Positions 1-64,000 of a stretch of 64,000 nucleotides of DNA are shown here, piece after piece (positions within the stretch are counted from its first letter, which is position 1; each line of letters begins with the position of its first letter). Both the position numbers and the translations under genes were made by a program. The notes under the pieces are model-generated. The model had not been told where the DNA came from. It saw only the letters and a program-made list of their open reading frames with translations, and ran no database searches. The stretch is taken from positions 124,001 to 188,000 of the IMG/VR virus record IMGVR_UViG_3300005613_000001. The stretch is one strand, 5' to 3'.

Positions 1-140
1 CATTACCCTAAACTGCTCGGCCATTGGCATAGTTTCAAAATGAACCGTTTCATACCCATAATGTTCAAACAGCTTCCTTATTTCCACTTCATTTTCAGCC
101 TTACGCCATTGAAGTTCCCTTGAAATGAATATTTTTCTAG
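1..140 (-). pseudogene. C-terminal half of a GT61/DUF563-like glycosyltransferase (runs off window edge, no start)
   Basis: Manual translation TRKIFISRELQWRKAENEVEIRKLFEHYGYETVHFETMPMAEQFRVM resembles the GT61 RKIYISR...N E..GFE...E.L..EQ motif; N-half is at 3220-3858. Confidence 0.7.
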
Positions 141-436
141 TTACGTAAAACAAATCGCTTGAAATCATTTGCTTTACCTAACTTCTGCCACATGGTAAAT
201 AATGAAACAATGCGATCCCAAGGATTTCGTGCAATTGTGAATTTAAAATAGTCCCTGCATTCTATTGGATGTTCAATTTCATATTTAGAAATCCACCAGT
301 GTTTGCCGGGATAAATAATATCACCACGTTCATCCAAATGAAGTTCGGGACGAAGAGCTTTAGCTATGCTGGTCCCGCCAGTTTTAGCCATGTGGATAAA
401 AATAAATTTATGCCGATGACAGATCATTTCAACCAC
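137..436 (-). pseudogene. Sulfotransferase family 2, N-terminal half (truncated)
   Basis: FIFIHMAKTGGTSI (5'-PSB) and FTIARNPWDRIVS (3'-PB) motifs; ends prematurely; matching C-half at 28790-29072. Confidence 0.7.
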
Positions 437-590
437 TCAACCAATGCATCGTAGTCAGCAAAATCCCGCTCTTCTAACCTATCATACGCAGCTAAATATC
501 CCGCCTCTATAAGAGAATCAAATGCAGCCGCTTTGGCTTTGCCTCCTAAAAAGTGAACCGGGACATCCTCACAATACGCTATAGTTACTT

Positions 591-812
591 TCATTTTTCA
601 AACCAATTATTTGTTTCTTCTTTTAACTTATCAGAACCCTTTTTTGCAGCATCTTGGACACCATCTTTCAGGGTGTTAAGTGGCTGTTCCACCTTCTGTC
701 TGACATTATCCACATCACGTTTAACCTTATATGCTTCAAATGCTACCATTGCTACAATAAATAAAATAACGGCTAGTAGAACTACAATGAGTCCCATAAA
801 TAAATTTTTCAT
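591..812 (-). CDS. Small membrane-anchored protein
   Basis: N-terminal hydrophobic helix then charged helical tail; GGAG RBS. Confidence 0.6.
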   Translation of the reverse strand: MKNLFMGLIVVLLAVILFIVAMVAFEAYKVKRDVDNVRQKVEQPLNTLKDGVQDAAKKGSDKLKEETNNWFEK

Positions 813-832
813 GTTAGTCTCCTTACTAACAC

Positions 833-1069
833 TTATATATCGTTATTAAACGTGGGTTTGGGACTTACCACACTCCCTTCTTTCTTGTATCTCTCAATCG
901 CCTCTTTTAATGTAGTACCACAACTACCAACTTGTTCTTCACCATCCTTCCACCAGGCATACTCTTTTAGCCCAGCAAGAAAACCGGCTTCGTAACCAGC
1001 ATCATATGCATTGTGCTCTAAATCACGCAACTCTTGTTCAATTCTAGGATCAATTTCTGGTTCGCTCAT
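833..1069 (-). CDS. Hypothetical phage protein
   Basis: Tightly packed ORF; YDAGYEAGF repeat, LKEYAWWKDG motif. Confidence 0.6.
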   Translation of the reverse strand: MSEPEIDPRIEQELRDLEHNAYDAGYEAGFLAGLKEYAWWKDGEEQVGSCGTTLKEAIERYKKEGSVVSPKPTFNNDI

Positions 1070-1773
1070 TTAATTGCCGCCTTGTAAATGAGTTCTACTA
1101 CGTTCTTCAACACCGGGTAACCCAACATCCAATGGTATTCATGTCTTCTAATTTGAATTGCCGTATGAACACCCTCAGCTATCTGCCCGTCTTGAAATTC
1201 AGGCTTTTCACCAGAGGCTATTAATTGTCCCGCCTTAAAATTTCTACTCTTGTTGCTGAGACACGTTACGGCTAAATCTGCCATGTGGCGATTTATAGAA
1301 GTAATCCCCTTTAATTCTTCCCACGCATCAGCAAAATATACAGCCGCCATATTATCGCCATTGGTGTGTTTTTCAATTGAATAACCAATAGCGTAAACAT
1401 TTTTAAGAACACCAACCCACTCTAACTCATTGTATCCATATGATATGTCCAATTTCTCCTCAGTGGAAATACAAGCGCCTCCTAAAACAGAGATATATTT
1501 AGATCCCCAAATATCCCGAATGGCTTGAGTAGGCAAGTGACCCTTGCTATCCAATCCCTTGGTTGCCGAATGGACCGTTATATCAGGATCAACTTCATCA
1601 AAAAGCTCCAGGGTTTCTCTTAAATATTGCCCTGGAATTGCTACGATAATCTTATCCGCCTCTTTTATTTCAAATGGATCTTCAGGATGATTCCACGTTT
1701 TGATCTTAAACTTGGGGGCAAATTCTTTTTTGAGGCGGGCTCCCCATTTACCTTGACCGAGTATGATAATCAT
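1066..1773 (-). CDS. gpsA: NAD(P)H-dependent glycerol-3-phosphate dehydrogenase-like
   Basis: GQGKWG Rossmann motif, SATKGL, LKNVYAIG, DLAVTCLS..SRNFKAG, AEGVHTA. Confidence 0.85.
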   Translation of the reverse strand: MIIILGQGKWGARLKKEFAPKFKIKTWNHPEDPFEIKEADKIIVAIPGQYLRETLELFDEVDPDITVHSATKGLDSKGHLPTQAIRDIWGSKYISVLGGACISTEEKLDISYGYNELEWVGVLKNVYAIGYSIEKHTNGDNMAAVYFADAWEELKGITSINRHMADLAVTCLSNKSRNFKAGQLIASGEKPEFQDGQIAEGVHTAIQIRRHEYHWMLGYPVLKNVVELIYKAAIK

Positions 1774-1776
1774 ACT

Positions 1777-2292
1777 CTAAGATAGTAATTCCGCGTCATC
1801 AATTGCTTTTATTATACCCCTCATCAGGCTAACGCTTATTGAAGAACCATTGTGCAAGGTAAAAACTTGCCCATCGTATGTCCCCATGTGCGCACCTTCC
1901 TTGGTTACAACCCTCTTTAAATACTCAGGATAAGTTTCATCTAAATCATCAAAACACACTTCCTGTATCAGCGGCTTCTTTCTTCGCCTCTTCCAAGATA
2001 ACTCATATATTTTTGCATCATAACTATCCTGATAATTCAACCAAAAAGTAGCAGGCATGTGAAAAACTTTTGAGAACTTGTGAGCTAACTCCTCCGTAAT
2101 AGGTGCTAGTTCCCATATAATTTCCTCTATCGTCTCAACATCTTCCTCTATTACAACACAAAAAGCTTGCAATTTAGCTTCAAATGACTTTGGAACTTCA
2201 CCCAAAACAGAGTAGTGTTCAATGCACTCCTTGAGCGTAGCACCCGGATGAACCGCGTAATCAGGATCAAATTTTTGAGGCGGGATAGCCAT
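1777..2292 (-). CDS. HigA-like antitoxin HTH domain plus extra C-terminal domain
   Basis: AVHPGATLKE...ITEELAHKFSKVF...FWLNYQDSYD is the HigA/VapI signature. Confidence 0.7.
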   Translation of the reverse strand: MAIPPQKFDPDYAVHPGATLKECIEHYSVLGEVPKSFEAKLQAFCVVIEEDVETIEEIIWELAPITEELAHKFSKVFHMPATFWLNYQDSYDAKIYELSWKRRRKKPLIQEVCFDDLDETYPEYLKRVVTKEGAHMGTYDGQVFTLHNGSSISVSLMRGIIKAIDDAELLS

Positions 2293-2293
2293 T

Positions 2294-3133
2294 TTAGAAC
2301 TCCCAGAAGGGCGACATTTTAGTAGATTGAGGAAGCAAATTCGCCTGTTCGCTTACACAACAAACGTTTTTACATTCTCCGTGGCATTCTCCATCGGCAG
2401 AAGGAGGAGCAGCCACACAATCATCTTCGCAATTATCTGCGGTTAAAACCCAATCATCATCGCTATCATTCCACTTCCATGAAGTGTAACCACAATCTCC
2501 ACATTCTATCTCCCAAGATGATGTATCGCAAGGGATAACTATATGGGCACCAAAATAATGAGGCGTAGTATCACTTGGAGTGGTGTCGCTAGGGGTGGCA
2601 CTTTCTCCATTTGGCCCCTCCCCACACGAATTTCTAACAAGCAGCCAGCCAGCTTGTTGAGTCCCTTGTGCGCCGCCTGGCAACGTTGCATCACCAATAT
2701 AAACCCAAGTCGCCGTACCCCTAGTGCATTTCTTCTCTACACACGGGAAATTCCACTCTGCCCCCGGTATATGGTCAGATGTTAATGAATCTGGGTAGGC
2801 AGGGTAACAACAGTCTTTGTCCGTACAATTATTTTCCAATAATGACCAAAAGTGAATCATCCTATTAGTGCCATTATCGTTCAAAAGCAAACTATAAGAC
2901 TTCCATTTTGCCTGACCGCAATTAATATGGGAAGTCTGCGTTGCGAAGTTTTGATGACAGCTTGAAGCACCATTTCTGATCGCTGTTAAATTAGAGGCGC
3001 GTGAATTGACCGTAGTATTATTGCGATTTAATGCCGACCAAGAAACCTTCCCATCGGGAGTGTTGGGCAATAAGTGAGTATTAGCCAAACCCGGTACGGT
3101 CTGTGTTCCACAATTATTCTGAATAGTCGGCAT
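2294..3133 (-). CDS. Cys-rich hypothetical protein
   Basis: 279-aa ORF, many Cys pairs, TPSDT repeat. Confidence 0.6.
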   Translation of the reverse strand: MPTIQNNCGTQTVPGLANTHLLPNTPDGKVSWSALNRNNTTVNSRASNLTAIRNGASSCHQNFATQTSHINCGQAKWKSYSLLLNDNGTNRMIHFWSLLENNCTDKDCCYPAYPDSLTSDHIPGAEWNFPCVEKKCTRGTATWVYIGDATLPGGAQGTQQAGWLLVRNSCGEGPNGESATPSDTTPSDTTPHYFGAHIVIPCDTSSWEIECGDCGYTSWKWNDSDDDWVLTADNCEDDCVAAPPSADGECHGECKNVCCVSEQANLLPQSTKMSPFWEF

Positions 3134-3219
3134 ACATTATTTAGGAACACACGAACATTTATCCATCCGGTTGTCCACAAAATCAACATAAACGGTATCG
3201 TCGTCTTTGTGATACACAT

Positions 3220-3858
3220 TCATGACATTGGCTCAACATAATCTTTTATGCCAGCAATGTGAAACATAATCTTGCGGACAAAAGGAAGGGCATAGTGGGG
3301 TATGTAAAATGTTCCTTTCTGGGTAACTGCCGAGGGTAATAAGTATTTTTCTAATCTCCAAATCGACGTTCGGGACATAAATTCAAAATCAACATTCGGA
3401 TATAGTTCTTGAATTGCCTTAAGCGCCTCTTGTTGATATGGTCCAGCAGTGTTATAGTGAAGTAGTGTAATCGGCTTCTTGAAACGCCTAAGAAAGACCA
3501 GCCGAGGAATTGCATCACACCAAAAGTGCCCATAATTATTTTGATTAGGACCAAAAAACGAGCTATAAAGACCCGTCTTATCTACTTGATCTTTTGAATA
3601 CTTTATTATCTCATTTAGCGTATGGGATGTTGTATTGCCAATTTTAAATAGAGTTTTTCTAACTCTGAGACGATCACCCAATCCATCTAAGATTATTTTC
3701 CCAGATGCAGCATCAACAACCATTGCCCCTGCAACAAAGAAATATACATCCTTAGCAATCCCATAATGAAAATCATATGCTATTGTAAAGTCAGATTTGT
3801 ACAGTTTATGTATTGAGGTTAAATCCTCTAATTTAACAAAACCCTTTAACTCAAGCAC
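3220..3858 (-). pseudogene. GT61/DUF563-like glycosyltransferase, N-terminal half (truncated)
   Basis: NYGHFWCDAIPRL motif; stops exactly where RKIFISR should follow; C-half at 1-140. Confidence 0.7.
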
Positions 3859-3860
3859 TC

Positions 3861-4256
3861 TTAGCTCCCAAAACCTAAATCGCTAAAATCTAATTTTGTT
3901 CCAGGGCCTCTTTTTTTATCCTTGGGCTTTCGTTGGCGAACTCTTATGTATGCAACGTATTTGCCAGTGGGTCTTTCATATTTGTCTATGATTTCCCGGT
4001 ATTCTACATCTAGATTGAAAAAGGGGCTCTCGTAGCGTATCAACTCTTTGATTTGAGCCAATACTGAATTAATAAAGTGTGATGAGCCCGTAATTCTAAT
4101 TGTATCCTGATTATATGTAGAGCCTTTATGATTGGGGGGAATTGGATGAGGCATCATGGGCTGATCTTTTAAAGACGCCCAGTGCCTTAATATCTCATCG
4201 CGGGCTGCTTTCCAGCCTGCTTTTTGCTCTTCTATTAACCAATCACGAAACTCCAT
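3861..4256 (-). CDS. Hypothetical phage protein (MEFRDWL N-terminus)
   Basis: 131-aa ORF in gene chain. Confidence 0.65.
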   Translation of the reverse strand: MEFRDWLIEEQKAGWKAARDEILRHWASLKDQPMMPHPIPPNHKGSTYNQDTIRITGSSHFINSVLAQIKELIRYESPFFNLDVEYREIIDKYERPTGKYVAYIRVRQRKPKDKKRGPGTKLDFSDLGFGS

Positions 4257-4474
4257 ATTGATATATATGGAGTTTAATTAAAAAGTGCCTATTCCACTAT
4301 CCCCAACTCCCGCACTTCTTCCTTCGTAAATTGAATAGGAGCAATATCACTGCTGATGCCAGATCGGCTTCCAAGCCTCCCAGCATCCTCATCCCTCGCC
4401 ATGATCTCACAGGCTTTTTCCCAAATCCCGCGATCTCGCAATTCCTTAATAGTTAAATTCATTGCTAATTCTCC

Positions 4475-4660
4475 TTACTCAAAAATTGCATAAGCGGCAA
4501 TATCAGCCGCCTCTTTTTTATATTTCCTTACTTTCATCTTAAAATGTTGCTTTTTTCCTTTTGATCCAGCAAGTCTCATTCTTCTTTCATGCTTATCTGC
4601 TAATGCTGATTTCACAGCATACAGGGCTGCTAATCTCTTAGTTTCCGTCCTGCTCAACAT
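4475..4660 (-). CDS. Small basic hypothetical protein
   Basis: ORF track; overlaps upstream gene end. Confidence 0.5.
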   Translation of the reverse strand: MLSRTETKRLAALYAVKSALADKHERRMRLAGSKGKKQHFKMKVRKYKKEAADIAAYAIFE

Positions 4661-5102
4661 AGCTATCCTCCGTATCTATCTTTTCAAAAGCTTCACGAAT
4701 GGACTTAGCCTCTTCCAAGGCACAGAATATGGCCTGTTGCCGGGTTTCAAGCGTAACTGCCCGTTCTTGCCATCTTGTAGCTATTCTGTTTAATTCGCGT
4801 TCCCTTTCCTGGTAAAAGCGTATTTTGCCTTCCATATAGGCCCGCACCTTCAAATGCTCTACTTCAAGTGCCTTTACATCCTTGGCAGCTTGTATTGATC
4901 GCCTGTGTGCCGTTCTAAATTGATTGCTATTGTTATTAATAAACCTTTCGTAATCGTACTTCATCGGCCTCCATACCAAAGTTAAAAATGCAATCACAAG
5001 TCCAGCAAAAATGAAGGGAGAACAAACAAGCCAAACCGTGCGAATCCGCATGGAATACCACTTCATTCCTAGCGTCCTTCCTGTGGGCTGCATCCCACAC
5101 AC
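4638..5102 (-). CDS. Membrane-anchored coiled-coil protein
   Basis: Hydrophobic segment then heptad-rich region. Confidence 0.55.
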   Translation of the reverse strand: MCGMQPTGRTLGMKWYSMRIRTVWLVCSPFIFAGLVIAFLTLVWRPMKYDYERFINNNSNQFRTAHRRSIQAAKDVKALEVEHLKVRAYMEGKIRFYQERERELNRIATRWQERAVTLETRQQAIFCALEEAKSIREAFEKIDTEDSYVEQDGN

Positions 5103-5196
5103 AGGGTTTCGTATTCTTCCACCGAATAGTCACTATCAGGAGTGACTAAGCGACGACTTGCCCTATCATTCACAAACCTACCGCATCTATCGCATC

Positions 5197-5796
5197 TTAA
5201 TTGTGTAAATCCATCGCCACTATCCATTGCTTCTCAGGCTCCTTCTCTAATCGCTCAAATAAATATTGAGGCTGGGTGGCTGCTGCTTCACCATCATAGA
5301 AAAATGAATCAAAACAATAATAGCCCGCCATCAATTTCCCCAAAGAGTACAAATGGTGGCCTATCATTTCAAATTCAAATGAATGAGCATCCCTTGGCAA
5401 AGAATCCAACCGTAATGCATTTAAAAACTGGCCCATCTCCTGTTTGTTTTGCTCAGTTGTTCTCTTCGCCGCCTCTTTTTTATCCTGAATAGGAATCCCC
5501 CAGATATCATCGGGAACTTCTTCTTCTGTTACTTCCTTCCCAATGATCTTATTACGCAAGGTGCAAAAATAATTATCTCTAGATTTAAGAGCCCCTTCTA
5601 CAAATTTCTTAAATGCTTCGGGATCATCTTGGGCACAAAGAACATTTTTACCATTAAGCATTCCTGCCCATCTTCCGCCTTCTTCAAACCAATCCCATAC
5701 ATTTCCCTCACCAAAAGACTCTATTGCCGACGCCGCTTTTGCCGTAGCCTCAACTTCATCTTGAGCAACCACGGCAATTAGATGAACAACATGCAT
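5197..5796 (-). CDS. Hypothetical phage protein
   Basis: 199 aa; WDWFEEGGRW and WIVAMDLHN motifs typical of a phage family. Confidence 0.65.
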   Translation of the reverse strand: MHVVHLIAVVAQDEVEATAKAASAIESFGEGNVWDWFEEGGRWAGMLNGKNVLCAQDDPEAFKKFVEGALKSRDNYFCTLRNKIIGKEVTEEEVPDDIWGIPIQDKKEAAKRTTEQNKQEMGQFLNALRLDSLPRDAHSFEFEMIGHHLYSLGKLMAGYYCFDSFFYDGEAAATQPQYLFERLEKEPEKQWIVAMDLHN

Positions 5797-5955
5797 GGTA
5801 AAGTTCCTTCTAGTTAGTCAGGAAATCCCCTGACAATGTGAATGTTGGCGTACTACCCAGGTGCCCGCCGATACCAACGGGAATTGACTCGTTGGGCAGT
5901 GGTTTGCTAAGGCGAAAACATTCGTGTTCTTTAAACATAATATTTCCCCGTGCAG

Positions 5956-6030
5956 TGACCCCAATCGGATTTGAACCGATGTTGCTGGCGTGAAAGGCCA
6001 GTGTCCTAAGCCTAACTAGACGATGGGGCC
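5956..6030 (-). tRNA. tRNA-Glu(TTC)
   Basis: Cloverleaf; CTGGC-CT TTC AC-GCCAG; T-loop TTCAAAT. Confidence 0.92.
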
Positions 6031-6419
6031 ATATCTGGTGGTTCTTCTACACTTTCTACTATGTATGTTCCTGTGCCGTCTTCATTCCAATCAATAGAAC
6101 CCGCAATCATCTTGCCAGATTGAAACGCAAGATTGGCACTTAACATCCGAGCATCATCATCACTTGTCACTGAAAACTGGTCGCCAACCTTAATATAAAG
6201 AGGCGGGGGACGCTTGCCAAATATGCTAGCAATTGCCGTTGTGGCAGCAAAAACAACAACTACAGTAAGCCACATCAATCCAAATGAAACAACAAGACAA
6301 AGGAAACCTATACCAATGTTTAACGTTTCAACTCCAAGCCAACTCTTCACCAAATAAACTGCTAGCACATGGTATCCTATAGTAATGCCCGCCGCAATTA
6401 AATAAACGAAATAATGCAT
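6012..6419 (-). CDS. Membrane protein (two TM segments); stop codon lies inside tRNA-Glu
   Basis: Hydrophobic N-half. Confidence 0.6.
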   Translation of the reverse strand: MHYFVYLIAAGITIGYHVLAVYLVKSWLGVETLNIGIGFLCLVVSFGLMWLTVVVVFAATTAIASIFGKRPPPLYIKVGDQFSVTSDDDARMLSANLAFQSGKMIAGSIDWNEDGTGTYIVESVEEPPDMAPSSS

Positions 6420-7174
6420 TACTCCGCCTCCGTGAAAACGTGTCGGCAGCCTATCTTGTACAAAAAATCGGCATACATCCTAACATTCCTCCCCCTAGCT
6501 CGCCTCTTCATTTTACGACAAACTTGTTTCAAATTTAACTTTTGCCACTTGCGGAACCCGGATTCGTCAGCCCAAGGAGGCAACCAGTTATACCAACTCT
6601 TAAAATATCGCCACGCTAGAAACATCCCTCTTTGTAAATCATGGTTAAAACCACTCATCCAAAAGTGATCGAATAAGTCCCGACCATCACCTTGATCTCT
6701 ATAATCATCCCATATATGTCGGGCTGTGCATATATGCCATGCATCATGAATGTTCGGAAGAGGAGGACGATACAAAAGACTTCGTGTACTTTTAATAGGC
6801 TCCGTTGCAAAAGCAACATACAAATGTTGATTCCCCACCCTCGCCATTATCACGTAGGGAAATTGAAGATGGTAAGCTTTATCATAATAATAAATCGTTC
6901 GTTTTTGAGGCGGATATTCCCTTATCTCCACAGACATTTTCTTGATTATTGTGCGATAATTTCTAGTTTCCCCTAATGCTCTATCTCTTTCCTTCCGCCT
7001 CTTTTTTTCTGCTTTTTCTCTTTCTTTTCTCGCTATTTCCTTTAAGACTTTTTTTAATTTCTTTCTCACGCCCGCTTTGGGACGCCCAATTTTCTTTGCT
7101 AGAGCTTCAATACCCATAGTCTCATTATGCTCTAGCAATACCGCCACTTCATCTTTTGTCCATCGTTTAGCCAT
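6419..7174 (-). CDS. HTH/coiled-coil + prokaryotic E2 family D-like domain
   Basis: YHLQFPYV...LYVAFATEPIKS...LYRPPLPNIHDAWHIC. Confidence 0.6.
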   Translation of the reverse strand: MAKRWTKDEVAVLLEHNETMGIEALAKKIGRPKAGVRKKLKKVLKEIARKEREKAEKKRRKERDRALGETRNYRTIIKKMSVEIREYPPQKRTIYYYDKAYHLQFPYVIMARVGNQHLYVAFATEPIKSTRSLLYRPPLPNIHDAWHICTARHIWDDYRDQGDGRDLFDHFWMSGFNHDLQRGMFLAWRYFKSWYNWLPPWADESGFRKWQKLNLKQVCRKMKRRARGRNVRMYADFLYKIGCRHVFTEAE

Positions 7175-7722
7175 TATTCATCATCCATAAAATAATGTCG
7201 ATTTCTTGCCCAATATACTTGTCCGCACTTATAATCTAAAAACCTCTTATATGAAACAACATGCTTGTCGTCTTTGAAAAACCATAAACGCCTCTTGCTC
7301 TGCTGTAATTTCAACACTACAGGTCCAATTTTGAGGCGGGACCAGTTTTTATAACCCCCAAAATATTTCCTTGCAAAACGTCGCCCCGCCTCCATATGTT
7401 GATTGAATGCTGTTTGCCAAACCAAATCAAAGGGGTGATTGGCATATTCATGCTGCCCGCCTAAACAGAAATGCCAATCTCCAACATGTACATTGGGAAG
7501 GGCAGGGAAATACAATTCAGTATGAAGGCTTTGAACGGGTTGTGCAGCAAAGGCTATATGTATCCTTTGCTGCTGTGCTAAAGCAAGAATGACATACGGG
7601 AACTGGAGGGTGTATTCTTTATTCCCGATGCGAACTGTGCGACGAGTGGGTTTATATTCCCGCACAGTCAGAGAAGGTTTAGCAAGTAATCTCCGATAAC
7701 TTTGATTAGCTTCTATAATCAT
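7174..7722 (-). CDS. Prokaryotic E2 family D-like protein
   Basis: YTLQFPYV...IHIAFAAQPVQS..TELYFPALPNVHVGDWHFC. Confidence 0.6.
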   Translation of the reverse strand: MIIEANQSYRRLLAKPSLTVREYKPTRRTVRIGNKEYTLQFPYVILALAQQQRIHIAFAAQPVQSLHTELYFPALPNVHVGDWHFCLGGQHEYANHPFDLVWQTAFNQHMEAGRRFARKYFGGYKNWSRLKIGPVVLKLQQSKRRLWFFKDDKHVVSYKRFLDYKCGQVYWARNRHYFMDDE

Positions 7723-8284
7723 CCCTGATTTCCTTTATTATTTGTTCTACATCTATACTAACAGGATGGTGTTCTTCATTCAACCTCGCTTCCCAACGAG
7801 CCTGCTCAAATATCGTATCTAAACTAATATGAAATGACTTAAGAACATCCGTCCAAAATCGTTTTCGCAGTTCAGCCGGGTGCCAAGGACCATCTGCACC
7901 TACATGGACTTTCCGCCTACAATAAGGACAAGGGAAGGTTTTAAATTCTTTAACCTCACCATGTTCGCAATGTGGACATATAGGATCGCTCGCCGCAAAT
8001 CGCTCAGGCACAACAATTAAAAGCTCTTCATAATCATAGCCTAATTTCTTGGCTTGATCCTCTAACGCTTCCCGCTCTTCCCAATTGTCAAACCAATGCT
8101 CCCCAAAATCCTGGTCCCTAGCAAAATAGCGACCAATCCACACTACATCACTCCATTCCGATACCCCAAGCCTCCGAACTATATTCGAAAATTCGGGGCG
8201 AACTACAAATGCATCCAATTCGTCAATGTAATCAAATACCTTAATCATCATCAAGCCCATCCCAAGGCAGTTTGAACTCGCCAT
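7706..8284 (-). CDS. Hypothetical protein with inserted Zn-ribbon (start probably MMIKVF)
   Basis: CPHC...CPYC. Confidence 0.6.
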   Translation of the reverse strand: MASSNCLGMGLMMIKVFDYIDELDAFVVRPEFSNIVRRLGVSEWSDVVWIGRYFARDQDFGEHWFDNWEEREALEDQAKKLGYDYEELLIVVPERFAASDPICPHCEHGEVKEFKTFPCPYCRRKVHVGADGPWHPAELRKRFWTDVLKSFHISLDTIFEQARWEARLNEEHHPVSIDVEQIIKEIRDDYRS

Positions 8285-8510
8285 CTCGCATCATATCCGC
8301 TAATTTTTGAGGCGGCACTTCAAAAGAATCCCCATTGGCCGGGTGAATTGTAAAAGTGTTACGAGTGATTTCAACCGTTCCCGTAGCACCGTCAAAACCA
8401 ATTGGCACTACAACAGAATCGTTATCTAAATCAACGTCTTGACTTCTAAATTCAACCTCCCCAGTATTCTCGTTAAACCAAACTTCAATATCTGAATCAG
8501 GCAAAATCAT
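8241..8510 (-). CDS. Acidic hypothetical protein
   Basis: ORF chain packing. Confidence 0.55.
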   Translation of the reverse strand: MILPDSDIEVWFNENTGEVEFRSQDVDLDNDSVVVPIGFDGATGTVEITRNTFTIHPANGDSFEVPPQKLADMMRDGEFKLPWDGLDDD

Positions 8511-8893
8511 AATTCACCCCACGGGTCTTCTGTTTCTTCCAACTCTTCTCGTATTTCTCTAGTTTGTTGTTCGGTAGATACAATTTTACTCGGTTCGCCA
8601 TTAGCCTCTACTTCATCCTTAACACAAAACACACAGCGAAGTATGGCTCCTACCGGCACACTATCTCTAGTTGAAGGAGACACCCAAACATCTCTTCCAC
8701 AACCACCGCAACGACCAACTGTTGAGCCGGAAACTTGTGTTCCACCCATATCTACAGGCATGCACATAACAGTTAGATTCTCTTCATTGACACTTTTCTC
8801 CATTTCATCATCGGAATAAACTTGAATCGGAACACCCATCGCATCAACGGTGTCGCCCGCCTTAACATCAGGATCAGTAATTTTCTTCTTCAT
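8507..8893 (-). CDS. Hypothetical Zn-binding protein
   Basis: CGGC...CVFC. Confidence 0.6.
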   Translation of the reverse strand: MKKKITDPDVKAGDTVDAMGVPIQVYSDDEMEKSVNEENLTVMCMPVDMGGTQVSGSTVGRCGGCGRDVWVSPSTRDSVPVGAILRCVFCVKDEVEANGEPSKIVSTEQQTREIREELEETEDPWGEL

Positions 8894-8895
8894 CT

Positions 8896-9279
8896 TTACG
8901 GTCCATTTGGTGGTTCAAAAACTAAACCCGTATAAATAAATCCGCCTACAAAACCCAAAGTCCAAATAACGCATCCGACAACCTTAAGAGAACACATAAA
9001 AAAAGGTGATGCTGCTATTAACGATGTTAAAATTGCCCCCAATACCATCGCCATGCACAACACCAAAGAATCCGGTCGCATTGGTGCTACTTTGTTGCTA
9101 ACTGTAAGGATGAAACCTATTATGCAGGCTGTGATAAAATAAACCGCCGACCAAATTGAACAGCCTGCCATGTGGTAAGAACAAATAAAAAAGGGCAAAC
9201 TAGACATGACAGCAGCGGCTAGACCGCCCATACAACTTAAAAGCCATATCCTTGCCGGTGGGCGTGATTCAGTTCTCAC
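8896..9279 (-). CDS. Membrane protein with internal duplication (4 TM)
   Basis: Two repeats ending S.PFF.CS...GC.IW. Confidence 0.6.
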   Translation of the reverse strand: MRTESRPPARIWLLSCMGGLAAAVMSSLPFFICSYHMAGCSIWSAVYFITACIIGFILTVSNKVAPMRPDSLVLCMAMVLGAILTSLIAASPFFMCSLKVVGCVIWTLGFVGGFIYTGLVFEPPNGP

Positions 9280-10202
9280 TTTTTAACTCCTAAATGAATC
9301 TTAATCCAACCATCATCATCAATTTCAACGGCATCAAAAACCTTCTTTACCTTATCAACATCAATCGCCTTAACTATCTCTTCAATCTTCTGAACCGTTT
9401 CCTTGTCAAATAAACGAAATATGTCCAGAAGACCTTGTACTTGGGCTTTCTGCTGCGCTACGAGATGCTTGTCAAGTTCCTCCGGTACAAGTGTTATCAA
9501 TTTTTCCTTAACCGCCTCATATGTCAATCCAACATCTTTTAAAATTATCTGATGATGGGAAGTTGTCTTTTGACCAGTTGTGGCATCCCGTTGCGGCCTT
9601 AAAAGACCTAAAAGAAGATGCTCGGTGCCCACATAGAGTATCCCACTATCATCAGTAGTTGCTTCCTCCATAGCATAATCCATTAGCGTTTTAGCTGCCG
9701 GAGATAACGGAATCTTCCCAATAGGGCTAGCCTCCGAGCCCTTCACCATCAATTTCTCTAATCTGCATTCAATGTCTGCCGGGGATACCTTCATGGATTC
9801 CAAAAGCTTAACAGCAACCCCACCACGCTCTCTTACTATTCCAAAAATAATGTGCTCTAAATCAACTTGCATGTGATTATAACTACGTGCAACTTGATTG
9901 GCTATTGACATCACCTTGCGGGCACGATCAGAAAATCGTTCGTACATACTTGTCTCCCTAAGTTTATTCACACCAGCACCGATTTCTTTTCGGTGCGATG
10001 GCAGTCCATTCGTAACCGGAAGCACTACACTAAAGGCTCTGTTGCAACGGGAATTGCTACCTTCTACTTTCTCCGTAGCCTCTTTTTCTACATCGCCAGT
10101 TCCACACAAAAAAACATTATTCCCTATGTGGGTAACTACGTCACTTCCACACAAAGGGCAGAATTTTATCCGATGCTTCTTATAATGCTTCCTCATCTTC
10201 AT
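9276..10202 (-). CDS. Zn-ribbon + stand-alone ClpC-type N-terminal (Clp repeat) domain, no ATPase
   Basis: MYERFSDRARKVM...EHIIFG...YVGTEHLLLGLL. Confidence 0.8.
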   Translation of the reverse strand: MKMRKHYKKHRIKFCPLCGSDVVTHIGNNVFLCGTGDVEKEATEKVEGSNSRCNRAFSVVLPVTNGLPSHRKEIGAGVNKLRETSMYERFSDRARKVMSIANQVARSYNHMQVDLEHIIFGIVRERGGVAVKLLESMKVSPADIECRLEKLMVKGSEASPIGKIPLSPAAKTLMDYAMEEATTDDSGILYVGTEHLLLGLLRPQRDATTGQKTTSHHQIILKDVGLTYEAVKEKLITLVPEELDKHLVAQQKAQVQGLLDIFRLFDKETVQKIEEIVKAIDVDKVKKVFDAVEIDDDGWIKIHLGVKK

Positions 10203-10292
10203 TCCTATGCGGCCTGGGACTTGCGGGGTTGCTCACCCACCAGTTGCGCGCAGGGGCTTGCTAGCCAACCCCGCTGGCTCCCAGAGTCAAAG

Positions 10293-10363
10293 TGCGCCTG
10301 GGGGGAATCGAACCCCCACATTCAGCTTGGGAAGCTGACACGCTACCACTACATCACAGGCGC
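10293..10363 (-). tRNA. tRNA-Gly(CCC)
   Basis: TCAGC-TT CCC AA-GCTGA. Confidence 0.92.
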
Positions 10364-10382
10364 AAACGGAGACCCCATGACT

Positions 10383-10410
10383 ATTATACCATAGGTTCTC
10401 CGTATGTTAA
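10383..10410 (-). promoter_or_regulatory. Sigma70-type promoter
   Basis: TTAACA-16 nt-TATAAT with extended TG. Confidence 0.6.
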
Positions 10411-10447
10411 CGAAGAAGGATTAGTATTAACCAAATTGTCAAAGACC

Positions 10448-10474
10448 AAAAAAACGGGGGGCATTTAGCCCCCC
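10448..10474 (-). terminator. Intrinsic terminator ending tRNA cluster 1
   Basis: GGGGGGC-TAAAT-GCCCCCC-GTTTTTTT. Confidence 0.8.
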
Positions 10475-10476
10475 AG

Positions 10477-10548
10477 TGGAGATGGTGGGATTCGAACCCA
10501 CGACTTCGACACTGCCAGTGTCGCACGCTCCCGCTGCGTCACATCCCC
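10477..10548 (-). tRNA. tRNA-Ala(GGC)
   Basis: CGACA-CT GGC AG-TGTCG; G3:U70. Confidence 0.92.
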
Positions 10549-10553
10549 ATCAG

Positions 10554-10628
10554 TGGAGGTTACGGGACTCGAACCCGTGAATCCTCTGCCTTGCAAAAGC
10601 AGCGCTCTCCCAACTGAGCTAAACCCCC
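10554..10628 (-). tRNA. tRNA-Ala(TGC)
   Basis: CTGCT-TT TGC AA-GGCAG; G3:U70. Confidence 0.92.
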
Positions 10629-10632
10629 AAAG

Positions 10633-10730
10633 TAGGACTGGAAGGAATCGAACCTTCTCCTAGAGTTAATCTGACTCTACCTTTCGGCCAAGGTTATAAG
10701 CCTTGTGTGCTTCCATTACACCACAGTCCC
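10633..10730 (-). tRNA. tRNA-Ile(TAT) with long two-hairpin variable region
   Basis: CAAGG-CT TAT AA-CCTTG; V region GCCGAAAGGT + AGAGT..ACTCT; 98 nt. Confidence 0.75.
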
Positions 10731-10766
10731 TAATGTTACAACTCCCGCATGCAATTCAGAATGACG

Positions 10767-10838
10767 TAGGCGATGTTGGTTTCGCACCAACGGCCTCTAC
10801 TGTGTGAAAGTAGCGCTCTTCTCCTGAGCTAATCGCCT
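10767..10838 (-). tRNA. tRNA-Val(CAC), T-loop TGCGAAA
   Basis: CTACT-TT CAC AC-AGTAG. Confidence 0.82.
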
Positions 10839-11023
10839 AAAGTATAATTCTCCCAATCGTTTAATTCTCCAACGGTATAATTCTCCCCTATGCTCTTTGC
10901 CCACCAAATTCTACATTCAGTACAAACGTATTTATAAACGTAAATAAGCTCTCTCGTCACTTTATCTGTTACGTGTTTTGTATCTCCGCATTTTGGACAA
11001 AGTGGTAATTCTAAAATACTCAT
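10829..11023 (-). CDS. Small Zn-ribbon protein (likely start MSILELPLC)
   Basis: CPKC...CTEC; the longer ORF-track version reads through a tRNA remnant. Confidence 0.55.
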   Translation of the reverse strand: MSILELPLCPKCGDTKHVTDKVTRELIYVYKYVCTECRIWWAKSIGENYTVGELNDWENYTLGD

Positions 11024-11025
11024 AG

Positions 11026-11091
11026 CTGACCCACTAGGATTCGAACCTAGACTAAAAGAACCAGTCTGCCGCACCATTTGGCTTCGCTCCC
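11026..11091 (-). pseudogene. Chimeric tRNA remnant (non-Gln 5' half fused to a tRNA-Gln 3' half)
   Basis: Perfect T-arm CTAGG-TTCGAAT-CCTAG and D-arm, but acceptor and anticodon strands do not pair. Confidence 0.6.
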
Positions 11092-11096
11092 ATTCT

Positions 11097-11327
11097 TCAC
11101 TCTTCAGAACACCCACACCCTTCCATAAATTCATCCCATTCAAAAGGATGAAATTGTTTATTTAGTGCATTAGCAATTCTATTACACACTCTACTCCACT
11201 GGGAATCTGTCAAATCTTGGAGTGTGATTTCTTTTCTGGCTAATGCCAATTCCTCGGCAAACTCATCCAAATTAATTGGTGTCAGATTTAAGCATTCCGC
11301 TAAATCTTCTAAATACAAATTTTCCAT
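11097..11327 (-). CDS. Acidic hypothetical protein
   Basis: ORF track. Confidence 0.55.
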   Translation of the reverse strand: MENLYLEDLAECLNLTPINLDEFAEELALARKEITLQDLTDSQWSRVCNRIANALNKQFHPFEWDEFMEGCGCSEE

Positions 11328-11454
11328 TTATTTCTTCTTTTCTACCCACTTAACTCCAGGGTCTATTCCCTGCCGTTCCAATTCGCGGGCAATTCTCACA
11401 TCCCTCACTGCCAACTTCTTTTCTTTTTTACATCTAACCAAAAATTTTTCATAG

Positions 11455-11528
11455 TGGGCCGAACAGGAATTGAACCTGTGACTTCTTCCATGTCACGGAA
11501 GCGCTCTAGCCAACTGAGCTACCGGCCC
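11455..11528 (-). tRNA. tRNA-Val(GAC)
   Basis: CTTCC-GT GAC AT-GGAAG. Confidence 0.92.
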
Positions 11529-11562
11529 GTAACGACACGACAAATTTTTTTCGCCTCTTATA

Positions 11563-11689
11563 AATTGCTCGACCAGTGCGCTGTTACACCAAAGGGCTTA
11601 AGAGGACAGGGTTGCCTCTGCACTTCCGTATATCCCATTCTTTAAATGATGGCTACCTCTAAGCCAACATCCTGGTTGTCTATGCAATT
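11563..11689 (-). ncRNA. 23S rRNA H42-H44 (L10/L11-binding, GTPase-associated centre) mimic with 47-nt insertion
   Basis: AGACAACCAGGATGTTGGCTTAGAGGTAGCCATCATTTAAAGAA...GGTGTAACAGCGCACTGGTCGAG vs E. coli AGACAGCCAGGATGTTGGCTTAGAAGCAGCCATCATTTAAAGAAAGCGTAATAGCTCACTGGTCGAG; closed by AATTGC/GCAATT. Confidence 0.8.
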
Positions 11690-11735
11690 CGGGCTACTTA
11701 CCCAATGCGCATGTCTTCCTATTTGCCGTGCCGAG

Positions 11736-11807
11736 TAGGCGATATTGGTTTCGCACCAATGGCCTCCGCTGCGTGAAAGCGGCGCTCTTCTCCTGAGCTA
11801 ATCGCCT
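11736..11807 (-). tRNA. tRNA-Val(CAC), second copy, T-loop TGCGAAA
   Basis: CCGCT-TT CAC GC-AGCGG. Confidence 0.82.
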
Positions 11808-11811
11808 AAAG

Positions 11812-11882
11812 TTGTCCCGCTAGGATTTGAACCTAGACTAATTGATTCAGAGTCAATCGTGCTGCCGTTACACTACGGGACA
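11812..11882 (-). tRNA. tRNA-Gln(CTG)
   Basis: ATTGA-CT CTG AA-TCAAT; U1-A72. Confidence 0.92.
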
Positions 11883-12372
11883 ATTCCGCATGTTTTTCTC
11901 TATGACACCTACAACAAAGCAAGTCACACTTGTCTAATTCTGACCTGGCCCGCTTTAAATTCCAATTTTTAATTGATTTAAAGTTAGGATCTTTTTCTTT
12001 TGAATCTCTATGATGAAATTCTAGTGCGGCAATACATTTACTATAACCACATACCACGCACTTTCCACCTTTATACCCCACCATTTCTTGCTTATTTTTC
12101 CTTGCTCTCTCAATCAATCGTTGATTGGTGCAAGATTTACAACGCGATTGGAATTCTCCTGTATCTGACCGTCTATAGAATTCCGATTCATTCTCTTCAC
12201 CACATGAACACTTTGCAACAAAACGTCTTTTATTATATGGTAAATTATTTGTTGCTAACCCATACTTTCGCAGCCAATACCTTACTTTACATTGAGAAAC
12301 ATTAAAATAATTTGCAATTTCTCTTTGTGACAAACCCTTGTCAATCAGTTGTTTCATTTTTATTTTATCCAT
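11833..12372 (-). CDS. HTH + HNH homing endonuclease
   Basis: CVVCGYSKC..ALEFHH...KCDLLCCRCHREKH; reads 50 nt into tRNA-Gln. Confidence 0.82.
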   Translation of the reverse strand: MDKIKMKQLIDKGLSQREIANYFNVSQCKVRYWLRKYGLATNNLPYNKRRFVAKCSCGEENESEFYRRSDTGEFQSRCKSCTNQRLIERARKNKQEMVGYKGGKCVVCGYSKCIAALEFHHRDSKEKDPNFKSIKNWNLKRARSELDKCDLLCCRCHREKHAELSRSVTAARLTLNQLV

Positions 12373-12421
12373 ATACTAATACAGTACGTAGATAAAATAA
12401 ATTATTTGCCAACTGAGCTAG

Positions 12422-12495
12422 TAGGCAGAGCCGGGCTCGAACCGACGACCTTCTGGATGTAAACCAGACGCTCTTCCAACCTGAGCTATCCGCCT
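12422..12495 (-). tRNA. tRNA-Val(TAC)
   Basis: TCTGG-TT TAC AT-CCAGA. Confidence 0.92.
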
Positions 12496-12501
12496 CTAAA
12501 A

Positions 12502-12792
12502 TTAATCTCCTCTAAAATGTTCTATTCTCCCATCTGGGTATTCCAAAATAATTGTATTATCTTTCATATAGGTAATAGGTTTCCCTACTTTAAACGCCTC
12601 AATTTTTGCTTTTAGTCCAACTTGTTCTAATAGTAATTTAGCTTGTGCTTTCTGTATTCTTGCAAGTTCTTCTTCTAATTCTTGGATTCTTGCCTCATAT
12701 TCCACGCTACATTTCGGGCATTCATCGCAAAAATCAGGCATCATTTTCTTCCATTTTAAGAATTCTTGATTCACCACCTGTTTGACGATCAA
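12502..12792 (-). CDS. Small coiled-coil protein (start uncertain)
   Basis: CxxCxxC then heptads. Confidence 0.5.
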   Translation of the reverse strand: MIVKQVVNQEFLKWKKMMPDFCDECPKCSVEYEARIQELEEELARIQKAQAKLLLEQVGLKAKIEAFKVGKPITYMKDNTIILEYPDGRIEHFRGD

Positions 12793-12941
12793 TTACGACT
12801 ACTTTTACAACATCATGCCGTTGAGCTACGCCTTTAGCTGTTTCCCTTGCTACCTCGGAATCATTGATATAGTCAATGATCGTATCCGGCCCATCCCCAG
12901 GATGAACGGCATCAATTCTAAATCTTTCACCACAATCTCTT

Positions 12942-13130
12942 TTAGGATAAAATGTCATTCTTCTCCCTCATTGGTTCTGCTGAGTACACTTTTTCAGCGA
13001 GTGTAGACACTAGAATTCTAGCGGCATCCAATTTTCCATCAGCCGTGACTTGGGTATGCCTAATCTTTTTGTCTTTTTTAGATTTGTATTTTACTGCAAA
13101 TCTGGTCCAATTTCTTTTCATGGTTGTCAT
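12942..13130 (-). CDS. Small basic hypothetical protein
   Basis: ORF track. Confidence 0.5.
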   Translation of the reverse strand: MTTMKRNWTRFAVKYKSKKDKKIRHTQVTADGKLDAARILVSTLAEKVYSAEPMREKNDILS

Positions 13131-13158
13131 TTTACTAAAACTCTATCTTTAATACAAG

Positions 13159-13229
13159 CACCCCGCCAGGGAGTCGAACCCCATCTTACGGTTCCGAAGA
13201 CCGTCGTGCGTCCATCACACTCGCAGGGC
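13159..13229 (-). tRNA. tRNA-Arg(TCG)
   Basis: ACGGT-CT TCG GA-ACCGT. Confidence 0.88.
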
Positions 13230-13234
13230 AAAAG

Positions 13235-13308
13235 TACACCCGGCAGGACTCGAACCTGCAACCTTCTGATTCGTAGTCAGATGCTCTAATCCATTGAGCT
13301 ACGGGTGC
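13235..13308 (-). tRNA. tRNA-Arg(ACG)
   Basis: TCTGA-CT ACG AA-TCAGA. Confidence 0.93.
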
Positions 13309-13505
13309 ATTAAACCTATAGTTTCTATTCTCCCACTCTCAAAGTCAATTCTTATCATTTGCCGGAAGCCAATTTTACGACCGCAACAAGTGCAATAGAA
13401 TGGAACTTTCCCATTCTTTGCTTTCCCACGATTAAACAATCGCTTACCTCGCCCATGAAGACGATCTTGGTAACCGTTATTGCAGTCGCATTCAAGTATT
13501 TTCAT
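13299..13505 (-). CDS. Small Cys-containing phage protein; stop inside tRNA-Arg
   Basis: CDC...YQDRLHGRGKRLFN...CTCC. Confidence 0.6.
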   Translation of the reverse strand: MKILECDCNNGYQDRLHGRGKRLFNRGKAKNGKVPFYCTCCGRKIGFRQMIRIDFESGRIETIGLMHP

Positions 13506-13678
13506 TTAATTTCTCAATTATAATCCACATGAACCCTACTTTCAACATAGGATTAATGGTTTCATAGAGTTCATGGAGGCATTTTAAACAAAGATTTGCT
13601 TTACAAACTTGTTTGCCTCCCCAGCTACAAAACACGCAGCTTCTTCTTTACATTCATGTGTATCACATTCAATCATAG

Positions 13679-13751
13679 TACCCCCGGTAGGATTCGAACC
13701 TACGTCTGAACAGTTTAGAAAACTGTTGCCTTTCCTCTAGGCTACAGGGGC
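13679..13751 (-). tRNA. tRNA-Arg(TCT)
   Basis: ACAGT-TT TCT AA-ACTGT. Confidence 0.92.
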
Positions 13752-13753
13752 AT

Positions 13754-13839
13754 AAAAAAATCCGCTTCAGGTTTTCCCTGAGCGGATTTGATTATCTTAT
13801 CGGCTCAGGAACTTCCCGAGCCTTCTTAGGACTCGGAAA
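13754..13839 (-). promoter_or_regulatory. Attenuator 1 (alternative hairpins + intrinsic terminator)
   Basis: TTTCCGAG/CTCGGGAA, GGCTCGGG/CCTGAGCC, CCTGAGC/GCTCAGG, ATCCGCTCAGG..CCTGAAGCGGAT-T7. Confidence 0.8.
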
Positions 13840-13926
13840 TTACGTGGCGACCTGCATGGCGCGTACAGCCATCGCTCGCCTTACGGCTGCTATAGCTCTA
13901 CGTTCTTGTGCCTGTATAATAGTCAT
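13840..13926 (-). CDS. Leader peptide 1 MTIIQAQERRAIAAVRRAMAVRAMQVAT
   Basis: GGAG 8 nt upstream of ATG; stop abuts attenuator hairpin 1; below ORF-track cutoff. Confidence 0.75.
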   Translation of the reverse strand: MTIIQAQERRAIAAVRRAMAVRAMQVAT

Positions 13927-14071
13927 CTCATAATCTCCGTGTTATCTATATAGTAGTTAAGTTCTAAAAAAAAGAACCTTGTTTTTGGCCGGGTCAGAGG
14001 TCTTCCTGGTTGAGAGGGGGCGTGACCCGGCTGTTGGTGCATCCGGCTGGGTTGTCACCCCGCCTCTTTAG

Positions 14072-14099
14072 ATCATACCACAGCGACCCGTCATGTCAA
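14072..14099 (-). promoter_or_regulatory. Sigma70-type promoter
   Basis: TTGACA-16 nt-TATGAT, extended TG. Confidence 0.7.
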
Positions 14100-14277
14100 G
14101 TAGACGGCTCCGAATTTGTTTGGTTCGGTACAATTCCTTTTTTTTTCTTTGGGGGGTTTGGACATCCACTTTTTGGGGGGATTTTGTGCCCACTCTCTCG
14201 TTATACAAGGATGCTTTGGCATCTTGCGACAAACATGATTCCAACGAAATTTTGCTCCACAGACAGGGCAACGAACC

Positions 14278-14592
14278 TTATCCAAGGGTTTCCTCCGATT
14301 TCTGTCTTGCTAGCTCTTCGGAAGACCCAATCAACTTGTAAAGCTCTCGGGGCAAAGGGGTTCCTGTCATTTCTACCGAGTAGTGACACAAATCTTTACA
14401 GAGGGTTATCCCATTTTCCTTAACATACCCCCCAAAAGGCATCTCTTCCCTCTCTGTAACGTGGTGAGCATCCATTTTCTCTTCTACGTCTTCCGGGGTA
14501 GCTTGCTCTCCACATAGCTGACAGCGGTATTTGTCTCTTTCGAATACCGATTTTCGGAAGGCGGCTCGGATTTCCTGCTTTTTCTTCTTCAT
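14278..14592 (-). CDS. HNH endonuclease (small)
   Basis: RDKYRCQLCG...DAHH...NGITLC...CH. Confidence 0.8.
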   Translation of the reverse strand: MKKKKQEIRAAFRKSVFERDKYRCQLCGEQATPEDVEEKMDAHHVTEREEMPFGGYVKENGITLCKDLCHYSVEMTGTPLPRELYKLIGSSEELARQKSEETLG

Positions 14593-15251
14593 GACTCCAT
14601 TCTCCTTTTCATCATCATACCATGAAAAGAGCGAGTGGAAAGATCTTCTGAGATTTCCAAGAATGTTTGATAATAGTCAGATTCCTCTATTGCCTTAAGA
14701 GTTCTCGGACTAATTGAACCCTCATTATAATAATATTTAAATCCTTTATTTGAACTTTCTAATACACGCTCTGTCGATAAACACTCAACTTGGAACACAT
14801 CCAAAAGAGTCTGCTTAAGATTAAAAAGGCTAATATAATCAATTTCTTTATAAAACTTAGGTATTTTGTTGCGTGAATACCCCCAAGGGCTATTCAGGTA
14901 TTCATCTAAAGTATTAAAATCTTTGGCAAATGCCTTTTTGTATTTGTCCCCATATTTTTTTAAGAAGAAATATTCAGAGCAAAGCTGATCTTTGGGATTT
15001 CGCAATACACAAAATGAAGACCAACCCTTTCGTTTGTATAGCCTGAAAACATCTTCAGGCCAACCTAATGAATGATTATGAACAAACCCTTCTTCATCCG
15101 ATAATTTGATAAGTTCTTGCTCGGTCCAATCTCTTTGCATCGATTGCCATGAATTATGGTGAGGAATCGGAACGTGGTCATAAACACACTTGCAAATAAA
15201 AGATCCACCTGTTCTGGGTATATGGATAAATATAATTTTAGAGCGATTCAT
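14589..15251 (-). CDS. Sulfotransferase family
   Basis: IFIHIPRTGGS; VLRNPKDQLCSEY. Confidence 0.75.
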   Translation of the reverse strand: MNRSKIIFIHIPRTGGSFICKCVYDHVPIPHHNSWQSMQRDWTEQELIKLSDEEGFVHNHSLGWPEDVFRLYKRKGWSSFCVLRNPKDQLCSEYFFLKKYGDKYKKAFAKDFNTLDEYLNSPWGYSRNKIPKFYKEIDYISLFNLKQTLLDVFQVECLSTERVLESSNKGFKYYYNEGSISPRTLKAIEESDYYQTFLEISEDLSTRSFHGMMMKRRMES

Positions 15252-15266
15252 CTCATTTAATATATA

Positions 15267-16040
15267 GTGAAAATATCATTTTGCACAGTATCCAAAGATC
15301 GTCTGAATTTTCTTCAGCAAACATTGCCTGAGAATATACGGGACAATGAAGATTATGATGTGGAATTTGTAATTTTGAATTACAATTCTTCAGATGGGAT
15401 AGATGATTATATACGGGACTACTGGGGTGCTTTAATAAAAGCAGGAAAGCTATCCTATTTCAAAGAAAGTACCGCCCAACATTTTAAACCCGCTCATTCT
15501 AGAAATCTTTGCATGCGGCTTGCCAGTGGAGACATTATTTGTAATGTAGACGCAGACAACTTTACAGGTAAGATTTGTAAATTTATTAATAAAGCATTTG
15601 AAAAAAACAAAACAATAATTTGTTCACCTTATATTTTCACAAAACAGGCTTTAGACACACATGGCAGAATAGCCATCAAGAAAACAGAATGGCTTAGAAT
15701 AGGAGGATATGATGAATCTCTAATTGGTTGGGGTGGAGAGGATTGGGATTTAATTCGTAGATGTCAGAAGATGGGGTGGAATATCAACTACTTTCCAAAA
15801 GCCAACTTAAATCGCATTCCGCATAATGACAGTGTTAGAGTAGAAAATGTAGATTTTGGATTTGAAGTTTCAGATGCAACACAAGCAAAAAAAATGACAG
15901 CAAGAAAAAATTACGACACTACTACCGAGAAATTAAAAAAAGGGGAACTTATTGCTAATCCTAAAACATGGGGAGTAGGAACAGTAACGAAAAACTTCAA
16001 CGAAATCATCACATTAAAAAACGCTTTGCCTTTTGTTTGA
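15267..16040 (+). CDS. Glycosyltransferase family 2 / galactosyltransferase-like
   Basis: SRNLCMRLASGDIICNVDAD; GGYDESLIGWGGEDWD. Confidence 0.82.
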   Translation: MKISFCTVSKDRLNFLQQTLPENIRDNEDYDVEFVILNYNSSDGIDDYIRDYWGALIKAGKLSYFKESTAQHFKPAHSRNLCMRLASGDIICNVDADNFTGKICKFINKAFEKNKTIICSPYIFTKQALDTHGRIAIKKTEWLRIGGYDESLIGWGGEDWDLIRRCQKMGWNINYFPKANLNRIPHNDSVRVENVDFGFEVSDATQAKKMTARKNYDTTTEKLKKGELIANPKTWGVGTVTKNFNEIITLKNALPFV

Positions 16041-16863
16041 ATCCCAAATAGCTTTCAAACGACCCATGCTGTAATCTATTCGCTTCACAAAAATGGAACC
16101 CCTCCTCTTTGCCGGTTACCTCATAATGAACCTTTTCTATCTGTTTAAATCCATGTGTCCAACATTTATATTTTTTGTCCCAATACACACGATTTACAGC
16201 ATGAACACATTTTCCTTCAGCAAACACCTGGACAATTTTTTCTTTTGGGATAACAATATGAGGGTGTTGCAAAATAGTGTAGGTAACCAACCCCTGTTCA
16301 TCACCGCCTCCATTTAAAACCTTAAAAGCACCTAGCTCTCTCCAATACTTACAAATCTCTTGTTGCATATCATATCCTGGGGGGTATCCCAAAATGCCAG
16401 AATTAAATTTTTCATCTGGGTTAAACAAAAAGAAATATCTACCATGATAAGATGTGTCTTCTTCTAAAACAAGTGTTTTATCGCTTGCTAAAAATTCATC
16501 TATTTCAGAAAATCTTTTCCGAACAATAACATCATTATCTAATATAATCTCATGTGTGTCCATTGCTAATCGAGGCGGACAAATTTTCCAAAATGAACCA
16601 CTTGCCTCTCGCGTCCGGCCAGAAGGGACCATAACTGAATCAAGGGGGAACTCTGACCTTTTTGATAATCTAATTTCAATACCATGAATGGCAGCTATTT
16701 CTTCAATAAACCGAACACAATGAGACTCTGTAGCATTACTGCAAATCAACCACCGGAAATTATCTTTTCCCAAACAATCAATTGCAGAAATAACAGATTC
16801 ACGTAATGCCAGCAAGCCCTGATGAATTGCATTGCCCATTGTCCAGCGAATTAGTGGTCGCAT
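16009..16863 (-). CDS. GT-A-fold glycosyltransferase-like (paralogue of 24029-24742)
   Basis: WKICPPRL...HEIILDND...NSGILG.PP...DEQG. Confidence 0.6.
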   Translation of the reverse strand: MRPLIRWTMGNAIHQGLLALRESVISAIDCLGKDNFRWLICSNATESHCVRFIEEIAAIHGIEIRLSKRSEFPLDSVMVPSGRTREASGSFWKICPPRLAMDTHEIILDNDVIVRKRFSEIDEFLASDKTLVLEEDTSYHGRYFFLFNPDEKFNSGILGYPPGYDMQQEICKYWRELGAFKVLNGGGDEQGLVTYTILQHPHIVIPKEKIVQVFAEGKCVHAVNRVYWDKKYKCWTHGFKQIEKVHYEVTGKEEGFHFCEANRLQHGSFESYLGFKQKAKRFLM

Positions 16864-17915
16864 TATCTGAATAGCTCCGGGGGAGTTTTTTTGATAGCTA
16901 AGTCTATTAACTCTAACTTGTGTGTAAAGGGCGCATGCTTATCTATATCTCGATAATTAGTTTTAGTAATCAAACTGCCCTTGTGAATGTATTGAGTTTT
17001 CTCCGTAATCTCATCAAACCCTTCTAAATTGCCTTGGAAATTATACCCACAACGATGACAAAAATGTTGCATTTGTTCTGCTATTTGCTTTGCTGTTTTT
17101 TCAAAAGGATTAGAATTTCCGACAGCCCACCCATATTTACCCTCATAAAACATCAAATCCATAGCAGCGGCAACATTGCACACATACGCTCGCCCCTTAT
17201 AAATAGCATTCTCACACTGCTGCCACTTGTAACACCTTTTCTTGGCCGCCGACCAACCCTGATTAGCTTGTTGCAAATCACAGGGGGCACATAAAGTTGG
17301 TATGAACATATCACGAACTTGAGAGTTCTTCAAATCAATACGATATGCCACATTCTTTTCATGGGTATGATAAAATCTAAATATTTCCCGGTATTTAGCA
17401 TATCCCGTTTTCGGCAGATTAGGATGATGATATACTTGTCTACTAATATTCTTCTGTGATACTTCTAAATCTACATCTTTTAATTCACGGACAAATGTAC
17501 GTCCGTTTGTATAAATCACAAAAGGAATATCAGGATTAGAATAAAGACAATCTAAAATAGCATCAAATTGAGGATGTAAAGTTGGCTCTCCGCCATATAT
17601 TAAAACTATTTTATTAGAGGCAGGAAAAGATTTATACTTCCAGTTTTTCCTATAATCCTTAAAAACCTCAATTGCTTTATTTAATTCATCTAATGATATA
17701 ACCCAATTTTTTTTCTTATTAAAATATCCACAAAATTGGTCACAACCTCCACATGACAAAGTGCAGAAATTGAGAACGTGAATAGCAAACATTTTATTAT
17801 TCAAATGCACAGTATCGCTATCTCTTTGTGCTTTATGTTTCATCATAATAAGACTTTCGGGGCAATTGATTTTCTGGCCCAAAGCAAATCGGACCACTGC
17901 TGGGGGGTCATCCAA
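16863..17915 (-). CDS. Radical SAM protein (true start probably downstream)
   Basis: CTLSCGGC; GGEPTLHP; TNG. Confidence 0.8.
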   Translation of the reverse strand: MDDPPAVVRFALGQKINCPESLIMMKHKAQRDSDTVHLNNKMFAIHVLNFCTLSCGGCDQFCGYFNKKKNWVISLDELNKAIEVFKDYRKNWKYKSFPASNKIVLIYGGEPTLHPQFDAILDCLYSNPDIPFVIYTNGRTFVRELKDVDLEVSQKNISRQVYHHPNLPKTGYAKYREIFRFYHTHEKNVAYRIDLKNSQVRDMFIPTLCAPCDLQQANQGWSAAKKRCYKWQQCENAIYKGRAYVCNVAAAMDLMFYEGKYGWAVGNSNPFEKTAKQIAEQMQHFCHRCGYNFQGNLEGFDEITEKTQYIHKGSLITKTNYRDIDKHAPFTHKLELIDLAIKKTPPELFR

Positions 17916-18808
17916 TATTTAGCTGTGGGTAAGAGCATTTCTATCTTTCGTTCCAAAAGTGCATTTCTTCGAAAATACTTAGACATAATAGAGGATCGCT
18001 CATGGGCTCCTGATAAAAGTAACATCAAGCAACAACCACTACGTAAATTCTCTAAATCACGATGAGTCATCTCAATTCTTGATAAATCATTATAGATTGT
18101 TGGATCATCATGTACTACCATTTCGATAGCTCTAAAATGCACTAGTTGCTTGCCATACTCATAATTTAAATCCCCCGTCATTGAAATCCAAGGGAACTGT
18201 TTGCAAAAACAAAAAAAACTAAATTCAAAAAGCGTGTCAAAAAATGGCTCAGTATCAATGTACTCTCGCACTGTGATAAGTTGCCTCTTTAGATTTACAG
18301 TATAGTGAGACGAGGCTTCCTTGAATAAACTAAAATTATGAGAACCGAATGTGATGTTTTCATCAAGTGCCTTTTTAATTACCGATTTAGGCACAAATAA
18401 TCCACCCTCCCACATTCGAGGGTACAATTTTTTGCGGTTAGAATTAAATATAGCAAGATATTCAGATTCCATATTCACCATCAGAGCTTGCTTTTTCAAA
18501 CATTTATGAATTTGACTTATAGGCTGTTCAGTAAATAAAATATCTTGCTCCATAAACAAAAACACATCAGTCTCATCGATAATGTCAGCTAATAACTCAT
18601 TGGTGTGATCCCAAAAGAAATAGAATTCATCAGGGTTCTTATTTACATTAATTACCTGAAGATCTTCTTCTGATTCTATTTTAAACTCTGAAAATGTTTG
18701 AACATAAATTTTATAGTCCAGACCTTCCAAAGCCCAGCGTAGATTCGCAAAATGCAAATTCGCCCCCTTATAATGTTGGGCAATCGTGGTGATTACTGAG
18801 ACTTTCAT
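17843..18808 (-). CDS. Putative GT-A-fold protein
   Basis: FLFMEQDILF DxD-like motif; context. Confidence 0.5.
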   Translation of the reverse strand: MKVSVITTIAQHYKGANLHFANLRWALEGLDYKIYVQTFSEFKIESEEDLQVINVNKNPDEFYFFWDHTNELLADIIDETDVFLFMEQDILFTEQPISQIHKCLKKQALMVNMESEYLAIFNSNRKKLYPRMWEGGLFVPKSVIKKALDENITFGSHNFSLFKEASSHYTVNLKRQLITVREYIDTEPFFDTLFEFSFFCFCKQFPWISMTGDLNYEYGKQLVHFRAIEMVVHDDPTIYNDLSRIEMTHRDLENLRSGCCLMLLLSGAHERSSIMSKYFRRNALLERKIEMLLPTAKYWMTPQQWSDLLWARKSIAPKVLL

Positions 18809-19713
18809 AACAATACCGTTTTAATACTTTTGTATATTGATGAATCTTTAATGGCTTGGATAAAATAATCAATAGAAAATTTAGTTTTATCCATTGACCT
18901 GAAATACTCTGCCCCCTCTTGAGCCTTGGTAACTAGAATTTCTGCTTCGTCTAAAGAATTAAAAAACAATGGATATTCCTTTCCCAAATATTCTTCTAGT
19001 GCGGGCATCCTTCTAACCACTAATGGCGTGTTTGTCATAATGCATTCTAAAACAACATTACAGGCGGCCACATCATAGAAATCTAAAAACACAATAGAAC
19101 TTACCAACAAAAAATCATATTCTGCATTTGACAAAGATGAAACAAATTCAACAGAATCACTTGCAGCATATTGAAGCATTTCTTTATAATCAGCCTGATT
19201 CCGAAGGACTTTCACCATTACTTTTTTAAATCTAGGGGGGAGCTTCAAATCAAGAAATGAGTGATATTTTCGCATGTGCTGCCCAATAAATATAACTCTA
19301 TTATCACACTTTTTATATTCTGCAAACTTAGGGCAAGGATGATAGATGGTTTCAACAGGCACTACAGTATGCTTCTGTAAAAAATCCCTGGTGTAATTAC
19401 AAAGCGTAAAAATGCCTTGACATTTAGAAAGAGCGCGATGAAATCGTGGTTGTTTCACTAGCTGTTCTAATGAATAAATTACTTCAGGTCTATATTTATG
19501 TGGATATTCTTTTGGATAAGAAATCACATTATGAATAAAGCCCGTCCAAGGATAGATGATTTCATGTTCCCTAATTAATCCATCTACCCAAGAGTAAAAA
19601 TCTAAGCCATAACCTGTGTGTAGATGTTCTACTATTCCTTTGGAAACATAAATCCATCCATTGCGATGCCCTTTGCATAAATCAGCATGGGGGATGAATT
19701 TTATTTTCTTCAT
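18805..19713 (-). CDS. GT-B glycosyltransferase-like
   Basis: FIGQHMRK...VVLECIMTNTPLVV...EYLG..YPL. Confidence 0.6.
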   Translation of the reverse strand: MKKIKFIPHADLCKGHRNGWIYVSKGIVEHLHTGYGLDFYSWVDGLIREHEIIYPWTGFIHNVISYPKEYPHKYRPEVIYSLEQLVKQPRFHRALSKCQGIFTLCNYTRDFLQKHTVVPVETIYHPCPKFAEYKKCDNRVIFIGQHMRKYHSFLDLKLPPRFKKVMVKVLRNQADYKEMLQYAASDSVEFVSSLSNAEYDFLLVSSIVFLDFYDVAACNVVLECIMTNTPLVVRRMPALEEYLGKEYPLFFNSLDEAEILVTKAQEGAEYFRSMDKTKFSIDYFIQAIKDSSIYKSIKTVLL

Positions 19714-20858
19714 TTCTTTGGGATGTCTTCTTTTTTCTTATAAAAGACATGAGGCTTATAAGGCTGATTCTGGTCATTGCCGATTCGATATTTATAAACA
19801 TCATGATCCGTTGCAAGACGGGATCGCACTCCATGTTGTGGATTTTTCTGGTTCTTCCATTTTTCTTGACTATATTCCACTACTACCTCATCTAAATTAA
19901 CAACATCTAAGTCATCTGAGGGGATATAAGCCTCCGCATTTCTAAGAGGACATGGCAATTGTTCCCGAGGCACATATTCTACAACCTGGGGGCAAATCTC
20001 ACAAAAAGGCACTTCTTCTTGTTCCCAGAAAAAATCGTGTTTTTCTTGATAAGAGGCATCCAGGGACAGAGGCTTATACGCCTCCATATATTTATCATAT
20101 TCAGGACTTACCACTTCAGGATGAGTTTTTTTAAGAGTATAAATATAAGCAATGCTTGGACATTTCCAAATCATATTTTCATATATTTGGTATGACTTGA
20201 TATCACATGCTGTCCAACTCTTCTTTGCATCTCCCTCTGCATGTGGATGGATTATGCCGTCTTCATCAACTTTATGAATGATTTCCCACCCTTCTGCATA
20301 AAGTTCAGCCCAATCAACCTTCACCCCTTTCTTCTGCCATTTCCTTGCCAACTTTAATGGTTCACTATATGCTGCTAAATACTCTTTAGATTGGGAATGA
20401 ATCGTAATTTTCAAAACCACATCATTATCATATAGAACTTTATCTAAATTTGGATGTTTATGCAGTTGAAAGCCAGTACAAGTTAATCGAATATGCGCAT
20501 TCGGCCAATATCTTCGCGTCATCTTAAGCACATCTTTTAGATCACGATGCAAGGTGGGTTCTCCTCCTAAAATATTAATAAATGGAGCAAAGAAAGCATA
20601 CCGAGGTTTCTCTGCCCACTTTTTAAATGCAGGGGTATCTTTCATAGTGTCCACATTCCAATCCCGATCAGGCAAAGGAACTGGCTCTATCCATTTACTC
20701 CAAGAACTGCACCATTCCTCCATTTGTTCCATTGTTAAAAATCTCGTTTGCCTCCAATTATTGTAATGCAGGCATCCCACACATGAAAGATTACAGGCAT
20801 GGGTTACACAAAGTTCCAGGGGCCTACAAACTTGTACTTTAGGATATGAACTTAACAT
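19710..20858 (-). CDS. Radical SAM protein
   Basis: CNLSCVGC; GGEPTLH; C-terminal Cys cluster. Confidence 0.82.
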   Translation of the reverse strand: MLSSYPKVQVCRPLELCVTHACNLSCVGCLHYNNWRQTRFLTMEQMEEWCSSWSKWIEPVPLPDRDWNVDTMKDTPAFKKWAEKPRYAFFAPFINILGGEPTLHRDLKDVLKMTRRYWPNAHIRLTCTGFQLHKHPNLDKVLYDNDVVLKITIHSQSKEYLAAYSEPLKLARKWQKKGVKVDWAELYAEGWEIIHKVDEDGIIHPHAEGDAKKSWTACDIKSYQIYENMIWKCPSIAYIYTLKKTHPEVVSPEYDKYMEAYKPLSLDASYQEKHDFFWEQEEVPFCEICPQVVEYVPREQLPCPLRNAEAYIPSDDLDVVNLDEVVVEYSQEKWKNQKNPQHGVRSRLATDHDVYKYRIGNDQNQPYKPHVFYKKKEDIPKK

Positions 20859-20867
20859 ATTATTTCC

Positions 20868-21698
20868 TCATTGGGGAGAACCCCTTTTAATATAATTGGT
20901 TTTTGCAGGGCACATCCCACATATAAACTCTTCTTCACGTTGGAAAAATTCCACTTTATCTTTAAAAGAACTATCCAAACTTAGTGGCTCCCACTGTAAA
21001 TACGGCAACCACTCATCCCCCATTTTATACTTCGCATATTGCATACTTAAATAAGCTATTTGTGGACATTTCCAAATTTTACCATCCACTATTTGATAAC
21101 ACCGACAAGGACACGCTTCCCAAGAAGACCGAGGGCTTTTATCATCAAAAGGCAGCATATCACTACCTGTGCCCTTATAATTCTTCCGCCAACCCTCCGT
21201 CTGAAGCTCGGCCCACAATACTTCTAGCCCTCTTTTTTGCCATGTTTTAACCGTCTCTAAATTTTTACCTACTTGCCGGAGATATTTTGAATCATCACTA
21301 TGAACTGCTACCTTTAATTTAATGTCATATTCAAATAATACGCACTCCAAATCAAGGTGTTTATGTAAAAAAAATGCATTTGTTGTAAATAAGAAATCTC
21401 CAGGGAAGTACATACGGCACTTTTTAAGAATTTCACACAAATCATTATGCAAAGTGGGTTCCCCACCTAACACACTAAAAAAATCAGGGTTGACAATTTT
21501 ACTCCAAGGACTCAACCATTTATCCACTTGTTGTAGTGAAATAGACCAATTGTGCTTCTGGTCGGAGAAATGCGAACAGCCATCGCAGGCTAAGTTGCAA
21601 TTGTAAATAATGGCAAGCTCAAGTGGGCGAGGCACATCAATCTTAATATTCATCATACTCGTATATATATTAGGATGATTTTTGGAATTGGACTTCAA
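20868..21698 (-). CDS. Radical SAM protein
   Basis: CNLACDGC; GGEPTLH; TTN. Confidence 0.82.
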   Translation of the reverse strand: MKSNSKNHPNIYTSMMNIKIDVPRPLELAIIYNCNLACDGCSHFSDQKHNWSISLQQVDKWLSPWSKIVNPDFFSVLGGEPTLHNDLCEILKKCRMYFPGDFLFTTNAFFLHKHLDLECVLFEYDIKLKVAVHSDDSKYLRQVGKNLETVKTWQKRGLEVLWAELQTEGWRKNYKGTGSDMLPFDDKSPRSSWEACPCRCYQIVDGKIWKCPQIAYLSMQYAKYKMGDEWLPYLQWEPLSLDSSFKDKVEFFQREEEFICGMCPAKTNYIKRGSPQ

Positions 21699-22292
21699 AA
21701 GACCGGACTCACCAGCTTGAGATTCGCACTCAAAAAACTAGGATTCCGCACCCGCCAGTTTCCTAGAGATTTAGAAATGTTTCAATTGCTAATTTCAGGG
21801 AATTATCAAATTCCACTATTTAACCGTTATGATGCCGTCATGGACTTGCCCATTCCCGTTTTCTATCCCCAATTTGATAAAGAATACCCAAATAGCAAAT
21901 TTATTCTAACAATAAGAAAAAGAAATGAATGGTTAGATTCTATCAAAAGAAACTTCCAATGGCAAAATAATCAATTTCCAAACTTTAGAAATCAAAGCAA
22001 ATCATATAAAATAGAATATGCAAATTATGTTGATTTATGCACTTATGGATGTGTTTATTTCAACGAAAAAAGATTTAATTACGTTTATGAAACCCATTTT
22101 AAAAATACCCTAAGATATTTCCGTGACAGGCCAAACGACCTGTTAGTGATGGATGTTTGCGGGGGTGATGGATGGGATATATTATGCCCATTCCTTGACA
22201 AACAAAAACCCAAAGAAGACTTCCCACATGAAAATAAATGGAAAGATAGATTAAAATTAGCAAAAAACGATAAAAGGAAATATCATTTATGA
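21675..22292 (+). CDS. Sulfotransferase family (Sulfotransfer_4-like)
   Basis: IFGIGLQKTGLTSL...SKFILTIR...W..S...DGWDILCPFL. Confidence 0.82.
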   Translation: MIFGIGLQKTGLTSLRFALKKLGFRTRQFPRDLEMFQLLISGNYQIPLFNRYDAVMDLPIPVFYPQFDKEYPNSKFILTIRKRNEWLDSIKRNFQWQNNQFPNFRNQSKSYKIEYANYVDLCTYGCVYFNEKRFNYVYETHFKNTLRYFRDRPNDLLVMDVCGGDGWDILCPFLDKQKPKEDFPHENKWKDRLKLAKNDKRKYHL

Positions 22293-23032
22293 ATCAAAAA
22301 AGTCACAAATGGAAAAGTAAATGGTCTATTAATAAATATCCACCAACACAAACCGACCTTCCACTCTATCATTATGGCACACATAAAGAACCTGATTCGT
22401 CAATGTGGTGCGCCTCTCTATCTGACCCAATTGGCAATAAATTCAAAGAAGGAATGAAATTGTTAGATTATGGGTGTGGCTGTGGAAGATACTTTAATTT
22501 CCTGACCACTAAACTCAAGAACTTCACCTATTATGGACTCGAACCCAAAGGCTCTAAACTCCCCACCATAGAACAATGTCTTAAATACTTCGGAAATGAC
22601 CAACGCGCTGAATTTGGATATATCGGAAGTGACACAGAATGCAAAGCAATAGAAAAGGCTGAAGTAGTAATTGCCGGAAGCGTCTTTACGCACCTACTTT
22701 GGCCTCGCTTTGAAGAAATATCTGATTCCCTACTGCCTATAATAAAAAGAGGCGGAACATTTAGTTTTTCTGTGTACATAGCCCCAAAATATATGATACA
22801 AGAAACAGATTTGCTAGATAAAAGAAAAAACCCTCCAAGAACCGCATATGGTCTAGATTGCTATTTCAGAGTATTTTATACTAATGAGTTAATAAAAAAT
22901 TATGCTCAAACAAGAAATGTAGAAATAAAATTAAAAGAAGCACACCCTAGAGACTCAGAAGGACAACAATATGAACCAACTCACCGCCATGAAATATTCC
23001 TAATGAATAAGGTAGCAAAAATTCATGATTAA
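22289..23032 (+). CDS. Class I SAM-dependent methyltransferase
   Basis: LLDYGCGCGR; SVFTHL. Confidence 0.82.
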   Translation: MNQKSHKWKSKWSINKYPPTQTDLPLYHYGTHKEPDSSMWCASLSDPIGNKFKEGMKLLDYGCGCGRYFNFLTTKLKNFTYYGLEPKGSKLPTIEQCLKYFGNDQRAEFGYIGSDTECKAIEKAEVVIAGSVFTHLLWPRFEEISDSLLPIIKRGGTFSFSVYIAPKYMIQETDLLDKRKNPPRTAYGLDCYFRVFYTNELIKNYAQTRNVEIKLKEAHPRDSEGQQYEPTHRHEIFLMNKVAKIHD

Positions 23033-24032
23033 AGCCATCCATCTCGCTGACTACTTGTATTCATATGGAGGAGGGGAACACCTCTTAAGAGATTTAATCA
23101 ATACATCTAAAGAAATGGAATTTACCTGCATCAACTTAAAGAAATCCAAAACTGGATATAAAATGCCCGTGCCAGTTTTGGATATATCAGAGATTAACCC
23201 CACTACAATTGAAGCCGATGTTATGTTCTTCTGGGGATATGTAGGGAAAAGTCCGCGACTCTTCAAACGTATTCCAATCAAAATAAAAATAGGCGTAAGC
23301 GACTTTCAAACAAACTGGATAACTGCTGGAAATGATTTAGCTACCCACGCTATCGCAATCTCTGAAAGTACAAAAAAGGCTATGAAATTTCCAGGGGAAT
23401 GTAGAGTCATTCACGCAGGGGTAGATTTTTCAAAACACAAAATTATTGTACATCGAAATAAAATTCGTGAAGCATTAGGATTCAACCCTAGCGACTTTTT
23501 AGTAGGGCAATTCTGCCGGATGGAAAAATTTAAAAACTTCGAGGCAACCATAGAATCCATTGCCCCAATGCAAAATAACGTGAAGCTATTAATAATTGGC
23601 ACCGGGCCTAACCTGTGTAATGTGCTAGAATTGTGTGAAAAAAAACTACACGGGCGATATCGATATATAAATTATGTAGACATTCAACAGTTGGGCACAT
23701 ACTTCAACTGTCTTGATGCCTTCTGTCTTCCTTCGCGGGGAGAAGGTTTTGCAAGAGTTCAATGGGAATCAATGTTTTTTGGTATTCCCTTTATAGGAAC
23801 GCCCGTAGGGGCTGTGCCTGATATTATAAAACATAAAATCAATGGCTTTATCGTGAAAGACAATGAAGATATTCGCAATGCTATTACAAGCCTGATGAAT
23901 AAAACTTACTGGGAAACCATTTCAAGCAATGCTAAACTTTGTGCAAACACTAAGGGTCCAATGCAAATTGCCTCCTCTAAAATTGTTCAATTCATTAAGG
24001 AGATACAAAAAAGGAAAACAATTTTATTATGA
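23025..24032 (+). CDS. Glycosyltransferase family 4
   Basis: PSRGEGFARVQWESM..G.P.IGTPVGAVPDII...NGF. Confidence 0.85.
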   Translation: MIKAIHLADYLYSYGGGEHLLRDLINTSKEMEFTCINLKKSKTGYKMPVPVLDISEINPTTIEADVMFFWGYVGKSPRLFKRIPIKIKIGVSDFQTNWITAGNDLATHAIAISESTKKAMKFPGECRVIHAGVDFSKHKIIVHRNKIREALGFNPSDFLVGQFCRMEKFKNFEATIESIAPMQNNVKLLIIGTGPNLCNVLELCEKKLHGRYRYINYVDIQQLGTYFNCLDAFCLPSRGEGFARVQWESMFFGIPFIGTPVGAVPDIIKHKINGFIVKDNEDIRNAITSLMNKTYWETISSNAKLCANTKGPMQIASSKIVQFIKEIQKRKTILL

Positions 24033-24742
24033 AACCTCTAATACGATTTACATTAGGCCCAGTTAAATCATGGGGATTGCGAATTCTAAGAAAAAGCCTA
24101 AACAACTTAAAAGAACTCTATAAAGAGTGTGATTTTATCGTCTGTTATAATCAGATTGACCGTAATAAATTATCATTTCTAGAGGGTGTAGAATTATACG
24201 ACCAGAATGATTTTAAAAAAAGCGACAATAAACCAAAATTAGAAGCGTGGAAATTATACCCACCTAGATTACGACTAAACGCACATGAATTGGTAATAGA
24301 TAACGACCTTTTAATTCAAGGGCGGGTGCCAGAAATTGACAGATTTTTAAAAGAACATAACACATTATTATTACAAGGCACAGGAATAAAGCGATATTAT
24401 GGAAAATATGATCCACTAATCCCAGAAGGATATGTAATCAACAGTGGCATATATGGAATGCCACCCGATTTTGACTTTGCTTCATTAGTTAAACAATTTC
24501 AATTTGGAGAATGGATGCAAGATAGAGAAAACGGACTCTTTGATGACCAAGGTATAATTGCCGCCTCTTTATTAAATAAAGATACAATAATTATACCAAA
24601 AACATCTATCTTTAATTGCCCTAAAATAACAAAAACTACTATTCCTATAGTCAAAGGTTATCATTTTATTGGCGCAAACAGAGGGGAACATTGGGCTTGG
24701 AATGAATATTGTATAAGCGGATTTAGAAAAATCTACTTATAA
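24029..24742 (+). CDS. GT-A-fold glycosyltransferase-like
   Basis: WKLYPPRL...HELVIDND...NSGIYGMPP...DDQG. Confidence 0.6.
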   Translation: MKPLIRFTLGPVKSWGLRILRKSLNNLKELYKECDFIVCYNQIDRNKLSFLEGVELYDQNDFKKSDNKPKLEAWKLYPPRLRLNAHELVIDNDLLIQGRVPEIDRFLKEHNTLLLQGTGIKRYYGKYDPLIPEGYVINSGIYGMPPDFDFASLVKQFQFGEWMQDRENGLFDDQGIIAASLLNKDTIIIPKTSIFNCPKITKTTIPIVKGYHFIGANRGEHWAWNEYCISGFRKIYL

Positions 24743-25642
24743 TTTAAATCTTTCAAGCACTTCTTTAATTTCCCTCAAAGCTTGTGTAGCCGCATCTGGA
24801 TTAACTACACACTTATCCAAACTGCCATAGTGGTGTTCAAGACACTGCAAAAGGAGTGCTTTAATTTTACCCTCGTCTGGACTATGGGGCACCGGACTTG
24901 GCTCTCTGTTGTAAAGTTCTTCTAAGTGTTTCTCTTTAACATTAAACCAATTGCGGATTTCCTCCTCGGGAACTTCGCCACGACGAACGGCTTTCATGTG
25001 TTCTCTAGCACGGCGCAAATCTAAATCACCATCACTTAGAATTTGCTCACATTCATCTAAGAGGCGGACTACGTGATATGCAAATTTAACATCATATCCA
25101 AATTTCTCCCGAAGCTCTTTACGTTTGCCCTCGGGGTTCTTGCTTCTCATTTTATGAAGCTGGCTGTACGCATATCCCTTAAACTTCTGCCAGCACCCTT
25201 TGTGTAAGAACATACGGCGATTTTCTCGCACCATATTACCCACTTGAGTAATGTGCAAAACACATTCTTGTGGAGTAAAGAGCGAATCAACCATATTGGG
25301 GTTGTTTTCCATGCATAATTGGAAAAACTTCACAATATTATAAATTGACAGATCATAATTGCGACCTTTACCAGCAAGATCATCTTCCACCATGATATGA
25401 TGTTGTTGATATTGATGGAATCGCTTTTTTTGCCTCCCAAATTCCATAATCTCCCCTGCTAAGTGAGGGAAAACTACTTCCTTAGGTGGTATTGCAAAAC
25501 CATACACATCCATATCAGACGTATCGCTAGATACACCATAGGCTACCGACCCCATAATTGTTTCATAGTGAACATTCGTAGGGAGAAATGAAGGGGGCGC
25601 AATTAATCCCCGGTCTGTAAGCTTTTGTACTACGCTAGGCAT
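24737..25642 (-). CDS. Pol-beta-superfamily nucleotidyltransferase (RlaP/YcgL-like)
   Basis: GSVAYG...SDMDVYG; NNPN..DSLF; FKGYA..QL; YDVKFAYH..RL. Confidence 0.8.
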   Translation of the reverse strand: MPSVVQKLTDRGLIAPPSFLPTNVHYETIMGSVAYGVSSDTSDMDVYGFAIPPKEVVFPHLAGEIMEFGRQKKRFHQYQQHHIMVEDDLAGKGRNYDLSIYNIVKFFQLCMENNPNMVDSLFTPQECVLHITQVGNMVRENRRMFLHKGCWQKFKGYAYSQLHKMRSKNPEGKRKELREKFGYDVKFAYHVVRLLDECEQILSDGDLDLRRAREHMKAVRRGEVPEEEIRNWFNVKEKHLEELYNREPSPVPHSPDEGKIKALLLQCLEHHYGSLDKCVVNPDAATQALREIKEVLERFKL

Positions 25643-25658
25643 TTTAACTTCCTTTGTT

Positions 25659-26468
25659 CTAATGAATTTTAGACAATCTAAGTTGCCTTTTTATCTCGCC
25701 TGGACAATCTGTTATTATTCCATCTACACCTAAAGAAACAACCTTTTCAAGATCATCCGTTGAATTAACTGTCCACGCATATAATTTCATATCATATTGG
25801 CGAACCTCTTCAACAAGTGATACATTTAACCTCTCTACCTTACAAGAGATACCCAAAGCTCCCACTTCCTTACATTGGCGAATCATAAGGGATCTTTTAA
25901 GAACTTTAATTTCCTTTGGGTCGTCAGTTCTAAAAACAACAGGCTCATCTTCTTCCTCGTAATGATTCAATAGACCCCTCACCCAAATAACATCAATACC
26001 TAATCTCTTTCTTACCTCTCTTACAATGGGCAACTGAAATGACGTAATTATTATTTGATCTTCTGATATCTTTGATCTAGCTATATCTTTCTTTAATTGT
26101 TCTATTATATCATCTTCACATTTTATTTCAATAAATATTCGCCTACCTTTTGGTATCATATCCAAAGTTTCAAGAAGGGTTGGAATTTTCTCCCCAGCCC
26201 ACGAAGGGATTGGCTCTTTCCAAGCTCCTACATCAGCTTTTTTTAATTCATCTAAAGTCTTTTTTGCCACCTTCCACTCCCTGCCACTACCTGTTCTCCA
26301 CAACGTCGCATCATGAATCACAACAAGGTGACCATCCTTACTTTGGCGTATATCTATTTCTAGCGCATCGGCATCTTCATCCCACGCCTTTTTAAACGCT
26401 GCTATGGTGTTTTCAGGAGCTTCCAGAGATGACCCTCGGTGGGCTATGACTTCTATTTCTTCATTCAT
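25659..26468 (-). CDS. Glycerophosphodiester phosphodiesterase
   Basis: IAHRG...PENT..AF...EIDIRQSKDG.LVVIHD...WTVN...GVDGIITD. Confidence 0.9.
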   Translation of the reverse strand: MNEEIEVIAHRGSSLEAPENTIAAFKKAWDEDADALEIDIRQSKDGHLVVIHDATLWRTGSGREWKVAKKTLDELKKADVGAWKEPIPSWAGEKIPTLLETLDMIPKGRRIFIEIKCEDDIIEQLKKDIARSKISEDQIIITSFQLPIVREVRKRLGIDVIWVRGLLNHYEEEDEPVVFRTDDPKEIKVLKRSLMIRQCKEVGALGISCKVERLNVSLVEEVRQYDMKLYAWTVNSTDDLEKVVSLGVDGIITDCPGEIKRQLRLSKIH

Positions 26469-26558
26469 CTAATAATATATTAGTTTCTACAAGAGGGTTT
26501 TAAATAGGGTAATAAGAATATATACCATATAAGGAACATAAGCTTTCAGGAGGAAATT

Positions 26559-26843
26559 ATGAAATCTTCAGCTTCATTACTTTGGCTAATTGGTGGCCTT
26601 TTTGTTGCTTTCTTATTTATAAACACCATTGGCGGCTGTAGGGCTTATATGTCACCTTGGCGTTTTTTCCAGCCAAGAGTTCAAGTGCATCACACAACAC
26701 CATCAGTAGGTGTTCATTTCAGCCCCAGCCACAGATCATGGTGGAATCCATTCCGCCATTCAGATCATAGAAGGCATGATTATTACAATCGCGGGCATGG
26801 TCATAATCGTCATGGTCACGGCCATCACGGACATCGGAGGTAA
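26559..26843 (+). CDS. Secreted/lipoprotein-like His-rich protein
   Basis: Signal-like helix, GGC, His/Gly tail. Confidence 0.6.
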   Translation: MKSSASLLWLIGGLFVAFLFINTIGGCRAYMSPWRFFQPRVQVHHTTPSVGVHFSPSHRSWWNPFRHSDHRRHDYYNRGHGHNRHGHGHHGHRR

Positions 26844-26844
26844 T

Positions 26845-27513
26845 ATGAAAATAGCAGCTTCATTTGTTTGGTTAGTGCTGGGTCTGGTTGGAGCCTTTAT
26901 ACTCGTTGGTTGGCTAGGTTGTGGCAGAGCCCTTAATTCTTGGAGGGCTCCCGATCCACAACCAATAATCCACCCGCCAGTTCGGACTCAACCAATTCAT
27001 CAGCCGCCCCCTGTTTATCGTAATACAAATCCATTCAATCGATTTGATAGGAACGATCATCCATATCATGATCGGCGTTATGATGAATATATGAGGCGAA
27101 AGCATGGTGATAATTGGTATCGAGAAAATCACCGATACGATCCAGATTATAAATATTACTATGACTATAGAAATGCGGATAGGCACAAACCAAAACCAGA
27201 TTTAAAAAAACCAGAACGGCCAGAACCGAATTTTAAAAAGCCGGAAGCCCGTCCTGAGCCACGACCTGAACCCCGTCCAGAACTGAAGCCAGATAAATCA
27301 AAACCAGATTTTGATAAAGGTCGCGGGCATGGACACGATAATGATAGGCACGATCACGATAAACATAGACATCGCCAAGATGAGCCGCTTTCAGACGGCC
27401 CAAAGCCTCCCTCGGGGGCGGGCGATGCCACACAGGGGTTTGACCCATCCAACCCCCACGGACCTAGCAACCACCGATATCCTTGGCAACCAAGGGTGGG
27501 ATTGCAGAGATAA
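26845..27513 (+). CDS. Secreted/lipoprotein-like protein with Pro/Glu and His repeats (start MKIAASF)
   Basis: GGAGG RBS; paralogous N-terminus to 26559; PEPR repeats. Confidence 0.6.
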   Translation: MKIAASFVWLVLGLVGAFILVGWLGCGRALNSWRAPDPQPIIHPPVRTQPIHQPPPVYRNTNPFNRFDRNDHPYHDRRYDEYMRRKHGDNWYRENHRYDPDYKYYYDYRNADRHKPKPDLKKPERPEPNFKKPEARPEPRPEPRPELKPDKSKPDFDKGRGHGHDNDRHDHDKHRHRQDEPLSDGPKPPSGAGDATQGFDPSNPHGPSNHRYPWQPRVGLQR

Positions 27514-27546
27514 AAGAACCCTGCCCATAGGCAGGGTTCTTTTATG
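27511..27546. terminator. Bidirectional intrinsic terminator
   Basis: TAAAAGAACCCTGCCC-ATA-GGGCAGGGTTCTTTTA between convergent genes. Confidence 0.85.
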
Positions 27547-27568
27547 ACCTATTTCGCGGCATATAGGT

Positions 27569-27778
27569 TCACGGCAATTCATCCCATCGCTTGAATGCCG
27601 CCTCTAATTTTCTATCAATTGGCCGCTTGCCAAAAGCGATAAGAGAGCGAATTTCATCAAATCGCACCACTTCAAAGCACTCAGAGCAATGAAGATGATC
27701 TGATTCCGCCTCAAATTTTTTGTTTTTACAACTTGGGCATTCAAGATTCATCGTTCTCGTATTCCTCTTGTAAAGCAT
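27569..27778 (-). CDS. Small Zn-ribbon protein (start probably MNLEC)
   Basis: CPSC...CSEC. Confidence 0.55.
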   Translation of the reverse strand: MLYKRNTRTMNLECPSCKNKKFEAESDHLHCSECFEVVRFDEIRSLIAFGKRPIDRKLEAAFKRWDELP

Positions 27779-27896
27779 CCATTACGATGCAGGCGGCGAT
27801 TCCCGAAGCAAAAGAACCATCTTCATGACGGATTTCAAAGGGAGACTCACACTCTACAACCCAACCATAATGTTCCAAAATAATTTCTTCTCGCAT
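27741..27896 (-). CDS. Small hypothetical protein MREEIILEHYGWVVECESPFEIRHEDGSFASG (51 aa)
   Basis: Manual translation; fills gap after cysC. Confidence 0.55.
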   Translation of the reverse strand: MREEIILEHYGWVVECESPFEIRHEDGSFASGIAACIVMDALQEEYENDES

Positions 27897-27899
27897 AGT

Positions 27900-28385
27900 T
27901 TAGCTCCACAGCTTAGCTCTAGCTACATTCAATATTATTTCAACACATTCGTCAATAGTATTCTGGTCCGTTTCAACCACAATATCGGGATTCACCGGGG
28001 GGTCAAAGGGAGCATCATATCCCGTAAATCCCTTAATTTCCCCAGCTTTAGCCTTTGCGTACATACCCTTTACATCTCTCTCAGAGCAAACTTCCACGGG
28101 GCACTTCACATAGACCATGATATCAACGTCTAGCTTCTTCCTGACTTCTTCCGATGGTGACACGAAAGAGCAAAAAACGTTAGTGTATTTGCCGAGCATT
28201 TTGGCAAGATAACCCACTCTCAAAAGATGCCTCTCTCGCTCTTCGGGTGAGAAACCAATCCCTTTAGAAAAATCACTATTTCGTAAAACATCACCGTCTA
28301 AAAGCTCACCGCCCATACGTTTTACTAATATTTCTGCTAAAGTAGTTTTTCCACTACAAGGAAGTCCAGTTAGCCAAATTATCAT
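27900..28385 (-). CDS. cysC: Adenylylsulfate (APS) kinase
   Basis: IWLTGLPCSGKTT; LDGD..R; CSERDVKGMY.KA.AGEIKGFTG.DAPF. Confidence 0.93.
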   Translation of the reverse strand: MIIWLTGLPCSGKTTLAEILVKRMGGELLDGDVLRNSDFSKGIGFSPEERERHLLRVGYLAKMLGKYTNVFCSFVSPSEEVRKKLDVDIMVYVKCPVEVCSERDVKGMYAKAKAGEIKGFTGYDAPFDPPVNPDIVVETDQNTIDECVEIILNVARAKLWS

Positions 28386-28394
28386 ATCTCTCCT

Positions 28395-28640
28395 TTATAC
28401 TGGGAATTGAATCCCATCACCCATTTCAATAGGAATAATACCATCATGCATTAAAGGCATCTGAGCCTGCATTGTAATAACAAGCATCTTACCAGAATTC
28501 TGCTCTATTCTATCTAAAAAATAGCCTTCATCTGCTCGTTGATTCAACACCTGACTTAAATCACTCGCCTCAGTTATTATATCTACCTTATAAACATTAT
28601 CTTTTTCTTCGCTCATTGCTATCTCCTTCCCCAATATCAT
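28395..28640 (-). CDS. Hypothetical protein
   Basis: ORF chain. Confidence 0.5.
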   Translation of the reverse strand: MILGKEIAMSEEKDNVYKVDIITEASDLSQVLNQRADEGYFLDRIEQNSGKMLVITMQAQMPLMHDGIIPIEMGDGIQFPV

Positions 28641-28812
28641 AGCTAGAATCTTTTAAAAAATCAAGTGGGTAGATAGGAGATGCCCCTGGCGGCAGTTCTT
28701 GAATATCAAAGATTTTATTTGCTATATCGGTATGATTAATTGGAAATCTACACCCGCCCAAACACCATGCCCACGCCATAGCTTCTTCTTCACTCATCTT
28801 TTCCGAACTCAT
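28597..28812 (-). CDS. Hypothetical protein
   Basis: ORF chain. Confidence 0.45.
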   Translation of the reverse strand: MSSEKMSEEEAMAWAWCLGGCRFPINHTDIANKIFDIQELPPGASPIYPLDFLKDSSYDIGEGDSNERRKR

Positions 28813-29072
28813 ATCCCAAAACCTCTATTTCTTTGTGGCAATCTTCCGCCACCCTATCCCTCGTTTCCTCATCATAAAACGTTGAATAATGGGGGCGGTC
28901 AATTTTATTTAACACAGGAAGGGCCAAACGGGGAACCTCAATTCTATCACAAATCTCATCAAAACTAGCCTGTAAGTTTTCAAAGCGGCCTATGAAATCA
29001 ACCGCTATATTGCCTCCTTTATCAATCACCCGATCAAACCAGGAAGGTAGCGGACCCCCACAGGAAGCTTCA
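28790..29072 (-). pseudogene. Sulfotransferase family 2, C-terminal half (no N-terminus)
   Basis: VDFIGRFENL...N...HYSTFYD.ET...V...EIE..GYEF; open frame back to 29074. Confidence 0.7.
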
Positions 29073-29191
29073 TTTTACGACAAAATTGTTGTAAAATGAG
29101 CGTAGGACTGTTATAGGCATGTACTTTTACTTCTACTGATCTTAAGGCTGATGTGTTCATTTTCTTCTCTTTTTCTTTCAATCTAATTAGC

Positions 29192-29512
29192 TTACTTTCC
29201 ACCAATTTTTAGCAGAATAAATCCAATTCCTACAAAAAAAGTCCCCACCCATTGATATGTCGTAAATTTAGCAGCCGAACCCATAATCAACAGTGTCCCA
29301 TAGAAGGTAAAATAAATAATCAGATCATAAAGCAGACCATCAAATATTAGATTCTTTGAATACCGAGCTATAATCGGCCACAACCCCAAGAAATTACACC
29401 CATAGAGGATAATTACCCATTTCCACTCATCGCTCTCATTTGCGTATTTTGATATTACACCAACAAAGATGTACAAAAATATCGCAGTAATAACCCAAAA
29501 TGCGTAAAACAT
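29192..29512 (-). CDS. Small multi-TM membrane protein
   Basis: Four hydrophobic segments. Confidence 0.6.
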   Translation of the reverse strand: MFYAFWVITAIFLYIFVGVISKYANESDEWKWVIILYGCNFLGLWPIIARYSKNLIFDGLLYDLIIYFTFYGTLLIMGSAAKFTTYQWVGTFFVGIGFILLKIGGK

Positions 29513-29603
29513 ACCCTAATAGAGTTTGCAATAACGCAAAAGAAATGCTATAATGATATCACTGGACCCAGAACATTGCCTTGCCCTTATGTTTTGGGTT
29601 TCC

Positions 29604-30344
29604 TCACTTGTCGTGAGGAATTACTGGCCCGTGCCCCTTTCCCCCAATGGGGGAAAGGGGCTTTTTTAATTTAGGCAATTCGGACAAATGAGAGAATGCT
29701 ACAGTAACAATCTTCTTGCCAATCCACGGGTAATGTTCTCGTAAATTTGCTCTCGATGGGGCTCGGGCAACAAAAGTACGCCTATTTCTCTTGCGATGTA
29801 AATGCCAAGCATGAATTGAAGAAGCAGGATTTTGCAAGTTGTAACCAAACTTCTCTGCAAGGTCCGCTATTACGTGGTCACAAAAGTCTATACCTAAACT
29901 AACATTCTTGGCAAACACCTTTATAGGTGTATCAAAAATCCAAGCATCCCCGGCTCCAACCTTTCTCTTGTGAAAATCGGGGTGCTGTGACGGGCTACAT
30001 TCCGTGCGAGTAAGATGTATGAATACCCCTTTTAAATCGTACCTATTTAATGCCCTGAGTGACTTATCAAAGTAAATATCACCATTTGCTATAATTGCTC
30101 TCCCAGTTTCATTATTCGCTAATTCAAACATTTCGCCATAATTAGGACGCATCTTACAAGATACAACCTCTACTTGTGGTAGTAAGTCTTTAAATTCAAC
30201 TGCAATGTCTTCCGTTTCCAAAAATAAAAAAACCTTCTTGATAAAAGGATTATCTATATTTCTTCTAAGACATTCAACATATTCCCTGGTCCTATCACAA
30301 GGCTTTGCTTTAAAAGTGGTTAATAAATTGTATTTATATCTCAT
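29604..30344 (-). CDS. GT-A-like hypothetical protein
   Basis: IIANGDIYFD, DAWIF, CD motifs; glyco-island context. Confidence 0.55.
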   Translation of the reverse strand: MRYKYNLLTTFKAKPCDRTREYVECLRRNIDNPFIKKVFLFLETEDIAVEFKDLLPQVEVVSCKMRPNYGEMFELANNETGRAIIANGDIYFDKSLRALNRYDLKGVFIHLTRTECSPSQHPDFHKRKVGAGDAWIFDTPIKVFAKNVSLGIDFCDHVIADLAEKFGYNLQNPASSIHAWHLHRKRNRRTFVARAPSRANLREHYPWIGKKIVTVAFSHLSELPKLKKPLSPIGGKGHGPVIPHDK

Positions 30345-30374
30345 TTTTCCGCCCTCAGTATTTATATTAGTATA

Positions 30375-31031
30375 ATGGCTTATTTACTATCATTCCCCCG
30401 GTGTGGCAATACTTGGGTGACAAAAATGCTTTTTAATTACTGTTGTGAAGTCTATAATCACGACAAAATTGATATACAAATGGGGAAAGGGCAAAGAAAA
30501 AGAAGAAAGAAAGGGGCACTCAACTATTTAGCAGTTGGAGATTTCTCATGGTGTGAATTCTACTCACATTGCATGACCTTCCATTGCCCCGAAGAAAGAA
30601 AAATACCAATACAAAAACATCATGATCTTGGCATATTCGATAAAAGGTTGAGAATTCTAAATTATGACCCAAATGATAAATATGTCATATTAATTAGAAA
30701 CCCTATTCACTCCATAATTTCTTGGTATGAACTATACACAAAAAAAGACCCCTGGGAACCATTCGCCAGGAGTCGGGCAAAGTTTTGGAATAATTTTACA
30801 AAAAAATGGGTTCTACCCAAATATGAAAATGCTCTATATTTACACTACGAAACCCTAGTCAAAAACACAAATCCTCAATTAAAAAAAATTATCAATTTTG
30901 TGGGTTTGCCATTAAAAACTAAATACCTCCAATTCTCGCCCCATGATCATATTAGAACCCTAGATGGCTCATATGATACAAGAGAAATAGAAGATATAAC
31001 AAAAAAACTCTATTCTAAAGTTGCTCCTTGA
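30375..31031 (+). CDS. Sulfotransferase domain protein
   Basis: LLSFPRCGNTW; LIRNP..SIISWY; LHYETL. Confidence 0.8.
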   Translation: MAYLLSFPRCGNTWVTKMLFNYCCEVYNHDKIDIQMGKGQRKRRKKGALNYLAVGDFSWCEFYSHCMTFHCPEERKIPIQKHHDLGIFDKRLRILNYDPNDKYVILIRNPIHSIISWYELYTKKDPWEPFARSRAKFWNNFTKKWVLPKYENALYLHYETLVKNTNPQLKKIINFVGLPLKTKYLQFSPHDHIRTLDGSYDTREIEDITKKLYSKVAP

Positions 31032-31296
31032 AATCTAAATCAGACTTCTTTTCAGAATGAGTCTTCTCTTTAAACCACTTTCTTGGATTACCACAAGCCG
31101 CACAAGAGCACTGTGCCAAGTGGTCGCCCAAATGCTCCGCTAATTCGGGACGCATCCAATGAAAAACTCTACGCGCCTGCATCTTCTTACGACGCTTGTG
31201 CTTACGACGCTCTGCTCTCTTAGACATGATCGATTCTCCTTGTTGGGGGTCGGCCCCTCTTGTTGGGAATGATCGATCATTTTCGTGATAGTTCAT
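31015..31296 (-). CDS. Small basic protein (start probably MSKRAE)
   Basis: CSCAACGNPRK motif. Confidence 0.55.
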   Translation of the reverse strand: MNYHENDRSFPTRGADPQQGESIMSKRAERRKHKRRKKMQARRVFHWMRPELAEHLGDHLAQCSCAACGNPRKWFKEKTHSEKKSDLDFKEQL

Positions 31297-31325
31297 TTCT
31301 ATATCTACCTTTACTACATAAAATT

Positions 31326-32054
31326 ATGAAACGTGCCATCTTCGTACACGCACTGCATAAAAGTGCAACAATGTTCTTGTATAAGTTTTTTAAACACTAC
31401 GCTAAACAAGCTAGAATTAAATATTATTCGCCTAATAATGAAAAAGTCAACAAATTAGATGACCTAAATGAAAATGAAACCAACTTTTGCTGCTGCCCTG
31501 TTAGACAATTTGCCAAACACTATCAAGGTCATACATATAAAGAAATTACTAAGTTAGTCCTAAATTATAATTCTCCTGAAACCTATAGAATATATCATAT
31601 CAGAGATCCTAGAGATCTGCTTGTGTCACAATACTTCAGCGTGGCTTATATTCATGCACTGCACGAAAAACTTACAGTAGAACAGCGAGAAAAATATCAA
31701 AAAATGACCGTAGATGACTTCTGTATGAAATGGGCGGACCAGACGCTTGAAAGATATGAAAGTATTTTTACTGTGACCGCTAAACGTAAATTAATTGTAA
31801 AATACGAACAAATGGTATTGGACTACCCTAAATGGCTCTCTAAAATCGCCTCTTTTTTATCAATTCCTCCAGAAATAAAACGTGATCTTAGAAGAAAATT
31901 TAAAAGAGAATTTATACCGCCCATTAAAGAACGAATGAAACACAAACGTAAAATGATCCCCGGTGACTATAAAGAAAAATTAAAACCCTCTACCATAAAA
32001 CAACTTGACTCTAAGTTCAGTCAAATTTTAGAGGCGTTCTATCCAAATACTTGA
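31326..32054 (+). CDS. Sulfotransferase domain protein (start MKRAIF)
   Basis: HKSATMF; RDPRDLLVSQYFS; KYEQM; RK..PGDYKE.L. Confidence 0.8.
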   Translation: MKRAIFVHALHKSATMFLYKFFKHYAKQARIKYYSPNNEKVNKLDDLNENETNFCCCPVRQFAKHYQGHTYKEITKLVLNYNSPETYRIYHIRDPRDLLVSQYFSVAYIHALHEKLTVEQREKYQKMTVDDFCMKWADQTLERYESIFTVTAKRKLIVKYEQMVLDYPKWLSKIASFLSIPPEIKRDLRRKFKREFIPPIKERMKHKRKMIPGDYKEKLKPSTIKQLDSKFSQILEAFYPNT

Positions 32055-32141
32055 GGCGAGAACCCATCTTCCTGGCCGCCTCTGTCACCGCCAAGTGGGT
32101 GCGATTAAAAGCCGCACCACAGAGCGGTCGCTACCATCTAG

Positions 32142-32215
32142 TCGGGGTGAAAGGATTTGAACCTTCGACCTTCTGCTCCCGAAGCAGACGCGCTCCCAGG
32201 CTGCGCTACACCCCG
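32142..32215 (-). tRNA. tRNA-Pro(CGG)
   Basis: TCTGC-TT CGG GA-GCAGA. Confidence 0.92.
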
Positions 32216-32688
32216 TAATGTATTTCTCCGTGGCAGTTTTTACAAATTAATATGCATTTATCTAACTCTTTTTTAACTCTTTCAAAAGACCATCGCCGCA
32301 TCTTTCTCCAATTTGGGTCTTTTTTATCTGGGTCTTTATGGTGGAAGTCAAGAGAACCCAAACAATTATTGTACCCACACTTTTCGCATCTGCCACCTTT
32401 GTATTCAACGAACTTCTTTTTATTCTTCCTAAACCTTTCTAATTGATACCGCTTTCGACATTTTTTACACTCAGAATACCTACCAGGATGAAACATTTCT
32501 TTTTTCGTTTCTCCACACTTACAATTATGTTTTCTCCCAGTGGCTAAATTATGTTTCCCGAGCCAATATCTAACTGAAGTTTGTGATTTGTTCGTAATCT
32601 TAGCTATTTGACGTGTCGAATAGCCTTGTTCGGTAAGTTCTATTAATTGTTGCTTGTCCATACTATTATATAGTACGGACAAGCTCAT
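32206..32688 (-). CDS. HTH + HNH homing endonuclease
   Basis: CEKCGYNNC..SLDFHH...KCILICKNCHGEIH; stop inside tRNA-Pro. Confidence 0.82.
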   Translation of the reverse strand: MSLSVLYNSMDKQQLIELTEQGYSTRQIAKITNKSQTSVRYWLGKHNLATGRKHNCKCGETKKEMFHPGRYSECKKCRKRYQLERFRKNKKKFVEYKGGRCEKCGYNNCLGSLDFHHKDPDKKDPNWRKMRRWSFERVKKELDKCILICKNCHGEIHYGV

Positions 32689-32761
32689 TTTGGATAAATA
32701 AAATCAACCAATTTGAACTAAGATCGCCACCCGCTCCCACAGGAGCAGGTGGCGATTTGGA

Positions 32762-33079
32762 TTATCCTAGCAATTCCTTTGCCTTAGACAGAATCGTTCC
32801 GTTAATTCTAATGTCATGGACATCATCCTTCTCCCTTAACAACTCTTCCACGGTAATGATGGAACACCCAGTTTCCCAGGAATCCATCGGCCCGTAGCAG
32901 GAGCAATGACCTAAATCCTTTACCCAGACTCTTCCATCCTTCCCTAGAGCAACAGCCTGTCCAGATCCGTCATAGCACCCAATCTCGTAGTCGTGAATTA
33001 ACCACTCAAAATCAGCATCCGATACTTCATTTAAGTCCCAATCACACAACTCATCACCTAACTGATAAATCTTCATCAT
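32762..33079 (-). CDS. Hypothetical phage protein
   Basis: LGHCSCYGP motif. Confidence 0.6.
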   Translation of the reverse strand: MMKIYQLGDELCDWDLNEVSDADFEWLIHDYEIGCYDGSGQAVALGKDGRVWVKDLGHCSCYGPMDSWETGCSIITVEELLREKDDVHDIRINGTILSKAKELLG

Positions 33080-33283
33080 AGTACCTCCAATTAAAGGGTT
33101 GAAACATCTGAGTTTCTAACGGCCCATCAATTGAGGCTACAAATTAGATTTATCTTCCTCCATCCCAATCCGAATGCAAATCGGGAAAATCACTCATTGT
33201 TACTCCTGTGCCTTCATCTACATCTTTATCAGAAAAAGCATAGGAAAATAATTTGCACAAATCTTTCAACCATCTAAACATAG

Positions 33284-33357
33284 AGCTACCAGTGGGATTC
33301 GAACCCACGGCCTCTTGTTTACGAAACAAGCGCTCTGGCCGACTGAGCTATGGTAGC
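33284..33357 (-). tRNA. tRNA-Thr(CGT)
   Basis: CTTGT-TT CGT AA-ACAAG. Confidence 0.92.
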
Positions 33358-33456
33358 AATCTATTCTACACGACATTCATCTAATCGCCCTAAATCTCTT
33401 AGTCGAACCTGCCAAATCCAAGAATTAATTTTAACGTCTTTTATTTCTTGGATTTA

Positions 33457-33531
33457 CGAGAGCGACGGGACTTGAACCCGCAATCCCCAGCGTGACAGGC
33501 TGGTGCGTTAAACCAATTACGCTACGCCCCC
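33457..33531 (-). tRNA. tRNA-Asp(GTC)
   Basis: CCAGC-CT GTC AC-GCTGG. Confidence 0.92.
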
Positions 33532-34029
33532 TTTAACATATAATTTAGGGAAAGGCACATCAGGAATCGGCAGAGAGAAAAAATCGCACAGCTTATCCCA
33601 ACCATCGCCCTCAATTATATTCATTCTCAATAGCGGCTTATCTTGAAAAAAATCAGCCACCGCTGGGTAATGACTATTATATATTCTTACCCATTTCTTA
33701 AAATCAACCTTTAACCAATTCCCCTTATAGTTTTTTTTGTTTCTGTTTCGTTTTACATGACCCTCTCTGCTTCTAAGCCAACTTCGCAACTCACGCTCTG
33801 TTAAAATAAATTTAGCACCAGGAAACTTCCTGTGTAGCTCTCTAAAGTGGAAAGGAAGGTTGCCATCAAGATACGCATTAACCCTCTTTGTTCCAAAATC
33901 TAAATTTTCTAATAAAGCATTGTTTTTATGTTCATCATGTTGTGGTGTCCACCCCAATATTCTAAGTGCCGCACTCAAAGAATGCGTACCTGTTTTATTC
34001 AAGCCTATACAAAATACAAGAGGTTTCAT
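33517..34029 (-). CDS. Sulfotransferase family (Sulfotransfer_4-like)
   Basis: FCIGLNKTGTHSL...AKFILT.R...W..S...DGWDKLCDFF. Confidence 0.82.
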   Translation of the reverse strand: MKPLVFCIGLNKTGTHSLSAALRILGWTPQHDEHKNNALLENLDFGTKRVNAYLDGNLPFHFRELHRKFPGAKFILTERELRSWLRSREGHVKRNRNKKNYKGNWLKVDFKKWVRIYNSHYPAVADFFQDKPLLRMNIIEGDGWDKLCDFFSLPIPDVPFPKLYVKGGVA

Positions 34030-34034
34030 CTAAG

Positions 34035-34105
34035 AAGCCCCGCCTGGAATCGAACCAGATTCTTGAGGACCAAAACCTCATGTGATACCAATATACTACA
34101 GGGCC
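34035..34105 (-). tRNA. tRNA-Gln(TTG)
   Basis: TGAGG-TT TTG GT-CCTCA. Confidence 0.82.
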
Positions 34106-34109
34106 AAAG

Positions 34110-34178
34110 TGGAGGTAAAGGGAGTTGAACCCTTCGTCCGTCTGTGCGAGAGACAGCGCCTACCCGTAGAGTACCCCC
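34110..34178 (-). tRNA. Compact tRNA-Ala(CGC): tiny D-loop, 6-bp anticodon stem, 69 nt
   Basis: GGGGGTA/TACCTCC with G3:U70; CTGTCT-CT CGC AC-AGACGG. Confidence 0.7.
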
Positions 34179-34185
34179 TACTTAG

Positions 34186-34259
34186 AGCTACCGGAGGGAT
34201 TTGAACCCTCGGCCTCTTCATTACCAATGAAGCGCTCTGGCCTACTGAGCTACGGTAGC
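34186..34259 (-). tRNA. tRNA-Thr(GGT)
   Basis: CTTCA-TT GGT AA-TGAAG. Confidence 0.92.
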
Positions 34260-34265
34260 TTCTCT

Positions 34266-34871
34266 TTATCTTCTCCCAGATGTTAATTGTTCCATAAAGG
34301 TTTTAAATGGGGCTCTGTAAAACGTAGGAGCCTTATTCATTATTTCATATAACTTCTCTAAAGTCAATTCAGACCACTTGTTAGCAGTCATTCTTTGACC
34401 ATAATCAGAAAAGCCTCTGAATTCACTCTGCCAAAACTTCGTGACCATTGCATCTAAATCTAATTTAGGTTGCCAGTAGCAATGATCCCAGTCCAAACAG
34501 CACGGTCCAAATATCTTTTGGTCAAAATGAGCCGGGAAAGGCATACGACTAAGCGTTGCTTCCATAAGCTCTTCCTTGCTCAATTCCGACAAATCCTCAA
34601 AAGCATATCCGCCATATAAATATCCTCCCTCTCTATACGGCTGGAATGCAAACACCAAATGAGGAAATTGAACATATATGTGCTTCTTCTGGTTATAAAC
34701 AGTTCTCCTTTTCGGTGGATACAATCTTACTTCATGACCATCCTGCACCAGCAAAATCTTGTACTCAGGATCGCTTTTTGCGAAATCACTCTTCTTTACG
34801 GCCTTCTTTCGTGGTTTTCGTGTTCGTGGAGTTCGCTTCTTTGCACTTTTAACAGCTTCGCTCATTTCCAA
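34266..34871 (-). CDS. Divergent prokaryotic E2 family D-like protein
   Basis: PPKRRTV...VQFPHLVFAF...YLY.GYAF...MPFP....CC. Confidence 0.45.
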   Translation of the reverse strand: MEMSEAVKSAKKRTPRTRKPRKKAVKKSDFAKSDPEYKILLVQDGHEVRLYPPKRRTVYNQKKHIYVQFPHLVFAFQPYREGGYLYGGYAFEDLSELSKEELMEATLSRMPFPAHFDQKIFGPCCLDWDHCYWQPKLDLDAMVTKFWQSEFRGFSDYGQRMTANKWSELTLEKLYEIMNKAPTFYRAPFKTFMEQLTSGRR

Positions 34872-34908
34872 AACTCCTTTTCAATTCAATACACTCAGGC
34901 TATACCAA

Positions 34909-34993
34909 ATACAACGTCAGGATTCGAACCTGAACTTCTGGCTCCAATTCGCTTATGCTTTAGCCAGCGTGCTACCATTACACTACAATCGTA
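34909..34993 (-). ncRNA. tRNA-Gln-like RNA with ~13-nt insertion in anticodon loop
   Basis: Gln-type D-arm GTGT/GCAC, CTGGC/GCCAG stem, 20-nt loop ending TTGGA, intact T-arm. Confidence 0.6.
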
Positions 34994-35182
34994 CCGCTTT
35001 CAGAACGCTACTGAAATCTAACTACTCAAACTAACTACTAACTATGGACTATTGAGTATTGACCTGTCCAGGCCCTTCCCCTGGCTCACGGTTTTTATAG
35101 CCTAAGCGAATGTTATCAATACCTTTCATCCATAGGGTTCATTAACTCTTTCATCAAATTATTTCACGAACCTACTCACAAG

Positions 35183-35270
35183 CTCTGCGGGCTGGACTCG
35201 AACCAGCGATGGGGCTTTCGCCACTCCTGATTAACAGTCAGGCTCCTGCTACCAACTCGGATACCGCAGA
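35183..35270 (-). tRNA. tRNA-Asn(GTT) with long variable arm
   Basis: CCTGA-CT GTT AA-TCAGG; V-arm GGC-GAAA-GCC; 88 nt. Confidence 0.8.
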
Positions 35271-35275
35271 TTAAG

Positions 35276-35349
35276 CGACGGTGACGGGAATCGAACCCGC
35301 GCCCTCTTCCGTGACAGGGAAGCGCTCTTACTCTCTGAGCTACACCGCC
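35276..35349 (-). tRNA. tRNA-Asp(GTC)
   Basis: CTTCC-CT GTC AC-GGAAG. Confidence 0.92.
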
Positions 35350-35354
35350 TCAAT

Positions 35355-35729
35355 TTATTTTACACTTCTTCCTTTTACCTTCCCAGTTTTTGGTTTCTTG
35401 GCATCTTCAACCATTTTCTTAAAAGCATCTACTTCCTTTGTTGCCTCTTCGATTGTAACCTCATGACCGTAATTGCTTCCAAAATCACAAGATTCACAAC
35501 CACTGTTGGCGTAATCATCTACATCAATCTTATCTGTGCCAAACAACTCAGATAATGCCTTCAACTTCCCAAAACTCAAACGTGGGGCTTCATACATGGC
35601 ACCCCATTTAATTACAAGAGTACCATCAGTCCGCACCGAATACTCAAGATATGGCTTTGACCACTCTCTATCATCAGCAAGGATTTCCTCAATCCTGTGG
35701 CCGATCCATCTTGTCTTTTCTTTTTTCAA
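35355..35729 (-). CDS. Hypothetical phage protein
   Basis: SGCESCDFG motif. Confidence 0.6.
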   Translation of the reverse strand: MKKEKTRWIGHRIEEILADDREWSKPYLEYSVRTDGTLVIKWGAMYEAPRLSFGKLKALSELFGTDKIDVDDYANSGCESCDFGSNYGHEVTIEEATKEVDAFKKMVEDAKKPKTGKVKGRSVK

Positions 35730-36414
35730 TTTTTTCTTCTAACTTTCTTGCGTGTTCTGCTTTTTGTTCTTCTAATTGTTGTGCTGCGGCCTCTCTATCC
35801 GCTTTAGCTTCATCAAAATCCTTGAACAAAAGATTTCCTATTTGGAATCTGTCAATCGTCTCCAATCTGCCTTTCTCATCCTTATAGCACAACTCTTGTT
35901 CCGTTTCATGCACTACCTCAACATAGGAACCTTCTTCTGCCTGTCTGCCACCCCACAATAGGAACAACTTCTTACCCACGAAAGAATCATTCTCATCTAA
36001 TTCCGTTTCTATCCCACGACGTTCAAAGAATTGTGGCATATCTTTTGTAGATAAAGCCGTTTTTCGTTCATAATGCACTTGCTCTATCTTTGTTAATTTA
36101 CCATCAACGAAAGTCGCCTCAAAAGTTACAGACTCAGCATCTTCACCATCATAAGTGTATTCTCCTACTGGACCGCATGCAGATATTGTGCTTCCATAAA
36201 ATTCCACTACACCTGTGAAATTATCATAATTATCTGCTATGTTTGAAAACGGCCACTTGGTATCATCTCTCGCTTCTTCATCAAGCGTACCGTCCGCTGT
36301 TATGATTATAGTTGCTAAGGTGCAACCAAAATCCTTAGTTTGATATTCACCTACTAACTCCACCGGCTCGCCAGGAAGAGGATAGTCGCATCTTAAATAA
36401 TCAAACATTCCCAT
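35689..36414 (-). CDS. Hypothetical phage protein
   Basis: MGMFDYLRCDYPLP...YQTKD...FVDGKL phage-type N-terminus. Confidence 0.65.
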   Translation of the reverse strand: MGMFDYLRCDYPLPGEPVELVGEYQTKDFGCTLATIIITADGTLDEEARDDTKWPFSNIADNYDNFTGVVEFYGSTISACGPVGEYTYDGEDAESVTFEATFVDGKLTKIEQVHYERKTALSTKDMPQFFERRGIETELDENDSFVGKKLFLLWGGRQAEEGSYVEVVHETEQELCYKDEKGRLETIDRFQIGNLLFKDFDEAKADREAAAQQLEEQKAEHARKLEEKIEKRKDKMDRPQD

Positions 36415-36673
36415 CTAGTTGCTCCATTTTTCTCGTAATAATTGAGTAATCTTTATCATCCTTCGCCTTTTTGACAGATACATGAACATTGCCTACTAAA
36501 AATTCAACAGGTTCAACCTCATTAACTTTGACTCGACCTAAAGCTAATTCATCAGTTCCTTCAGCTATTTCCTTTCTTAATTTTCTACTCTCTATAGAAA
36601 GTGATGCAACTTCCTCACCAATCTGTATGAACCGCTTAACCTTCTCAATGAATTCAGCCTTGTCCATCTTCAT
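36401..36673 (-). CDS. Hypothetical protein
   Basis: ORF chain. Confidence 0.55.
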   Translation of the reverse strand: MKMDKAEFIEKVKRFIQIGEEVASLSIESRKLRKEIAEGTDELALGRVKVNEVEPVEFLVGNVHVSVKKAKDDKDYSIITRKMEQLDGNV

Positions 36674-36683
36674 TTCCTTTCAG

Positions 36684-36755
36684 AGCTACCGGAGGGATTT
36701 GAACCCACAACATTCACATTACAAATGTGACGCTCTGCCATTGAGCTACGGTAGC
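36684..36755 (-). tRNA. tRNA-Thr(TGT)
   Basis: TCACA-TT TGT AA-TGTGA; one T-stem mismatch. Confidence 0.88.
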
Positions 36756-36876
36756 AATTGCGGTTAATCTTTTGGCTTAGATCGTGCTGCCATCACTGGT
36801 TGTCAAAAGCCGCAACCTATCAGAATGATAGTTTTGACAACCACCAAAAAACCGCCGCAATTGGCATTTTATCAAG

Positions 36877-36952
36877 CTGCGAGGGTAGGAATCGAACCTA
36901 CGAACCCCTGGTTCAAAGCCAGGTATTTCTTACCAACAGAAACTACCTCGCA
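36877..36952 (-). tRNA. tRNA-Gln(TTG)
   Basis: CCTGG-CT TTG AA-CCAGG; U1-A72. Confidence 0.88.
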
Positions 36953-36966
36953 AAATTTAATTTTAG

Positions 36967-37041
36967 AGGCTGGTCTGGGATTTGAACCCAGGACAATCTG
37001 ATTAACAGTCAGACGCTCTAACCGGACTGAGCTAACCAGCC
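36967..37041 (-). tRNA. tRNA-Asn(GTT)
   Basis: TCTGA-CT GTT AA-TCAGA. Confidence 0.9.
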
Positions 37042-37796
37042 ACCATAAATTCTTTTCTCACTTTTTCTGGAGGTTTTCTCCAATCCAACTTTATTTTTCC
37101 CGCTCTCAACTTACTTTGGTGACCAAAATTCACACTATAGTTGTCATCATGCAAACACCACATGGTACTTCTAAATGGAATTCTTGCAGGGTTAAAAAGT
37201 TTATGAACCTGATGCCTTCCCAACCAACTTACGGCCCACTCAAAATCATTCATATTACTTTTAACATAAGAAGCCTTAACGGCAACTGTGCTTCCACAAT
37301 GAAGGTTTAAATCATCGTTCGGAACCATCTTTCCCGTTTGCGTGTTTAAAATATATCCTCTATTTGAAATTACAACTCTTTTTTGTCGTTTCATCAAATC
37401 TCCTACAAGGCGATTTGATATTAAATCATCTGCATCCATCATGAAAAAATACTTTGGGTCCATCTCCAATGCAGCTTCTACTGTTAATAACCTCTTTTTA
37501 GCCTTATCTACATTATGTTCTCTGGTTATTGCCTGCCAGTGAGACAAGCTTGTTTCTTCCAATGGTGCGATATAGGGTTGAGGATGCGAAATTGGATCTG
37601 TGCCCATTTCCAAAATCGTCACCTTTTCATGGTCTATATCATCGTCCAAAGGCAACTTCTTGTTTGCACCAACAAAAATATGAAACCTATCATCCCTGCT
37701 GTTGCAAACACTTCTAATTGTATTGTTTAATAATCTCCAAATTTCTGCGTAGTTGCAGTTCTCAGGGTGTTTTACTGGAATTACAAAAGCTATCAT
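37032..37796 (-). CDS. GT-A-fold glycosyltransferase-like
   Basis: FVIPVKHP...DKAKKR...MMDADDLIS. Confidence 0.7.
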   Translation of the reverse strand: MIAFVIPVKHPENCNYAEIWRLLNNTIRSVCNSRDDRFHIFVGANKKLPLDDDIDHEKVTILEMGTDPISHPQPYIAPLEETSLSHWQAITREHNVDKAKKRLLTVEAALEMDPKYFFMMDADDLISNRLVGDLMKRQKRVVISNRGYILNTQTGKMVPNDDLNLHCGSTVAVKASYVKSNMNDFEWAVSWLGRHQVHKLFNPARIPFRSTMWCLHDDNYSVNFGHQSKLRAGKIKLDWRKPPEKVRKEFMVAG

Positions 37797-37818
37797 TTTT
37801 CTTTCTGGTTAAAGTAAG

Positions 37819-37900
37819 TAGGGCCGGTGGGTAACGCTCCCACATTGCGGTTTCCCGCCCTGATTAAGAGTCAGGTGCATTGCTTGTCTGCCACGACCCC
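37819..37900 (-). tRNA. tRNA-Lys(CTT) with long V-arm and aberrant T-loop AGCGTTA
   Basis: CCTGA-CT CTT AA-TCAGG; V-arm GCGG-GAAA-CCGC. Confidence 0.7.
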
Positions 37901-37905
37901 AAATT

Positions 37906-38478
37906 TTATTCTCCTGCTTGTTCTAAAATCTTCTTTGCCTTTTCAATTTCCTTAGCCTTCTTCTTTTCCGCTCGCTTCTTAGCCGCTTCGGCCCTCTTTG
38001 CCTTTTCCCTCTTCAATCTTGCCACTTCAGCATCATAAACCTTCTTCTGCTTTGCCGTAAACAACTTCTTAAGGGAAGGCTTCGTCATAGCCTGTACAAT
38101 TTGTACATTTTCATCGGCTAATGCTCGTATCGTATTCTCCCGCATTCTGGTTACATCAACCTCACTTGGAGAACCCCAACTATTTCGTCTCCTGTCTATG
38201 TAATAAAACTTCTTCCCCGCCACCAGCTTTTCTTCACGATCTTGGATAGCCTTCTTATCCACCCAGCCAAGTGAAGCAAGCAAATTCAAAACAAACTCAT
38301 TCTTTTCCTCAATCGCCTTCCTAATTAAAGCAGCCACTTCGCCTTGAGTTTCATAGTTCCCTATCAAATCAACTAAACTAACTTCTTGCACGGTGACTTC
38401 AGGATCATAGGAACCATAATCATCAGCACCCTCACAATAATGTTCTTCCGTACTAACCAAAATTAACTTACGTGACAT
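37906..38478 (-). CDS. Hypothetical protein with Lys/Ala-rich helical tail
   Basis: ORF chain. Confidence 0.6.
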   Translation of the reverse strand: MSRKLILVSTEEHYCEGADDYGSYDPEVTVQEVSLVDLIGNYETQGEVAALIRKAIEEKNEFVLNLLASLGWVDKKAIQDREEKLVAGKKFYYIDRRRNSWGSPSEVDVTRMRENTIRALADENVQIVQAMTKPSLKKLFTAKQKKVYDAEVARLKREKAKRAEAAKKRAEKKKAKEIEKAKKILEQAGE

Positions 38479-38962
38479 TTCTGTTCCTCAAACATTCATA
38501 TAGTGATTGTTCTTCACTATCAGTAGGGGTCACCAGAGCTTTATCCTCTATAATCAAAACTTTTGCATGTATCTTTCTATGGCAATTAGAACAAACACAA
38601 ATGCATTTCTTGATTTCTTCAATTAGTTTTTCAATACTCTTCTTAGCTACCCACGCCGATATGTTATCATTTTTATCATTTACATGGTGGAAATCAAGAC
38701 AACAGGGTTCCGTTTCTCCACAAAAACAACACCCTTCCCTCTTTTTTATTTCCTCAACTACTAATCTTATTTTTTGTTTCTTAATCCTGTTGTATTCTGT
38801 ACTTTTGTGCAAAACCACATCGCGGTTGGTTTTGTAATATTCCTTGGCATTTTGGATAGCACAAATCTTACAGTATGAGTGTAATCCATCCTTCTTGCCA
38901 GGACTTTTATGAAACTCCTCAATGCTTTTTTCTTTGTTACATCTTTTACATCGCTTAACCAT
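38468..38962 (-). CDS. HNH homing endonuclease with N-terminal Zn finger
   Basis: CKRCNKEK..EF...YCKIC; CCFCGE..PCCLDFHH...KCICVCSNCHRKIH. Confidence 0.82.
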   Translation of the reverse strand: MVKRCKRCNKEKSIEEFHKSPGKKDGLHSYCKICAIQNAKEYYKTNRDVVLHKSTEYNRIKKQKIRLVVEEIKKREGCCFCGETEPCCLDFHHVNDKNDNISAWVAKKSIEKLIEEIKKCICVCSNCHRKIHAKVLIIEDKALVTPTDSEEQSLYECLRNRNVT

Positions 38963-39026
38963 AATAACCTCCTAAGTTATTATAGTTAAGCTAGATTAAA
39001 ATTCCCTCTATTTTTTTAAACCAAAG

Positions 39027-39100
39027 TGAGCCCAGCGAGACTCGAACTCGCAGTCTACGGATTAAAAGTCCGTTGCATTAGCCTATTATGCTATGGGCTC
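39027..39100 (-). tRNA. tRNA-Lys(TTT)
   Basis: ACGGA-CT TTT AA-TCCGT. Confidence 0.92.
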
Positions 39101-39106
39101 AATCAG

Positions 39107-39187
39107 TAGGGCCGGTGAGATTCGAACTCACATTGTCCTTTCGGACCCAGATTAAAAGTCTGGAGCATCCCTATCTGCCACGACCCC
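39107..39187 (-). tRNA. tRNA-Lys(TTT) with long V-arm
   Basis: CCAGA-CT TTT AA-TCTGG; V-arm GTCC-GAAA-GGAC. Confidence 0.8.
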
Positions 39188-39256
39188 TTCAATATTGGGG
39201 TCTGCGTTTCAATCTGTAAGGGTCACGAATCATTTTTAATTCTCCTGTTATTAAAG

Positions 39257-39331
39257 TCGGGGTGAAAGGATTTGAACCTTCGGCCCCTGGTCCCCCAGAC
39301 CAGTGCTCTATCCAGGCTGAGCTACACCCCG
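39257..39331 (-). tRNA. tRNA-Pro(GGG)
   Basis: CTGGT-CT GGG GG-ACCAG. Confidence 0.92.
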
Positions 39332-39334
39332 TAG

Positions 39335-39403
39335 TAGAGCGTGCTGCCATTACACTACCGCCGCCTTCCGGCACCGGACGGGAATCGAACCCGCACTTCT
39401 CCA
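39335..39403 (-). ncRNA. Circularly permuted tRNA-like module B (T-arm, loop-closed acceptor, D-arm)
   Basis: TGGAG AAGT GCGGG-TTCGATT-CCCGT CCGGTGCC-GGAA-GGCGGCGG TA GTGT-AATGGCA-GCAC G CTCTA. Confidence 0.75.
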
Positions 39404-39458
39404 TTGGACTACTGGAAATAAATTTCCAGGCGAGAATTGAACCCGCACTTACTTCCAA
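39404..39458 (-). ncRNA. Permuted tRNA-like module C (D-arm missing)
   Basis: TTGGA..AAGT GCGGG-TTCAATT-CTCGC CTGGAAA-TTTA-TTTCCAG TAG TCCAA. Confidence 0.55.
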
Positions 39459-39459
39459 G

Positions 39460-39544
39460 AGACGATGGTGGGATTCGAACCCACGCGGAGCTAATGCTCG
39501 ACAGTTTTGCAGACTGTTGCCTTCAACCACTCGGCCACATCGTC
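39460..39544 (-). tRNA. tRNA-Cys(GCA) with long V-arm
   Basis: ACAGT-CT GCA AA-ACTGT; V-arm GAGC-ATTA-GCTC; U73. Confidence 0.82.
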
Positions 39545-39548
39545 ATAC

Positions 39549-39619
39549 AGAGAGCGTGCTACCCTTAACACCACCCCCGCCTTACGGCGGTGACGGGATT
39601 CGAACCCGTACTTCTCTCT
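39549..39619 (-). ncRNA. Circularly permuted tRNA-like module A
   Basis: AGAGAG AAGT ACGGG-TTCGAAT-CCCGT CACCGCC-GTAA-GGCGGGGG TG GTGT..GCAC G CTCTCT. Confidence 0.75.
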
Positions 39620-39633
39620 TTCTCACTTTTAAG

Positions 39634-39707
39634 TCGGAATGCCTGGAATCGAACCAGAACCTCTTGCTTATCAGGCAAACGTGCAGAAACCACTACACCA
39701 CATTCCG
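39634..39707 (-). tRNA. tRNA-Ile(GAT)
   Basis: TTTGC-CT GAT AA-GCAAG. Confidence 0.85.
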
Positions 39708-40277
39708 ATGTTCCTTTCGGTGACAATTCGTACAAAGAACTTCACACTTGTCTATTTCCTCTTTCAAATAATCCAAAGAATGACCTGATGCTAAAAGGTA
39801 CGCAATTGTAAACCTTTTGTCTTCAAGATGATGAAATTCTAAACATCTAGAGTCGTCTTCACTACAAGCTTTACATTTGGACAATTTGATAAAATCAATA
39901 AACCATCTTCTTTTTTTAATTCTCCTTTCTCCAAAATTTCTCCAATTTGATCCATCTTCTATAATTAAAGGCTCATGTCTCTTTCGGTGACAATTACCAC
40001 AAATAACTTCACACTTGCTTATCTCTATTTGAAGTTTTTCTATTGTGGTAGCATTCCGTATAAGCTGACTAACTGTGTTCGATTTTCCATTTACATGATG
40101 AAAGTCCAAACAAATCTTATCATCTATTCCACACTCACAACACCTTGTCTTAAGAGAATAAACATACTCATTGTTTCTTCGCCTCCGACTTTTTATTCCT
40201 TCTCTGTATTTGTCTTTGTTTTTTAAATAGTGTTTCTTTTGAGCCTCTTTTTGTCTTTGTTTGTCTTTATAGGGCAT
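39693..40277 (-). CDS. Homing endonuclease with two tandem HNH domains
   Basis: Two copies of C..C.....CL.FHH...KCEV.C.NCHRK.H. Confidence 0.82.
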   Translation of the reverse strand: MPYKDKQRQKEAQKKHYLKNKDKYREGIKSRRRRNNEYVYSLKTRCCECGIDDKICLDFHHVNGKSNTVSQLIRNATTIEKLQIEISKCEVICGNCHRKRHEPLIIEDGSNWRNFGERRIKKRRWFIDFIKLSKCKACSEDDSRCLEFHHLEDKRFTIAYLLASGHSLDYLKEEIDKCEVLCTNCHRKEHRNVV

Positions 40278-40334
40278 ATTGAACCTCCTCTATTATATAG
40301 AGTAAGGTTCAATACATTTTACCACCCTTTTTAG

Positions 40335-40410
40335 GGTGGCAGAGCGGAATCGAACCGCCGCCAACCTCGTTCACAGCGAGGCTCAGGAAACCAACACCTG
40401 ATCCTGCCAC
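40335..40410 (-). tRNA. tRNA-His(GTG)
   Basis: CCTCG-CT GTG AA-CGAGG; C73; G-1 apparently not encoded. Confidence 0.82.
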
Positions 40411-40412
40411 AG

Positions 40413-40487
40413 TGGGAATACTTGGATTCGAACCAAGGGCCTCATCCTTATCAGGGATGCGCTCTAAACCGACTGAGCTATATTCCC
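40413..40487 (-). tRNA. tRNA-Ile(GAT)
   Basis: CATCC-CT GAT AA-GGATG. Confidence 0.92.
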
Positions 40488-40509
40488 AGTTTTAATTCCT
40501 CCTTTTAAG

Positions 40510-40586
40510 TCGGGGCGAAAAGATTCGAACTTTCGGCCTCCTGGTCCCAAACCAGGCGCTCTTAAACCAGGCTGAGCTACGCCCCG
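40510..40586 (-). tRNA. tRNA-Pro(TGG)
   Basis: CCTGG-TT TGG GA-CCAGG. Confidence 0.92.
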
Positions 40587-40598
40587 GTGGAGCCACCA

Positions 40599-41054
40599 TC
40601 AGGCAGCATGCTTTTCCCTCAGGTGGCATAATTGTTTTTTATATTTTTCGCTGTGTTCTCTAACAGCCTCTTTTCCTTTTTTAGTTAAATGCCAATATCG
40701 GTATCCTCTATTTCTAGGGCCAAACTCGCCCCCTTCTTTTTCATACAGCCAACCGAACTCCATCATCAATTTAAATTTAGTTTCAGGAACTTTTATTCCA
40801 CTTGCCGTATAGGCGGTTGCATTTCTCCTTCCATCGGGTCGTTCTACAATGCAACCCCAGTACAATTCTCGTTCCGCAACCGTCGCCTCTTTTTCTTTTG
40901 CTAGGTGGCCCCAATTTTGTTTGAAGCCCCAACTCATTTTATAACGAGGCGGCAATTTCTTTCGTACAACAACAGGCGTTAAGGCTTCCAAAACATCCCA
41001 CAGAGTAGGAATATGTTTATGTTTTTTGCCACACCGTTTTTGTACTCTTTTCAA
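40599..41054 (-). CDS. Basic hypothetical protein
   Basis: 151-aa ORF. Confidence 0.55.
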   Translation of the reverse strand: MKRVQKRCGKKHKHIPTLWDVLEALTPVVVRKKLPPRYKMSWGFKQNWGHLAKEKEATVAERELYWGCIVERPDGRRNATAYTASGIKVPETKFKLMMEFGWLYEKEGGEFGPRNRGYRYWHLTKKGKEAVREHSEKYKKQLCHLREKHAA

Positions 41055-41200
41055 GGTTCGGTCTCCTTTTCTTCTTTTATAAAAACTTTACCACACCACT
41101 TACATCTGAATTCGTTACAATCACATTCACAAAAAACGAATTCATTATCCCCACATGAGGGGCAAATCGGTTCTTCTTTTTTCATTTCATCCTTTCTGAG

Positions 41201-41272
41201 AGCGGCTAGTCGGAATTGAACCGAACTCTTCCAGCTTGGCAAGCTAGCGTGCAACCATTACACCTTAGCCGC
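41201..41272 (-). tRNA. tRNA-Gly(GCC)
   Basis: CTAGC-TT GCC AA-GCTGG; U73. Confidence 0.88.
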
Positions 41273-41278
41273 TTAAAG

Positions 41279-41348
41279 CAGGTGCGGAGTGATTCGAACA
41301 CTCTCTTCTGGTTTTGGAGACCAGAGCTACTCCCAGGCAGTCGCACCT
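41279..41348 (-). tRNA. Compact tRNA-Trp(CCA): short D-arm, 6-bp anticodon stem, 3-nt V-loop
   Basis: TCTGGT-CT CCA AA-ACCAGA; 70 nt. Confidence 0.75.
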
Positions 41349-41538
41349 ATTTCTGTCTCATTTTTTCATACCAAATTTCTTTTTCAATTGCTTCTGTTGG
41401 CATTACCATTCCACATCGAGAACATTTAAAAGGGGCAAACTTAACCCCTGCATATACTTACAAAGTTTGCAATAATGCCCACCTGTAAATCTCCAAATCG
41501 GCTGTTCTCTTTCTTTTTTTTTCCATACCAACTCATAG

Positions 41539-41611
41539 TGACCCGGAAGGGAATCGAACCCTCGTATCCCTGGCTGAGAACCAGGGTGCCTAACCAACAC
41601 AGCACCGGGCC
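41539..41611 (-). tRNA. tRNA-Glu(CTC)
   Basis: CCTGG-TT CTC AG-CCAGG. Confidence 0.82.
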
Positions 41612-41693
41612 GCGCTCTACGGATTGAAGCAAGGCAGTTGCGTCCAACTCGCACTCTCTTATTTATAGGGAGCTTAGACCCCCATCCGTAAAG

Positions 41694-41764
41694 AGCGGGT
41701 GAAGGGTGTCGAACCCTCGTCAACAGGTTGGAAACCTGTGGCTCTACCGTTGAGCTACACCCGC
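41694..41764 (-). tRNA. tRNA-Gly(TCC)
   Basis: ACAGG-TT TCC AA-CCTGT. Confidence 0.9.
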
Positions 41765-42177
41765 CAATGTTTTTTGGCATGGCAATTTGCACACAAAGGA
41801 GTACATTTTTCAATCTCTTTCAATACTCTTTGTTTGCATCCTGACATTACCAAGCGTGATACAGTCTCCTCTTTATCATCCTCATTATGGTGAAATTGGA
41901 TGCATGCAGGATGGTTTTCTCCGCATTCTGCACATTTAAATCTAACTTTATAATCCTTCCACCAACCCCTAAAACTCTTCCTCCAAACTGCTGCTTTGCC
42001 AATGTACTTTTTCTTATTCGCTAAGTAGTGCTGCCGACGATATGCTCTTTGGCAATCAATACATTGACTCTGCAACCCATCTGAAGCTCGTTTTCTACTC
42101 TTGAAACAACTACGTGGGAGATTTTTTTTACACCCACAACATTTTTTAGTATCCATACCAATATATAGTGTTTCCAA
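41755..42177 (-). CDS. HNH homing endonuclease with N-terminal Zn finger
   Basis: CCGCKK...QCIDC; CAECGENHPACIQFHH...KCTPLCANCHAKKH. Confidence 0.82.
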   Translation of the reverse strand: METLYIGMDTKKCCGCKKNLPRSCFKSRKRASDGLQSQCIDCQRAYRRQHYLANKKKYIGKAAVWRKSFRGWWKDYKVRFKCAECGENHPACIQFHHNEDDKEETVSRLVMSGCKQRVLKEIEKCTPLCANCHAKKHWRV

Positions 42178-42213
42178 CCGGATTTTTGTTTGGAAACCTC
42201 ATAAATTTCCAAG

Positions 42214-42302
42214 TGACGCTGACGGGAATCGAACCCGTGTGGTTATAATAACCTTCAGGTTGAAAGCCTGAATACCCTTTAGCCAACAGAGTGCCCAGCG
42301 CC
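42214..42302 (-). tRNA. tRNA-Glu(TTC) with long V-arm
   Basis: TTCAGG-CT TTC AA-CCTGAA; V-arm GGTTA-TTA-TAACC; 89 nt. Confidence 0.75.
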
Positions 42303-42305
42303 TCA

Positions 42306-42725
42306 TTAATATAATTTTAAATCTCCTGTTACTTTGTCAATTTTCTCTGCATCATCTGGTCCGATTGCGATACAAGTTGGTGTTGGAACTCCATCAAATT
42401 CGGTTTTCCCACTATCAACGATCAATTCACAAACGAGCCCTTCATCTTCTGCTTTCTGTTTAACTTCCATCAATTCTTCTTCGCTATTCACTCTAACGGT
42501 GACTTTAGCGAAGCTATTTTTTATCCATTCAATTTCTTGTTCGCTTAGATGTAGAACATCCAGAAGTTTTACTGTTCCTGCCCAGGGCAGAGGATGTTTT
42601 TGATCTAATTCTTTTCTAATTCTGTTTGATAAAAAGGCCATTGAGGCATGAGACCCTTGGGCAATTTCTTTACCCCGCCTCATTTTTAAATCTTTACGAA
42701 TTACAATGACCTGTTTTACTGGCAT
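42306..42725 (-). CDS. pth2: Peptidyl-tRNA hydrolase, Pth2 family
   Basis: KQVIVIRKDLKM.RGK..AQ.SHA; DSGKTEF...T.T..AIGP...IDKVTG.LKL. Confidence 0.93.
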   Translation of the reverse strand: MPVKQVIVIRKDLKMRRGKEIAQGSHASMAFLSNRIRKELDQKHPLPWAGTVKLLDVLHLSEQEIEWIKNSFAKVTVRVNSEEELMEVKQKAEDEGLVCELIVDSGKTEFDGVPTPTCIAIGPDDAEKIDKVTGDLKLY

Positions 42726-42922
42726 TTGTATTGTTTTTTTCTATGTCTTTTCCATGTGAAGTGGTGATCGTCGCTTCTTAGCAAATCTTCCCAAGCACAG
42801 GGAAGGCTTGCTTGACTTCTTTTGGCACGAATTTTCACTTCGTAGCCATCTACTGTAATTTGCGATCTTTTACCATTCACCCTTCGTTCTTGCGTAGTAC
42901 GAGGATTTCTTAACCATCCCAT
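42716..42922 (-). CDS. Small basic phage protein
   Basis: RNPRTTQERR...RAKR....LP.AWED...WKRHRKKQY. Confidence 0.65.
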   Translation of the reverse strand: MGWLRNPRTTQERRVNGKRSQITVDGYEVKIRAKRSQASLPCAWEDLLRSDDHHFTWKRHRKKQYKCQ

Positions 42923-42996
42923 TTTGATTCTCCATAAGTTTGAGTTACTTATGAAAAATCATCCTTTTCAAAAATCCAAAACATGTTTTCTCCAAT

Positions 42997-43074
42997 AAAA
43001 AAACCCGCTTCCTGAGCGGGTTTATGTTCCGGCTCAGGCTTGGACCTGAACCGATCTATTTTGTTCGGTTCAGA
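42997..43074 (-). promoter_or_regulatory. Attenuator 2 (alternative hairpins + intrinsic terminator)
   Basis: CTGAACCGA/TCGGTTCAG, TCGGTTCAGG/CCTGAGCCGG, CCTGAGC/GCTCAGG, AAACCCGCT-CAGGA-AGCGGGTTTTTT. Confidence 0.8.
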
Positions 43075-43203
43075 TCAGGGCGCTGGGGCATTATCTTCAT
43101 GTCCTGTACGCCCATTTGTTTCGCCTTGTTTTGGCGTAATGGTAGCGCACGGGCACGTAATGCCTTGCCAACAAACCTGATTTTTTTGAACCGATACTAA
43201 CAT
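43075..43203 (-). CDS. Leader peptide 2 MLVSVQKNQVCWQGITCPCATITPKQGETNGRTGHEDNAPAP
   Basis: GGAG RBS; stop abuts attenuator; below ORF-track cutoff. Confidence 0.75.
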   Translation of the reverse strand: MLVSVQKNQVCWQGITCPCATITPKQGETNGRTGHEDNAPAP

Positions 43204-43222
43204 GATTTTCTCCGTTACTTAT

Positions 43223-43251
43223 ATAGTAACAACTCTTCATTTTTTTGTCAA
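43223..43251 (-). promoter_or_regulatory. Sigma70-type promoter driving leader 2
   Basis: TTGACA-17 nt-TACTAT. Confidence 0.75.
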
Positions 43252-43265
43252 GTTAAATCAAAAAG

Positions 43266-43350
43266 CGCTGGGGCTTGGAATCGAACCAAGCGTTTTTACC
43301 GGCTGCCCATTATAGACATGAGGTAGTGTTCTACCATTGAACTACCCAAC
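43266..43350 (-). ncRNA. tRNA-like RNA with enlarged (21-nt) anticodon-loop region
   Basis: D-arm GTTC-AATGGTA-GAAC, T-arm CTTGG-TTCGATT-CCAAG, no assignable anticodon. Confidence 0.55.
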
Positions 43351-43352
43351 AG

Positions 43353-43424
43353 TGGTCGGAGCGGGAATTGAACCACGCATCTCCCTCTTTAATGGAGGGC
43401 GTTCTAGCGTTGAACTATCCAACC
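43353..43424 (-). tRNA. Aberrant tRNA with TTA (ochre) anticodon, probably non-decoding
   Basis: CCCTC-CA TTA AA-GAGGG; A33, no D-loop GG, bulged T-stem. Confidence 0.45.
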
Positions 43425-43651
43425 ATAACCCTGTCGGGGTCGCAGGGCTTAAAACCCATTTTGACGATCCAACAGGGAACAAATAGTGAGAGTAAGAGGT
43501 TTAGTTCCTTTACTGGCGTTCAGGAATCTAACCTGCCAGGCCCTACTCTCCAATTTGGACTACACACAACGCAACTTTTGGTCACAAAGTACCGGGTCGC
43601 TTTGCGTCCCAGATCTTTGCTTAGGGGTCGCTTTGCGTCCCCCGACCAAAG

Positions 43652-43722
43652 TGGCAAGAGTAGGTATCGCGCCTACCTAAGCCGAACTTATGAGGCTCGG
43701 CGGGTCACTTGACCATCTTGCT
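43652..43722 (-). tRNA. Compact tRNA-like gene with CAT anticodon
   Basis: 4-nt D-loop, 7-bp anticodon stem GCCGAGC/GTTCGGC, T-loop CGCGATA, 1:72 mismatch. Confidence 0.55.
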
Positions 43723-43905
43723 ATATTGTGCAGACCCGCTACTAGCTCTCGCTAGCCTACCCTAAAGGCCGAACTGCACACAGGTTGCCAACCTATCCCT
43801 GATGTTGGCTTTAATGTCGTCAGGGCGACAATTCTCTACGGTACAATTCCTTTTTTTTGTGTCGGCTGCTACACGCTGTTTTTTTGTTTTTGACAGCAGG
43901 GCAAG

Positions 43906-43979
43906 TGGCGGGAACAGGATTCGAACCTGCGACCTCAAGGTTATGAGCCTTGCGAGCTACCGGGCTGCTCCATCCCGCG
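43906..43979 (-). tRNA. tRNA-fMet-like (CAT)
   Basis: CGCGGG start, C1 mismatch, CAAGG-CT CAT AA-CCTTG (only two of three anticodon-stem G-C pairs). Confidence 0.85.
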
Positions 43980-44020
43980 TCATTGGATACTTATATAGTA
44001 GTTTGTCTCTCACTTTTCTC

Positions 44021-44048
44021 ATTATAACATGGAAATTTGTAATGTCAA
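44021..44048 (-). promoter_or_regulatory. Sigma70-type promoter
   Basis: TTGACA-16 nt-TATAAT, extended TG. Confidence 0.75.
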
Positions 44049-44304
44049 GCAACCTTGAAATTTTCGTCCAGACTCGCTCGGGGATTCCAGGTGGTCCGAA
44101 ATTGCCCCTCCTCTGGGGGATCTAATGCATTCCCAAATAAAATGTTGCCTGTCATTACCACAAATTGCCAAAATTCTTCTTGGGTGGTGTCGTCGGGCAA
44201 TTGTGCCCTAATCCGCCTCAACTCCCTCTTTTGGGGGTCGGGATGAAGTGGAACTGTTACTTCCATTGACACCACTCCGACTGAGAGGTTCACGTACAAT
44301 TCCA

Positions 44305-44389
44305 AAATGCGCACTGTAATGCGCTTTCAATAGAATTCTACGCCATAGAACCACAGAATTACACCAAATGCGCATTACAGTGCGCATTT
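44305..44389. repeat. Perfect 20-bp inverted repeat with 45-nt spacer
   Basis: AAATGCGCACTGTAATGCGC ... GCGCATTACAGTGCGCATTT. Confidence 0.85.
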
Positions 44390-44675
44390 AAAAACAACCG
44401 CCCTGGATGGGTTGGGTCTCGTCGTTTAGTAATACCCACCCAGGGCGGTCCAGAGCCAAATTAAGCCGCTGCCCGTCTTCGGGATGGGCGAAGCGGCAAT
44501 CCAAGAACTCTACGCCGTTCCCGTTCTGCTCGGGCATTAACATGCTCTCGGGCATATTGACGGGCAGGAACGGTTTGACCATCTCGCCAATCGGAAATCC
44601 GAATTCCGTTACGACAAAGATAACTGGCGATGCATGCACGCTCTTTATCTGTAACACGCTCAATCGGTTTTCCAA
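44388..44675 (-). CDS. Hypothetical protein
   Basis: ORF track; overlaps the 44461-44796 frame, boundaries uncertain. Confidence 0.4.
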   Translation of the reverse strand: MENRLSVLQIKSVHASPVIFVVTEFGFPIGEMVKPFLPVNMPESMLMPEQNGNGVEFLDCRFAHPEDGQRLNLALDRPGWVLLNDETQPIQGGCF

Positions 44676-44796
44676 ACACCAATGAAGCGATAAACTTGTG
44701 TGAAAAGCCGCCGAACTTGGCGAGGTTTTCTGCCTTCCACTTTTTAATGTCGTCTAATCGCTTCACTCTACGCCGTCTACGCGGTCGTCTAGCCAT
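44461..44796 (-). CDS. Arg-rich hypothetical protein
   Basis: ORF track; coupled to upstream ORF. Confidence 0.45.
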   Translation of the reverse strand: MARRPRRRRRVKRLDDIKKWKAENLAKFGGFSHKFIASLVFGKPIERVTDKERACIASYLCRNGIRISDWRDGQTVPARQYAREHVNARAERERRRVLGLPLRPSRRRAAA

Positions 44797-44963
44797 GTTC
44801 CTTCTCTTTGGTTAGAGGGCTAAGGCACTTAACAACTTTGTATCCGTGCCCATTTTGGAAACTCTTCTTTTTTTGTGCCCAGTGTGTAGCACAAAACACT
44901 AATGTCTTTTTCGTGTTTTGCACCACAACACTAGCCAAGTCTCCACATTTCATACACCGCATT

Positions 44964-45470
44964 TTAAAGCAATGCGGCAATAACCGCAGTGAGTCTCTGA
45001 TTCTGCCGTCGCAGTTCTTCCAATTCCCATTCCATGCGGGTCATTGGTACTGCTTCTTGAGGAATATCCTCTTGAGTTTGACGTTTGCGGTATTTCCTCT
45101 TCTTTTGAGCCACAACAGCAGTAGCTCCCGAAAACTTACGACGGATATCGTAAAACTGGGAGCCTGTAATAGTAATTCCCTTCTTAGCCAATGTGGCCTT
45201 AGCTTTCTCAAATGAAATATCCGGGTTCTTTTGAAGAAGCGTCCGAATCCAATCGGCTTTATTCTTCGTCTTCTTGCCAGTTGTCTTCTTGGCAGTCGTC
45301 TTCTTCGTCTTAGTGTTGTTCATCCGTCCCTTGGTGTCATAGAAAGACTGGGAAGTTGCCTTCACTCCCATTTTCTTAGCTTCAGCGATTGCCTCTTTAG
45401 CCGAAATCGTCGGCGTCTTGGCAAGGATCACACGAAACGCTTCAGCCGCACTCTTGAACTTCGTAGCCAT
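44964..45470 (-). CDS. Lys-rich putative DNA-binding early protein with duplicated domain
   Basis: Two repeats of IR..L.K.P.IS...A...K.G...T.SQFYD; follows promoter at 45517. Confidence 0.7.
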   Translation of the reverse strand: MATKFKSAAEAFRVILAKTPTISAKEAIAEAKKMGVKATSQSFYDTKGRMNNTKTKKTTAKKTTGKKTKNKADWIRTLLQKNPDISFEKAKATLAKKGITITGSQFYDIRRKFSGATAVVAQKKRKYRKRQTQEDIPQEAVPMTRMEWELEELRRQNQRLTAVIAALL

Positions 45471-45516
45471 GTGTCAACTCCTAAATAAGTTGTTCGGGGG
45501 GTACGCTCCTATCCCC

Positions 45517-45544
45517 ATCATACCATAGGAAAAGGGAATGTAAA
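45517..45544 (-). promoter_or_regulatory. Sigma70-type promoter
   Basis: TTTACA-16 nt-TATGAT, extended TG. Confidence 0.65.
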
Positions 45545-45565
45545 CCACGTAACTCTCTTAAGGGT

Positions 45566-46639
45566 ATGAGGTTCATTCCATATCTGGGCAACAAACGCAA
45601 GCTCATAGACCCCATCCTAAAGGCGATAGGACAGCAGGGCAAGGTCTTGGACCTGTTCTCGGGGAGTGGGGTTGTCAGCTATCATCTGCGAAAGCGAGGG
45701 GCTGTCGTCCATGCCAATGATACCGCCTCTTATTCTTATCATATTAATAAGACATACTTGGGAAGAATTGACCGCTCCGAACAGTTTTCCCAATATATAA
45801 ACTGGCTTAATAAATTTAGTGAAAATCCCAGAGAAAGATACTTTTCTAGATATTACAGTGAGAATCCAGACGCTTCAAAGGAAAGAATATACTACACAGC
45901 GAGAAATGGAGCATTCATAGATTTCATTCTTCAACAAGTGTGGGCCAGAACTTGGATTCAAAAAATATTTGAACATTCCAACACCTGGGAATCTCCTGTT
46001 TTGTGTGATTTACTTTACCAAATGTGTACTCACGCAAACACTTCTGGCGTATTCAAATCTTGGCATAAGAAATTTGCAGGAGAGAAACGATTTGAGGGGG
46101 TTCACAAGAGAGTGCATAAATCCAATCTTAAGCGTATTACGACACCTATTAAACTTGAAGTGCCTACGATACCGGAAGGTCCAGAAGGTCAAGCATTCCA
46201 ATACGATGCAATAGAATTCTTTGATCGGGTGGATGATGAATACGACGCAATTTATATTGACCCGCCGTACAATACCCACCAGTATTCTGCTAATTATCAC
46301 CTATTAGAACAAGCCTGCCGCCCCTTTGAAAGAAGATATATACCAACTGACGATCAGGTGAGTGGGATTCAACCGGACTTATACAAATCCCCATATTGCA
46401 GCAAAAAGAAGTTCCACAAGACTTTTGTTGCTCTTTTTGATAAAATTAAAGACCGAACCAATCGCCTCGTAGTCTCCTACAACTCAAAAGGCTTTCTGGG
46501 CCAACAGGAGATTAAAAATCTATTAGGGGAAAGGTTTAATGAGGTTTCAGTCCAAGAGATAGATTACTTTAATTATAGAGGCGGCAGGGCGGCTAAGGAG
46601 CCTGTTAAGGAGCTATTGTTCATTGCGGAGAATTCATGA
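45566..46639 (+). CDS. DNA adenine methyltransferase (D12/FokI-like class)
   Basis: PYLGNKRKL; DLFSGSGVVS; YIDPPYN.HQYSANYHLLE. Confidence 0.88.
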   Translation: MRFIPYLGNKRKLIDPILKAIGQQGKVLDLFSGSGVVSYHLRKRGAVVHANDTASYSYHINKTYLGRIDRSEQFSQYINWLNKFSENPRERYFSRYYSENPDASKERIYYTARNGAFIDFILQQVWARTWIQKIFEHSNTWESPVLCDLLYQMCTHANTSGVFKSWHKKFAGEKRFEGVHKRVHKSNLKRITTPIKLEVPTIPEGPEGQAFQYDAIEFFDRVDDEYDAIYIDPPYNTHQYSANYHLLEQACRPFERRYIPTDDQVSGIQPDLYKSPYCSKKKFHKTFVALFDKIKDRTNRLVVSYNSKGFLGQQEIKNLLGERFNEVSVQEIDYFNYRGGRAAKEPVKELLFIAENS

Positions 46640-47382
46640 ACGTTGTTTGCTTTTTTGAAAATATAATTCATTCACGCATAGGCAAAGACGCAGACAAACT
46701 AATCAGTTTGTGGGAAGAATCGTGGAGTCGGTGGGGGTGGAACCCTATTGTGGCGGGAATAAAACACGCAAAACAGCATCCGATGTATGATGCCTTTAAC
46801 GATACATCTTCTCCACTCTACACTTATTCAACTAACAACCCTAAACACTTGAGGCTTTGTTACTTGAGATGGCTAGCGTATCATTCTTTTGGATGCACCT
46901 GGGCAGATTTGGATGTAATGAACTATGGTGTTACACCGGCTATGATGCCAAAGCTCTCAGATTTGCCAATATATTTTTCTAAGTCTGGTTGTTGCGGTCA
47001 TTCCAATAAAAAGGGGTACTCCAAGATTATAAAAAATCTTTCTAGATTTTTAGATGAAAAAACAACGCAAAACTTTATAATCGATAACGAACAACACACC
47101 AACGACATGAGGTTATCAGCTAGAACACGCGAAGATTTTTACCCGCCCCAGTATATTAATAATCCAGACAATAAATTGAGTTGTACTGATTTCTACAAAG
47201 ACAATGGGGATTATTTATTGGTGCATTACCACGGGCGATTATATCACATTAATTTAGTAATTCAAGAGCATCCAGAGTACACAAACCGCCTCAAATTTAT
47301 TCAAAGGGTCATAAAAGGCTTAGGCAAGAAGCCAAGCAGGGCAAGAATAATACAGGCTATTCGTCCTGTTGCAACTCTTTAA
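46636..47382 (+). CDS. Hypothetical GT-A-like protein
   Basis: CY.RWLAY...DLDVMNY. Confidence 0.55.
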   Translation: MNVVCFFENIIHSRIGKDADKLISLWEESWSRWGWNPIVAGIKHAKQHPMYDAFNDTSSPLYTYSTNNPKHLRLCYLRWLAYHSFGCTWADLDVMNYGVTPAMMPKLSDLPIYFSKSGCCGHSNKKGYSKIIKNLSRFLDEKTTQNFIIDNEQHTNDMRLSARTREDFYPPQYINNPDNKLSCTDFYKDNGDYLLVHYHGRLYHINLVIQEHPEYTNRLKFIQRVIKGLGKKPSRARIIQAIRPVATL

Positions 47383-47549
47383 TCATAAAGAACAACTCTT
47401 CATCAGATTCAGGCATATCCCAACCTTTTTTTTCCATTTCCTCCCGAATTATGGCAAATGCCCGTTGCCGACTCTCAACTACCTCCGATTCGGTCATTTC
47501 AATTCCCATGTCATGCAAATATCGCATTGCACGACGATTATGCTCAACA

Positions 47550-47762
47550 CTAAATGGCTTCATCATCAAACCAATTCCATTCAAATCGTTCATCGGTAAG
47601 GTTCTTGCCATCATCGGCGTATGAATAACACGCCATCGCTCCATAATCTCCACAGTAGCTTCGTGCTTCCTCATCATCTTCACAGACAACTAGCACACTA
47701 GCTTCATCTGTACTCATCCCATCACACGCTCTGCTATCGTAGAGAATGTATTTTCTTTTCAT
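47550..47762 (-). CDS. Small acidic protein
   Basis: ORF chain. Confidence 0.55.
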   Translation of the reverse strand: MKRKYILYDSRACDGMSTDEASVLVVCEDDEEARSYCGDYGAMACYSYADDGKNLTDERFEWNWFDDEAI

Positions 47763-48051
47763 ACCAGATTTCGGTCCCTATTGGTACATCCAATTTGGCA
47801 ATTCCTTTAAGGATCACAGCAAAACGATGTTCCTTTGGTGGTGGCGTTTGGAATTGCGGTGAAATTAATGCTGTTGCTTCAATGTCATGATCGCCTGGAC
47901 GCTTGAGAATAACCACAATCTCAGAGGGTAGTTCAAAATCAATCAGCGGACCAGGAGTAACAATCAATCCTCGTCCCTGTATATCGAACACATCATCAAC
48001 GGTCATAAGCCTATACATTATTTGCACACTTAGGACACAAAGGGGCAGCAT
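47734..48051 (-). CDS. Small beta-barrel protein (start probably MYRLMTV)
   Basis: VDDVFDIQGRGLIVTPG resembles the EF-Tu domain II start; weak. Confidence 0.55.
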   Translation of the reverse strand: MLPLCVLSVQIMYRLMTVDDVFDIQGRGLIVTPGPLIDFELPSEIVVILKRPGDHDIEATALISPQFQTPPPKEHRFAVILKGIAKLDVPIGTEIWYEKKIHSLR

Positions 48052-48182
48052 AGGGGCTAGGACCAGAAGGTGTAGCTTGTGCTATGGGAAACATAACTTC
48101 ACATTCTATGCATTTTATATTATCTCCCTCGCACATTTTCTCCAATTTGGCTTCACCCATTTCGTGAAAATCAGGAAGATGT

Positions 48183-48401
48183 TCATTCATAGTAATGCCA
48201 AACTTCGTGGTTAACGGGACTAATATGCTGTGCGTATGCTGTTATATTAATCACTTCTACAGATGAAGCAAACTCAGCAATAGCATCATAATAAGCCCCC
48301 CAATCAATATCAGCGCCAGCACCAGGAATGAATTTTCCAAATCCCTTAGCTTTTTTTAAATAATTATGGGGGCGAAACACTTTCACACCAACTTGTCTCA
48401 T
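48183..48401 (-). CDS. Hypothetical protein
   Basis: ORF chain. Confidence 0.55.
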   Translation of the reverse strand: MRQVGVKVFRPHNYLKKAKGFGKFIPGAGADIDWGAYYDAIAEFASSVEVINITAYAQHISPVNHEVWHYYE

Positions 48402-48646
48402 TATATTTCCTCACATCCTTGAATTTCCAAGAAGGGTTCATGCCCTTCACCATCAAACTCTTCCACAATATCATCTAACATCATGCTGAATTTTGCTTTT
48501 GCTAGTATTTCAGCATCGGGACCATCTCTTGCTTTGAAATCATCGCTAAAGATAATAGGCTCTCCTTTTTCCCTGCTACCTAAACCTTGACCATTGCATT
48601 CCTCGCAACTACACTTAAACTCGGCATGGACTCTGAATGTCTTCAT
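48401..48646 (-). CDS. Hypothetical protein
   Basis: CSCEECNG.G. Confidence 0.55.
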   Translation of the reverse strand: MKTFRVHAEFKCSCEECNGQGLGSREKGEPIIFSDDFKARDGPDAEILAKAKFSMMLDDIVEEFDGEGHEPFLEIQGCEEI

Positions 48647-48678
48647 GGGGAAGTCCGATGGCCTTTCTATGGAGGATA

Positions 48679-48909
48679 CTACACAAAATCCGATGCATCA
48701 AACTCAGACATTCTTCGGATCATTACCGCAAGTTCATCATTAGGCCACCAACTTGGAAGATCACTCCAATAGCCAGTTGTTGGCTTAAATTCACCACCAA
48801 ATTGCAAGTGGGCTTGCTGTAGCAATATTGTGGCAGCAGCAAGAGTATAAGGCCCAAACACTTTTGGACCACCATCATACGGCTTTGTGACGATTACGTA
48901 ATCCATCAT
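48679..48909 (-). CDS. Hypothetical protein
   Basis: ORF chain. Confidence 0.5.
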   Translation of the reverse strand: MMDYVIVTKPYDGGPKVFGPYTLAAATILLQQAHLQFGGEFKPTTGYWSDLPSWWPNDELAVMIRRMSEFDASDFV

Positions 48910-49112
48910 TCATCCTTCTTGTAGATTGCATCAAATACTTCCTTGCGATGCACAGGAACCTCCTTCGGGGCTTCAACGCCCAATCTCACTTTGTCTCCGC
49001 GTACCTCTACAACTGTAATCACAACAGGGTTGTCTTTGTCGCCAATGATGATACTCTCATTTTTCTTGCGACTTAAAACAATCATGATGAAACTCCTAAA
49101 AGGTAAACGCAT
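48906..49112 (-). CDS. csrA: Carbon storage regulator (start probably MIVLSRK)
   Basis: VLSRKKNESIIIG...ITVVEVRGDKVRLGVEAPKEVPVHRKEV. Confidence 0.93.
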   Translation of the reverse strand: MRLPFRSFIMIVLSRKKNESIIIGDKDNPVVITVVEVRGDKVRLGVEAPKEVPVHRKEVFDAIYKKDE

Positions 49113-49171
49113 ATAAGCCCCAATCCTTCCGAATGGAAGGATTGGGGCAACGAAAGAAACGAAAGGTTGGC

Positions 49172-49498
49172 TTAGCCCTTTTGACCAGCAACCTTCACAA
49201 ACTCCAGAGTATCATGCTCTTGGAGAATGTAGTTGCCATCAACCAACTCGCCATTCACGCGAGCTTGGGCGTCTTCAGGGATATTGAGAACGTGCTTCAA
49301 TTCTCCCCGAACGGTCACTACATCGTGACCGGAAATACTTAAGGTTTGTGCTTCAGCCCCATAAAGGACTTCTACGTTACCGAGCGCCTTATCGATCTTT
49401 TCCTTTGAAGCGGAAACATCGGGCGCGTTCCCTGCCCCACCGCTTGGCTTTTGCTGAGCAGCTTGCTTGGGCTTTTCCTTTTGAACTTGCTTCGCCAT
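49172..49498 (-). CDS. Ubiquitin-like (beta-grasp) protein
   Basis: ARVNG..VD..YIL...DTLEFVK.AG.KG C-terminal Gly; low-complexity N-terminus; E1/JAB context. Confidence 0.78.
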   Translation of the reverse strand: MAKQVQKEKPKQAAQQKPSGGAGNAPDVSASKEKIDKALGNVEVLYGAEAQTLSISGHDVVTVRGELKHVLNIPEDAQARVNGELVDGNYILQEHDTLEFVKVAGQKG

Positions 49499-49530
49499 TT
49501 AAACTCTCCTTGTGATAGAAACAACCAACC

Positions 49531-50217
49531 TTACGATCTTTTACGAGTGTTAGACTTATTAGCTAGAACATCAAGATACGCCTCATCGTACTCTATCTCA
49601 CCTTCAAGGTACGCATAAAACGCATTCAACATTCCGGCTGCAATGTAGTTGTTGGCGATCAAAAGCTGTGGTTCACTCACAACTTCAACGTCACAACCAC
49701 CCTCACGCTCTTCAATGTCTGCCGGACTTTCATCTTCGGGCTCTTCAATTTCAGGATGATATTCATTTGCAATTGGAAGGGTTAGGTTTTCCCCATCTTT
49801 GCGAATATGAACCTGAACGTTTCCGTCAATGTAGTCGTTTCCACCCGAAATCACAACCACATTATCCAACTCTTCACAATGGTCGGATACCAACTTGCGA
49901 GTGGCATGATTATCCACACACGAAAAGATAAGATCACCTTCCCTCAAAAGCATGATGATGTTATCTTGGTCGATATAAGTGGGGTGCGACCGGAAGAAAA
50001 TAGAGGGGAATTCTTTCTCCAACACCTTCGCGGTTACTTCCGCTTTATTCCCCAATTCATCGAAGGCTTGTCGGTCACGATTCTTTTCTTCGTAAGTATC
50101 TCCATCAATAAGAGAAATTTCCGTGTCCTGTAACTCAGGATGGTAATTCAAAAACCTACAAAGCGTATCAAGTAAGCGACCGGCAATCCCGCCGCAACCA
50201 ATCACCCGTATTTTCAT
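49531..50217 (-). CDS. ThiF/E1-family adenylyltransferase
   Basis: VIGCGGI; IDGD..EEKN..RQ; SCVDNHATR; catalytic-type Cys before PQL..AN. Confidence 0.9.
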   Translation of the reverse strand: MKIRVIGCGGIAGRLLDTLCRFLNYHPELQDTEISLIDGDTYEEKNRDRQAFDELGNKAEVTAKVLEKEFPSIFFRSHPTYIDQDNIIMLLREGDLIFSCVDNHATRKLVSDHCEELDNVVVISGGNDYIDGNVQVHIRKDGENLTLPIANEYHPEIEEPEDESPADIEEREGGCDVEVVSEPQLLIANNYIAAGMLNAFYAYLEGEIEYDEAYLDVLANKSNTRKRS

Positions 50218-51563
50218 GCTTTACTCCCTTCATCATTAGGCTCCGAATCCGGCAATGCATCTTTCTGCGAAGCAAGACCATATCCATCCACCTTAATATT
50301 TTCTTCGGTGTCTTCTTCGCCTTCTTCGCCTTCCCAAACATCATCACCCATTTGGGCATTTCGTTCTTGCTCTTCGGCAGCTTCAAGTTCGGACTCTTTT
50401 ACCCAAACACCACCGGCTGTTTGCATATAAGTTTCGCCACCCGTATCTTCATCATCGTCTTCAATATCCTGATGAAGTACCGTGCCGCCACTACGACTGC
50501 CTTGACCAAAGCCAAAACCTCCATAGTTTTGCCAAACTTTTTTTGAGACTTTGGGCAACCAATGAGCATCCATGTGGGCTTCCATTTCGGCCTTCATGGT
50601 CTGCAATTGTTCGGCTGTAAAGTCAAAGTCGTAGTAGTTTTGGTAACCACTGGAAATGTAGTAGCTCTTCTTGGCTTTAGCATCACCAATGCGAACCATA
50701 TTCAACGCAACATTTTCACAATCTACCTCTTCCCGGTAGTCATTCAACACCAAAGAAGATGCAACCGAAAAATGTTCGTCAGTAACGTGGCCCAAGGTTA
50801 AATGCACACCATCAAAACTGGCTTCATCACCTGTATCTGTGCCAGAGTGGAACGCATTAAAACTGGGGTGGGAGTGAATAGTGCCGACATTCATAAAACC
50901 GGCATTAGCCAATTCAAGCATAGCTTGATCCGGCTGTCCCCACTGGTTTTGTTCAGCCGCCGTCAAATTGGCGGGAGCATTAAGTTTGCCACTAGGACTC
51001 TTAACATAGAATCTGCGGTCGTATGAAATAGAACCGCCACTCACTTCCTGCTTTGGACAATGCAAAGCATATTGCTTCGTTTCGGGATTAAAGGCAATGA
51101 TAACAACACCTTCTGCCTTGTGTGCCCGATAAACTTTGCGGAAGAACAGCAATGCCCGATAAATGATTTCACCTGGCAACTTGGGCAGCATCATGTTGAT
51201 ATACGGTTCAACAGCATAAAGCCCTTGATAGTTGCCTTCATCATCATCTTCGAACTTTTCACCAGTAAGAGGATCGATGAGAGTCAAATCTTCTTCATTC
51301 TCATCATCATCCTTCTTCCAGTAGCTATAAGTAGGTTTTGTTTCGGTTTTTGAACCCTTTAGATAGACAGGCCCATCCGGTGTGTCAATACAATATCCCA
51401 CTTTCACCATACCGGGAACGTCTTTCACTGGCATGGCAATTAGACCCTCAAACAGCCCAACGTCCTTGCGGACAAAGGCACCATTCGCAGCGATCACGAA
51501 ATATGTCCCCCGTTCGGGGAATTCCACACCATCTTTAGCTACTATAACCGGATAGATTCCCAT
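50214..51563 (-). CDS. JAB/MPN metalloprotease (deconjugase) with long acidic extensions
   Basis: E...VGTIHSHPSFNAFHSGTDTGDE. Confidence 0.88.
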   Translation of the reverse strand: MGIYPVIVAKDGVEFPERGTYFVIAANGAFVRKDVGLFEGLIAMPVKDVPGMVKVGYCIDTPDGPVYLKGSKTETKPTYSYWKKDDDENEEDLTLIDPLTGEKFEDDDEGNYQGLYAVEPYINMMLPKLPGEIIYRALLFFRKVYRAHKAEGVVIIAFNPETKQYALHCPKQEVSGGSISYDRRFYVKSPSGKLNAPANLTAAEQNQWGQPDQAMLELANAGFMNVGTIHSHPSFNAFHSGTDTGDEASFDGVHLTLGHVTDEHFSVASSLVLNDYREEVDCENVALNMVRIGDAKAKKSYYISSGYQNYYDFDFTAEQLQTMKAEMEAHMDAHWLPKVSKKVWQNYGGFGFGQGSRSGGTVLHQDIEDDDEDTGGETYMQTAGGVWVKESELEAAEEQERNAQMGDDVWEGEEGEEDTEENIKVDGYGLASQKDALPDSEPNDEGSKA

Positions 51564-51602
51564 ACCATTTTCCTTCTGTTAGTGTTGTTGCTGTCTATCC
51601 TA

Positions 51603-51630
51603 ATCTTACCATGAATTCCAAGAGTGGAAA
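51603..51630 (-). promoter_or_regulatory. Possible promoter upstream of JAB-E1-Ubl
   Basis: TTTCCA-16 nt-TAAGAT with extended TG, same geometry as other promoters. Confidence 0.45.
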
Positions 51631-51648
51631 AAATTTAGGCGGGATTTC

Positions 51649-52869
51649 TCAATAATCGTAGTATTTCTTCTTCAAGACATAGCGGAAGGCGTCATACCCG
51701 TACAGGTCAGCCCCGTACAATTCCTTTTTTTCTTCATTGGGGGGCGGGTCTTGCGCACAGCTAGCTAAAAGCTTCTCATATTCCAGCCGTTTGGCCTCAG
51801 CGGCGCGGGTGGCTTTTTCGTATCTTTTCTGTTCTACTTCTGCGGCTTCCCGAGCCGATTTTAAAAGATCTTTCTCGCTGTCAAGGGCTTGATCGTATCT
51901 CTGTTGCATAACCGCCCGAACATCATCGTGCATTTGTGGGATGATAGCCCGAAGCACATCCAGAACATGCCCCTCAATTATAGCTTTTTCGTTTATTCGC
52001 GTGCTCTCTAGACCGTCGAAACACTGCATTACCTGACTTTGAATCTTATCAGAATAAAAGGCAACCGCCTGTTGGGTTAAAAAGTCTCTTTCCCCAACAT
52101 TTAAGTCAACATAATCCCTCAAGGCCCGTTCTGTGTTATGCCAAATATCTCCCAAAACAAACAAAGAATTCTTTGCTGTCTTTCTTTCCCATTTCTTTAG
52201 AGTCAATCCTTTTGGCGTATACTTTTGAAAGGCATAAACTGCATCAGTATTAAACGGTCTCGCCCAGAATTCTGCAATTGTTTTATTCACCACTTCACAA
52301 AGACTATCACCAGTCGGAGGAAAACCTGCCCCCATACAAACATGCATGGTTCCTGAATCCATGATGTTAGGCAAATTGGCGAAGTACAAATCGTCATTAA
52401 GCGATTGTAGTGGCTTAGTTCTATACGCTACTTGAAGGAGGACTACTTCATTGTGATAAGTGACAGTAAAAATAAAAACAACATAAGGAAAAGACAACCT
52501 GTATGCCGTCTTACTACTATCAATACAATTTTCCTCTACAAACCTCTCAGAAAAACTAACTGTGCGAACCTGAGGCTTCTGCTCTACTATAAGCGTATAC
52601 TTCCCCTTATGATTTTCACAGAAAAACTTAGTGCCATCGGGAACAATAAAATTGTTTGTTTTTTGCTCAACCCACCTGGCAATATTTAATTCTATAGTTT
52701 TAGCCACATGCTCGCTAAGCTCGCCAATTGCACCCAAAGTATCATTGGCTGCCTGTATAGCTGTTTTTTGTGATATTTGAGAGACTGTGGACTGAACGAT
52801 AGAAGGCACTAATTCTTTAACTAGCGCCTTCACCCGAGAGTCAGACAAATATTTATGTGGTCTTACCAT
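51649..52869 (-). CDS. Prokaryotic E2 family D-like protein with helical flanks
   Basis: YRLSFPYVVF...LQVAYRTKPL.S...LY..NLPNI.....HVC.G...FW...FN.D. Confidence 0.7.
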   Translation of the reverse strand: MVRPHKYLSDSRVKALVKELVPSIVQSTVSQISQKTAIQAANDTLGAIGELSEHVAKTIELNIARWVEQKTNNFIVPDGTKFFCENHKGKYTLIVEQKPQVRTVSFSERFVEENCIDSSKTAYRLSFPYVVFIFTVTYHNEVVLLQVAYRTKPLQSLNDDLYFANLPNIMDSGTMHVCMGAGFPPTGDSLCEVVNKTIAEFWARPFNTDAVYAFQKYTPKGLTLKKWERKTAKNSLFVLGDIWHNTERALRDYVDLNVGERDFLTQQAVAFYSDKIQSQVMQCFDGLESTRINEKAIIEGHVLDVLRAIIPQMHDDVRAVMQQRYDQALDSEKDLLKSAREAAEVEQKRYEKATRAAEAKRLEYEKLLASCAQDPPPNEEKKELYGADLYGYDAFRYVLKKKYYDY

Positions 52870-53954
52870 ACATCATTCTCGCTATAGCTGTTGCTGTACA
52901 GCAGTTCTTTCTGCTTCGACTTCTTCTTTTTCTTATCACCGCCTCTAGTTTTTTCTGCTTCTCTTAAAATTCCACAACAAGCCTCATAAAGCTTGTCATA
53001 AAGGCGATTCCTGAAACAGCTAACGGCATTACGGTCAGCAGCAGAAGCCGCCTCTTGATTAGAAAGATCACCAATCAATCTTCTCAATGCATTTGAAGCT
53101 TCTGTGACAGCCGAATCAACAATTGGACCCACTCTCATTTTTAAATCTTGAGAAGTGTCGTATGCCATTGCCATAACATCGTGGAGCGTTGATCTGTGTT
53201 GCCAGTTTTTATTCACAATAAAAAGAGGGTCTTTTTCACTCTCAGAGGCCCAAGCGGCAAGATTTCTCAATCTTTCATCCGACCTAGCTTCAGCATAAAA
53301 ATTGTCATGAATATCATTATTAAAAGTAGAACCCCAAAATCCCTCAATAATTGAATTTCCAATGGTAGAAAGTGACCAATCTTCTTGGGGAATTCGGTCA
53401 AGGGGTGCATAAACGGCATCTCGCCCAACACAGCAAACAAAATTGGCATCAATATTGGGAAGATTCGGTCTATAAAGTGAACTAGCAAGTGTTTTCAGTG
53501 GAATCCTACCGTAAGCCACTTGAAGACTGCGAGGATAGATTCGCCCCTGTTCCCTTTTAAGCCACATTAGAAACACAACATATGGAAAAGCAAGCCGATA
53601 GTACCCATTGCCTAATTCGCATTCAAATTTAACTGTTCTAACAACAGGCTTTTGCTCTACGACAAGCAATTTCATATCCCCGATAGTTTTAAGGAGACGG
53701 GTGCCTTCGGGGACCACTTCAAGAACATTGTTTGTTTCTTCCCAATCATTACAAAACCGCAGAAGCCCATCACTCAACCTACCCTTGAAACCATTAACAA
53801 TACTTTCCGCAATATTTGAGACTTCTACATGCACCCTTTGGGAAAGGCTAGACATCGAAACTTTAAGAGCTTCGGCAATAACATCTTTCATCTGCCGTGA
53901 CGTTAGTAGATCTGTAACTTTGCGATCAACTAGGCTGTAATCTGCATCCCGCAT
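52863..53954 (-). CDS. Prokaryotic E2 family D-like protein, tandem paralogue
   Basis: YRLAFPYVVF...LQVAY...PL..L...LY.PNLPNI....VCC.G...FW.S.FN.D. Confidence 0.7.
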   Translation of the reverse strand: MRDADYSLVDRKVTDLLTSRQMKDVIAEALKVSMSSLSQRVHVEVSNIAESIVNGFKGRLSDGLLRFCNDWEETNNVLEVVPEGTRLLKTIGDMKLLVVEQKPVVRTVKFECELGNGYYRLAFPYVVFLMWLKREQGRIYPRSLQVAYGRIPLKTLASSLYRPNLPNIDANFVCCVGRDAVYAPLDRIPQEDWSLSTIGNSIIEGFWGSTFNNDIHDNFYAEARSDERLRNLAAWASESEKDPLFIVNKNWQHRSTLHDVMAMAYDTSQDLKMRVGPIVDSAVTEASNALRRLIGDLSNQEAASAADRNAVSCFRNRLYDKLYEACCGILREAEKTRGGDKKKKKSKQKELLYSNSYSENDVW

Positions 53955-54498
53955 GTCTCTTCCTTGCCTTTGATTTTAATTTAGCAATCGCTCTCGTAAT
54001 CCTTTGATTCACCCGGCCTCTTGTCACTCCATGTCTTTCCCCGACCATCTTCATACTCAATCGTTCCAAATAATACTCCAACAGCATTTGACGATCTAAT
54101 TGTTCATAAGATTTTTCTAATTCAACTCCCAATATCCAACTCAACGCTTCATTATCTTCAAAGAGGCGAGCAGTATCCTCATCTAGTATTTCAATTTCAT
54201 CACCACGAACTTCAGGAAACCTACCCCTTTCACGAAGTCCTTGCCACACTGCATTTCTTATACAAGCCGTAGCATAAGTAGAAAATTGGGTGCCTTTGCT
54301 GTGCTTGAAAGTATCGAGAGCTTGAGTTAGCCCCAAAAGGGCATCAGAATATTCTTCAGAATCTTTAACAGAACCTTTGACCTTACAATATTTTAAAACA
54401 TAGTCAAAGGCTAACCCAAGGTGGTCTTCTATATTGAGCACATCTTCTTTAATGCACTCAACCTTGGGGACTTCCAACAACTCAGAAGGAGGAGTCAA
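53926..54498 (-). CDS. RNA polymerase sigma factor (sigma70 family, regions 2 and 4)
   Basis: ALLGL.QA.DTF...KGTQFSTYA..CIRN; SM..VG...GVTRGRV.Q...RA..KL. Confidence 0.85.
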   Translation of the reverse strand: MTPPSELLEVPKVECIKEDVLNIEDHLGLAFDYVLKYCKVKGSVKDSEEYSDALLGLTQALDTFKHSKGTQFSTYATACIRNAVWQGLRERGRFPEVRGDEIEILDEDTARLFEDNEALSWILGVELEKSYEQLDRQMLLEYYLERLSMKMVGERHGVTRGRVNQRITRAIAKLKSKARKRHAGCRLQPS

Positions 54499-54583
54499 TT
54501 TAGTTTCTCAACGCTGGGTGCCTTAGTGTTGTAAAGGCACAAAATAAACGCAAAACATGGTCAAAAAACGATTTTTGATATTC

Positions 54584-54835
54584 TTATCTCTCGCGGTAGG
54601 TTATCCGTCCCTTAGAGAGATCATACGGAGAAAGCTCCACAGTCACCTTATCTCCTGGCGTGATACGGATATAATTCTTCCTCATCTTGCCGCATAATGT
54701 TGCCAGTACGGTGATGTTTTTCTCGCTTTCTTCTACCTGAAGTTCAACACGAAATGTGGTATTAGGCAACGCCTCAGTAACCACTCCATGTGCTTCAATT
54801 CCCTTTTCTTTTGCCATTTTCCCCCTTTTTCCCAT
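54584..54835 (-). CDS. infA: Translation initiation factor IF-1 (start probably MAKEKG)
   Basis: G.V.EALPNT.FRVEL...[30 protein letters not shown]. Confidence 0.95.
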
Positions 54836-55622
54836 GATGATCTACAGCTTGCCCACTTTGACCATCCATAAATCCTTTGAGTTCTTCAAAAGACCACGGA
54901 GTATAACCGTAACCTAATCGGGCTCTATAATCAATACCAATATCTACCATTTTTGCATTCGGCAAATGTTCCTCTCGCCAATGTTCAAAATTGCCGTGAG
55001 AATGACCATAGCAATGCCAAACGCCTCGGTGAGATTTATCCCACACTGCATGTGCTGTGTGAGTTATCAGTATTTTCTGCCCTTCCCATCTTATCGTCAC
55101 CGTATCGTGGAAAGACCGAATCAACAGTTCTAGGAAGCGGCGGTCTGTAGTCTCTTTTTCATGCCTTTGCCACTGCTCCAAAGCAGACTCTTGAGAAACC
55201 TCCCCACCCAAAACCTTTTCCAATAAATCTTTATGGAAACGATCAGGACGCATTAAATGCCGCATATCCTTATCGTGGTTACCCCAAACAATATGGATAT
55301 TGCGGCAAACAATCCTATCCAATAGATGCTTTAAACGCCAAACCGATCCAAAGATAATGTCGCCAGCGATCCAAAGATCGTCATTCTCTCCTACAACAGC
55401 ATTTGTATTATCAATAATGCTGCTATTCATCCGATCCACAGTCTCACGACTGTATCGGAGTGATCTTACTGCATCATACTCTACTTCTCCCTGCTGATAC
55501 AATTGTTCCATTTGCAGGAAATTTTGCCGCTCACCTTCATTCATAAACTCTAAACGGCGGCAATAAGTCAAAATCCTCGCATGATCAAGGTGCCAATCTG
55601 CGGTAAAAAACGGTCTTCCCAT
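54795..55622 (-). CDS. Calcineurin-like metallophosphoesterase
   Basis: ADWH, GD, GNHD, TH, GHSH. Confidence 0.85.
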
Positions 55623-55701
55623 CTTCCCTAACTCTCTTTCTCACAATACTTTCCATCAAATTAACCTTCATTGAACCCTCTGGTACAATTCCCTTTTTCT
55701 C

Positions 55702-55729
55702 ATTATATCATGGAAATGTTTGAAGTAAA
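55702..55729 (-). promoter_or_regulatory. Sigma70-type promoter
   Basis: TTTACT-16 nt-TATAAT, extended TG. Confidence 0.6.
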
Positions 55730-55766
55730 TGGGTTCGCCCCCCACTATTGGGGGGCGAACCCTATG

Positions 55767-56873
55767 TTAAACGGCCCAATGGGGGTTATCCAGTGTCCAT
55801 TTCACCACCTGATTAATGCTGTCCTCAAAGGTGATCGGCATTTTCCAGCCGAGCCCCTTCATCTTCGCATCATCAAGAGCGTAACGGCGATCATAACCCT
55901 TACGAGCCGATTCAGAGGGAACTAATTTATATTTAAGTTCTTTACCCATAAATTTTGCAATCATTTGGGCCAACTCAAGGTTATCCAATTCAACGTCACC
56001 ACAAACATTATATCTGTCTGGACGTTCGGCACCATCCTTATACATTGCCGGAGAGAACTGGGAAAGAAAAACAAAGGCATCGGCATGGTTCTTAGCGTGT
56101 AGATAATACCTAGCCCCAATAGAAGTTGTGCCATCATCATTCAAATCTGCATATACCGGCATTTCTTGATCTAATGCCACTTTCTGAATGATCTTCGGCA
56201 AAAACTTCTCAGGGTCTTGCCATTCACCAAAATTATTCATTGTGTTTGTAATCACTACTGGCACATCATAAGTTCGCCAATAAGCAATCGCCATCGCCTC
56301 CTGCGCCGCCTTGCTGGCTGCATATGGATTTGAAGGCATAATTACATCCCATTCATGGTGCGCCTGATCTGGCTTGGCTTCTCCATACACTTCATCCGTT
56401 GAAACTTGGAAAAATATCTTGGGTTTAATCTTACGAGCGAATTCCAGCATGTTGATGGACAACTCATAATTATTCCTCAAACAATGAACAGGATCGGTCG
56501 TAGACCTCTCTACAGCACTATCACTCGCCATGTTGATAATATAATCAATTGGCTTTTCCACAACCTGCCCATTTTCAAACCTTCGCTCTAAAATCTGGTT
56601 TTCTAGCTGCTGATCTATAGGAGCGATTAAATCGTGATAGTAATTTTTGAGGCGGGTGTTCATCTGGTTCAATGCATCAATATGTTTCCGCCCCTTTAAT
56701 TTATAACATTTTCGTTTGTAGTTCTCTAAAGCATCATTCAAACGAGTGTATGTGCCTTTGTGGCGAAACGAATCAAGACCAATGATTTCCCAATCAGTAT
56801 TGAATAGAAAGTAGTCTACACAATGGGAACCTATAAACCCCGCATGTCCGGTAAGAAGAACTCGCTTAGGCAT
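55767..56873 (-). CDS. rfbB: dTDP-glucose 4,6-dehydratase-like NAD-dependent epimerase (start MPKRVLL)
   Basis: TGHAGFIG; AS.S.V.RS; VSTDEVYG; PSNPYAASKA; EKFLP; RK.YD.RYALD. Confidence 0.82.
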   Translation of the reverse strand: MPKRVLLTGHAGFIGSHCVDYFLFNTDWEIIGLDSFRHKGTYTRLNDALENYKRKCYKLKGRKHIDALNQMNTRLKNYYHDLIAPIDQQLENQILERRFENGQVVEKPIDYIINMASDSAVERSTTDPVHCLRNNYELSINMLEFARKIKPKIFFQVSTDEVYGEAKPDQAHHEWDVIMPSNPYAASKAAQEAMAIAYWRTYDVPVVITNTMNNFGEWQDPEKFLPKIIQKVALDQEMPVYADLNDDGTTSIGARYYLHAKNHADAFVFLSQFSPAMYKDGAERPDRYNVCGDVELDNLELAQMIAKFMGKELKYKLVPSESARKGYDRRYALDDAKMKGLGWKMPITFEDSINQVVKWTLDNPHWAV

Positions 56874-56875
56874 TT

Positions 56876-57400
56876 TTATCTCCAATGGAAGTGATAGTTG
56901 TATCTTGAATATGGTTGATAATACGGACGATGATAATACGGACGATATTGATATGGCAACGTGTAGGGATAAAACCATGCATGTTGTTTTGTGACTCTTT
57001 GATTAGACATTTCCCTTTGTTTTAATATTTGCTGTATTCGCATGTCTTGTGCCTTGCGAAAAGATTCATGAGCCATTTGAGCTTGAGCAACCTTCACCTT
57101 ATAAACATCAAGAAACATCCTCGCCTCGGTATTGCTCATACCTTCAAATTCTGCCTTCTTTTCCTGATAGTCCGCCTCAGTAAAATCTTTTCTAACGCGG
57201 AATTCATAGGCCAACCGAGATAAGTACCAATTTTTCTCCGTTTGAAGGGTAGCATCAAGAGCGGTGTCCGCCACCTCCTCCGTTTCCTCCTCCATTGGCA
57301 TTTCTATAACAACAGGCGGGGGAGGATCAACCCAATCCATTGTAAACCCCATATGAAGATCACCCACAATAAACGCTGATAATATAAATAGACTATTCAT
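56876..57400 (-). CDS. Secreted-like protein with Tyr/Pro-rich tail
   Basis: Hydrophobic N-terminus. Confidence 0.55.
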   Translation of the reverse strand: MNSLFILSAFIVGDLHMGFTMDWVDPPPPVVIEMPMEEETEEVADTALDATLQTEKNWYLSRLAYEFRVRKDFTEADYQEKKAEFEGMSNTEARMFLDVYKVKVAQAQMAHESFRKAQDMRIQQILKQREMSNQRVTKQHAWFYPYTLPYQYRPYYHRPYYQPYSRYNYHFHWR

Positions 57401-57403
57401 TTT

Positions 57404-58024
57404 CTAACCCCATAATGTTCCTAAATTAACATAGTTAAAAGGAGATTTCTCTTGCTCTGGTAGCACCAATGCAATTTTGATATCGTCCTCTTTTTTGCCT
57501 CTAAACGTACCGACCCAACCCCTTTCACGATCTCCAACAAACTTATTAAAACCAAGCAAAAATCGCATAACAGCCATCTTGGTTTCTCTTACATACCACA
57601 CAGATTGCAGGGATTCATCATAATTTGTGGAATCCACATAATTCATTCCTGCTCGGAGGAGGACCGTCAACAAAGAACGCCTTATCTTACAGCCTCTCCA
57701 AAACTCGGACGGTTCAATCCATAAAATATCTTCTCTATTTGTTGGATTGAATTTTGAATAATCCCAAGGCTGCGTCAGGCTTTCAAAGTTCAAAACCTGT
57801 TCTGTTTTATGAATGAACTCTGCGACGGTTTGGCTATTACCCTTATGATTGAAATAAAACCCGCCTACTGTCTCATCTATCTGTTTCTCAAAAGTATCTC
57901 TACACTTCTCCCAGTGTTCGCCCCCCTCCAAATAATAACACCCAGGATGAGGAGCAAAACTCGGGGACTTGTGCTTTCTAATTGGACCAAATAACGTTTT
58001 TTTCATGTTAGTTTTATAATCCAA
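57404..58024 (-). CDS. Hypothetical protein
   Basis: 206-aa ORF. Confidence 0.6.
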   Translation of the reverse strand: MDYKTNMKKTLFGPIRKHKSPSFAPHPGCYYLEGGEHWEKCRDTFEKQIDETVGGFYFNHKGNSQTVAEFIHKTEQVLNFESLTQPWDYSKFNPTNREDILWIEPSEFWRGCKIRRSLLTVLLRAGMNYVDSTNYDESLQSVWYVRETKMAVMRFLLGFNKFVGDRERGWVGTFRGKKEDDIKIALVLPEQEKSPFNYVNLGTLWG

Positions 58025-58563
58025 TCACAGTAATTGTTTAAAACATCATTACGCCAAATTAAAATGTCAGAGTGTTGATCCCACAAACAATCAGACAGCC
58101 TACTAATAATCTTGTTTCTTTCTCGCTTCGGAGTTTGGCGATCAACGCTTTTAAAAAGTTCATGTGTTAATTCGCCCTTTTGAGCAAACCAACCATCTAA
58201 ACTGTAAAGAACCATCTCCCACGTTTTATCCGATAATTCATTTTTGGACACCATCTTAGGCTTCCCTATTTCCTTTGCCCAACTCAACAAAAAATCTTCA
58301 TACTCATCGTAGCAAAGCGATTCCGATGCTAAAAAATTAAAAAAACGGTTTCCACTTCTATAGCTGTGCTTGTAACCATTATGATAAAGAGAAAAACAAG
58401 CAATAACATACTCTTGAGGATTGTTCCTTACATTGACTCTTTTGATGGTAACAAAAAACCATTTATGCGAATCGTGATTTTCAAGAATCAAATATCCGAG
58501 GCGGGGACAACCAACCAGAGGTTGCCTACAAAATCTTCGCGCATATTCCTCATGTAAGAACAT
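58003..58563 (-). CDS. Hypothetical protein
   Basis: 186-aa ORF. Confidence 0.55.
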   Translation of the reverse strand: MFLHEEYARRFCRQPLVGCPRLGYLILENHDSHKWFFVTIKRVNVRNNPQEYVIACFSLYHNGYKHSYRSGNRFFNFLASESLCYDEYEDFLLSWAKEIGKPKMVSKNELSDKTWEMVLYSLDGWFAQKGELTHELFKSVDRQTPKRERNKIISRLSDCLWDQHSDILIWRNDVLNNYCDWIIKLT

Positions 58564-58568
58564 TTAAT

Positions 58569-59759
58569 TTAATCTAAATTAGGCAGGTAGGAGTTTCGCA
58601 CTTTGACTTTTTCAGGCGGTTCTTCATTATCGTAAGTCGGCCAACTCTTAGAAATTGGAAGCTCATCATCTTCTACATCATCCCAACTTCCCTTAACCGG
58701 CGAAGTGTCTTCTACTTCATTAACCCTCTCAACCAAGTCAGTCAGAGAGCTAAAACCGCCCTCTGTTGCGGGTTCAGACTCAGGCTCGGGGGTGGGTTCC
58801 GGCTCGGGTTCCGGGGTCGGCTCGGGTGTGGGCTCGGGTTCCACTTCCACTTTGGGAGCAGTCGTAGGATTGGTGAAGATATCAGAAGTTTTCCCTTCTT
58901 CCATTCCTCCTTCTTCCGGCAATTCAGAAACCTGACCTTCCTCTAAATCAGAAACCTGACCTTCTTCTAAATCAGGAATGGGAATAAGTTTCTGCTCTGC
59001 CGTTCTTTCAACCAAATCTTCTTTCGGAAGGTCAGAAGTGCCACCCTCATCCCTAATGCGATATGAAATCAATCTATCTTTATCTCTCTCTGTAAAGGCT
59101 CTTCCCCCCGAATAATCTAAAGTTATCCATTTTACGCTCCCATCATCCCTAACCCACTCATAAGCTAGAGGAATACGACCATTGATGATAGGAATAAAAA
59201 CTTTCCTTCCCGAACTAAGCTCTACGGCAACCTTAAATTGTTCTTTAATTTCACCAGTGTTTACCAACTTCAAAGTGGGGTAGGCTTCATGATCTTCAGT
59301 TGATTTAAATTTAATAACCTTACCAACATAATTGCTATTATACAAAATAGCATCTTGATAATCACACACAACAGTATTTCCAACAATTATAACAGTAGGA
59401 ATGAAACCATTAATGACAGGAACACGATACTGTTTTCCGTTTGATAATTCCACTTTCACTTGAAACTGTGTTTTAATACGACCTATATTTCTAAACTCTA
59501 CCCTTAGAGGCTTTTTTGCTTTATAGGTAGATAAATTAGTTGAGCAACTACTCTCGCAACGACTCCAATTTGTTCTTGTCCAAAACATTCGCCAGCCGCC
59601 GCTAGAATAATTAGACCCGAAGGCTCTTTGTGCATTGCTAATCGTGTAATCGGCTTCACACTGCCCTATGAAAAACACCAACGAACATACTGCTAGTACA
59701 AAACTTCGTATAAACATTTCTTTCATCCCTTGCTTGCAATTAATTTTCAAAACTTTCAA
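58569..59759 (-). CDS. Secreted-like protein with duplicated beta domain and PE repeats
   Basis: Signal-like helix; two QF.V.VELS.G...P.ING.IP repeats; EPEPT tract. Confidence 0.65.
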   Translation of the reverse strand: MKVLKINCKQGMKEMFIRSFVLAVCSLVFFIGQCEADYTISNAQRAFGSNYSSGGWRMFWTRTNWSRCESSCSTNLSTYKAKKPLRVEFRNIGRIKTQFQVKVELSNGKQYRVPVINGFIPTVIIVGNTVVCDYQDAILYNSNYVGKVIKFKSTEDHEAYPTLKLVNTGEIKEQFKVAVELSSGRKVFIPIINGRIPLAYEWVRDDGSVKWITLDYSGGRAFTERDKDRLISYRIRDEGGTSDLPKEDLVERTAEQKLIPIPDLEEGQVSDLEEGQVSELPEEGGMEEGKTSDIFTNPTTAPKVEVEPEPTPEPTPEPEPEPTPEPESEPATEGGFSSLTDLVERVNEVEDTSPVKGSWDDVEDDELPISKSWPTYDNEEPPEKVKVRNSYLPNLD

Positions 59760-60045
59760 CTAAAAACATGTCGTCCGCATGGACCCATCTATGCTCACTC
59801 TCACTCCAAGTAACAGGGTATGCCTCGGGAAAAGAATCCAAAATATCAAACAAATGCCCATCATTTTTTGCATGATCTACTGATCTTTGAAAAATCAATG
59901 GATGGATATTGGGATACCTCTCCCTAATCGCACACACTGTCTTATCTGTTACCATTGTTTTATTATAGTTTATCGCCTGAGAAACTTCGGCCCTTAGAGC
60001 GCAATCTCCACCACCTAAAGATAGCCAAAAAGACAACGCCACCAA
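59740..60045 (-). CDS. Hypothetical phage protein (start probably MVTDK)
   Basis: HPLIFQRS......LFDIL...P...P..W. Confidence 0.55.
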   Translation of the reverse strand: MVALSFWLSLGGGDCALRAEVSQAINYNKTMVTDKTVCAIRERYPNIHPLIFQRSVDHAKNDGHLFDILDSFPEAYPVTWSESEHRWVHADDMFLVESFEN

Positions 60046-60247
60046 TAATGCCCATAAAAACGCCAGATGACGAAAAAGCCATACCCCGCCCCAATAAATA
60101 ATTTACTAGACCACCGATATAACTTCCAGCAATACCAATGCCAATAGTAGGCAAAAAACCTACTGGATCATCACCAGGATGGAGACATTTAGAAATAATC
60201 CCAACAACCAAACCGTATATTACCCAAATAAAAATGCCAATCATCAA
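59963..60247 (-). CDS. GlsB/YeaQ/YmgE-family membrane protein
   Basis: W...GL.VG.I...L.PG.D..G...TI..GIAGS..GG. Confidence 0.8.
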   Translation of the reverse strand: MMIGIFIWVIYGLVVGIISKCLHPGDDPVGFLPTIGIGIAGSYIGGLVNYLLGRGMAFSSSGVFMGIIGGVVFLAIFRWWRLRSKGRSFSGDKL

Positions 60248-60954
60248 ATCCTCCTGTTTTCTGTAATGAATTTACAAAGGGTTAAAAAATAATTTTGATC
60301 CAAATTCCACTTCATAACATTAACATCCTTGTGTACCCATTGAATATTTCCCTCTACATATCCTTTAGAAGAATCAATTCTATCTAAAGATGCTATAAAT
60401 CCCTGTTCTACTTTATCCGGCATTGGTATATCAATCCCTGACAAGGCACACTTCTCATTTTGCAACTGATAAACTTTCCAAGCATAATTAATAGATATAC
60501 TAAACTCCAATGATCCACTTTTTCTTCTTAATGCATTCGCTTTTAATCTTTTCCAATATGTTCCACTTAACTTACCACACCCCTTCCAAGAACAGCTTCT
60601 CTCCCCCGTCATTGCACAACTACCACACATTTGCGACTTACCATTCAATAAATGCGATTCTCTAATTTTTTGTTTATTGCCACACTCGCATTTACAAAGC
60701 CACAATACCCTACCTTGTTCTGCCTCTTGTGGCTCAATCACACTCCACTTTCCAAACCTTTTACCTTGTATATCCTTAAACTTCTTTATCCTCTTAGTAT
60801 ACTTTCTACTAATACCTAGTTTTTTTAAATGCCTTTGAAGAGTGGTTTTTGCTACTCCATTTTTATCAGCCGATTTAACAATTGATAAACCACATTCATA
60901 ATCTTTTATTGCTTGTTTAATACTCATATTCATATATACCCACGAACAATCCAT
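60244..60954 (-). CDS. Putative homing endonuclease (HTH + Zn + HNH-like)
   Basis: G.RFG.W.VI...WLCKCECG; SLDRIDSSKGY..GNIQWV...VN.MK. Confidence 0.8.
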   Translation of the reverse strand: MDCSWVYMNMSIKQAIKDYECGLSIVKSADKNGVAKTTLQRHLKKLGISRKYTKRIKKFKDIQGKRFGKWSVIEPQEAEQGRVLWLCKCECGNKQKIRESHLLNGKSQMCGSCAMTGERSCSWKGCGKLSGTYWKRLKANALRRKSGSLEFSISINYAWKVYQLQNEKCALSGIDIPMPDKVEQGFIASLDRIDSSKGYVEGNIQWVHKDVNVMKWNLDQNYFLTLCKFITENRRI

Positions 60955-60975
60955 TTTACCTCACAATAATCCAAT

Positions 60976-61869
60976 TTATTTTGGTTTTATGTCTAAATAA
61001 GAGTCTGGGGTTTTAGAATTTAAAATATCAGCATTCAAATCTTTCATATAACGAAGATAACTCGCATCAAATTGCGAATACCCATTAAATCCAATTCGTC
61101 GCAATACTCCATCTGGATCGCTGCTAGATTTCATAAACTCATGCAACACATCCTGCCCAAATTCTTTTCTTATCAACAAACACAACGCTAAGCTTTGTGT
61201 ATCAAATAATTCCTTTTCTTCTTTACTTAGCTTCATATAGCCATCCTCATCCATAGCAAACATAGCTTTACTGAAAAACAACTCTTTATGTTCTCGCAGC
61301 ATAGCCAATTGGGTGCGTATTAATGGAACGGTGTTATTGAGTCTTGATACACCTCGATAAACCCAAGTTCTTAATCTCAATCCATGTTTCTGGTCAAACT
61401 CACTTAAACATGGTGTCGTAAGACATTCAGGAACTACCTCTGATGGTGAGTCATCTAAAAGCAGCCAAACAGCCGACATTGTTATTTTATTAGACTCCTT
61501 TCTCACTTCTGCCCTTGAATCCTCTATTCTAAATAACTTTTTCATTAAGGTTTTTGTTGGAACGCAAATCACCCGACATTCCGAAGAAAAATCAACATTT
61601 GGGAATCCCCACCTTTTCATAACCCAGGTCTTAATTTTCTCAATGTTCCGAGCCATAAAAAGACCTTGATCTTCTTCCAACGCCAAAACTGTGAAATTCT
61701 CCGTTGTCCAACGATGCCATTCCAGATCCTTAATTTCAGGATCATCGAAACCCCAATCTTCCATTTTCTCCGTGCCATGATAAACCACGGGTTCTGGAAA
61801 TGCCTCCTGCGCCTGCGTGGCGGTTACCATAACCACCATAAGAATTAAAGCGCTCGCTACCTTAAACAT
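60976..61869 (-). CDS. Secreted-like hypothetical protein
   Basis: Signal peptide-like N-terminus. Confidence 0.6.
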   Translation of the reverse strand: MFKVASALILMVVMVTATQAQEAFPEPVVYHGTEKMEDWGFDDPEIKDLEWHRWTTENFTVLALEEDQGLFMARNIEKIKTWVMKRWGFPNVDFSSECRVICVPTKTLMKKLFRIEDSRAEVRKESNKITMSAVWLLLDDSPSEVVPECLTTPCLSEFDQKHGLRLRTWVYRGVSRLNNTVPLIRTQLAMLREHKELFFSKAMFAMDEDGYMKLSKEEKELFDTQSLALCLLIRKEFGQDVLHEFMKSSSDPDGVLRRIGFNGYSQFDASYLRYMKDLNADILNSKTPDSYLDIKPK

Positions 61870-62828
61870 TTTCTCTCTCCCATTGTACAGGTTTCTAATA
61901 GTTTCTTAGCTGAAATTTGAATCTTTCGATTGGTGGCATGTAAGGCTAGTCTTTTTAAAAACCAAACCTTAGCATTATATAGAGTTCTGCTTAGTATATA
62001 AAAATTACTCGAATTTGACAAGCCTAAAATATTTAATGTAGTTTCAACATCAACACACTTTAAGTTTCTAGGCATCGTTAATGTTTCATAATTATCAACA
62101 AAAGATACAAAAAGTTGCACCCAATTTTTAATACACTCTCCATCTAAAGTGCCTTCAGGAAATCTGAATTCTATTGTACTTCGATCAAAAGTCTTACGCC
62201 GACGACTGCGGGCGTAATTCACTAAGTTTAACGCTACCTGTTTTTGATTATTTTCATGAATTGATATGTCAGTAGGGCAGATGATTTTCCAAAACTCTAA
62301 TGGATCATACCGCCTCAATAAACTTAACTTCTTCATCTTAGAACCAACGAGCGGACTGCAATAACTTGTGATTCTCCGATCAGGGGCGATACATTGCATC
62401 ATTACATTTTCAATTTTAAACCAATTGGCTAAAAGGACACCAATCTGTTCCGGTTCAAAATCTCCCACACCCACATGAACGTGCAAGCCACAGTTATCGT
62501 TGATCGTCAATCCACGCCGCCTCAAATGATTTGCAATTTTCCCAATGTGCTGCAAATCTTGGTAGCCGGAGGCTTTGTATGATGCGACTTCCCATCCATG
62601 ATCAAAATACTTTCCAAGGGGACCACAGGTGGCATCATATTTAACATGCCAAAAATCGTTATTTAAAGATTGTGCCCAACCATTGCCGCTGCTGGGTACA
62701 CGAACTGATTTAAAAGAAACCTCTTTTATAAAAGAGGCGATGTCCTTGCGGGGGACTTCGGGGCCAACTTCTAGTTCCACCCCAAAACTACGGTTGCTAG
62801 AAAACCGCTTATACTGAATAGCATGCAT
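61857..62828 (-). CDS. Putative amidoligase (COOH-NH2 ligase)
   Basis: FGVELE; W.VK.D.T; E.AS; CGLHVHVG; TIEFR..EGT. Confidence 0.82.
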   Translation of the reverse strand: MHAIQYKRFSSNRSFGVELEVGPEVPRKDIASFIKEVSFKSVRVPSSGNGWAQSLNNDFWHVKYDATCGPLGKYFDHGWEVASYKASGYQDLQHIGKIANHLRRRGLTINDNCGLHVHVGVGDFEPEQIGVLLANWFKIENVMMQCIAPDRRITSYCSPLVGSKMKKLSLLRRYDPLEFWKIICPTDISIHENNQKQVALNLVNYARSRRRKTFDRSTIEFRFPEGTLDGECIKNWVQLFVSFVDNYETLTMPRNLKCVDVETTLNILGLSNSSNFYILSRTLYNAKVWFLKRLALHATNRKIQISAKKLLETCTMGERKCLR

Positions 62829-62877
62829 TTTAAGGCTCCCTCCTCAAAAATAACTAATATACGGAAAAAAATCAAGA

Positions 62878-63096
62878 TTAAGTTTCTTGAACAAATTCCG
62901 TGTTTCCCACATCCACCAGACCATCATCTGGTCCAAACCTTCGTCCCTTCGGGGGTTCCGGTGGGGGCATTGATGTAAGAATGCTGTATAGGTCTCCTAT
63001 GCCCTCAGTATTCCTAACAACAAGCGCTCCAATCATAATGATTGAAAGCAAATTTAAAACACACAATATCAAAATAATTACAATTAAAGTTATCAT
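62878..63096 (-). CDS. Small membrane protein
   Basis: N-terminal TM helix. Confidence 0.55.
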   Translation of the reverse strand: MITLIVIILILCVLNLLSIIMIGALVVRNTEGIGDLYSILTSMPPPEPPKGRRFGPDDGLVDVGNTEFVQET

Positions 63097-63111
63097 AAAA
63101 TTAAAATAGTA

Positions 63112-63993
63112 TCAAGTAAGTAAAACATCCTTGGGTATAATTTGGCTAATATCCAACCTCGGCGTGGCAGACCCAACACCCTGCTGGGAAATTTCTATCT
63201 TTAAATACGGATCAAGTAGCCACTCAGGAGATTTAAATAAACCGATATTATCGAAACACACATTAAGTTGTCCATTAATATTTGAGGCGGTGGTTGTCTC
63301 TATAATTGCATGAGTTTCAGTATTCAACATAAAACTGAAGACCAAATTCAATCCTGGGGGGCATACCTCTTCTGGAATAAATGCCATCAAAATCCTTGTG
63401 TCGAAATCCTCACCTGTTGTAATATTTTTCCTCTTGATGTATACACTGAACTTCCACACTTCAACGCCTAATTCCGTAGTGCCACTTCGCCTCACTTCTC
63501 CGACATCTACACCACCAACATCAGTTACACAGGCCCATTCAATCAAAATGGTCCAAGTTTCGGTGGAATTCCCATCCTCTCCCACTCCGCTATAATGTTG
63601 ATTAACTTGCCATGACTCATTCCCAGCGTTGTAAATTAAATTCATCACACTAGAAATTTGAAGTCCATTTCTTGTTAAAAATTGCGATAGTTTATTTGTA
63701 TCCTCTAAGTTGTGCCTTGCTTGAACAACCACAGGAACCAATTCGCATTCACAAGCTTCCCGAACTACTGCTGTTGATTCCTCTAGATCTTCACCATCAT
63801 CATCTTGGAACACAGCCTGCAAATCGCTATATTGAGTATAAAATGCCACATTGCTTACAAACTCACCAAGATATACAGTGGCATCCGATTCCCCTTCTGC
63901 ATCAATTTCTATATCAATAATTTCATCTTGAGTGTAACCACTAGAAGAAAATTCGCCCGGTGATGAAATTTCAATATCGCCAAATTCATCCAT
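63112..63993 (-). CDS. Acidic hypothetical protein
   Basis: 293-aa ORF. Confidence 0.55.
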   Translation of the reverse strand: MDEFGDIEISSPGEFSSSGYTQDEIIDIEIDAEGESDATVYLGEFVSNVAFYTQYSDLQAVFQDDDGEDLEESTAVVREACECELVPVVVQARHNLEDTNKLSQFLTRNGLQISSVMNLIYNAGNESWQVNQHYSGVGEDGNSTETWTILIEWACVTDVGGVDVGEVRRSGTTELGVEVWKFSVYIKRKNITTGEDFDTRILMAFIPEEVCPPGLNLVFSFMLNTETHAIIETTTASNINGQLNVCFDNIGLFKSPEWLLDPYLKIEISQQGVGSATPRLDISQIIPKDVLLT

Positions 63994-64000
63994 TCCAAAA

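What the first reader, a model, noticed from the sequence alone, without database searches (positions are those of the whole stretch)
13754..13926. 'tRNA census' attenuator 1: leader peptide spells out the tRNAs of the cluster it controls
Seen: a 28-codon leader (MTIIQAQERRAIAAVRRAMAVRAMQVAT, GGAG RBS) ends at four overlapping pairings A:B, B:C, C:D and D:E, where D:E is a terminator with T7. The terminator sits 2 nt before tRNA-Arg(TCT). The downstream unit, which ends at the terminator at 10448, holds only Arg x3, Val x4, Gln, Ile(TAT) and Ala x2 tRNAs. 22 of the 27 non-initiator codons encode exactly those five amino acids, and they include the matching rare codons AGA, AGG, CGA, CGT, ATA x2, CAG, GTA, GTC, GCC and GCA. 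Known: his/trp/ilv-type ribosome-mediated attenuation. Inference: a ribosome reaching the stop codon masks A, so B:C and the terminator form (OFF). A ribosome stalled for lack of any listed tRNA allows A:B plus the C:D antiterminator (ON). The phage would then switch on replacement tRNAs when host tRNAs are depleted, for example by anticodon nucleases. I know of no description of multi-tRNA attenuators controlling phage tRNA arrays.
Basis: partly seen in the sequence, partly recalled or inferred. Interest (0 to 1): 0.95.

Follow-up and report, generated by a model that had tools for sequence, protein, structure and literature searches.

The report
Leader-peptide attenuators controlling huge-phage tRNA arrays
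A huge phage (527 kb) puts a short translated "leader" and a switchable terminator in front of its tRNA gene arrays, and the leader is built almost only from the amino acids whose tRNAs lie downstream, so the phage probably turns its own tRNAs on when translation of those codons slows; the same device is conserved in at least ten other phage contigs and I found no published description.

Summary
On the minus strand, 13926-13754 holds a GGAG-preceded 28-codon ORF, a chain of mutually exclusive hairpins and a T7 terminator 2 nt before tRNA-Arg(TCT). 22 of its 27 non-initiator codons encode R/V/Q/I/A, the only amino acids with tRNAs in the array up to the terminator at about 10448 (binomial p=5e-9).

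It is not a one-off. A second copy lies at 43251-42997, ahead of a PTH2 gene and 26 tRNAs. Ten further unique copies occur on huge-phage and metagenome contigs, all next to tRNA arrays, and none was found in 185,579 cellular genomes.

In all 10 folded copies, masking the stop-proximal segment A gives the D:E terminator (with B:C in eight). Leaving A free gives A:B plus a C:D antiterminator. The stop codon lies in or within about 10 nt of A. Orthologous leaders keep their amino acids while changing codons, which points to translation.

Leader composition tracks array composition. All 14 testable amino acids are commoner in leaders where their tRNA is present. Leu and Tyr are about 5-fold depleted, and no Leu or Tyr tRNA was found in any array examined. 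The match holds at amino-acid level, not codon level.

Best reading: a his/ilv-type ribosome-mediated attenuator re-purposed as a tRNA-supply sensor. The physiological trigger is inferred.

The parts
14072..14099 (-). att1 promoter, TTGACA-16-TGgTATGAT (11/12 match, extended -10)
13940..14065 (-). att1 5'UTR of ~135 nt with two stable hairpins; role unknown
   Evidence: whole 326-nt leader region z=-5.8
13921..13939 (-). att1 segment Z: Shine-Dalgarno GGAG (13938-13935) and start region. It is predicted to pair with the stop/A region when the leader is not translated.
13840..13926 (-). att1 leader ORF, 28 codons, MTIIQAQERRAIAAVRRAMAVRAMQVAT, stop TAA
13829..13839 (-). att1 segment A (TTTCCGAGTCC), starting directly after the stop codon
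13813..13822 (-). att1 segment B (GGCTCGGGAA); pairs with A or with C
13802..13811 (-). att1 segment C (TTCCTGAGCC); pairs with B, or with D as the antiterminator
13777..13789 (-). att1 segment D (AAATCCGCTCAGG), the 5' arm of the terminator
13754..13771 (-). att1 segment E (CCTGAAGCGGATTT) and the T7 run (13760-13754), the 3' arm and tail of the intrinsic terminator
10476..13751 (-). Array 1: tRNA Arg(TCT), Arg(ACG), Arg(TCG), Val(TAC), Gln(CTG), Val(CAC), Val(GAC), Val(CAC), Ile(TAT), Ala(TGC), Ala(GGC), with small ORFs interspersed
10448..10475 (-). Intrinsic terminator closing array 1
43223..43251 (-). att2 promoter, TTGACA-17-TACTAT with TG
43075..43203 (-). att2 leader ORF, 42 codons, MLVSVQKNQVCWQGITCPCATITPKQGETNGRTGHEDNAPAP, GGAG RBS, stop TGA
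42997..43074 (-). att2 switch: A 43074-43065, B 43054-43045, C 43038-43029, D 43023-43011, E and T-run 43010-42997
42306..42922 (-). First genes after att2: a conserved 68-aa basic ORF (42716-42922) and a PTH2-type peptidyl-tRNA hydrolase (42306-42725)
32141..42302 (-). Array 2: 26 tRNA genes (Glu, Gly, Trp, Pro, Ile, His, Cys, Lys, Asn, Gln, Thr, Asp, Ala and one unassigned), with ORFs interspersed

Best explanation
The element is a ribosome-mediated (leader-peptide) transcription attenuator placed ahead of a phage tRNA array.

Proposed mechanism:
- Transcription starts at a sigma70-type promoter and the short leader ORF is translated.
- If the ribosome runs through quickly, it reaches the stop codon, which sits in or just before segment A, and covers A. 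B then pairs with C, D pairs with E, and the intrinsic terminator stops RNA polymerase before the tRNA genes (OFF).
- If the ribosome is delayed anywhere in the leader, A is free when B emerges. A:B forms, C pairs with D (the antiterminator), the terminator cannot form, and the array is transcribed (ON).
- In untranslated RNA an upstream segment Z (the SD/start region or early codons) pairs with A. That again frees B for C and gives termination.

The leader is composed almost only of amino acids whose tRNAs lie in the downstream array. The delay signal is therefore a shortage of exactly those charged tRNAs, and the products of read-through (the phage tRNAs and, at att2, a peptidyl-tRNA hydrolase) relieve the delay. 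This makes a negative-feedback tRNA-supply sensor.

Shown by sequence analysis: the parts, the alternative folds, their conservation, the coding constraint, and the composition tracking. Inferred: actual translation, actual termination and read-through, and the trigger (host tRNA depletion, for example by tRNA-targeting defences or phage-induced host shut-off).
For: Anatomy of att1 and its stability against shuffles.

A second copy in the same genome was found independently. The C/D motif CTGAGC-N5-35-GCTCAG occurs only twice in the 64 kb (0.06 expected), each time after a promoter plus a GGAG-ORF.

There are 12 unique members in all, on huge-phage and metagenome contigs; the one compared directly (L123) shares almost no other DNA with the window. 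All sit directly upstream of same-strand tRNA arrays.

The switch logic was reproduced in 10 of 10 folded members. Z:A pairing was predicted in the members folded, most clearly in nine (weak in L125); z ranges from -2.5 to -8.8.

All 12 have an open leader frame ending in or near A; the 11 complete copies have an ATG-started ORF of 28-46 codons. Nine have a recognisable SD.

Coding constraint is shown.

Composition matching:
- att1: 22/27 in set, p=5e-9.
- att2: 35/41 in set and 13/13 tRNA types covered, joint p about 3e-4.
- L123: 23/28 and 11/11, p about 9e-5.
- L125: 37/38 and 15/15, p about 2e-4.
- The correct leader/array pairing scores best of 24 permutations.
- Tracking holds for 14/14 amino acids, permutation p<5e-5, and also without att1 (7/7).
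- Leu is at 0.23x and Tyr at 0.21x of proteome frequency in the pooled leaders, and no Leu or Tyr tRNA is found in the arrays.

The 3' part of att2 gives weak, sub-threshold matches to Rfam Phe_leader and Trp_leader, so the architecture is attenuator-like.
Against: - There is no experimental evidence of translation, termination or read-through.
- The codon-level match to the arrays' anticodons is not better than a synonymous null. A pure tRNA-species sensor might be expected to show one, although the test has low power and ignores U34 modifications.
- Leader residues are conserved in order (WQxGITCPC, PKQGE, GHDN, VxVRP), which would also fit a functional micropeptide.
- The arrays contain promoter-like sites (for example 13545-13517 and 42340-42311) and protein genes, so not all tRNAs need depend on read-through.
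- The tracking statistics are not corrected for relatedness (att2/L056 and L125/L239 are homologous pairs).
- Several arrays are truncated by contig or locus ends. The L056 leader fits less tightly: I counted 30/41 by hand from the array and did not compute a p-value.
- Family members were found with a pattern fixed on B, C and D, so conservation of those motifs is partly ascertainment.
Confidence: 0.7

Rival explanations
1. General translation-stress or coupling sensor. The attenuator is real and ribosome-dependent, but it reports overall elongation speed or transcription-translation coupling, as the antibiotic-responsive leader attenuators do, rather than the supply of particular tRNAs. The leader composition would then be a by-product.
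For: There is no codon-level matching. The leaders are long (28-46 codons) and use 8-19 different amino acids, so nearly any slowdown would be sensed. PTH2, a general rescue enzyme, is the first regulated enzyme at att2.
Against: This does not explain why att1 and att2 in the same genome have such different leaders, each matching its own array. It does not explain why Leu and Tyr, common in the phage proteome, are about 5-fold depleted, nor why Phe, Pro, Arg, Ala, Glu and Cys appear in leaders in step with their tRNAs.
Confidence: 0.12
2. A conserved micropeptide gene with its own terminator. The small ORF would encode a functional peptide, the terminator would simply end that gene, and the tRNA arrays would be expressed from their own promoters or by basal read-through. 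The alternative hairpins would be incidental.
For: Residue order and motifs are conserved between homologous leaders, with synonymous changes. Promoter-like sites lie inside the arrays.
Against: The chain of mutually exclusive helices, with the stop codon in or next to segment A, is conserved in all members folded, and Z:A pairing is predicted in most of them. A plain gene end does not need this. The two leader subfamilies are very different as peptides but share the switch. Leader composition follows the downstream tRNAs. The terminator sits 2-45 nt from the first tRNA in several members.
Confidence: 0.08
3. A factor-dependent riboregulator. A protein or an RNA (for example a tRNA, T-box style) would bind the repeated GCTCAGG/CCTGAGC motif and decide between terminator and antiterminator, and the ORF would be irrelevant.
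For: The B, C and D core sequences are nearly identical in otherwise unrelated phage DNA. GCTCAG resembles the tRNA D-arm consensus (my own knowledge, not tested).
Against: The motif conservation is expected anyway, because each segment must pair with two partners, and it is partly built into the search pattern. The ORF, its SD and the stop position are conserved and show coding constraint. There was no match to T-box or any other Rfam family.
Confidence: 0.05

Closest known systems
his and trp operon leader-peptide attenuators of enterobacteria
   Same: A short translated leader, a chain of mutually exclusive hairpins ending in an intrinsic terminator, and ribosome position deciding the fold. 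Untranslated RNA is predicted to terminate. With the Z segment there are six pairing segments, as in his.
   Different: The regulated genes are tRNAs (and PTH2), not biosynthetic enzymes. There is no run of one regulatory codon: the whole leader is the sensor. The OFF state is set by a ribosome at a stop codon in or next to segment A. Not a member of the Rfam leader families (best hit 25.7 bits against a gathering score of 55).
ilvGMEDA and thr operon multivalent leaders
   Same: One leader samples several amino acids at once (Ile/Leu/Val; Thr/Ile), matching the pathway it controls.
   Different: Here 5 to about 15 amino acids are sampled, and the set equals the tRNA species in the array rather than the pathway's end products.
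pheST attenuation by the pheM leader (E. coli)
   Same: Leader-peptide attenuation controlling a component of the translation apparatus in response to the supply of charged tRNA (from established knowledge).
   Different: pheM senses one amino acid and controls a synthetase. The phage element controls the tRNAs themselves and senses many.
T-box riboswitches
   Same: A terminator/antiterminator decision linked to tRNA status, controlling translation-related genes.
   Different: A T-box binds uncharged tRNA directly and needs no ORF. There is no T-box match here, and a conserved translated ORF is present.
Antibiotic-responsive ribosome-stalling attenuators (erm, ARE-ABCF leaders)
   Same: A stalled ribosome on a leader ORF remodels the downstream RNA and induces a gene that relieves the translation block.
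   Different: Those rely on drug-dependent arrest motifs. Here the leader composition mirrors a tRNA set, and no arrest motif has been identified.

Membership tests
Ribosome-mediated leader-peptide transcription attenuators (trp/his/leu/thr/ilv/pheA type) | A short ORF with a ribosome-binding site in the 5' leader of the regulated transcript | tested here: met
   GGAG plus a 28-codon ORF at att1. All 12 family members have an open leader frame ending at segment A (11 complete ATG ORFs of 28-46 codons), and 9 have a recognisable SD.
Ribosome-mediated leader-peptide transcription attenuators (trp/his/leu/thr/ilv/pheA type) | The leader ORF is actually translated | tested here: inconclusive
   Supported only indirectly: amino acids are conserved while codons differ between homologues. 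Direct proof needs an experiment.
Ribosome-mediated leader-peptide transcription attenuators (trp/his/leu/thr/ilv/pheA type) | An intrinsic terminator between the leader and the regulated genes | tested here: met
   A GC-rich hairpin followed by T6-T7 in all members. At att1 it ends 2 nt before the first tRNA.
Ribosome-mediated leader-peptide transcription attenuators (trp/his/leu/thr/ilv/pheA type) | A mutually exclusive antiterminator that overlaps the terminator's 5' arm, and an anti-antiterminator that overlaps the leader's end | tested here: met
   A:B+C:D versus the D:E terminator (with B:C in eight) was predicted in 10 of 10 members. For att1, z=-4.6 and -6.1.
Ribosome-mediated leader-peptide transcription attenuators (trp/his/leu/thr/ilv/pheA type) | The ribosome's position (stalled versus at the stop) selects the fold | tested here: met
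   The stop codon lies within A or 10 nt or less from it in all 12 members. The functional consequence was not tested.
Ribosome-mediated leader-peptide transcription attenuators (trp/his/leu/thr/ilv/pheA type) | Leader codons are enriched for the amino acid(s) tied to the regulated genes | tested here: met
   Met at the amino-acid level. Not met at the codon level.
Ribosome-mediated leader-peptide transcription attenuators (trp/his/leu/thr/ilv/pheA type) | The regulated genes are amino-acid biosynthesis or aminoacyl-tRNA synthetase genes | tested here: not met
   The downstream genes are tRNAs, small ORFs and PTH2.
Rfam leader families (Phe_leader RF01859, Trp_leader RF00513, Leu_leader RF00512 and others) | A score at or above the family's gathering threshold | tested here: not met
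   No hit at the gathering threshold. The best sub-threshold hits are 25.7/55, 20.4/41 and 17.1/50 bits at att2, and nothing at att1.
T-box riboswitch | Stem I with a specifier loop, and the T-box antiterminator sequence | tested here: not met
   No T-box match even at E<=10 in either element.

The most novel reading that the evidence does not exclude
Huge phages carry a previously undescribed class of multivalent attenuators that act as a tRNA homeostat. Each tRNA array would be gated by a leader peptide that lists the amino acids whose tRNAs the array supplies. The phage would therefore produce replacement tRNAs (and a peptidyl-tRNA hydrolase) only when, and for as long as, those particular tRNAs limit translation, for instance after host tRNA cleavage by defence nucleases or after phage-induced shut-off of the host.
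Probability: 0.6. Interest if true: 0.92.

Novelty: new variant of a known kind. Interest (0 to 1): 0.88.

Why it matters
Why phages carry tRNAs has been debated for decades, with codon compensation, replacement of degraded host tRNAs, and escape from tRNA-targeting defences all proposed (the last in PMC10264068). How those tRNAs are regulated is essentially unknown.

A conserved sensor whose input is the translation of exactly the amino acids that the array serves would be direct genomic evidence that the arrays are deployed in response to tRNA shortage. It would extend leader-peptide attenuation, known for about 50 years only from amino-acid biosynthesis and synthetase operons, to tRNA genes and to viruses.

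It would also provide a compact, re-programmable part: change the leader, change what is sensed. The idea is testable with simple reporter constructs even though the phages are uncultivated.

Tried and rejected
- INPHARED phage collection: only tRNA-level DNA hits for the region, and no protein hit for a 449-aa window protein. There is no cultured relative.
- First loose DNA pattern (17 specified bases) in viral contigs: random hits only, except L056.
- Protein-anchored searches: PTH2 found the source contig and a 44%-identical, non-syntenic relative, L002. The Clp_N protein found only the source.
- Two 254-aa ORFs from the arrays of the window and of L123 are not homologous. L123 shares almost no DNA with the window.
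- Cellular genomes: 82 pattern hits, none with a leader, terminator or tRNA context.
- Covariance model R1: no further copies in the window or in the extended loci, apart from L229.
- Codon/anticodon-level census: not significant.
- tmRNA or another known RNA in the 5'UTR: no support from ARAGORN or Rfam.
- Two exact-protein look-ups found nothing.
- Eight literature searches found no description of attenuators ahead of tRNA genes. One candidate mention turned out to be irrelevant.

Full report
**Source and setting.** The window is bases 124,004-188,003 of IMG/VR contig UViG_3300005613_000001, a 527-kb huge-phage contig. Nearly all genes run on the minus strand. ARAGORN finds 41 tRNA genes and Rfam adds one. 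No cultured phage in INPHARED is related beyond tRNA-level similarity.

**The observation.** Read on the minus strand, the finding is exactly as described.
- GGAG lies at 13938-13935.
- The ORF 13926-13840 encodes MTIIQAQERRAIAAVRRAMAVRAMQVAT and ends in TAA.
- Five segments follow: A 13839-13829, B 13822-13813, C 13811-13802, D 13789-13777, E 13771-13758.
- A T7 run lies at 13760-13754, and tRNA-Arg(TCT) begins at 13751.

Folding A through D gives A:B plus C:D (-30.1 kcal/mol, z=-4.6). Folding B through the T-run gives B:C plus the D:E terminator (-35.5 kcal/mol, z=-6.1). No shuffle out of 200 did as well in either case.

A near-consensus promoter (TTGACA-16-TGgTATGAT, 14099-14072) lies about 135 nt upstream of the leader. 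The intervening RNA is strongly structured.

The downstream array up to the terminator at 10475-10448 holds Arg x3, Val x4, Gln and Ala x2. It also holds a 98-nt tRNA at 10633-10730 whose anticodon loop reads Ile(UAU). So 22 of the 27 non-initiator codons encode exactly the five amino acids served by the array. The expected fraction from the window's own proteins is 0.27, which gives binomial p=5e-9. None of 4132 equal-length windows of real window proteins reaches 22.

There are two corrections. The array is not tRNA-only: ORFs of 62-179 aa are interspersed, and a promoter-like site lies at 13545-13517. The claimed match to particular rare codons is not significant.

**A second copy in the same genome.** The terminator scan flagged 43023-43001, 200 nt after another TTGACA promoter at 43251-43223. 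Between them lies a GGAG-preceded 42-codon ORF, MLVSVQKNQVCWQGITCPCATITPKQGETNGRTGHEDNAPAP. It is followed by an A:B hairpin, CCTGAGCC (C) and CCGCTCAGG (D), the same C and D cores as att1.

The motif CTGAGC-N5-35-GCTCAG occurs exactly twice in the 64 kb, against 0.06 expected. Downstream come a 68-aa ORF, a PTH2 peptidyl-tRNA hydrolase and 26 tRNAs for E, G, W, P, I, H, C, K, N, Q, T, D and A. The leader contains every one of these 13 amino acids, and 35 of its 41 residues belong to the set (joint p about 3e-4).

**A family in huge phages.** Three pattern scans, based on the terminator, on the B-C-D cores and on the metagenome collection, plus a covariance model, gave ten further unique copies. 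The contigs include ones of 572, 373/596 and 120 kb, and short metagenome contigs. The loci are L123, L125/L259, L056/L343, L139, L189, L191, L218, L229, L239 and L252.

L123 shares nothing with the window at the DNA level apart from tRNA-Met and this element. Every copy sits immediately upstream of a same-strand tRNA array. Most follow a tRNA-Met gene, and a second subfamily (att1, L139, L191, L218) has its own promoter.

The same pattern found no copy with this context in 185,579 bacterial and archaeal species genomes. No Rfam family matches at threshold. The 3' half of att2 resembles Phe_leader and Trp_leader only weakly, at 25.7 and 20.4 bits against gathering scores of 55 and 41.

**The switch is conserved.** All 12 copies have an open leader frame ending in or near A; the 11 complete ones are ATG-started ORFs of 28-46 codons (L239 is cut at its 5' end). 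In L056, L123, L125, L139 and L239 the stop is part of CCTGAaCC, CCTTGAGC or an equivalent A sequence; in L229 A lies in the last three codons, directly before the stop. In the remaining copies the stop lies 0-6 nt upstream of A (and my reading of L239).

I folded ten full-length members under two conditions.
- With the ribosome footprint at the stop removed from the RNA, all ten give the D:E terminator, eight of them together with B:C. In L125 and L139 the footprint also covers B.
- With A free and E not yet transcribed, all ten give A:B plus C:D.

The flanks of A and B, which the search patterns did not fix, change in a compensatory way. Examples are AUUCUUCCUGAGC/GCUCAGGGAGAAU in L139, AUCCUUGAGC/GCUCAGGGAU in L125 and AUCUGAACCGA/UCGGUUCAGGU in att2. 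In L229, D has changed to GCTTGGG, and E has changed so that pairing is kept.

A sixth segment, Z, lies at the SD/start region or in early codons and is predicted to pair with A in the untranslated leader. This is seen in the members folded, most clearly in nine (weak in L125), with z from -2.5 to -8.8. The arrangement is therefore formally like the his attenuator: no translation or fast translation gives termination, and a delayed ribosome gives read-through.

**Evidence for translation.** Homologous leaders keep their residues while changing codons.
- att2 versus L056: 25 identical residues, 10 with different codons.
- L191 versus L218: 18 identical residues, 12 with different codons.
- L125 versus L239: 16 identical residues, 5 with different codons.

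This is the signature of selection on the encoded amino acids. It is not direct proof of translation.

**Does the leader list the array?** I extended two arrays by exact-protein look-ups.

| Element | Leader residues in the array's amino-acid set | tRNA types covered by the leader | p |
|---|---|---|---|
| att1 | 22/27 | 5/5 | 5e-9 |
| att2 | 35/41 | 13/13 | about 3e-4 |
| L123 | 23/28 | 11/11 | about 9e-5 |
| L125 | 37/38 | 15/15 | about 2e-4 |

For L056 I counted 30/41 and 12/12 by hand from the array, so that leader fits less tightly.

With a likelihood score that penalises large sets, the true leader/array pairing is the best of the 24 possible pairings.

Across all 12 members, every one of the 14 amino acids that has both 'tRNA present' and 'tRNA absent' cases is more frequent in leaders where the tRNA is present. 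For example, Phe is at 0.075 against 0, Pro 0.098 against 0, Ala 0.135 against 0.012, and Arg 0.105 against 0.024. The permutation p is below 5e-5, and the result holds without att1 (7/7).

In the pooled leaders, Leu is at 0.23x and Tyr at 0.21x of their frequency in the phage proteome (p=1.6e-8 and 3e-5). No Leu or Tyr tRNA occurs in any array examined.

In the truncated arrays, the first tRNAs are always represented in the leader.
- L218: Pro, Pro, Asp and Ile(TAT), with an ATA codon in the leader.
- L191: Glu, Gly, Glu, with five Glu and three Gly in the leader.
- L239: Phe x2, with three Phe in the leader.

Limits of this evidence:
- The statistics are not corrected for relatedness.
- Array boundaries are partly my choice. 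Adding Gly(CCC) and Glu(TTC) to att1's set would put 23 of 27 residues in the set, by my count from the leader.
- The codon-level match to the anticodons is no better than a synonymous null (p=0.09-0.78).

**Mechanism and rivals.** The best-supported reading, at about 0.7, is a ribosome-mediated attenuator in which any delay in translating a leader made of the array's own amino acids allows read-through into the tRNAs and, at att2, into PTH2. The products would speed the leader up again, which makes a feedback sensor. The trigger (host tRNA loss, tRNA-targeting defences) is inference.

I rate three rivals lower:
- A general elongation-speed sensor, at about 0.12. It does not explain the differences between att1 and att2 or the Leu/Tyr depletion.
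- A micropeptide gene with an ordinary terminator, at about 0.08. It does not explain the conserved switch with the stop codon in or next to A.
- A factor-binding riboregulator, at about 0.05. The ORF and stop position are conserved, and there is no T-box match.

**Novelty.** Eight full-text searches found no description of leader-peptide attenuation ahead of tRNA genes, in phages or in cells. The mechanism class is classical. The target (tRNA arrays), the whole-leader multivalent 'census' and the viral setting are new. I therefore rate it a new variant of a known kind, of high interest.

Noticed in passing
window 43265-43425 (-), with tRNA-Met at 43905-43979 and a perfect promoter at 44048-44021: Two suppressor-type tRNAs, with anticodons UUA (reads TAA) and CUA (reads TAG), follow tRNA-Met under a 12/12 consensus promoter, upstream of att2 and so outside its control. 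The att1 leader ends in TAA. If that stop were suppressed, the frame would run on through A, B and C to a second TAA at 13794-13792, 3 nt before D.
   Followed up: partly
window 42213-42302, 35182-35270, 37818-37900, 39106-39187, 39459-39544, 10633-10730 (-): Several tRNAs with class-I anticodons carry long, stem-forming variable arms or inserts: Glu 90 nt, Asn 89 nt, Lys 83 and 82 nt, Cys 86 nt, Ile(UAU) 98 nt. This is unusual for these isotypes. Their function, for example escape from tRNA-targeting nucleases, is unknown.
   Followed up: partly
window 34908-34994 (-): A tRNA-like gene (Rfam 41 bits) with an enlarged anticodon loop or possible intron. ARAGORN could not assign an isotype (it reported 'aaag').
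   Followed up: no
window 42716-42922 and 42306-42725 (-); L056 8213-8815: The first two genes after att2 are a very basic 68-aa ORF and a PTH2-type peptidyl-tRNA hydrolase. The pair is conserved behind the orthologous attenuator in L056, where the PTH2 gene was called as two pieces (124 and 81 aa) in the source annotation.
   Followed up: partly
window 13940-14065 (-): The 135-nt 5'UTR of att1 forms two stable hairpins (GGGGUGAC...GUCACGCCCC and GGUUCU-U7-AGAAC) of unknown role. It has no Rfam match.
   Followed up: partly
L229 1100-1040 and 1225-1085 (-): Between tRNA-Met and the leader of L229 there is an extra terminator-like hairpin and an extra CCTGAACC...GGCTCAGG hairpin that resembles A:B. 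This may be a remnant or a second control layer.
   Followed up: no
window 11833-12372 (-); L125 8602-9033; L056 10881-11435: HTH/HNH-type (homing-endonuclease-like) ORFs are interspersed among the tRNA genes in several of these phages. The interspersed ORFs differ between phages even where the attenuator is conserved.
   Followed up: partly
window 10383-10410 promoter and 10292-10363 tRNA-Gly(CCC); 9276-10202 (-): Directly after the terminator that closes array 1, a new promoter (TTAACA-16-TGnTATAAT) drives tRNA-Gly(CCC) and a 308-aa protein with a Clp_N domain. No Gly codon occurs in the att1 leader, which fits this tRNA lying outside the att1 unit.
   Followed up: partly

Follow-up and report, generated by a model that had tools for sequence, protein, structure and literature searches.

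A 527-kb phage carries tRNA genes for lysine, asparagine, cysteine and glutamate with an extra hairpin in the variable region. Five such genes, all on the minus strand, were called by ARAGORN in the window, that is, the 64,000-nt stretch of the phage genome analysed here (positions 124,001 to 188,000 of IMG/VR record IMGVR_UViG_3300005613_000001). In bacteria a long variable arm is normally confined to the tRNAs for leucine, serine and tyrosine. As the best explanation we suggest that the genes encode working, cognately charged tRNAs whose added hairpin hinders bacterial defence nucleases, and we give this explanation an even chance of being correct.

The original prediction had placed long arms on tRNA-Asn(GTT), Lys(CTT), Lys(TTT), Cys(GCA) and Glu(TTC); ARAGORN recovered all five genes, and the predicted start coordinates are exactly the positions of the discriminator bases on the minus strand. 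Each gene forms a 7/5 cloverleaf with a variable region of 14–18 nt that folds into a hairpin, and the cloverleaf of four arms plus hairpin was obtained by unconstrained RNAfold in 5/5. The tRNA-Asn(GUU) (35183..35270, 88 nt to the discriminator; fold supported; Rfam 53.8 bits, the tRNA cut-off being 29 bits) has a variable region of 18 nt (35208–35225) with the stem GGC/GCC and a GAAA loop, and begins with U1-A72 and C2-G71 and ends with G73. The tRNA-Lys(UUU) (39107..39187, 81 nt, 51.8 bits; supported by the covariation of its family) has a variable region of 14 nt (39132–39145) with the arm UCC-GAAA-GGA, and A73. The tRNA-Cys(GCA) (39460..39544, 85 nt, 64 bits; variable region of 16 nt, 39485–39500) combines U73 with a D arm resembling that of tRNA-Ser, and the tRNA-Glu(UUC) (42214..42302, 89 nt; variable region of 15 nt, 42239–42253), at 27.6 bits just below the cut-off, has G1-C72, G2-U71, C3-G70, A73 and an anticodon stem of 6 bp. 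The tRNA-Lys(CUU) (37819..37900, 82 nt, 39 bits; variable region of 15 nt, 37844–37858; A73) shares the acceptor stem GGGGUCG/CGGCCCU with the long tRNA-Lys(UUU), and, as had also been noticed, the variable stems of the two are unlike (GCGG/CCGC in the arm GCGG-GAAA-CCGC versus UCC/GGA) while a GAAA loop caps each. This gene has a non-canonical T loop (AGCGUUA) and a D loop without GG, hence no G18G19; such a tRNA would normally be impaired, and we count the gene against our best explanation. An identical copy lies on the metagenome contig L091, and in a diverged relative (L162) the T loop is likewise altered and the D loop again lacks GG. The first reading of the sequence had missed a sixth long-arm member, a tRNA of 98 nt with anticodon UAU and two variable hairpins, the first capped by a GAAA loop (10633..10730, minus strand; Rfam 57.6 bits, fold supported, not called by ARAGORN). 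Two more odd long tRNA-like genes lie at 34908–34994 and 43265–43350.

Normal-length copies for Asn, Lys(TTT) and Glu(TTC) are present, in agreement with the prediction, all on the minus strand: tRNA-Asn(GUU) at 36966..37041 with an atypical acceptor end (G1-C72, U73), tRNA-Lys(UUU) at 39026..39100 with A73, 5 nt apart from its long counterpart, and tRNA-Glu(UUC) at 5955..6030 with G1-C72, G2-U71 and A73. For cysteine, ARAGORN found no normal-length gene anywhere in the 527-kb genome; the long gene is the sole tRNA-Cys and therefore completes the 20-amino-acid tRNA set of the phage. The presence of both forms for Asn, Lys(UUU) and Glu(UUC) could suggest that the normal copies decode and that the long copies soak up tRNA nucleases or host factors, or have some other non-translational role. 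The damaged-looking T loop of the Lys(CUU) copy and the AriB-recognised site retained by long Lys genes (see below) point the same way, and some allo-tRNAs are apparently unused in translation (PMC5389517). However, the long-arm genes have preserved features that only charging and decoding require, namely the identity nucleotides, 7-nt anticodon loops, U33, a purine at 37 and, in 22/24 members of the Lys family, a canonical T arm. The long form moreover stands alone for Cys here and for Lys and Asn in a Mesorhizobium phage, and we regard a decoy function as quite improbable.

The phage also encodes proteins that handle tRNA. A peptidyl-tRNA hydrolase gene of the PTH2 family (42306..42725, minus strand; Pfam PF01981, E = 4.5e-33) adjoins the long tRNA-Glu with a gap of 4 nt; the genome further encodes RtcB, a ligase for RNA repair, and an enzyme of the CCA-adding type. 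Aminoacyl-tRNA synthetases gave no match in the phage to the four families searched, which include the enzymes for Lys/Asn/Asp, for Ser/Thr/Pro/His/Gly, for Leu/Ile/Val and for Tyr/Trp. The vicinity or presence in the genome of PTH2, RtcB and the CCA-adding-type enzyme, as well as the over-representation of GAAA loops (44/188 long-arm tRNAs versus 30/266 class II tRNAs), would fit an arm that serves as a handle for a protein encoded by the phage or the array; it might, for instance, exempt the element's own tRNAs from a phage nuclease destroying those of the host, or recruit a dedicated modification or repair enzyme. On the contrary, no candidate reader protein was identified, the loop sequences are diverse and in many cases not of the GNRA type, and the same design is found in unrelated phages and bacterial arrays whose neighbouring genes differ. 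Such a handle appears highly doubtful to us.

The long-arm design is recurrent and not peculiar to one phage. Pattern scans gave 29–39 non-redundant long-arm tRNAs for each of Lys, Asn, Cys and Glu, which come from large viral contigs, a cultured Mesorhizobium phage and about 30 chromosomal arrays of Acidobacteriaceae, which are soil bacteria. The Lys pattern has more than 120 metagenome matches. Long Cys genes were found at 47 viral loci versus 79 with normal spacing and the same loop and T-arm motifs (32 non-redundant relatives), and the long-spacing Glu pattern at 97 viral loci, among which ARAGORN called 52 unique long tRNA-Glu genes (39 non-redundant relatives in viral contigs). In the cultured Mesorhizobium phage Cp1R7A-A1 the long form accounts for two Lys genes and one Asn gene of 88 nt, and normal-length Lys or Asn genes are absent from its annotated tRNA cluster. 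In the arrays of about 30 Acidobacteriaceae species a long Lys gene occupies a fixed slot beside RtcB; these loci comprise 25–31 co-oriented tRNA genes, exist besides the housekeeping tRNAs, are flanked by RtcB and contain an HNH endonuclease. With respect to the number of tRNA genes, the internal HNH gene and the adjoining rtcB they resemble the L-arrays (PMC8421152), of which the one in Anabaena is stress-induced (PMC8421152), and the mycobacterial array units (PMC12803027). In these reports, however, Acidobacteria are listed as devoid of L-arrays, and no array is described that regularly includes a tRNA-Lys(UUU) with a long arm (PMC8421152, PMC12803027).

In the Lys family, 97.6% of cells pair across 24 non-redundant relatives, all four variable-arm pairs vary on both sides, and the covariation score of 0.771, as compared to 0.197 in shuffles, was reached by 0/500 shuffles; the pairing pattern is beyond chance. 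The tertiary pair 15-48 covaries too (G-C in 13/24, A-U in 6/24). In all long isotypes the folding of the variable regions matches that of Leu, Ser and Tyr (mean z −2.5 to −5.7), and the loops are stable GNRA tetraloops in 65/188 long-arm tRNAs versus 60/266 class II tRNAs. The added hairpin is maintained by selection. A rival view without any defence role holds that the variable region is the sole place in a tRNA that accepts extra RNA and that hairpins therefore come and go, appearing in redundant tRNAs of phages and arrays and disappearing from tRNA-Leu; the hairpin would be kept at most to stabilise the core of fast-made, poorly modified tRNAs. In line with this view long arms are found in almost every isotype, GNRA tetraloops are frequent, the converse trend is seen at the same loci in 54/152 unique genes for tRNA-Leu, which are at most 78 nt long and armless, and translation is compatible with engineered variable-arm hairpins (PMC7590224). 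It is more difficult to reconcile with compensatory changes that have kept the hairpin over at least 24 diverged Lys lineages, with the fixed slot beside RtcB and with the strongly uneven isotypes: in an off-target census the long forms were commonest for Asn (27/91, 30%), Cys (8/39, 21%) and Lys (8/52, 15%), occurred in Thr only with the anticodon UGU and were rare in Arg (2/330, 0.6%), Gly and Phe. We consider a merely tolerated or stabilising insertion unlikely.

The original prediction also described the genes as class-II bodies. This description is correct only in part: the Lys and Cys genes have D arms of the class-II type, whereas in most of the Glu family the D arm is of the tRNA-Glu type. 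The Lys family has a Leu/Tyr-like D arm together with A73 and U35; in the Cys gene the D arm, the anticodon stem and the T arm are all tRNA-Ser-like, and nucleotides 7–78 are 86% identical to a tRNA-Ser of the cyanophage Synechococcus phage RB11-B. For the long Asn gene a class-II neighbour was not found in the phage. As in canonical class II tRNAs (Leu, Ser, Tyr, Sec) there is a long variable hairpin, the acceptor and T stems are 7/5, the Levitt pair is formed with the base immediately 5′ of the T stem, and the D stem of the Lys and Cys genes is 3 bp long with G13/A22. What separates the genes from class II tRNAs is that anticodon, discriminator and first acceptor pair are of class-I isotypes, for example U73 in Cys or U1-A72 with G73 in Asn; in Asn and in most of the Glu family the D arm, too, is still that of the gene's own isotype.

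In a set of several hundred unique tRNAs with long arms, both the discriminator and the first acceptor pair go with the anticodon, exactly as they do in the normal-length copies. U73 is present in 35/38 unique Cys genes, 8/9 Thr and 2/2 Gly genes, G73 in 22/27 non-redundant Asn relatives (U1-A72 in 17/27) and in 5/5 Asp genes, C73 in 3/3 His genes, C1-G72 and A73 in 5/6 Pro genes, A73 in 82/87 Lys genes and G3-U70 in the one long Ala gene; the long Glu gene agrees with the two normal tRNA-Glu genes of the phage in A73 and in the three acceptor pairs at the start of the stem. Judged from these sequences, the long-arm genes are probably cognately charged, translating tRNAs plus an arm. The one sequencing run located for the phage consists of DNA reads, with a word share of 0.06. 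A deliberate mistranslation had also been proposed, in which SerRS, LeuRS or TyrRS would charge the long-arm class-II bodies and Ser, Leu or Tyr would be placed at Lys, Asn, Cys and Glu codons. Nematode V-arm tRNAs with Gly or Ile anticodons, as reportedly described by Hamashima et al., keep Leu identity and are mischarged; they share with our genes the class-II shape and class-I anticodons and would be one precedent, but in our genes identity nucleotides and anticodon agree. The allo-tRNAs found in Acidobacteria (PMC5389517) would be a second precedent. Neither SerRS nor bacterial LeuRS reads the anticodon, and the long arm is the main cue for SerRS (PMC9976931). The Lys genes (A73, U35, G1-C72, long arm) also meet the main known tRNA-Tyr determinants (PMC9976931), and their D arm is Leu/Tyr-like; some serylation of the long Cys may occur, because its body is Ser-like and U73 is also carried by 26/141 of the Ser tRNAs from these loci. 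Nevertheless, mistranslation is disfavoured and in our view very improbable: the discriminator and the 1-72 pair match the anticodon in every isotype, the Asn genes with U1-A72 and C2-G71 differ from the phage's own Ser tRNAs (G1-C72, G2-C71), and the Leu determinant A15-U48 is confined to 6/24 of the Lys family, the two copies in the window having U15 or C15 instead. In addition, the Lys(CUU) copy is devoid of the D/T-loop contacts required by LeuRS (PMC9976931), some long Lys genes have U73, the Lys variable regions are shorter than those of Ser (median 16 versus 19 nt), and in several phages, as with Cys here, the long form is the sole gene for its amino acid.

The allo-tRNAs of Acidobacteria, Clostridia and Proteobacteria (Mukai et al. 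2017, PMC5389517) likewise have a long variable arm and non-Ser/non-Leu anticodons, come from soil and peat metagenomes and Acidobacteria, and sometimes lie in polycistrons of irregular tRNAs. They differ by 8/4 or 9/3 stems, a tRNA-Sec-like D arm and a predicted Ser identity (G73/U73), whereas the genes here have 7/5 stems and isotype-specific identity nucleotides. The selC* tRNA-Cys, which likewise combines U73 and the anticodon GCA with a long variable region, is charged by CysRS, thus a long arm is compatible with cysteinylation (PMC5389517). However, selC* mimics tRNA-Sec (8/4, long anticodon stem), is found in anaerobic bacteria beside selB* and cysS* and in many cases decodes UGA (PMC5389517), whereas our Cys gene is 7/5, has a Ser-like D arm and belongs to a phage tRNA array.

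In the explanation that we prefer, host synthetases would charge the long-arm tRNAs according to their anticodon with Lys, Asn, Cys and Glu, and the tRNAs would be used on the ribosome. The class-II-style 3-bp D stem of the Lys and Cys genes would make room for the hairpin, which would reshape the tRNA face beside the 3′ strand of the anticodon stem and the D loop. Nucleases for ordinary class-I tRNAs (PARIS/AriB-type Toprim, PrrC/RloC and Schlafen-type tRNases) would then bind or cut the long-arm forms poorly, and the phage, or a bacterium with a backup tRNA array, could keep translating while the housekeeping tRNAs are cut. Against evasion we count the scarcity of long arms in Arg, Gly and Phe, even though tRNA-Arg is known to be cut by a nuclease (colicin D). 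It also counts against evasion that the variable loop itself can be a target, as in tRNA-Tyr cut by Septu (PMC13096335). Nevertheless, nuclease evasion, one of the readings in the original prediction, is plausible if unproven, and it is the best-supported purpose that we can suggest for the arm, with AriB targets among the extended kinds and RtcB encoded by the phage or adjoining the arrays. The cut that PARIS/AriB makes in tRNA-Lys(UUU), Asn(GUU) and Thr(UGU) falls at 40|41, and the arm emerges three bases away (PMC12409363); the second AriB subunit touches bases 16–17 of the D loop (PMC12409363, PMC11464382). These targets are three of the recurrently extended kinds, and tRNA-Lys(UUU) is cleaved by RorSlfn5 as well (PMC13056530). 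The phage T5 with its tRNA-Lys/Thr/Asn against PARIS (PMC11464382, PMC12409363, PMC10264068) similarly has copies of the nuclease-cut isoacceptors in large tRNA clusters. Such tRNAs are known to escape by point substitutions in the anticodon stem-loop and the D loop, whereas in the long-arm genes, with their putative resistance, the stem-loop motif is mostly retained and a whole hairpin is added. In fact UAAUC at 36–40, the site recognised by AriB, is found in 23/32 clusters of long Lys genes versus 22/67 of normal-length Lys genes from the same loci. The contrast agrees with escape by either of two routes, an added arm or substitutions in the stem-loop. It may also reflect shared descent rather than selection, and we count against our reading that the housekeeping tRNA-Lys(UUU) of Acidobacteriaceae is without this motif.

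The original prediction placed class-I anticodons on tRNA bodies with a long variable arm at five positions, and all five genes are found there, the positions being those of the discriminator nucleotides. The genes are located on the minus strand and correspond to Asn(GUU) (35183–35270), Lys(CUU) (37819–37900), Lys(UUU) (39107–39187), Cys(GCA) (39460–39544) and Glu(UUC) (42214–42302). They all combine acceptor and T stems of 7 and 5 bp with an anticodon loop of 7 nt, and the variable region of 14–18 nt folds into a hairpin whose stem has 3–4 bp. The loop of this hairpin is GAAA in Asn and both Lys genes, AUUA in Cys and AUUAU in Glu. Unconstrained free-energy folding reproduces the same structures, and the Rfam scores range from 64 bits for Cys down to 27.6 bits for Glu, which is slightly below the cut-off. 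A sixth long-arm gene, absent from the original prediction, has the anticodon UAU (10633–10730, minus strand, 98 nt) and carries two hairpins in the variable region. By the textbook view, bacteria have a long variable arm only on the tRNAs for Leu, Ser, Tyr and Sec; here Lys, Asn, Cys, Glu and many further isotypes carry it, with the cognate identity nucleotides kept. The window genes share with canonical class II tRNAs a variable region of more than 10 nt that forms a stem–loop, as is also seen from the covariation in the Lys family and from the fold z-scores (see below), but their anticodons GUU, CUU, UUU, GCA and UUC are not those of Leu, Ser or Tyr.

Normal-length partners had also been claimed for Asn, Lys(UUU) and Glu(UUC), and these are present at 36966–37041, 39026–39100 and 5955–6030. 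Neither a normal Lys(CUU) nor a normal Cys gene was found when the genome was scanned with ARAGORN. The long Cys gene is the only Cys gene of the phage, and therefore its 20-amino-acid set depends on this gene.

The viral record has 527,112 bp, is rated complete and includes the window as bases 124001–188000. ARAGORN predicts 59 tRNA genes in the genome, 41 of them in the window and all on the minus strand; Rfam counts 63 in the whole genome. The cluster in the window consists of class-I isotypes and two suppressor-like genes, and a second cluster at 309–321 kb comprises Phe and the canonical class II tRNAs, namely three genes for Ser, five for Leu and two for Tyr. The suppressor-like genes adjoin each other on the minus strand: a CUA-anticodon tRNA of 86 nt with an unstructured variable region of 15 nt (43265–43350, Rfam 32 bits) and a UUA-anticodon tRNA of 74 nt (43352–43425). 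They are potential amber and ochre suppressors. Stop-codon recoding was considered as the reason for their presence, and a crude test of open-frame coverage revealed no region of the genome obviously needing it. The phage tRNA genes apparently do not encode the CCA end, and a 541-aa protein with the head domain of CCA-adding enzymes and poly(A) polymerases is found outside the window (genome ~512064–512567, plus strand). Small co-oriented open reading frames are interspersed among the tRNA genes of the window, one of them coding for a PTH2 peptidyl-tRNA hydrolase only 4 nt from the long tRNA-Glu. Around the cluster there are accessory metabolic and modification genes (33517–34029, 45566–46639, 55767–56978 and 1066–1773), namely a sulfotransferase, a Dam-type DNA methyltransferase, a GDP-mannose 4,6-dehydratase-like epimerase and a glycerol-3-phosphate dehydrogenase fragment. 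In addition, three minus-strand genes split across the window (6419–7174, 49531–50217 and 50214–51563) with prokaryotic E2 (Prok-E2_D), E1-like (ThiF) and JAB deubiquitinase-like domains look like a ubiquitin-like conjugation set. A megablast search of GenBank phages with 12 kb of the array returned single tRNA matches only, and a protein search with the open reading frame at 37032–37796 found nothing.

The Lys genes were used to build a search pattern comprising the anticodon loop, a 4-bp stem left free, GAAA and the start of the T arm. This pattern matches nine viral contigs, more than 120 metagenomic contigs among the matches listed and 32 places in 185,579 species genomes. In an alignment of 24 non-redundant Lys genes (<93% identity) 97.6% of the cells are paired and the covariation score is 0.771 compared to 0.197 in shuffles; neither any of the shuffles nor any slid register approaches this value. 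All four pairs of the variable arm change on both sides, and the inner three are always paired and use four to five pair types each. This covariation is not circular, since the pattern placed no constraint on the bases of the stem. The acceptor stem (100% paired) and the T stem (99.2%) also show compensatory changes, and the tertiary pair 15–48 covaries, being G–C in 13 of the 24 genes and A–U in six. The long-arm tRNAs are thus a family and not an accident.

Long forms are not confined to Lys. Scans for long-spaced genes yielded 47 viral loci for Cys and 97 for Glu(UUC), many of them on contigs of 100–675 kb. Normal-spaced Cys genes with identical loop and T-arm motifs occur at 79 viral loci, so that about one-third of the viral tRNA-Cys genes with these motifs are long. 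The non-redundant long sets comprise 32 Cys, 39 Glu and 27 Asn genes (<85% identity) and 29 Lys genes (<93% identity). Long arms are found in nearly all isotypes of the fetched loci, albeit unevenly: when unique genes of isotypes other than the scan target are counted, they are present in 27/91 Asn, 8/39 Cys, 8/52 Lys, 12/120 Met, about 12/127 Gln, 9/177 Thr (all long ones UGU) and 2/330 Arg genes. According to the fold z-scores these variable regions are no worse at folding than their Leu, Ser and Tyr counterparts. The arm is a feature of a large share of the tRNA sets of big phages, and also of bacterial backup tRNA arrays. The cultured Mesorhizobium phage Cp1R7A-A1 has 88-nt Lys(CUU), Lys(UUU) and Asn genes with GNRA hairpins, with no normal-length Lys or Asn gene in its tRNA cluster, and offers a laboratory system for long-arm tRNAs. 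No relatives in cultured phages were found for the long Cys gene or the long Glu gene, the sole phage match of the latter being an uncultured phage of 462 kb.

Which amino acid do these tRNAs carry? The decisive pattern is that the identity nucleotides follow the anticodon. In their discriminator and acceptor distributions the long genes agree with the normal-length genes of each isotype: U73 is found in 35/38 long Cys genes, and long Asn genes have G73 in 22/27 and U1–A72 in 17/27 cases, and through the latter pair bacterial tRNA-Asn is marked for the amidotransferase (PMC1635274). Likewise, long Asp genes have G73, His C73, Pro C1–G72 and A73, Thr and Gly U73, Lys A73 and the single Ala gene G3–U70. 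The window genes combine their anticodons with the nucleotides typical of the isotype, that is GCA with U73 in Cys, GUU with G73 and U1–A72 in Asn, YUU with A73 in Lys, and UUC with G1–C72/G2–U71/C3–G70/A73 in Glu, an acceptor end common to both normal tRNA-Glu genes of the phage. In case of Asn it is the long gene that has the canonical acceptor end, whereas the normal-length gene (36966–37041, minus strand) has G1–C72 and U73 instead of the usual U1–A72/G73. A dedicated phage-encoded synthetase was considered as partner, and the phage genome gave no match to tRNA-synt_2, tRNA-synt_2b, tRNA-synt_1 or tRNA-synt_1b, a search covering the four families that include Lys/Asn/Asp, Ser/Thr/Pro/His/Gly, Leu/Ile/Val and Tyr/Trp. 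Judging from the gene content, charging would have to fall to host enzymes. A search of sequencing runs gave a single match, a DNA run with a share of 0.06, and no RNA run was among the matches. On the basis of the sequences, the long-arm genes would be best explained as cognate tRNAs which serve in translation and whose extra arm is under selection. If they are charged correctly, many synthetases tolerate the class-II shape, which bears on tRNA evolution and on the engineering of orthogonal or tagged tRNAs.

The original prediction had also proposed deliberate mistranslation, with SerRS, LeuRS or TyrRS mischarging the long-arm tRNAs. This is disfavoured, as the identity nucleotides track the anticodon and the determinants of SerRS and LeuRS are incomplete when the genes are compared with the identity rules for class II tRNAs (PMC9976931). 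For SerRS we looked for G73, an acceptor of the type G1–C72/G2–C71 and an arm of Ser length; yet Cys has U73 and A2–U71, Asn has U1–A72 and C2–G71, Lys and Glu have A73, and the variable arms of Lys, Cys and Glu have a median of 16 nt versus 19 nt for Ser. The discriminator mismatch should be read with some caution, as 26/141 Ser tRNAs in these loci have U73 themselves. Leu identity requires A73 together with A15–U48, G18G19 and contacts between D and T loop (PMC9976931). A73 is present, but only 6/24 members of the Lys family have A15–U48, position 15 is U or C in the Lys copies of the window, and GG and the T-loop consensus are also absent from the CUU copy. Charging of the Lys genes by TyrRS stays compatible with the sequence because A73, U35 and the long arm are all present; position 34 is U or C and position 36 is U, and the identity rule adds G34. 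The U73 of some Lys relatives argues against TyrRS charging as the selected function. With regard to the origin of the genes, similarity within the phage gives a mixed picture, the nearest neighbours of Lys and Cys being weakly class II and those of Asn and Glu not class II. The Cys gene is the most ambiguous as to charging: it agrees with a cyanophage tRNA-Ser in the D arm, anticodon stem and T arm and departs from it only in acceptor stem, discriminator, anticodon and arm sequence, as if a Ser scaffold had been given Cys identity.

The long-arm genes differ from the known tRNAs of unusual shape. Nematode V-arm tRNAs (Hamashima et al.) reportedly keep Leu identity, whereas the genes described here have the identity nucleotides of the anticodon's isotype. 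Allo-tRNAs have 8/4 or 9/3 acceptor/T stems and Ser identity, in contrast to the 7/5 standard geometry that ARAGORN and Rfam assign to the long-arm genes. The selC* tRNA-Cys resembles the window gene at 39460–39544 in U73, the anticodon GCA (or UCA) and the long arm, but it is a tRNA-Sec-like 8/4 tRNA in a selB*/cysS* neighbourhood, whereas the window Cys gene is 7/5 and lies beside other tRNA genes and small phage open reading frames. CysRS does accept a long-arm tRNA-Cys (PMC5389517). With phage anti-defence tRNAs the long-arm genes have the logic in common, but the structural device differs. Full-text literature searches, with most subscription journals outside their coverage, gave no account of class-I tRNAs with a long arm in phages.

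Nuclease evasion would be the leading purpose of the arm. Several defence systems act by cutting tRNA-Lys(UUU). AriB of the PARIS system cuts it between positions 40 and 41 and also targets Thr(UGU) and Asn(GUU); a model places the second AriB subunit on the D-loop bases 16–17, and variants of the Lys, Thr and Asn tRNAs allow phage T5 to escape (PMC11464382, PMC12409363). The bacterial Schlafen protein RorSlfn5 cuts tRNA-Lys(UUU) in the same anticodon arm (PMC13056530). The 41-gene cluster of the window includes copies of the targeted isoacceptors Lys(UUU) and Asn(GUU), the added hairpin starts three bases 3′ of the AriB site, and in the Lys and Cys genes the D arm is remodelled alongside the hairpin. 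The hairpin would change the shape of the tRNA such that defence nucleases gauging this shape no longer fit. Several findings fit survival of tRNA damage: the long forms repeatedly include Lys, Asn and Thr(UGU), an RtcB RNA ligase is encoded by the phage outside the window (genome 72048–73172, minus strand, 279.6 bits), rtcB also lies beside the bacterial arrays, and the UAAUC motif is kept in 23/32 long Lys clusters versus 22/67 for normal-length Lys genes of arrays or phages. This last contrast may be phylogenetic. It counts against nuclease evasion that Cys and Glu are extended as often as Lys, and Arg almost never. If the arm does block tRNA-cutting defence enzymes, this would be a new counter-defence principle and a testable explanation for the big tRNA sets of large phages.

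The opposite change is seen in tRNA-Leu. In the fetched loci 54/152 unique Leu genes are armless (72–78 nt); such short genes, for example in Mesorhizobium phage Cp1R7A-A1 (L319, 920–1076) and many viral loci, combine a class-II D arm with a 5-nt variable loop. The armless genes are compatible both with an escape based on shape and with a variable region that is simply plastic. We tentatively suggest, while considering it rather doubtful, that phages and mobile tRNA arrays use the variable arm as a modular shield which acts through shape: a hairpin is added to class-I tRNAs, with Lys, Asn, Cys and Glu foremost, and stripped from tRNA-Leu, such that synthetases still read the unchanged identity nucleotides and shape-gauging defence nucleases no longer fit. 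If this is true, tRNA class would be an evolvable immune-evasion trait and not a frozen property of the isotype.

Of the 32 genome matches of the Lys pattern, 30 are in tRNA arrays of Acidobacteriaceae/Terracidiphilus with 25–31 co-oriented tRNA genes in 4–5 kb. The Lys(UUU) gene of these arrays (87–89 nt) is invariably located between a 75-nt Lys(CUU) and Arg(UCU). An open reading frame for an HNH endonuclease lies inside the arrays and rtcB adjoins them; in one Acidobacteriaceae MAG contig (L011, 2086–6340), for example, the conserved array of about 31 tRNA genes encloses an HNH endonuclease gene and is accompanied by a divergent rtcB. Three of five array-bearing genomes checked have an ordinary tRNA-Lys(UUU) elsewhere, and therefore the arrays are accessory L-arrays in the sense of PMC8421152, which are long, co-oriented, supernumerary tRNA arrays with a homing endonuclease and rtcB. 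The same survey from 2021 listed Acidobacteria as devoid of long arrays (PMC8421152). The arrays of the MAG contigs L011–L042 also contain a UAU-anticodon tRNA of 79–92 nt, a candidate allo-tRNA whose anticodon is unusually distant from the 5′ end.

Two further types of unusual genes were observed. The Lys(CUU) gene of the window (37819–37900, minus strand) and a diverged long-arm Lys(CUU) gene of another locus (L162, 501–583) both have a D loop without GG and a T loop that is altered (AGCGUUA and UGCGAAC, respectively); this may point to an alternative elbow that is conserved, and less to a pseudogene. Furthermore, tRNA-like genes of 84–95 nt with normal acceptor, D and T arms have an anticodon arm with a loop of ~20 nt or an insertion. 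They are found in the window (34908–34994, minus strand), elsewhere in the phage genome (118940–119023, outside the window) and at two compared loci (L002, 5520–5612, and L092, 2445–2539). ARAGORN assigns to them the four-base anticodons aaag, aaac and gcgg, and they might represent intron-like insertions, frameshift-type tRNAs or decoys.

What the first reader, a model, noticed from the sequence alone, without database searches (positions are those of the whole stretch)
42997..43251. 'tRNA census' attenuator 2: independent leader covering all 13 amino acids of the second tRNA cluster
Seen: TTGACA-17-TACTAT promoter, GGAG RBS, a 42-codon leader, then the same A:B/B:C/C:D/terminator layout. It shares the CCTGAGCCG and CCGCTCAGG cores with attenuator 1 but has a different A/B sequence that still pairs. 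The downstream cluster (42302 to 32142) encodes tRNAs for E, G, W, P, I, H, C, K, N, Q, T, D and A. All 13 occur in the leader, and 35 of its last 37 codons belong to this set (no L, S, F, Y or M after codon 5). Isoacceptor-level matches include ACG/ACC/ACA (three Thr), CCG/CCA/CCC (three Pro), GGA/GGC, and GCG for the odd Ala(CGC). GAG and AAG are absent. The two leaders have unrelated sequences, and each matches its own cluster. Prediction: a third L/S/Y/F-rich leader precedes a Leu/Ser/Tyr/Phe cluster elsewhere in this genome, since none of those tRNAs is in this window. Caveats: 13 of 20 amino acids is a large set, and the cluster spans about 11 kb with internal HNH promoter-like motifs.
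Basis: partly seen in the sequence, partly recalled or inferred. Interest (0 to 1): 0.93.

Follow-up and report, generated by a model that had tools for sequence, protein, structure and literature searches.

The report
Phage tRNA-array leader-peptide attenuator
A giant phage places a short translated leader and a switchable terminator in front of its tRNA genes, and the leader's codons mirror the tRNAs behind it, so the phage probably makes more tRNAs when ribosomes run short of them; no such control of tRNA genes was found in the literature searched.

Summary
At 43251-42997 on the minus strand there is a promoter-like site, GGAG, a 42-codon ORF, five alternately complementary segments and a terminator, followed by PTH2 and 26 tRNA genes.

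The element is not a one-off. I found 14 distinct copies in uncultured phage contigs, several of them 0.2-0.6 Mb, and none in 185,579 bacterial or archaeal genomes or in cultured phages. Every copy has a short ORF whose stop lies within -8 to +4 nt of segment A. All copies with downstream sequence have tRNA genes there.

Folding gives the same three states throughout:
- Untranslated RNA forms the terminator.
- With A free, A:B and C:D form the antiterminator.
- With A masked by a ribosome at the stop, B:C and D:E form the terminator.

A:B covaries, with 6 of 10 pairs compensated.

Leaders match their own tRNA arrays far better than other members' arrays (permutation P about 3e-6, and 1e-4 without the discovery pair). 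This also holds at anticodon level. Out-of-sample predictions were largely met for two extended arrays and only partly for two others.

Best reading: a ribosome-mediated attenuator giving feedback control of phage tRNA supply. This is a new variant of a known mechanism and is untested experimentally. The predicted third Leu/Ser/Tyr/Phe leader was not found.

The parts
43223..43251 (-). Promoter-like site: TTGACA, 17-nt spacer, TACTAT
   Evidence: 10 of 12 matches. The -10 overlaps the motif CTATATAAGTA (43216-43226). That motif also precedes the att1 leader and tRNA-Met, where it lacks a -35 at this spacing. The true promoter type is therefore uncertain.
43210..43213 (-). Shine-Dalgarno GGAG, 6 nt before the ATG
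   Evidence: Read. Most family members have an SD-like purine run at this position.
43075..43203 (-). Leader ORF of 42 codons plus TGA; the proposed sensor
   Evidence: It is homologous to the L013 leader, with 9 synonymous differences among 18 conserved residues. 35 of 41 codons fall in the array's amino-acid set, and 18 of 20 anticodon species have a cognate codon.
43176..43194 (-). Segment Z (codons 4-9). It pairs with the stop/A region in untranslated RNA, so the default is termination.
   Evidence: MFE fold. The same 5'-leader:A pairing appears in 13 of 14 members.
43063..43076 (-). Segment A, starting 1 nt into the stop codon; masked by a terminating ribosome
   Evidence: A starts between -8 and +4 nt from the stop in 14 of 14 members.
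43043..43056 (-). Segment B, which pairs with either A or C
   Evidence: dG(A:B) = -18.0 and dG(B:C) = -17.3 kcal/mol. A:B covaries across the family.
43029..43038 (-). Segment C (CCTGAGCCGG), which pairs with B or D
   Evidence: The core is invariant across the family.
43011..43020 (-). Segment D (CCCGCTCAGG). It is the 3' arm of the antiterminator C:D or the 5' arm of the terminator D:E.
42997..43009 (-). Segment E (AGCGGG) plus a run of seven T; together with D it forms the intrinsic terminator (hairpin 43023-43001)
42306..42922 (-). First genes after the terminator: a 68-aa ORF (42922-42716) and peptidyl-tRNA hydrolase PTH2 (42725-42306)
   Evidence: PTH2 E = 4.5e-33. A homologous small ORF follows the L013 copy.
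32141..42302 (-). tRNA array 2: 26 tRNA genes and 20 anticodon species for E, G, W, P, I, H, C, K, N, Q, T, D and A, interspersed with small ORFs
   Evidence: No other strong minus-strand terminator lies in this stretch.
43265..43979 (-). Upstream, outside attenuator control: tRNA-Met(CAT) and two suppressor-type tRNAs (UUA, CUA), behind a perfect sigma-70 consensus promoter at 44048-44021
   Evidence: An upstream tRNA-Met recurs in five other members.
13754..13966 (-). Paralogous attenuator 1. The leader ORF (13926-13840) is rich in R, A, V and Q. The same C, D and E cores are present. It sits directly before Arg x3, Val x4, Gln, Ile(UAU)-like, Ala x2 and Gly tRNAs.
   Evidence: 19 of 27 codons lie in the set RVQAG (binomial P = 2e-6).

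Best explanation
The element is a ribosome-mediated (leader-peptide) transcription attenuator that gates a phage operon of PTH2 plus a long tRNA array. The leader works as a roll-call of the tRNAs encoded behind it.

**Proposed mechanism**
1. RNA that is not being translated folds with the 5' leader (Z) paired to A. B then pairs with C, D pairs with E, and transcription stops.
2. A ribosome that translates smoothly to the UGA sits on A, which starts inside or next to the stop codon. Again B:C and D:E form and transcription stops.
3. A ribosome that stalls earlier, because the charged tRNA for any leader codon is scarce, melts Z and leaves A free. A pairs with B as soon as B emerges. C is then left to pair with D, the terminator cannot form, and RNA polymerase reads into the tRNA array.
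4. The new tRNAs relieve the stall. This closes a negative feedback loop on the phage-supplemented tRNA pool.

**Shown here:** the sequence anatomy, its conservation and covariation, the predicted alternative folds, and the statistical match between each leader and its own array.

**Inferred:** translation of the leader, kinetic trapping of the antiterminator, how far read-through extends, and the physiological trigger.
For: **Anatomy.** All features are present at the stated coordinates. The leader RNA fold has z = -6.6, and the paralogue gives -6.7.

**Family.** There are 14 distinct members, all in phage-like contigs. Bacterial and archaeal genomes gave 0 members.

**Common layout.** Every member has a short ORF ending -8 to +4 nt from A. 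All members with downstream sequence have same-strand tRNA genes there.

**Predicted folds**
- Nascent RNA up to D folds as A:B plus C:D in 13 of the 13 members folded (L220 was found later and not included).
- With the stop region masked it folds as B:C with D free in 11 of those 13.
- Full untranslated RNA folds as 5'-leader:A, B:C and D:E in 13 of 14.

**Covariation**
- In the A:B helix 95.6% of cells are paired and 6 of 10 pairs show changes on both sides.
- The covariation score is 0.544, against 0.299 +/- 0.03 in shuffles (0 of 500 as high) and at most 0.22 when slid.
- Member L220 changes C, D and E together.

**Coding signal.** att2 and L013 share 18 residues, 9 of them through synonymous codons.

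**Leader versus own array**
- Amino-acid permutation: P = 3e-6. Replication set of nine: P = 1.3e-4.
- Codon-level permutation: P = 7e-6.
- Within one genome: att1 versus att2, P = 0.006; L088 versus L092, P = 0.05 to 9e-5 depending on tRNA calls.
- Anticodon species with a cognate codon: 18/20 for att2 and 25/25 for L098 (P < 1e-5).

**Predictions made before fetching more sequence**
- L220 leader residues F, F, D, R and W gained tRNAs further down the array. No Leu, Ser or Tyr tRNA appeared. 37 of 38 codons are then in set.
- For L098, predicted P, T, G, V, E, Q and I tRNAs were found and Leu was absent.

**Other support.** The att2 region gives sub-threshold matches to the Phe and Trp leader models. 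PTH2 is the first annotated gene after the terminator.
Against: - There is no experimental or transcript data. The host is unknown and the phage is uncultured.
- For att2 alone the signal is moderate (joint P about 5e-4), because 13 of 20 amino acids is a large set.
- The att2 leader also holds L, S, R and three V. The Arg and Val tRNAs lie in the other array.
- Three members show no match (L081, L134, and L098 on the enrichment score), and L092 is weak. Its Arg-rich leader finds Arg tRNAs only 15 kb downstream, beyond many protein genes.
- Several arrays are cut by contig ends, and some tRNA identities are ambiguous because of inserts.
- All leaders are poor in L, S, Y and F. This could partly reflect the base composition needed for the long hairpin rather than sensing.
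- The leaders share motifs (MxTF at the N-terminus; GAT-AAT or GAT-ACT near the stop) that a pure composition sensor does not need.
- In most members the terminator state is the thermodynamic minimum. Read-through therefore depends on kinetic trapping and RNA polymerase pausing, neither of which is shown.
- Promoter-like sites inside the array (42340, 34367) could uncouple distal tRNAs from the attenuator.
Confidence: 0.74

Rival explanations
1. The element is a generic translation-coupled attenuator. The same RNA switch reports only whether ribosomes are translating at normal speed (overall translational capacity). The leader's composition is not tuned to the particular tRNAs downstream.
For: The switch geometry lets a stall at almost any codon give read-through. 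Some members show no leader-array match (L081, L134, L098 by enrichment). All leaders share a similar bias: rich in T, A, R and P, and poor in L, S and Y.
Against: Leaders fit their own arrays far better than other members' arrays (P = 3e-6 and 7e-6). Two leaders in one genome differ in the direction of their own arrays. Anticodon coverage reaches 25/25 and 18/20. Out-of-sample predictions held.
Confidence: 0.13
2. The short ORF encodes a functional micropeptide or a nascent arrest peptide. Its sequence, not its codon content, is what matters. The hairpins couple its translation to downstream expression.
For: Conserved pieces include MLVS, WQ.GITCPC, PKQGE and TGH.DN between att2 and L013. MxTF and (V/E)RP...EDT recur in other members, with synonymous changes at conserved residues.
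Against: Most positions differ even between the closest pair (24 of 42). Across the family only short terminal motifs persist, while composition tracks the array. There is no Pfam hit, and the peptide has no hydrophobic core or known arrest motif.
Confidence: 0.06
3. The element is an ordinary intrinsic terminator or insulator that ends the upstream tRNA-Met/suppressor unit. An independent promoter follows, and the ORF and extra hairpins are incidental.
For: The element lies directly after three tRNA genes that have their own consensus promoter. The terminator is strong and is the thermodynamic ground state.
Against: The promoter-like site lies upstream of the terminator, not after it. The ORF-stop-A geometry, the B mimic of D, and the C:D alternative are kept in 14 diverged loci with covariation. 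Chance does not give ORFs ending within 12 nt of A in every member.
Confidence: 0.04
4. The element is a direct RNA sensor (T-box-like or riboswitch-like) that binds tRNA or a small molecule. The ORF is not translated.
For: The leader region is a long, stable hairpin (z = -6.6), and the regulated genes are tRNAs.
Against: There is no T-box or riboswitch match even at a permissive threshold. SD and start codon are kept in most members. The stop codon always abuts A. Conserved residues carry synonymous changes. Leader sequences are too variable for a ligand pocket.
Confidence: 0.03

Closest known systems
Classical leader-peptide transcription attenuators of amino-acid operons in Proteobacteria (trpL, hisL, leuL, thrL, ilvL/ilvGMEDA, pheL)
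   Same: Both have a short translated leader, overlapping alternative hairpins, and an intrinsic terminator. Untranslated RNA defaults to termination. A stalled ribosome favours the antiterminator. The regulatory codons name what is being sensed. The ilv and thr attenuators are already multivalent (2-3 amino acids). The att2 region gives weak sub-threshold matches to the Phe_leader and Trp_leader models.
   Different: This element gates tRNA genes and PTH2 rather than biosynthetic enzymes. There are no runs of one codon. Instead, up to 25 anticodon species are each represented once or a few times. There is one more pairing layer (Z, A, B, C, D, E), and the stop codon sits on A, so a stall almost anywhere upstream gives read-through. 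It is phage-encoded. It does not reach any Rfam leader threshold.
pheST (phenylalanyl-tRNA synthetase) attenuator of E. coli
   Same: It is a leader-peptide attenuator that controls a component of the translation apparatus in response to the supply of one charged tRNA (from established knowledge).
   Different: It senses a single amino acid and regulates a synthetase, not tRNA genes. It is a cellular element, and there is no sequence similarity.
T-box riboswitches
   Same: They serve the same purpose: sensing tRNA status and switching a terminator/antiterminator pair upstream of translation-related genes.
   Different: A T-box binds one uncharged tRNA directly through a specifier codon and the T-box motif, without a ribosome. 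No such motifs or Rfam match are present here. This element would read many tRNAs through translation.
Leader-peptide stalling switches of resistance genes (ermC, cat, cmlA) and arrest peptides (TnaC, SecM)
   Same: In each, a ribosome paused on a short upstream ORF remodels downstream RNA structure.
   Different: Those respond to a drug or metabolite acting with a specific nascent peptide, and most act on translation initiation. Here composition varies with the downstream genes and the output is transcription termination.

Membership tests
Ribosome-mediated (leader-peptide) transcription attenuators | Short ORF with ribosome-binding site immediately upstream of the regulated genes | tested here: met
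   A 42-codon ORF with GGAG 6 nt upstream. An equivalent ORF is present in all 14 family members.
Ribosome-mediated (leader-peptide) transcription attenuators | Intrinsic terminator between the leader and the regulated genes | tested here: met
   Hairpin at 43023-43001 followed by seven T. D:E is present in all members, with dG from -12 to -29 kcal/mol.
Ribosome-mediated (leader-peptide) transcription attenuators | Mutually exclusive antiterminator sharing a strand with the terminator | tested here: met
   C:D competes with D:E. Nascent RNA up to D folds as A:B plus C:D in 13 of the 13 members folded.
Ribosome-mediated (leader-peptide) transcription attenuators | Ribosome position on the leader decides which structure forms | tested here: inconclusive
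   The geometry fits. A starts -8 to +4 nt from the stop in 14 of 14 members. Masking the stop region switches the fold to B:C in 11 of 13. The 5' leader pairs with A in untranslated RNA in 13 of 14. Function was not measured.
Ribosome-mediated (leader-peptide) transcription attenuators | Leader enriched in codons that correspond to the regulated product | tested here: met
   att2 has 35 of 41 codons in set and 18 of 20 anticodon species covered. Family permutation tests give P = 3e-6 and 7e-6.
Ribosome-mediated (leader-peptide) transcription attenuators | Regulated genes are amino-acid biosynthesis or aminoacyl-tRNA synthetase genes | tested here: not met
   The downstream genes are PTH2 and 26 tRNA genes.
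Rfam leader families (Trp_leader RF00513, Phe_leader RF01859 and the other leader models) | Score at or above the family's gathering threshold | tested here: not met
   No hit at gathering thresholds. The best sub-threshold scores are Phe_leader at 25.7 bits against 55, and Trp_leader at 20.4 against 41.
T-box riboswitch | Stem I with specifier loop and the conserved T-box antiterminator sequence | tested here: not met
   No T-box match on the window at gathering thresholds, or on the element at E <= 10.
Experimentally defined attenuators (any class) | Termination efficiency changes with translation of the leader or with tRNA supply | not testable with these tools
   This needs reporter, in-vitro or Term-seq data. 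The phage is uncultured.

The most novel reading that the evidence does not exclude
These attenuators are an inducible counter-defence and tRNA-pool homeostat. The phage monitors, codon by codon, whether the host's tRNAs are still usable, for example after attack by anticodon nucleases or after host tRNA decay during infection. It transcribes its replacement tRNA array and a peptidyl-tRNA hydrolase only when a ribosome stalls. One short leader carries a codon for nearly every tRNA species in the array, and an initiator-like tRNA-Met kept outside the switch guarantees that the sensor itself can start.
Probability: 0.3. Interest if true: 0.95.

Novelty: new variant of a known kind. Interest (0 to 1): 0.88.

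Why it matters
Why phages carry tens of tRNA genes, and how those genes are expressed, is an open question. tRNA genes in general are regarded as controlled at the promoter and by processing, not by sensing their own products.

A leader-peptide attenuator whose codons list the downstream tRNAs would be the first feedback loop in which tRNA supply directly sets transcription of tRNA genes. It would extend attenuation from one to three amino acids up to 25 tRNA species read by a single 40-codon sensor. It would also give a testable link between phage tRNA arrays and tRNA-targeting host defences.

The small, modular switch could be reused as a reporter of the availability of chosen tRNAs. The family also gives a sequence handle for finding tRNA operons and their boundaries in uncultured giant phages.

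Tried and rejected
- **Known RNA families.** The Rfam gathering scan of the window gave only tRNAs. A permissive scan of the element gave only sub-threshold Phe and Trp leader and sRNA hits. A permissive scan of the att1 region gave nothing meaningful.
- **Cultured phages.** blastn of the 1.8-kb region and of two attenuator cores hit only tRNA-Met or chance matches. A Brevundimonas phage Gurke hit lies inside protein genes with no tRNAs.
- **Bacterial origin.** The core pattern gave 71 loci in 185,579 species genomes. All were REP-like repeats, 23S rRNA or chance.
- **Third attenuator in this phage.** Walking about 7.7 kb left and 8.8 kb right of the window found only two isolated tRNAs on the left and none on the right.
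- **Stop-codon recoding** (prompted by the two suppressor tRNAs). ORF statistics fit the standard code.
- **MAFFT plus RNAalifold on the whole switch.** This recovered only the invariant C:D stem, so I aligned the A:B hairpin separately. I did not build a covariance model, because the B columns were misaligned.
- **The roughly 110-nt unit** between a sigma-70-like promoter and the att1 leader is not significantly structured (z = -1.65) and has no relatives.
- **Array extension.** Two attempts to extend arrays failed because the exact protein was not on record (L013, L012). One look-up at the window's right end failed for the same reason.
- **ARAGORN with the intron option** changes some identities in marine members. 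I therefore ran the tests with strict and inclusive sets, and both gave the same result.
Full report
**What is at the coordinates**

All features lie on the minus strand.
- The window shows TTGACA (43251-43246), a 17-nt spacer and TACTAT. The consensus scan scores this 10 of 12.
- GGAG lies 6 nt before an ATG at 43203. The ORF has 42 codons and ends with TGA at 43077-43075.
- After the stop come five short segments that are alternately complementary:
  - A: 43076-43063
  - B: 43056-43043
  - C: 43038-43029 (CCTGAGCCGG)
  - D: 43020-43011 (CCCGCTCAGG)
  - E plus seven T: 43009-42997
- The terminator scan reports D:E at 43023-43001.
- The motif CCTGAGC...GCTCAGG occurs twice in the window, here and at 13809-13777. 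Shuffled sequence gives none.
- Folding the transcript gives -89.3 kcal/mol, z = -6.6 against dinucleotide shuffles. The copy at 13.8 kb gives z = -6.7.

**What lies around it**
- Downstream are an 11-codon ORF, a 68-aa ORF and a peptidyl-tRNA hydrolase PTH2 (E = 4.5e-33).
- Then come 26 tRNA genes between 42302 and 32141.
- Upstream, behind a perfect sigma-70 consensus promoter, are tRNA-Met and two suppressor-type tRNAs.

**Is it more than chance for this locus alone?**

I used equal-length windows drawn from the window's own long ORFs as the null.
- At least 35 of 41 residues in the 13-amino-acid set: P = 0.006.
- All 13 amino acids present: P = 0.036.
- Both together: P = 4.6e-4.
- Of 196 short ORFs in all six frames, only one meets both criteria.
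- At anticodon level the leader has a cognate codon for 18 of the array's 20 anticodon species. P = 5e-4 with Watson-Crick and G:U reading, and about 5e-3 with full wobble.
- 33 of 41 codons are decodable by the array (P = 0.004).
- For the paralogue, 19 of 27 residues are R, V, Q, A or G (binomial P = 2e-6).
- An Rfam-detected tRNA that ARAGORN missed in array 1 has anticodon UAU. This would also account for the paralogue leader's ATA codons.

**It is a family**

The window is part of a 527-kb IMG/VR contig. An ENA contig of 239 kb is identical over the stretch compared.

Exact-pattern scans of IMG/VR and of JGI/ENA metagenomes found further copies with the same C, D and E cores. There are 14 distinct sequences in all. 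The contigs reach 121 kb (two copies on one contig), 346 kb, 373 kb and 596 kb.

The other pattern hits were 23S rRNA fragments and REP-like repeats. The same pattern found no family member in one genome from each of 185,579 bacterial and archaeal species. Cultured phages also gave none. Five full-text literature searches found no description of leader-peptide attenuation of tRNA genes.

**Conserved anatomy**
- In every member a short ORF of 27-51 codons ends next to the first switch segment. A begins between -8 and +4 nt from the first base of the stop codon.
- Same-strand tRNA genes follow in all members with downstream sequence, sometimes within 5-20 nt.
- All four helices are predicted in each member. 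dG ranges are A:B -5 to -19, B:C -12 to -19.5, C:D -11 to -18, and D:E -12 to -29 kcal/mol.
- B imitates D and C imitates E. C pairs perfectly with B but with a mismatch to D, and D pairs perfectly with E.

The A:B helix varies in sequence yet stays paired.
- In a 12-sequence alignment 95.6% of cells are standard pairs.
- Six of ten pairs have changes on both sides.
- The covariation score is 0.544, against 0.299 +/- 0.03 in shuffles (0 of 500 as high) and at most 0.22 when the partner is slid.

Member L220 has changed the inner part of C, D and E together (CCTGAGCCA / TGGCTCAGG / CCTGAGCCAAGG). I infer that the near-invariance of the cores follows from five segments having to stay mutually complementary.

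**Predicted switch**
- Nascent RNA from just before the stop to the end of D folds as A:B plus C:D, the antiterminator, in 13 of the 13 members folded. L220 was found later and was not included.
- When the stop codon and the next 10 nt are made unavailable, as under a terminating ribosome, the fold becomes B:C with D free in 11 of those 13. The other two keep C:D thermodynamically, although B:C would form first.
- The complete untranslated transcript folds with the 5' UTR or first codons paired to the stop/A region, B:C formed and the D:E terminator formed in 13 of 14 (for this locus).

Together these give three states:
1. Untranslated RNA terminates.
2. A ribosome at the stop terminates.
3. 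A ribosome stalled earlier in the leader frees A, so A:B and C:D form and transcription reads through.

Because A sits at the very end of the ORF, a stall at almost any codon should count. A multi-tRNA sensor needs exactly this property. These steps are inferred from folding. In most members the terminator state is the thermodynamic minimum, so read-through must rely on co-transcriptional trapping.

**Is the ORF translated?**

Direct evidence is lacking, but three points favour translation.
- Most members keep an SD-like purine run.
- The stop codon keeps its register with A.
- The att2 leader and its homologue in L013 share 18 residues, 9 of them through different synonymous codons, with 24 amino-acid differences.

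Leaders across the family share only short motifs (MxTF at the start; Asp-Asn or Asp-Thr encoded by GAT-AAT or GAT-ACT shortly before the stop) and otherwise diverge quickly.

**The census claim tested across the family**

For each member I counted leader residues whose amino acid has a tRNA in that member's own downstream array. I expressed this as a z score against pooled leader composition and then permuted leaders among arrays.
- Eleven or twelve distinct members give a summed z of about 18, against a permutation SD of 4. P is 3e-6 to 1e-5.
- Dropping the two discovery cases and the att2 homologue still gives P = 1.3e-4.
- The own leader ranks first for 6 of 12 arrays.
- A codon/anticodon version gives P = 7e-6.
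- Coverage is nearly complete at amino-acid level: 13/13, 11/11, 10/10, 6/6, 14/15 and 15/16.
- One leader of 40 codons carries a cognate codon for all 25 anticodon species of its array, against a mean of 16 in random gene windows (P < 1e-5).

Genome-wide codon bias cannot explain this, because two leaders in one genome differ in the direction of their own arrays.
- att1 versus att2: Fisher P = 0.006.
- L088 versus L092, which share one contig: P = 0.05 with strict tRNA calls and 9e-5 with intron-tolerant calls.

Striking single cases:
- A K/N/C/I-rich leader sits before Asn, Lys, Cys and Ile tRNAs.
- A G/E/P/D/T/M-rich leader sits before Gly, Glu, Pro, Asp, Thr and Met tRNAs.

**Out-of-sample predictions**
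- **L220.** When first seen, its leader had six residues without a matching tRNA (R, W, F, F, C, D) and lacked L, S and Y. Fetching 10 kb more revealed Phe x2, Asp x2, Arg and Trp x2, and no Leu, Ser or Tyr. 37 of 38 leader codons are then in set.
- **Four further members.** I wrote predictions in the notebook before fetching more sequence.
  - L098 gained Pro, Thr, Gly, Val, Glu, Gln and Ile as predicted, with no Leu tRNA. There was one odd Ser(ACU) call, and Phe has not yet been seen.
  - L088 gained Thr and none of Ala, Asp, Glu, Pro or Val, but it has a Gly tRNA that the leader lacks.
  - L092 was weak. Arg tRNAs appear only 15 kb downstream, after many protein genes.
  - The L013 prediction could not be tested, because no exact protein was on record.

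**Weak points**
- The per-locus significance for att2 is moderate, because the set is large.
- Its leader also contains Leu, Ser, Arg and three Val.
- Three members with cut or sparse arrays show no match.
- Some tRNAs carry inserts that make their identity uncertain.
- All leaders are poor in Leu, Ser, Tyr and Phe. This fits arrays that lack those tRNAs, but it could also reflect the composition of a stable hairpin.
- Promoter-like sites inside the array (42340, 34367) might free distal tRNAs from control. However, no other strong minus-strand terminator is seen in the array.
That motif also precedes the att1 leader and tRNA-Met without a properly spaced -35, so the promoter type is open.

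**Comparison with known systems**

Mechanistically this works like the trp/his/leu/thr/ilv/phe attenuators. It has a leader peptide, competing hairpins, an intrinsic terminator and a default-off state. Its only Rfam similarities are sub-threshold hits, headed by the Phe and Trp leader models.

It is not a member of any curated leader family or of the T-box family. It also differs in several ways:
- It controls tRNA genes and PTH2.
- Its codon logic has many species present once or a few times each, not a run of one codon.
- It has an extra pairing layer, with the stop codon on the first switch segment.
- It is confined, as far as sampled, to giant uncultured phages.

I therefore rate it a new variant of a known kind. 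The mechanism class is familiar, but the target, the multi-tRNA census logic and the implied product feedback are not.

**Verdict**

The third-leader prediction is the exception: it found no support in about 80 kb around the arrays or with three core patterns in the 527-kb contig.

| Reading | Confidence |
|---|---|
| Attenuator with census-type leader | about 0.74 |
| Generic translation-rate sensor (main rival) | about 0.13 |

Interest is 0.88.

Noticed in passing
window 43265-43425 (-): Two suppressor-type tRNAs lie between tRNA-Met and the att2 promoter. One has anticodon CUA (86 nt, long extra arm) and the other UUA. ORF-length and stop-usage statistics do not suggest stop-codon recoding in this window. 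The att2 leader ends in UGA, which neither would read. The att1 leader ends in UAA.
   Followed up: partly
window 43905-43979 (-); also L013, L130/L369, L126, L220/L367: A tRNA-Met(CAT) sits 0.3-0.9 kb upstream of the leader in six family members, so it is outside attenuator control. The window's copy has a C1xC72 mismatch at the top of the acceptor stem, which is an initiator-like trait.
   Followed up: partly
window 13943-13953, 43216-43226, 43988-43998 (all -): The exact motif CTATATARNTA occurs only three times in 64 kb, and always just upstream of a tRNA-related unit: the att1 leader, the att2 leader and tRNA-Met. In two cases it lies well downstream of a separate sigma-70-like promoter. 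It could be a phage-specific promoter or a processing signal. The window also encodes a sigma-70-like protein.
   Followed up: partly
window 10633-10730 (-): A 98-nt tRNA scores 57.6 bits in Rfam. ARAGORN misses it without the intron option and calls it Tyr(AUA) with it. Its anticodon loop is CUUAUAA (UAU, reading Ile AUA), and it has a 28-nt extra arm. It would add Ile to array 1, whose leader has two ATA codons and one ATT.
   Followed up: partly
window 34908-34994 (-): A tRNA-like gene with an oversized anticodon loop. ARAGORN calls a 4-base anticodon 'aaag', and Rfam tRNA scores 41 bits. Its identity is unknown.
   Followed up: no
L088, L092, L038, L045 (for example L092 5444-5537, L088 6656-6749, L045 2306-2430): Several tRNAs in the marine relatives carry 15-32-nt inserts in the anticodon loop, some able to form a small hairpin. 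ARAGORN changes their identity depending on whether introns are allowed.
   Followed up: partly
leader ORFs of att2, L013, L220, L098, L045, L092, L081, L012, L066: The codon pair GAT-AAT or GAT-ACT (GAT-ACC, GAT-ACG and GAT-ATT in three members) is kept 1-6 codons before the leader stop. It resembles a -10 hexamer, so it could be a pause or promoter-like signal rather than, or as well as, Asp-Asn/Thr codons. Many leaders also start with MxTF.
   Followed up: no
window 13962-14110 (-): A sigma-70-like promoter (TTGACA, 17-nt spacer, TATGAT) is followed by about 110 nt ending in a T-run, just upstream of the att1 leader. The fold is not significantly stable (z = -1.65), and no similar sequence occurs in cultured phages.
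   Followed up: partly
L371 8559-9734 and 20279-20600; L374 1-118: IS605-type OrfB/TnpB (Cas12f-like) genes lie inside or beside the tRNA regions of the marine relatives. This may explain why their arrays are broken up by long protein-coding stretches.
   Followed up: no
window about 53926-54817 (-); L376 17234-19454: Translation-related phage genes lie near the arrays. They include a sigma-70-like protein and an IF1/eIF-1A-like protein in the window. A Thg1-like tRNA-His guanylyltransferase and a Glu/Gln-tRNA-synthetase-like fragment lie just beyond the left end. Prok-JAB and ThiF genes lie upstream of the arrays in the relatives, and a Prok-JAB gene does so in the window.
   Followed up: no
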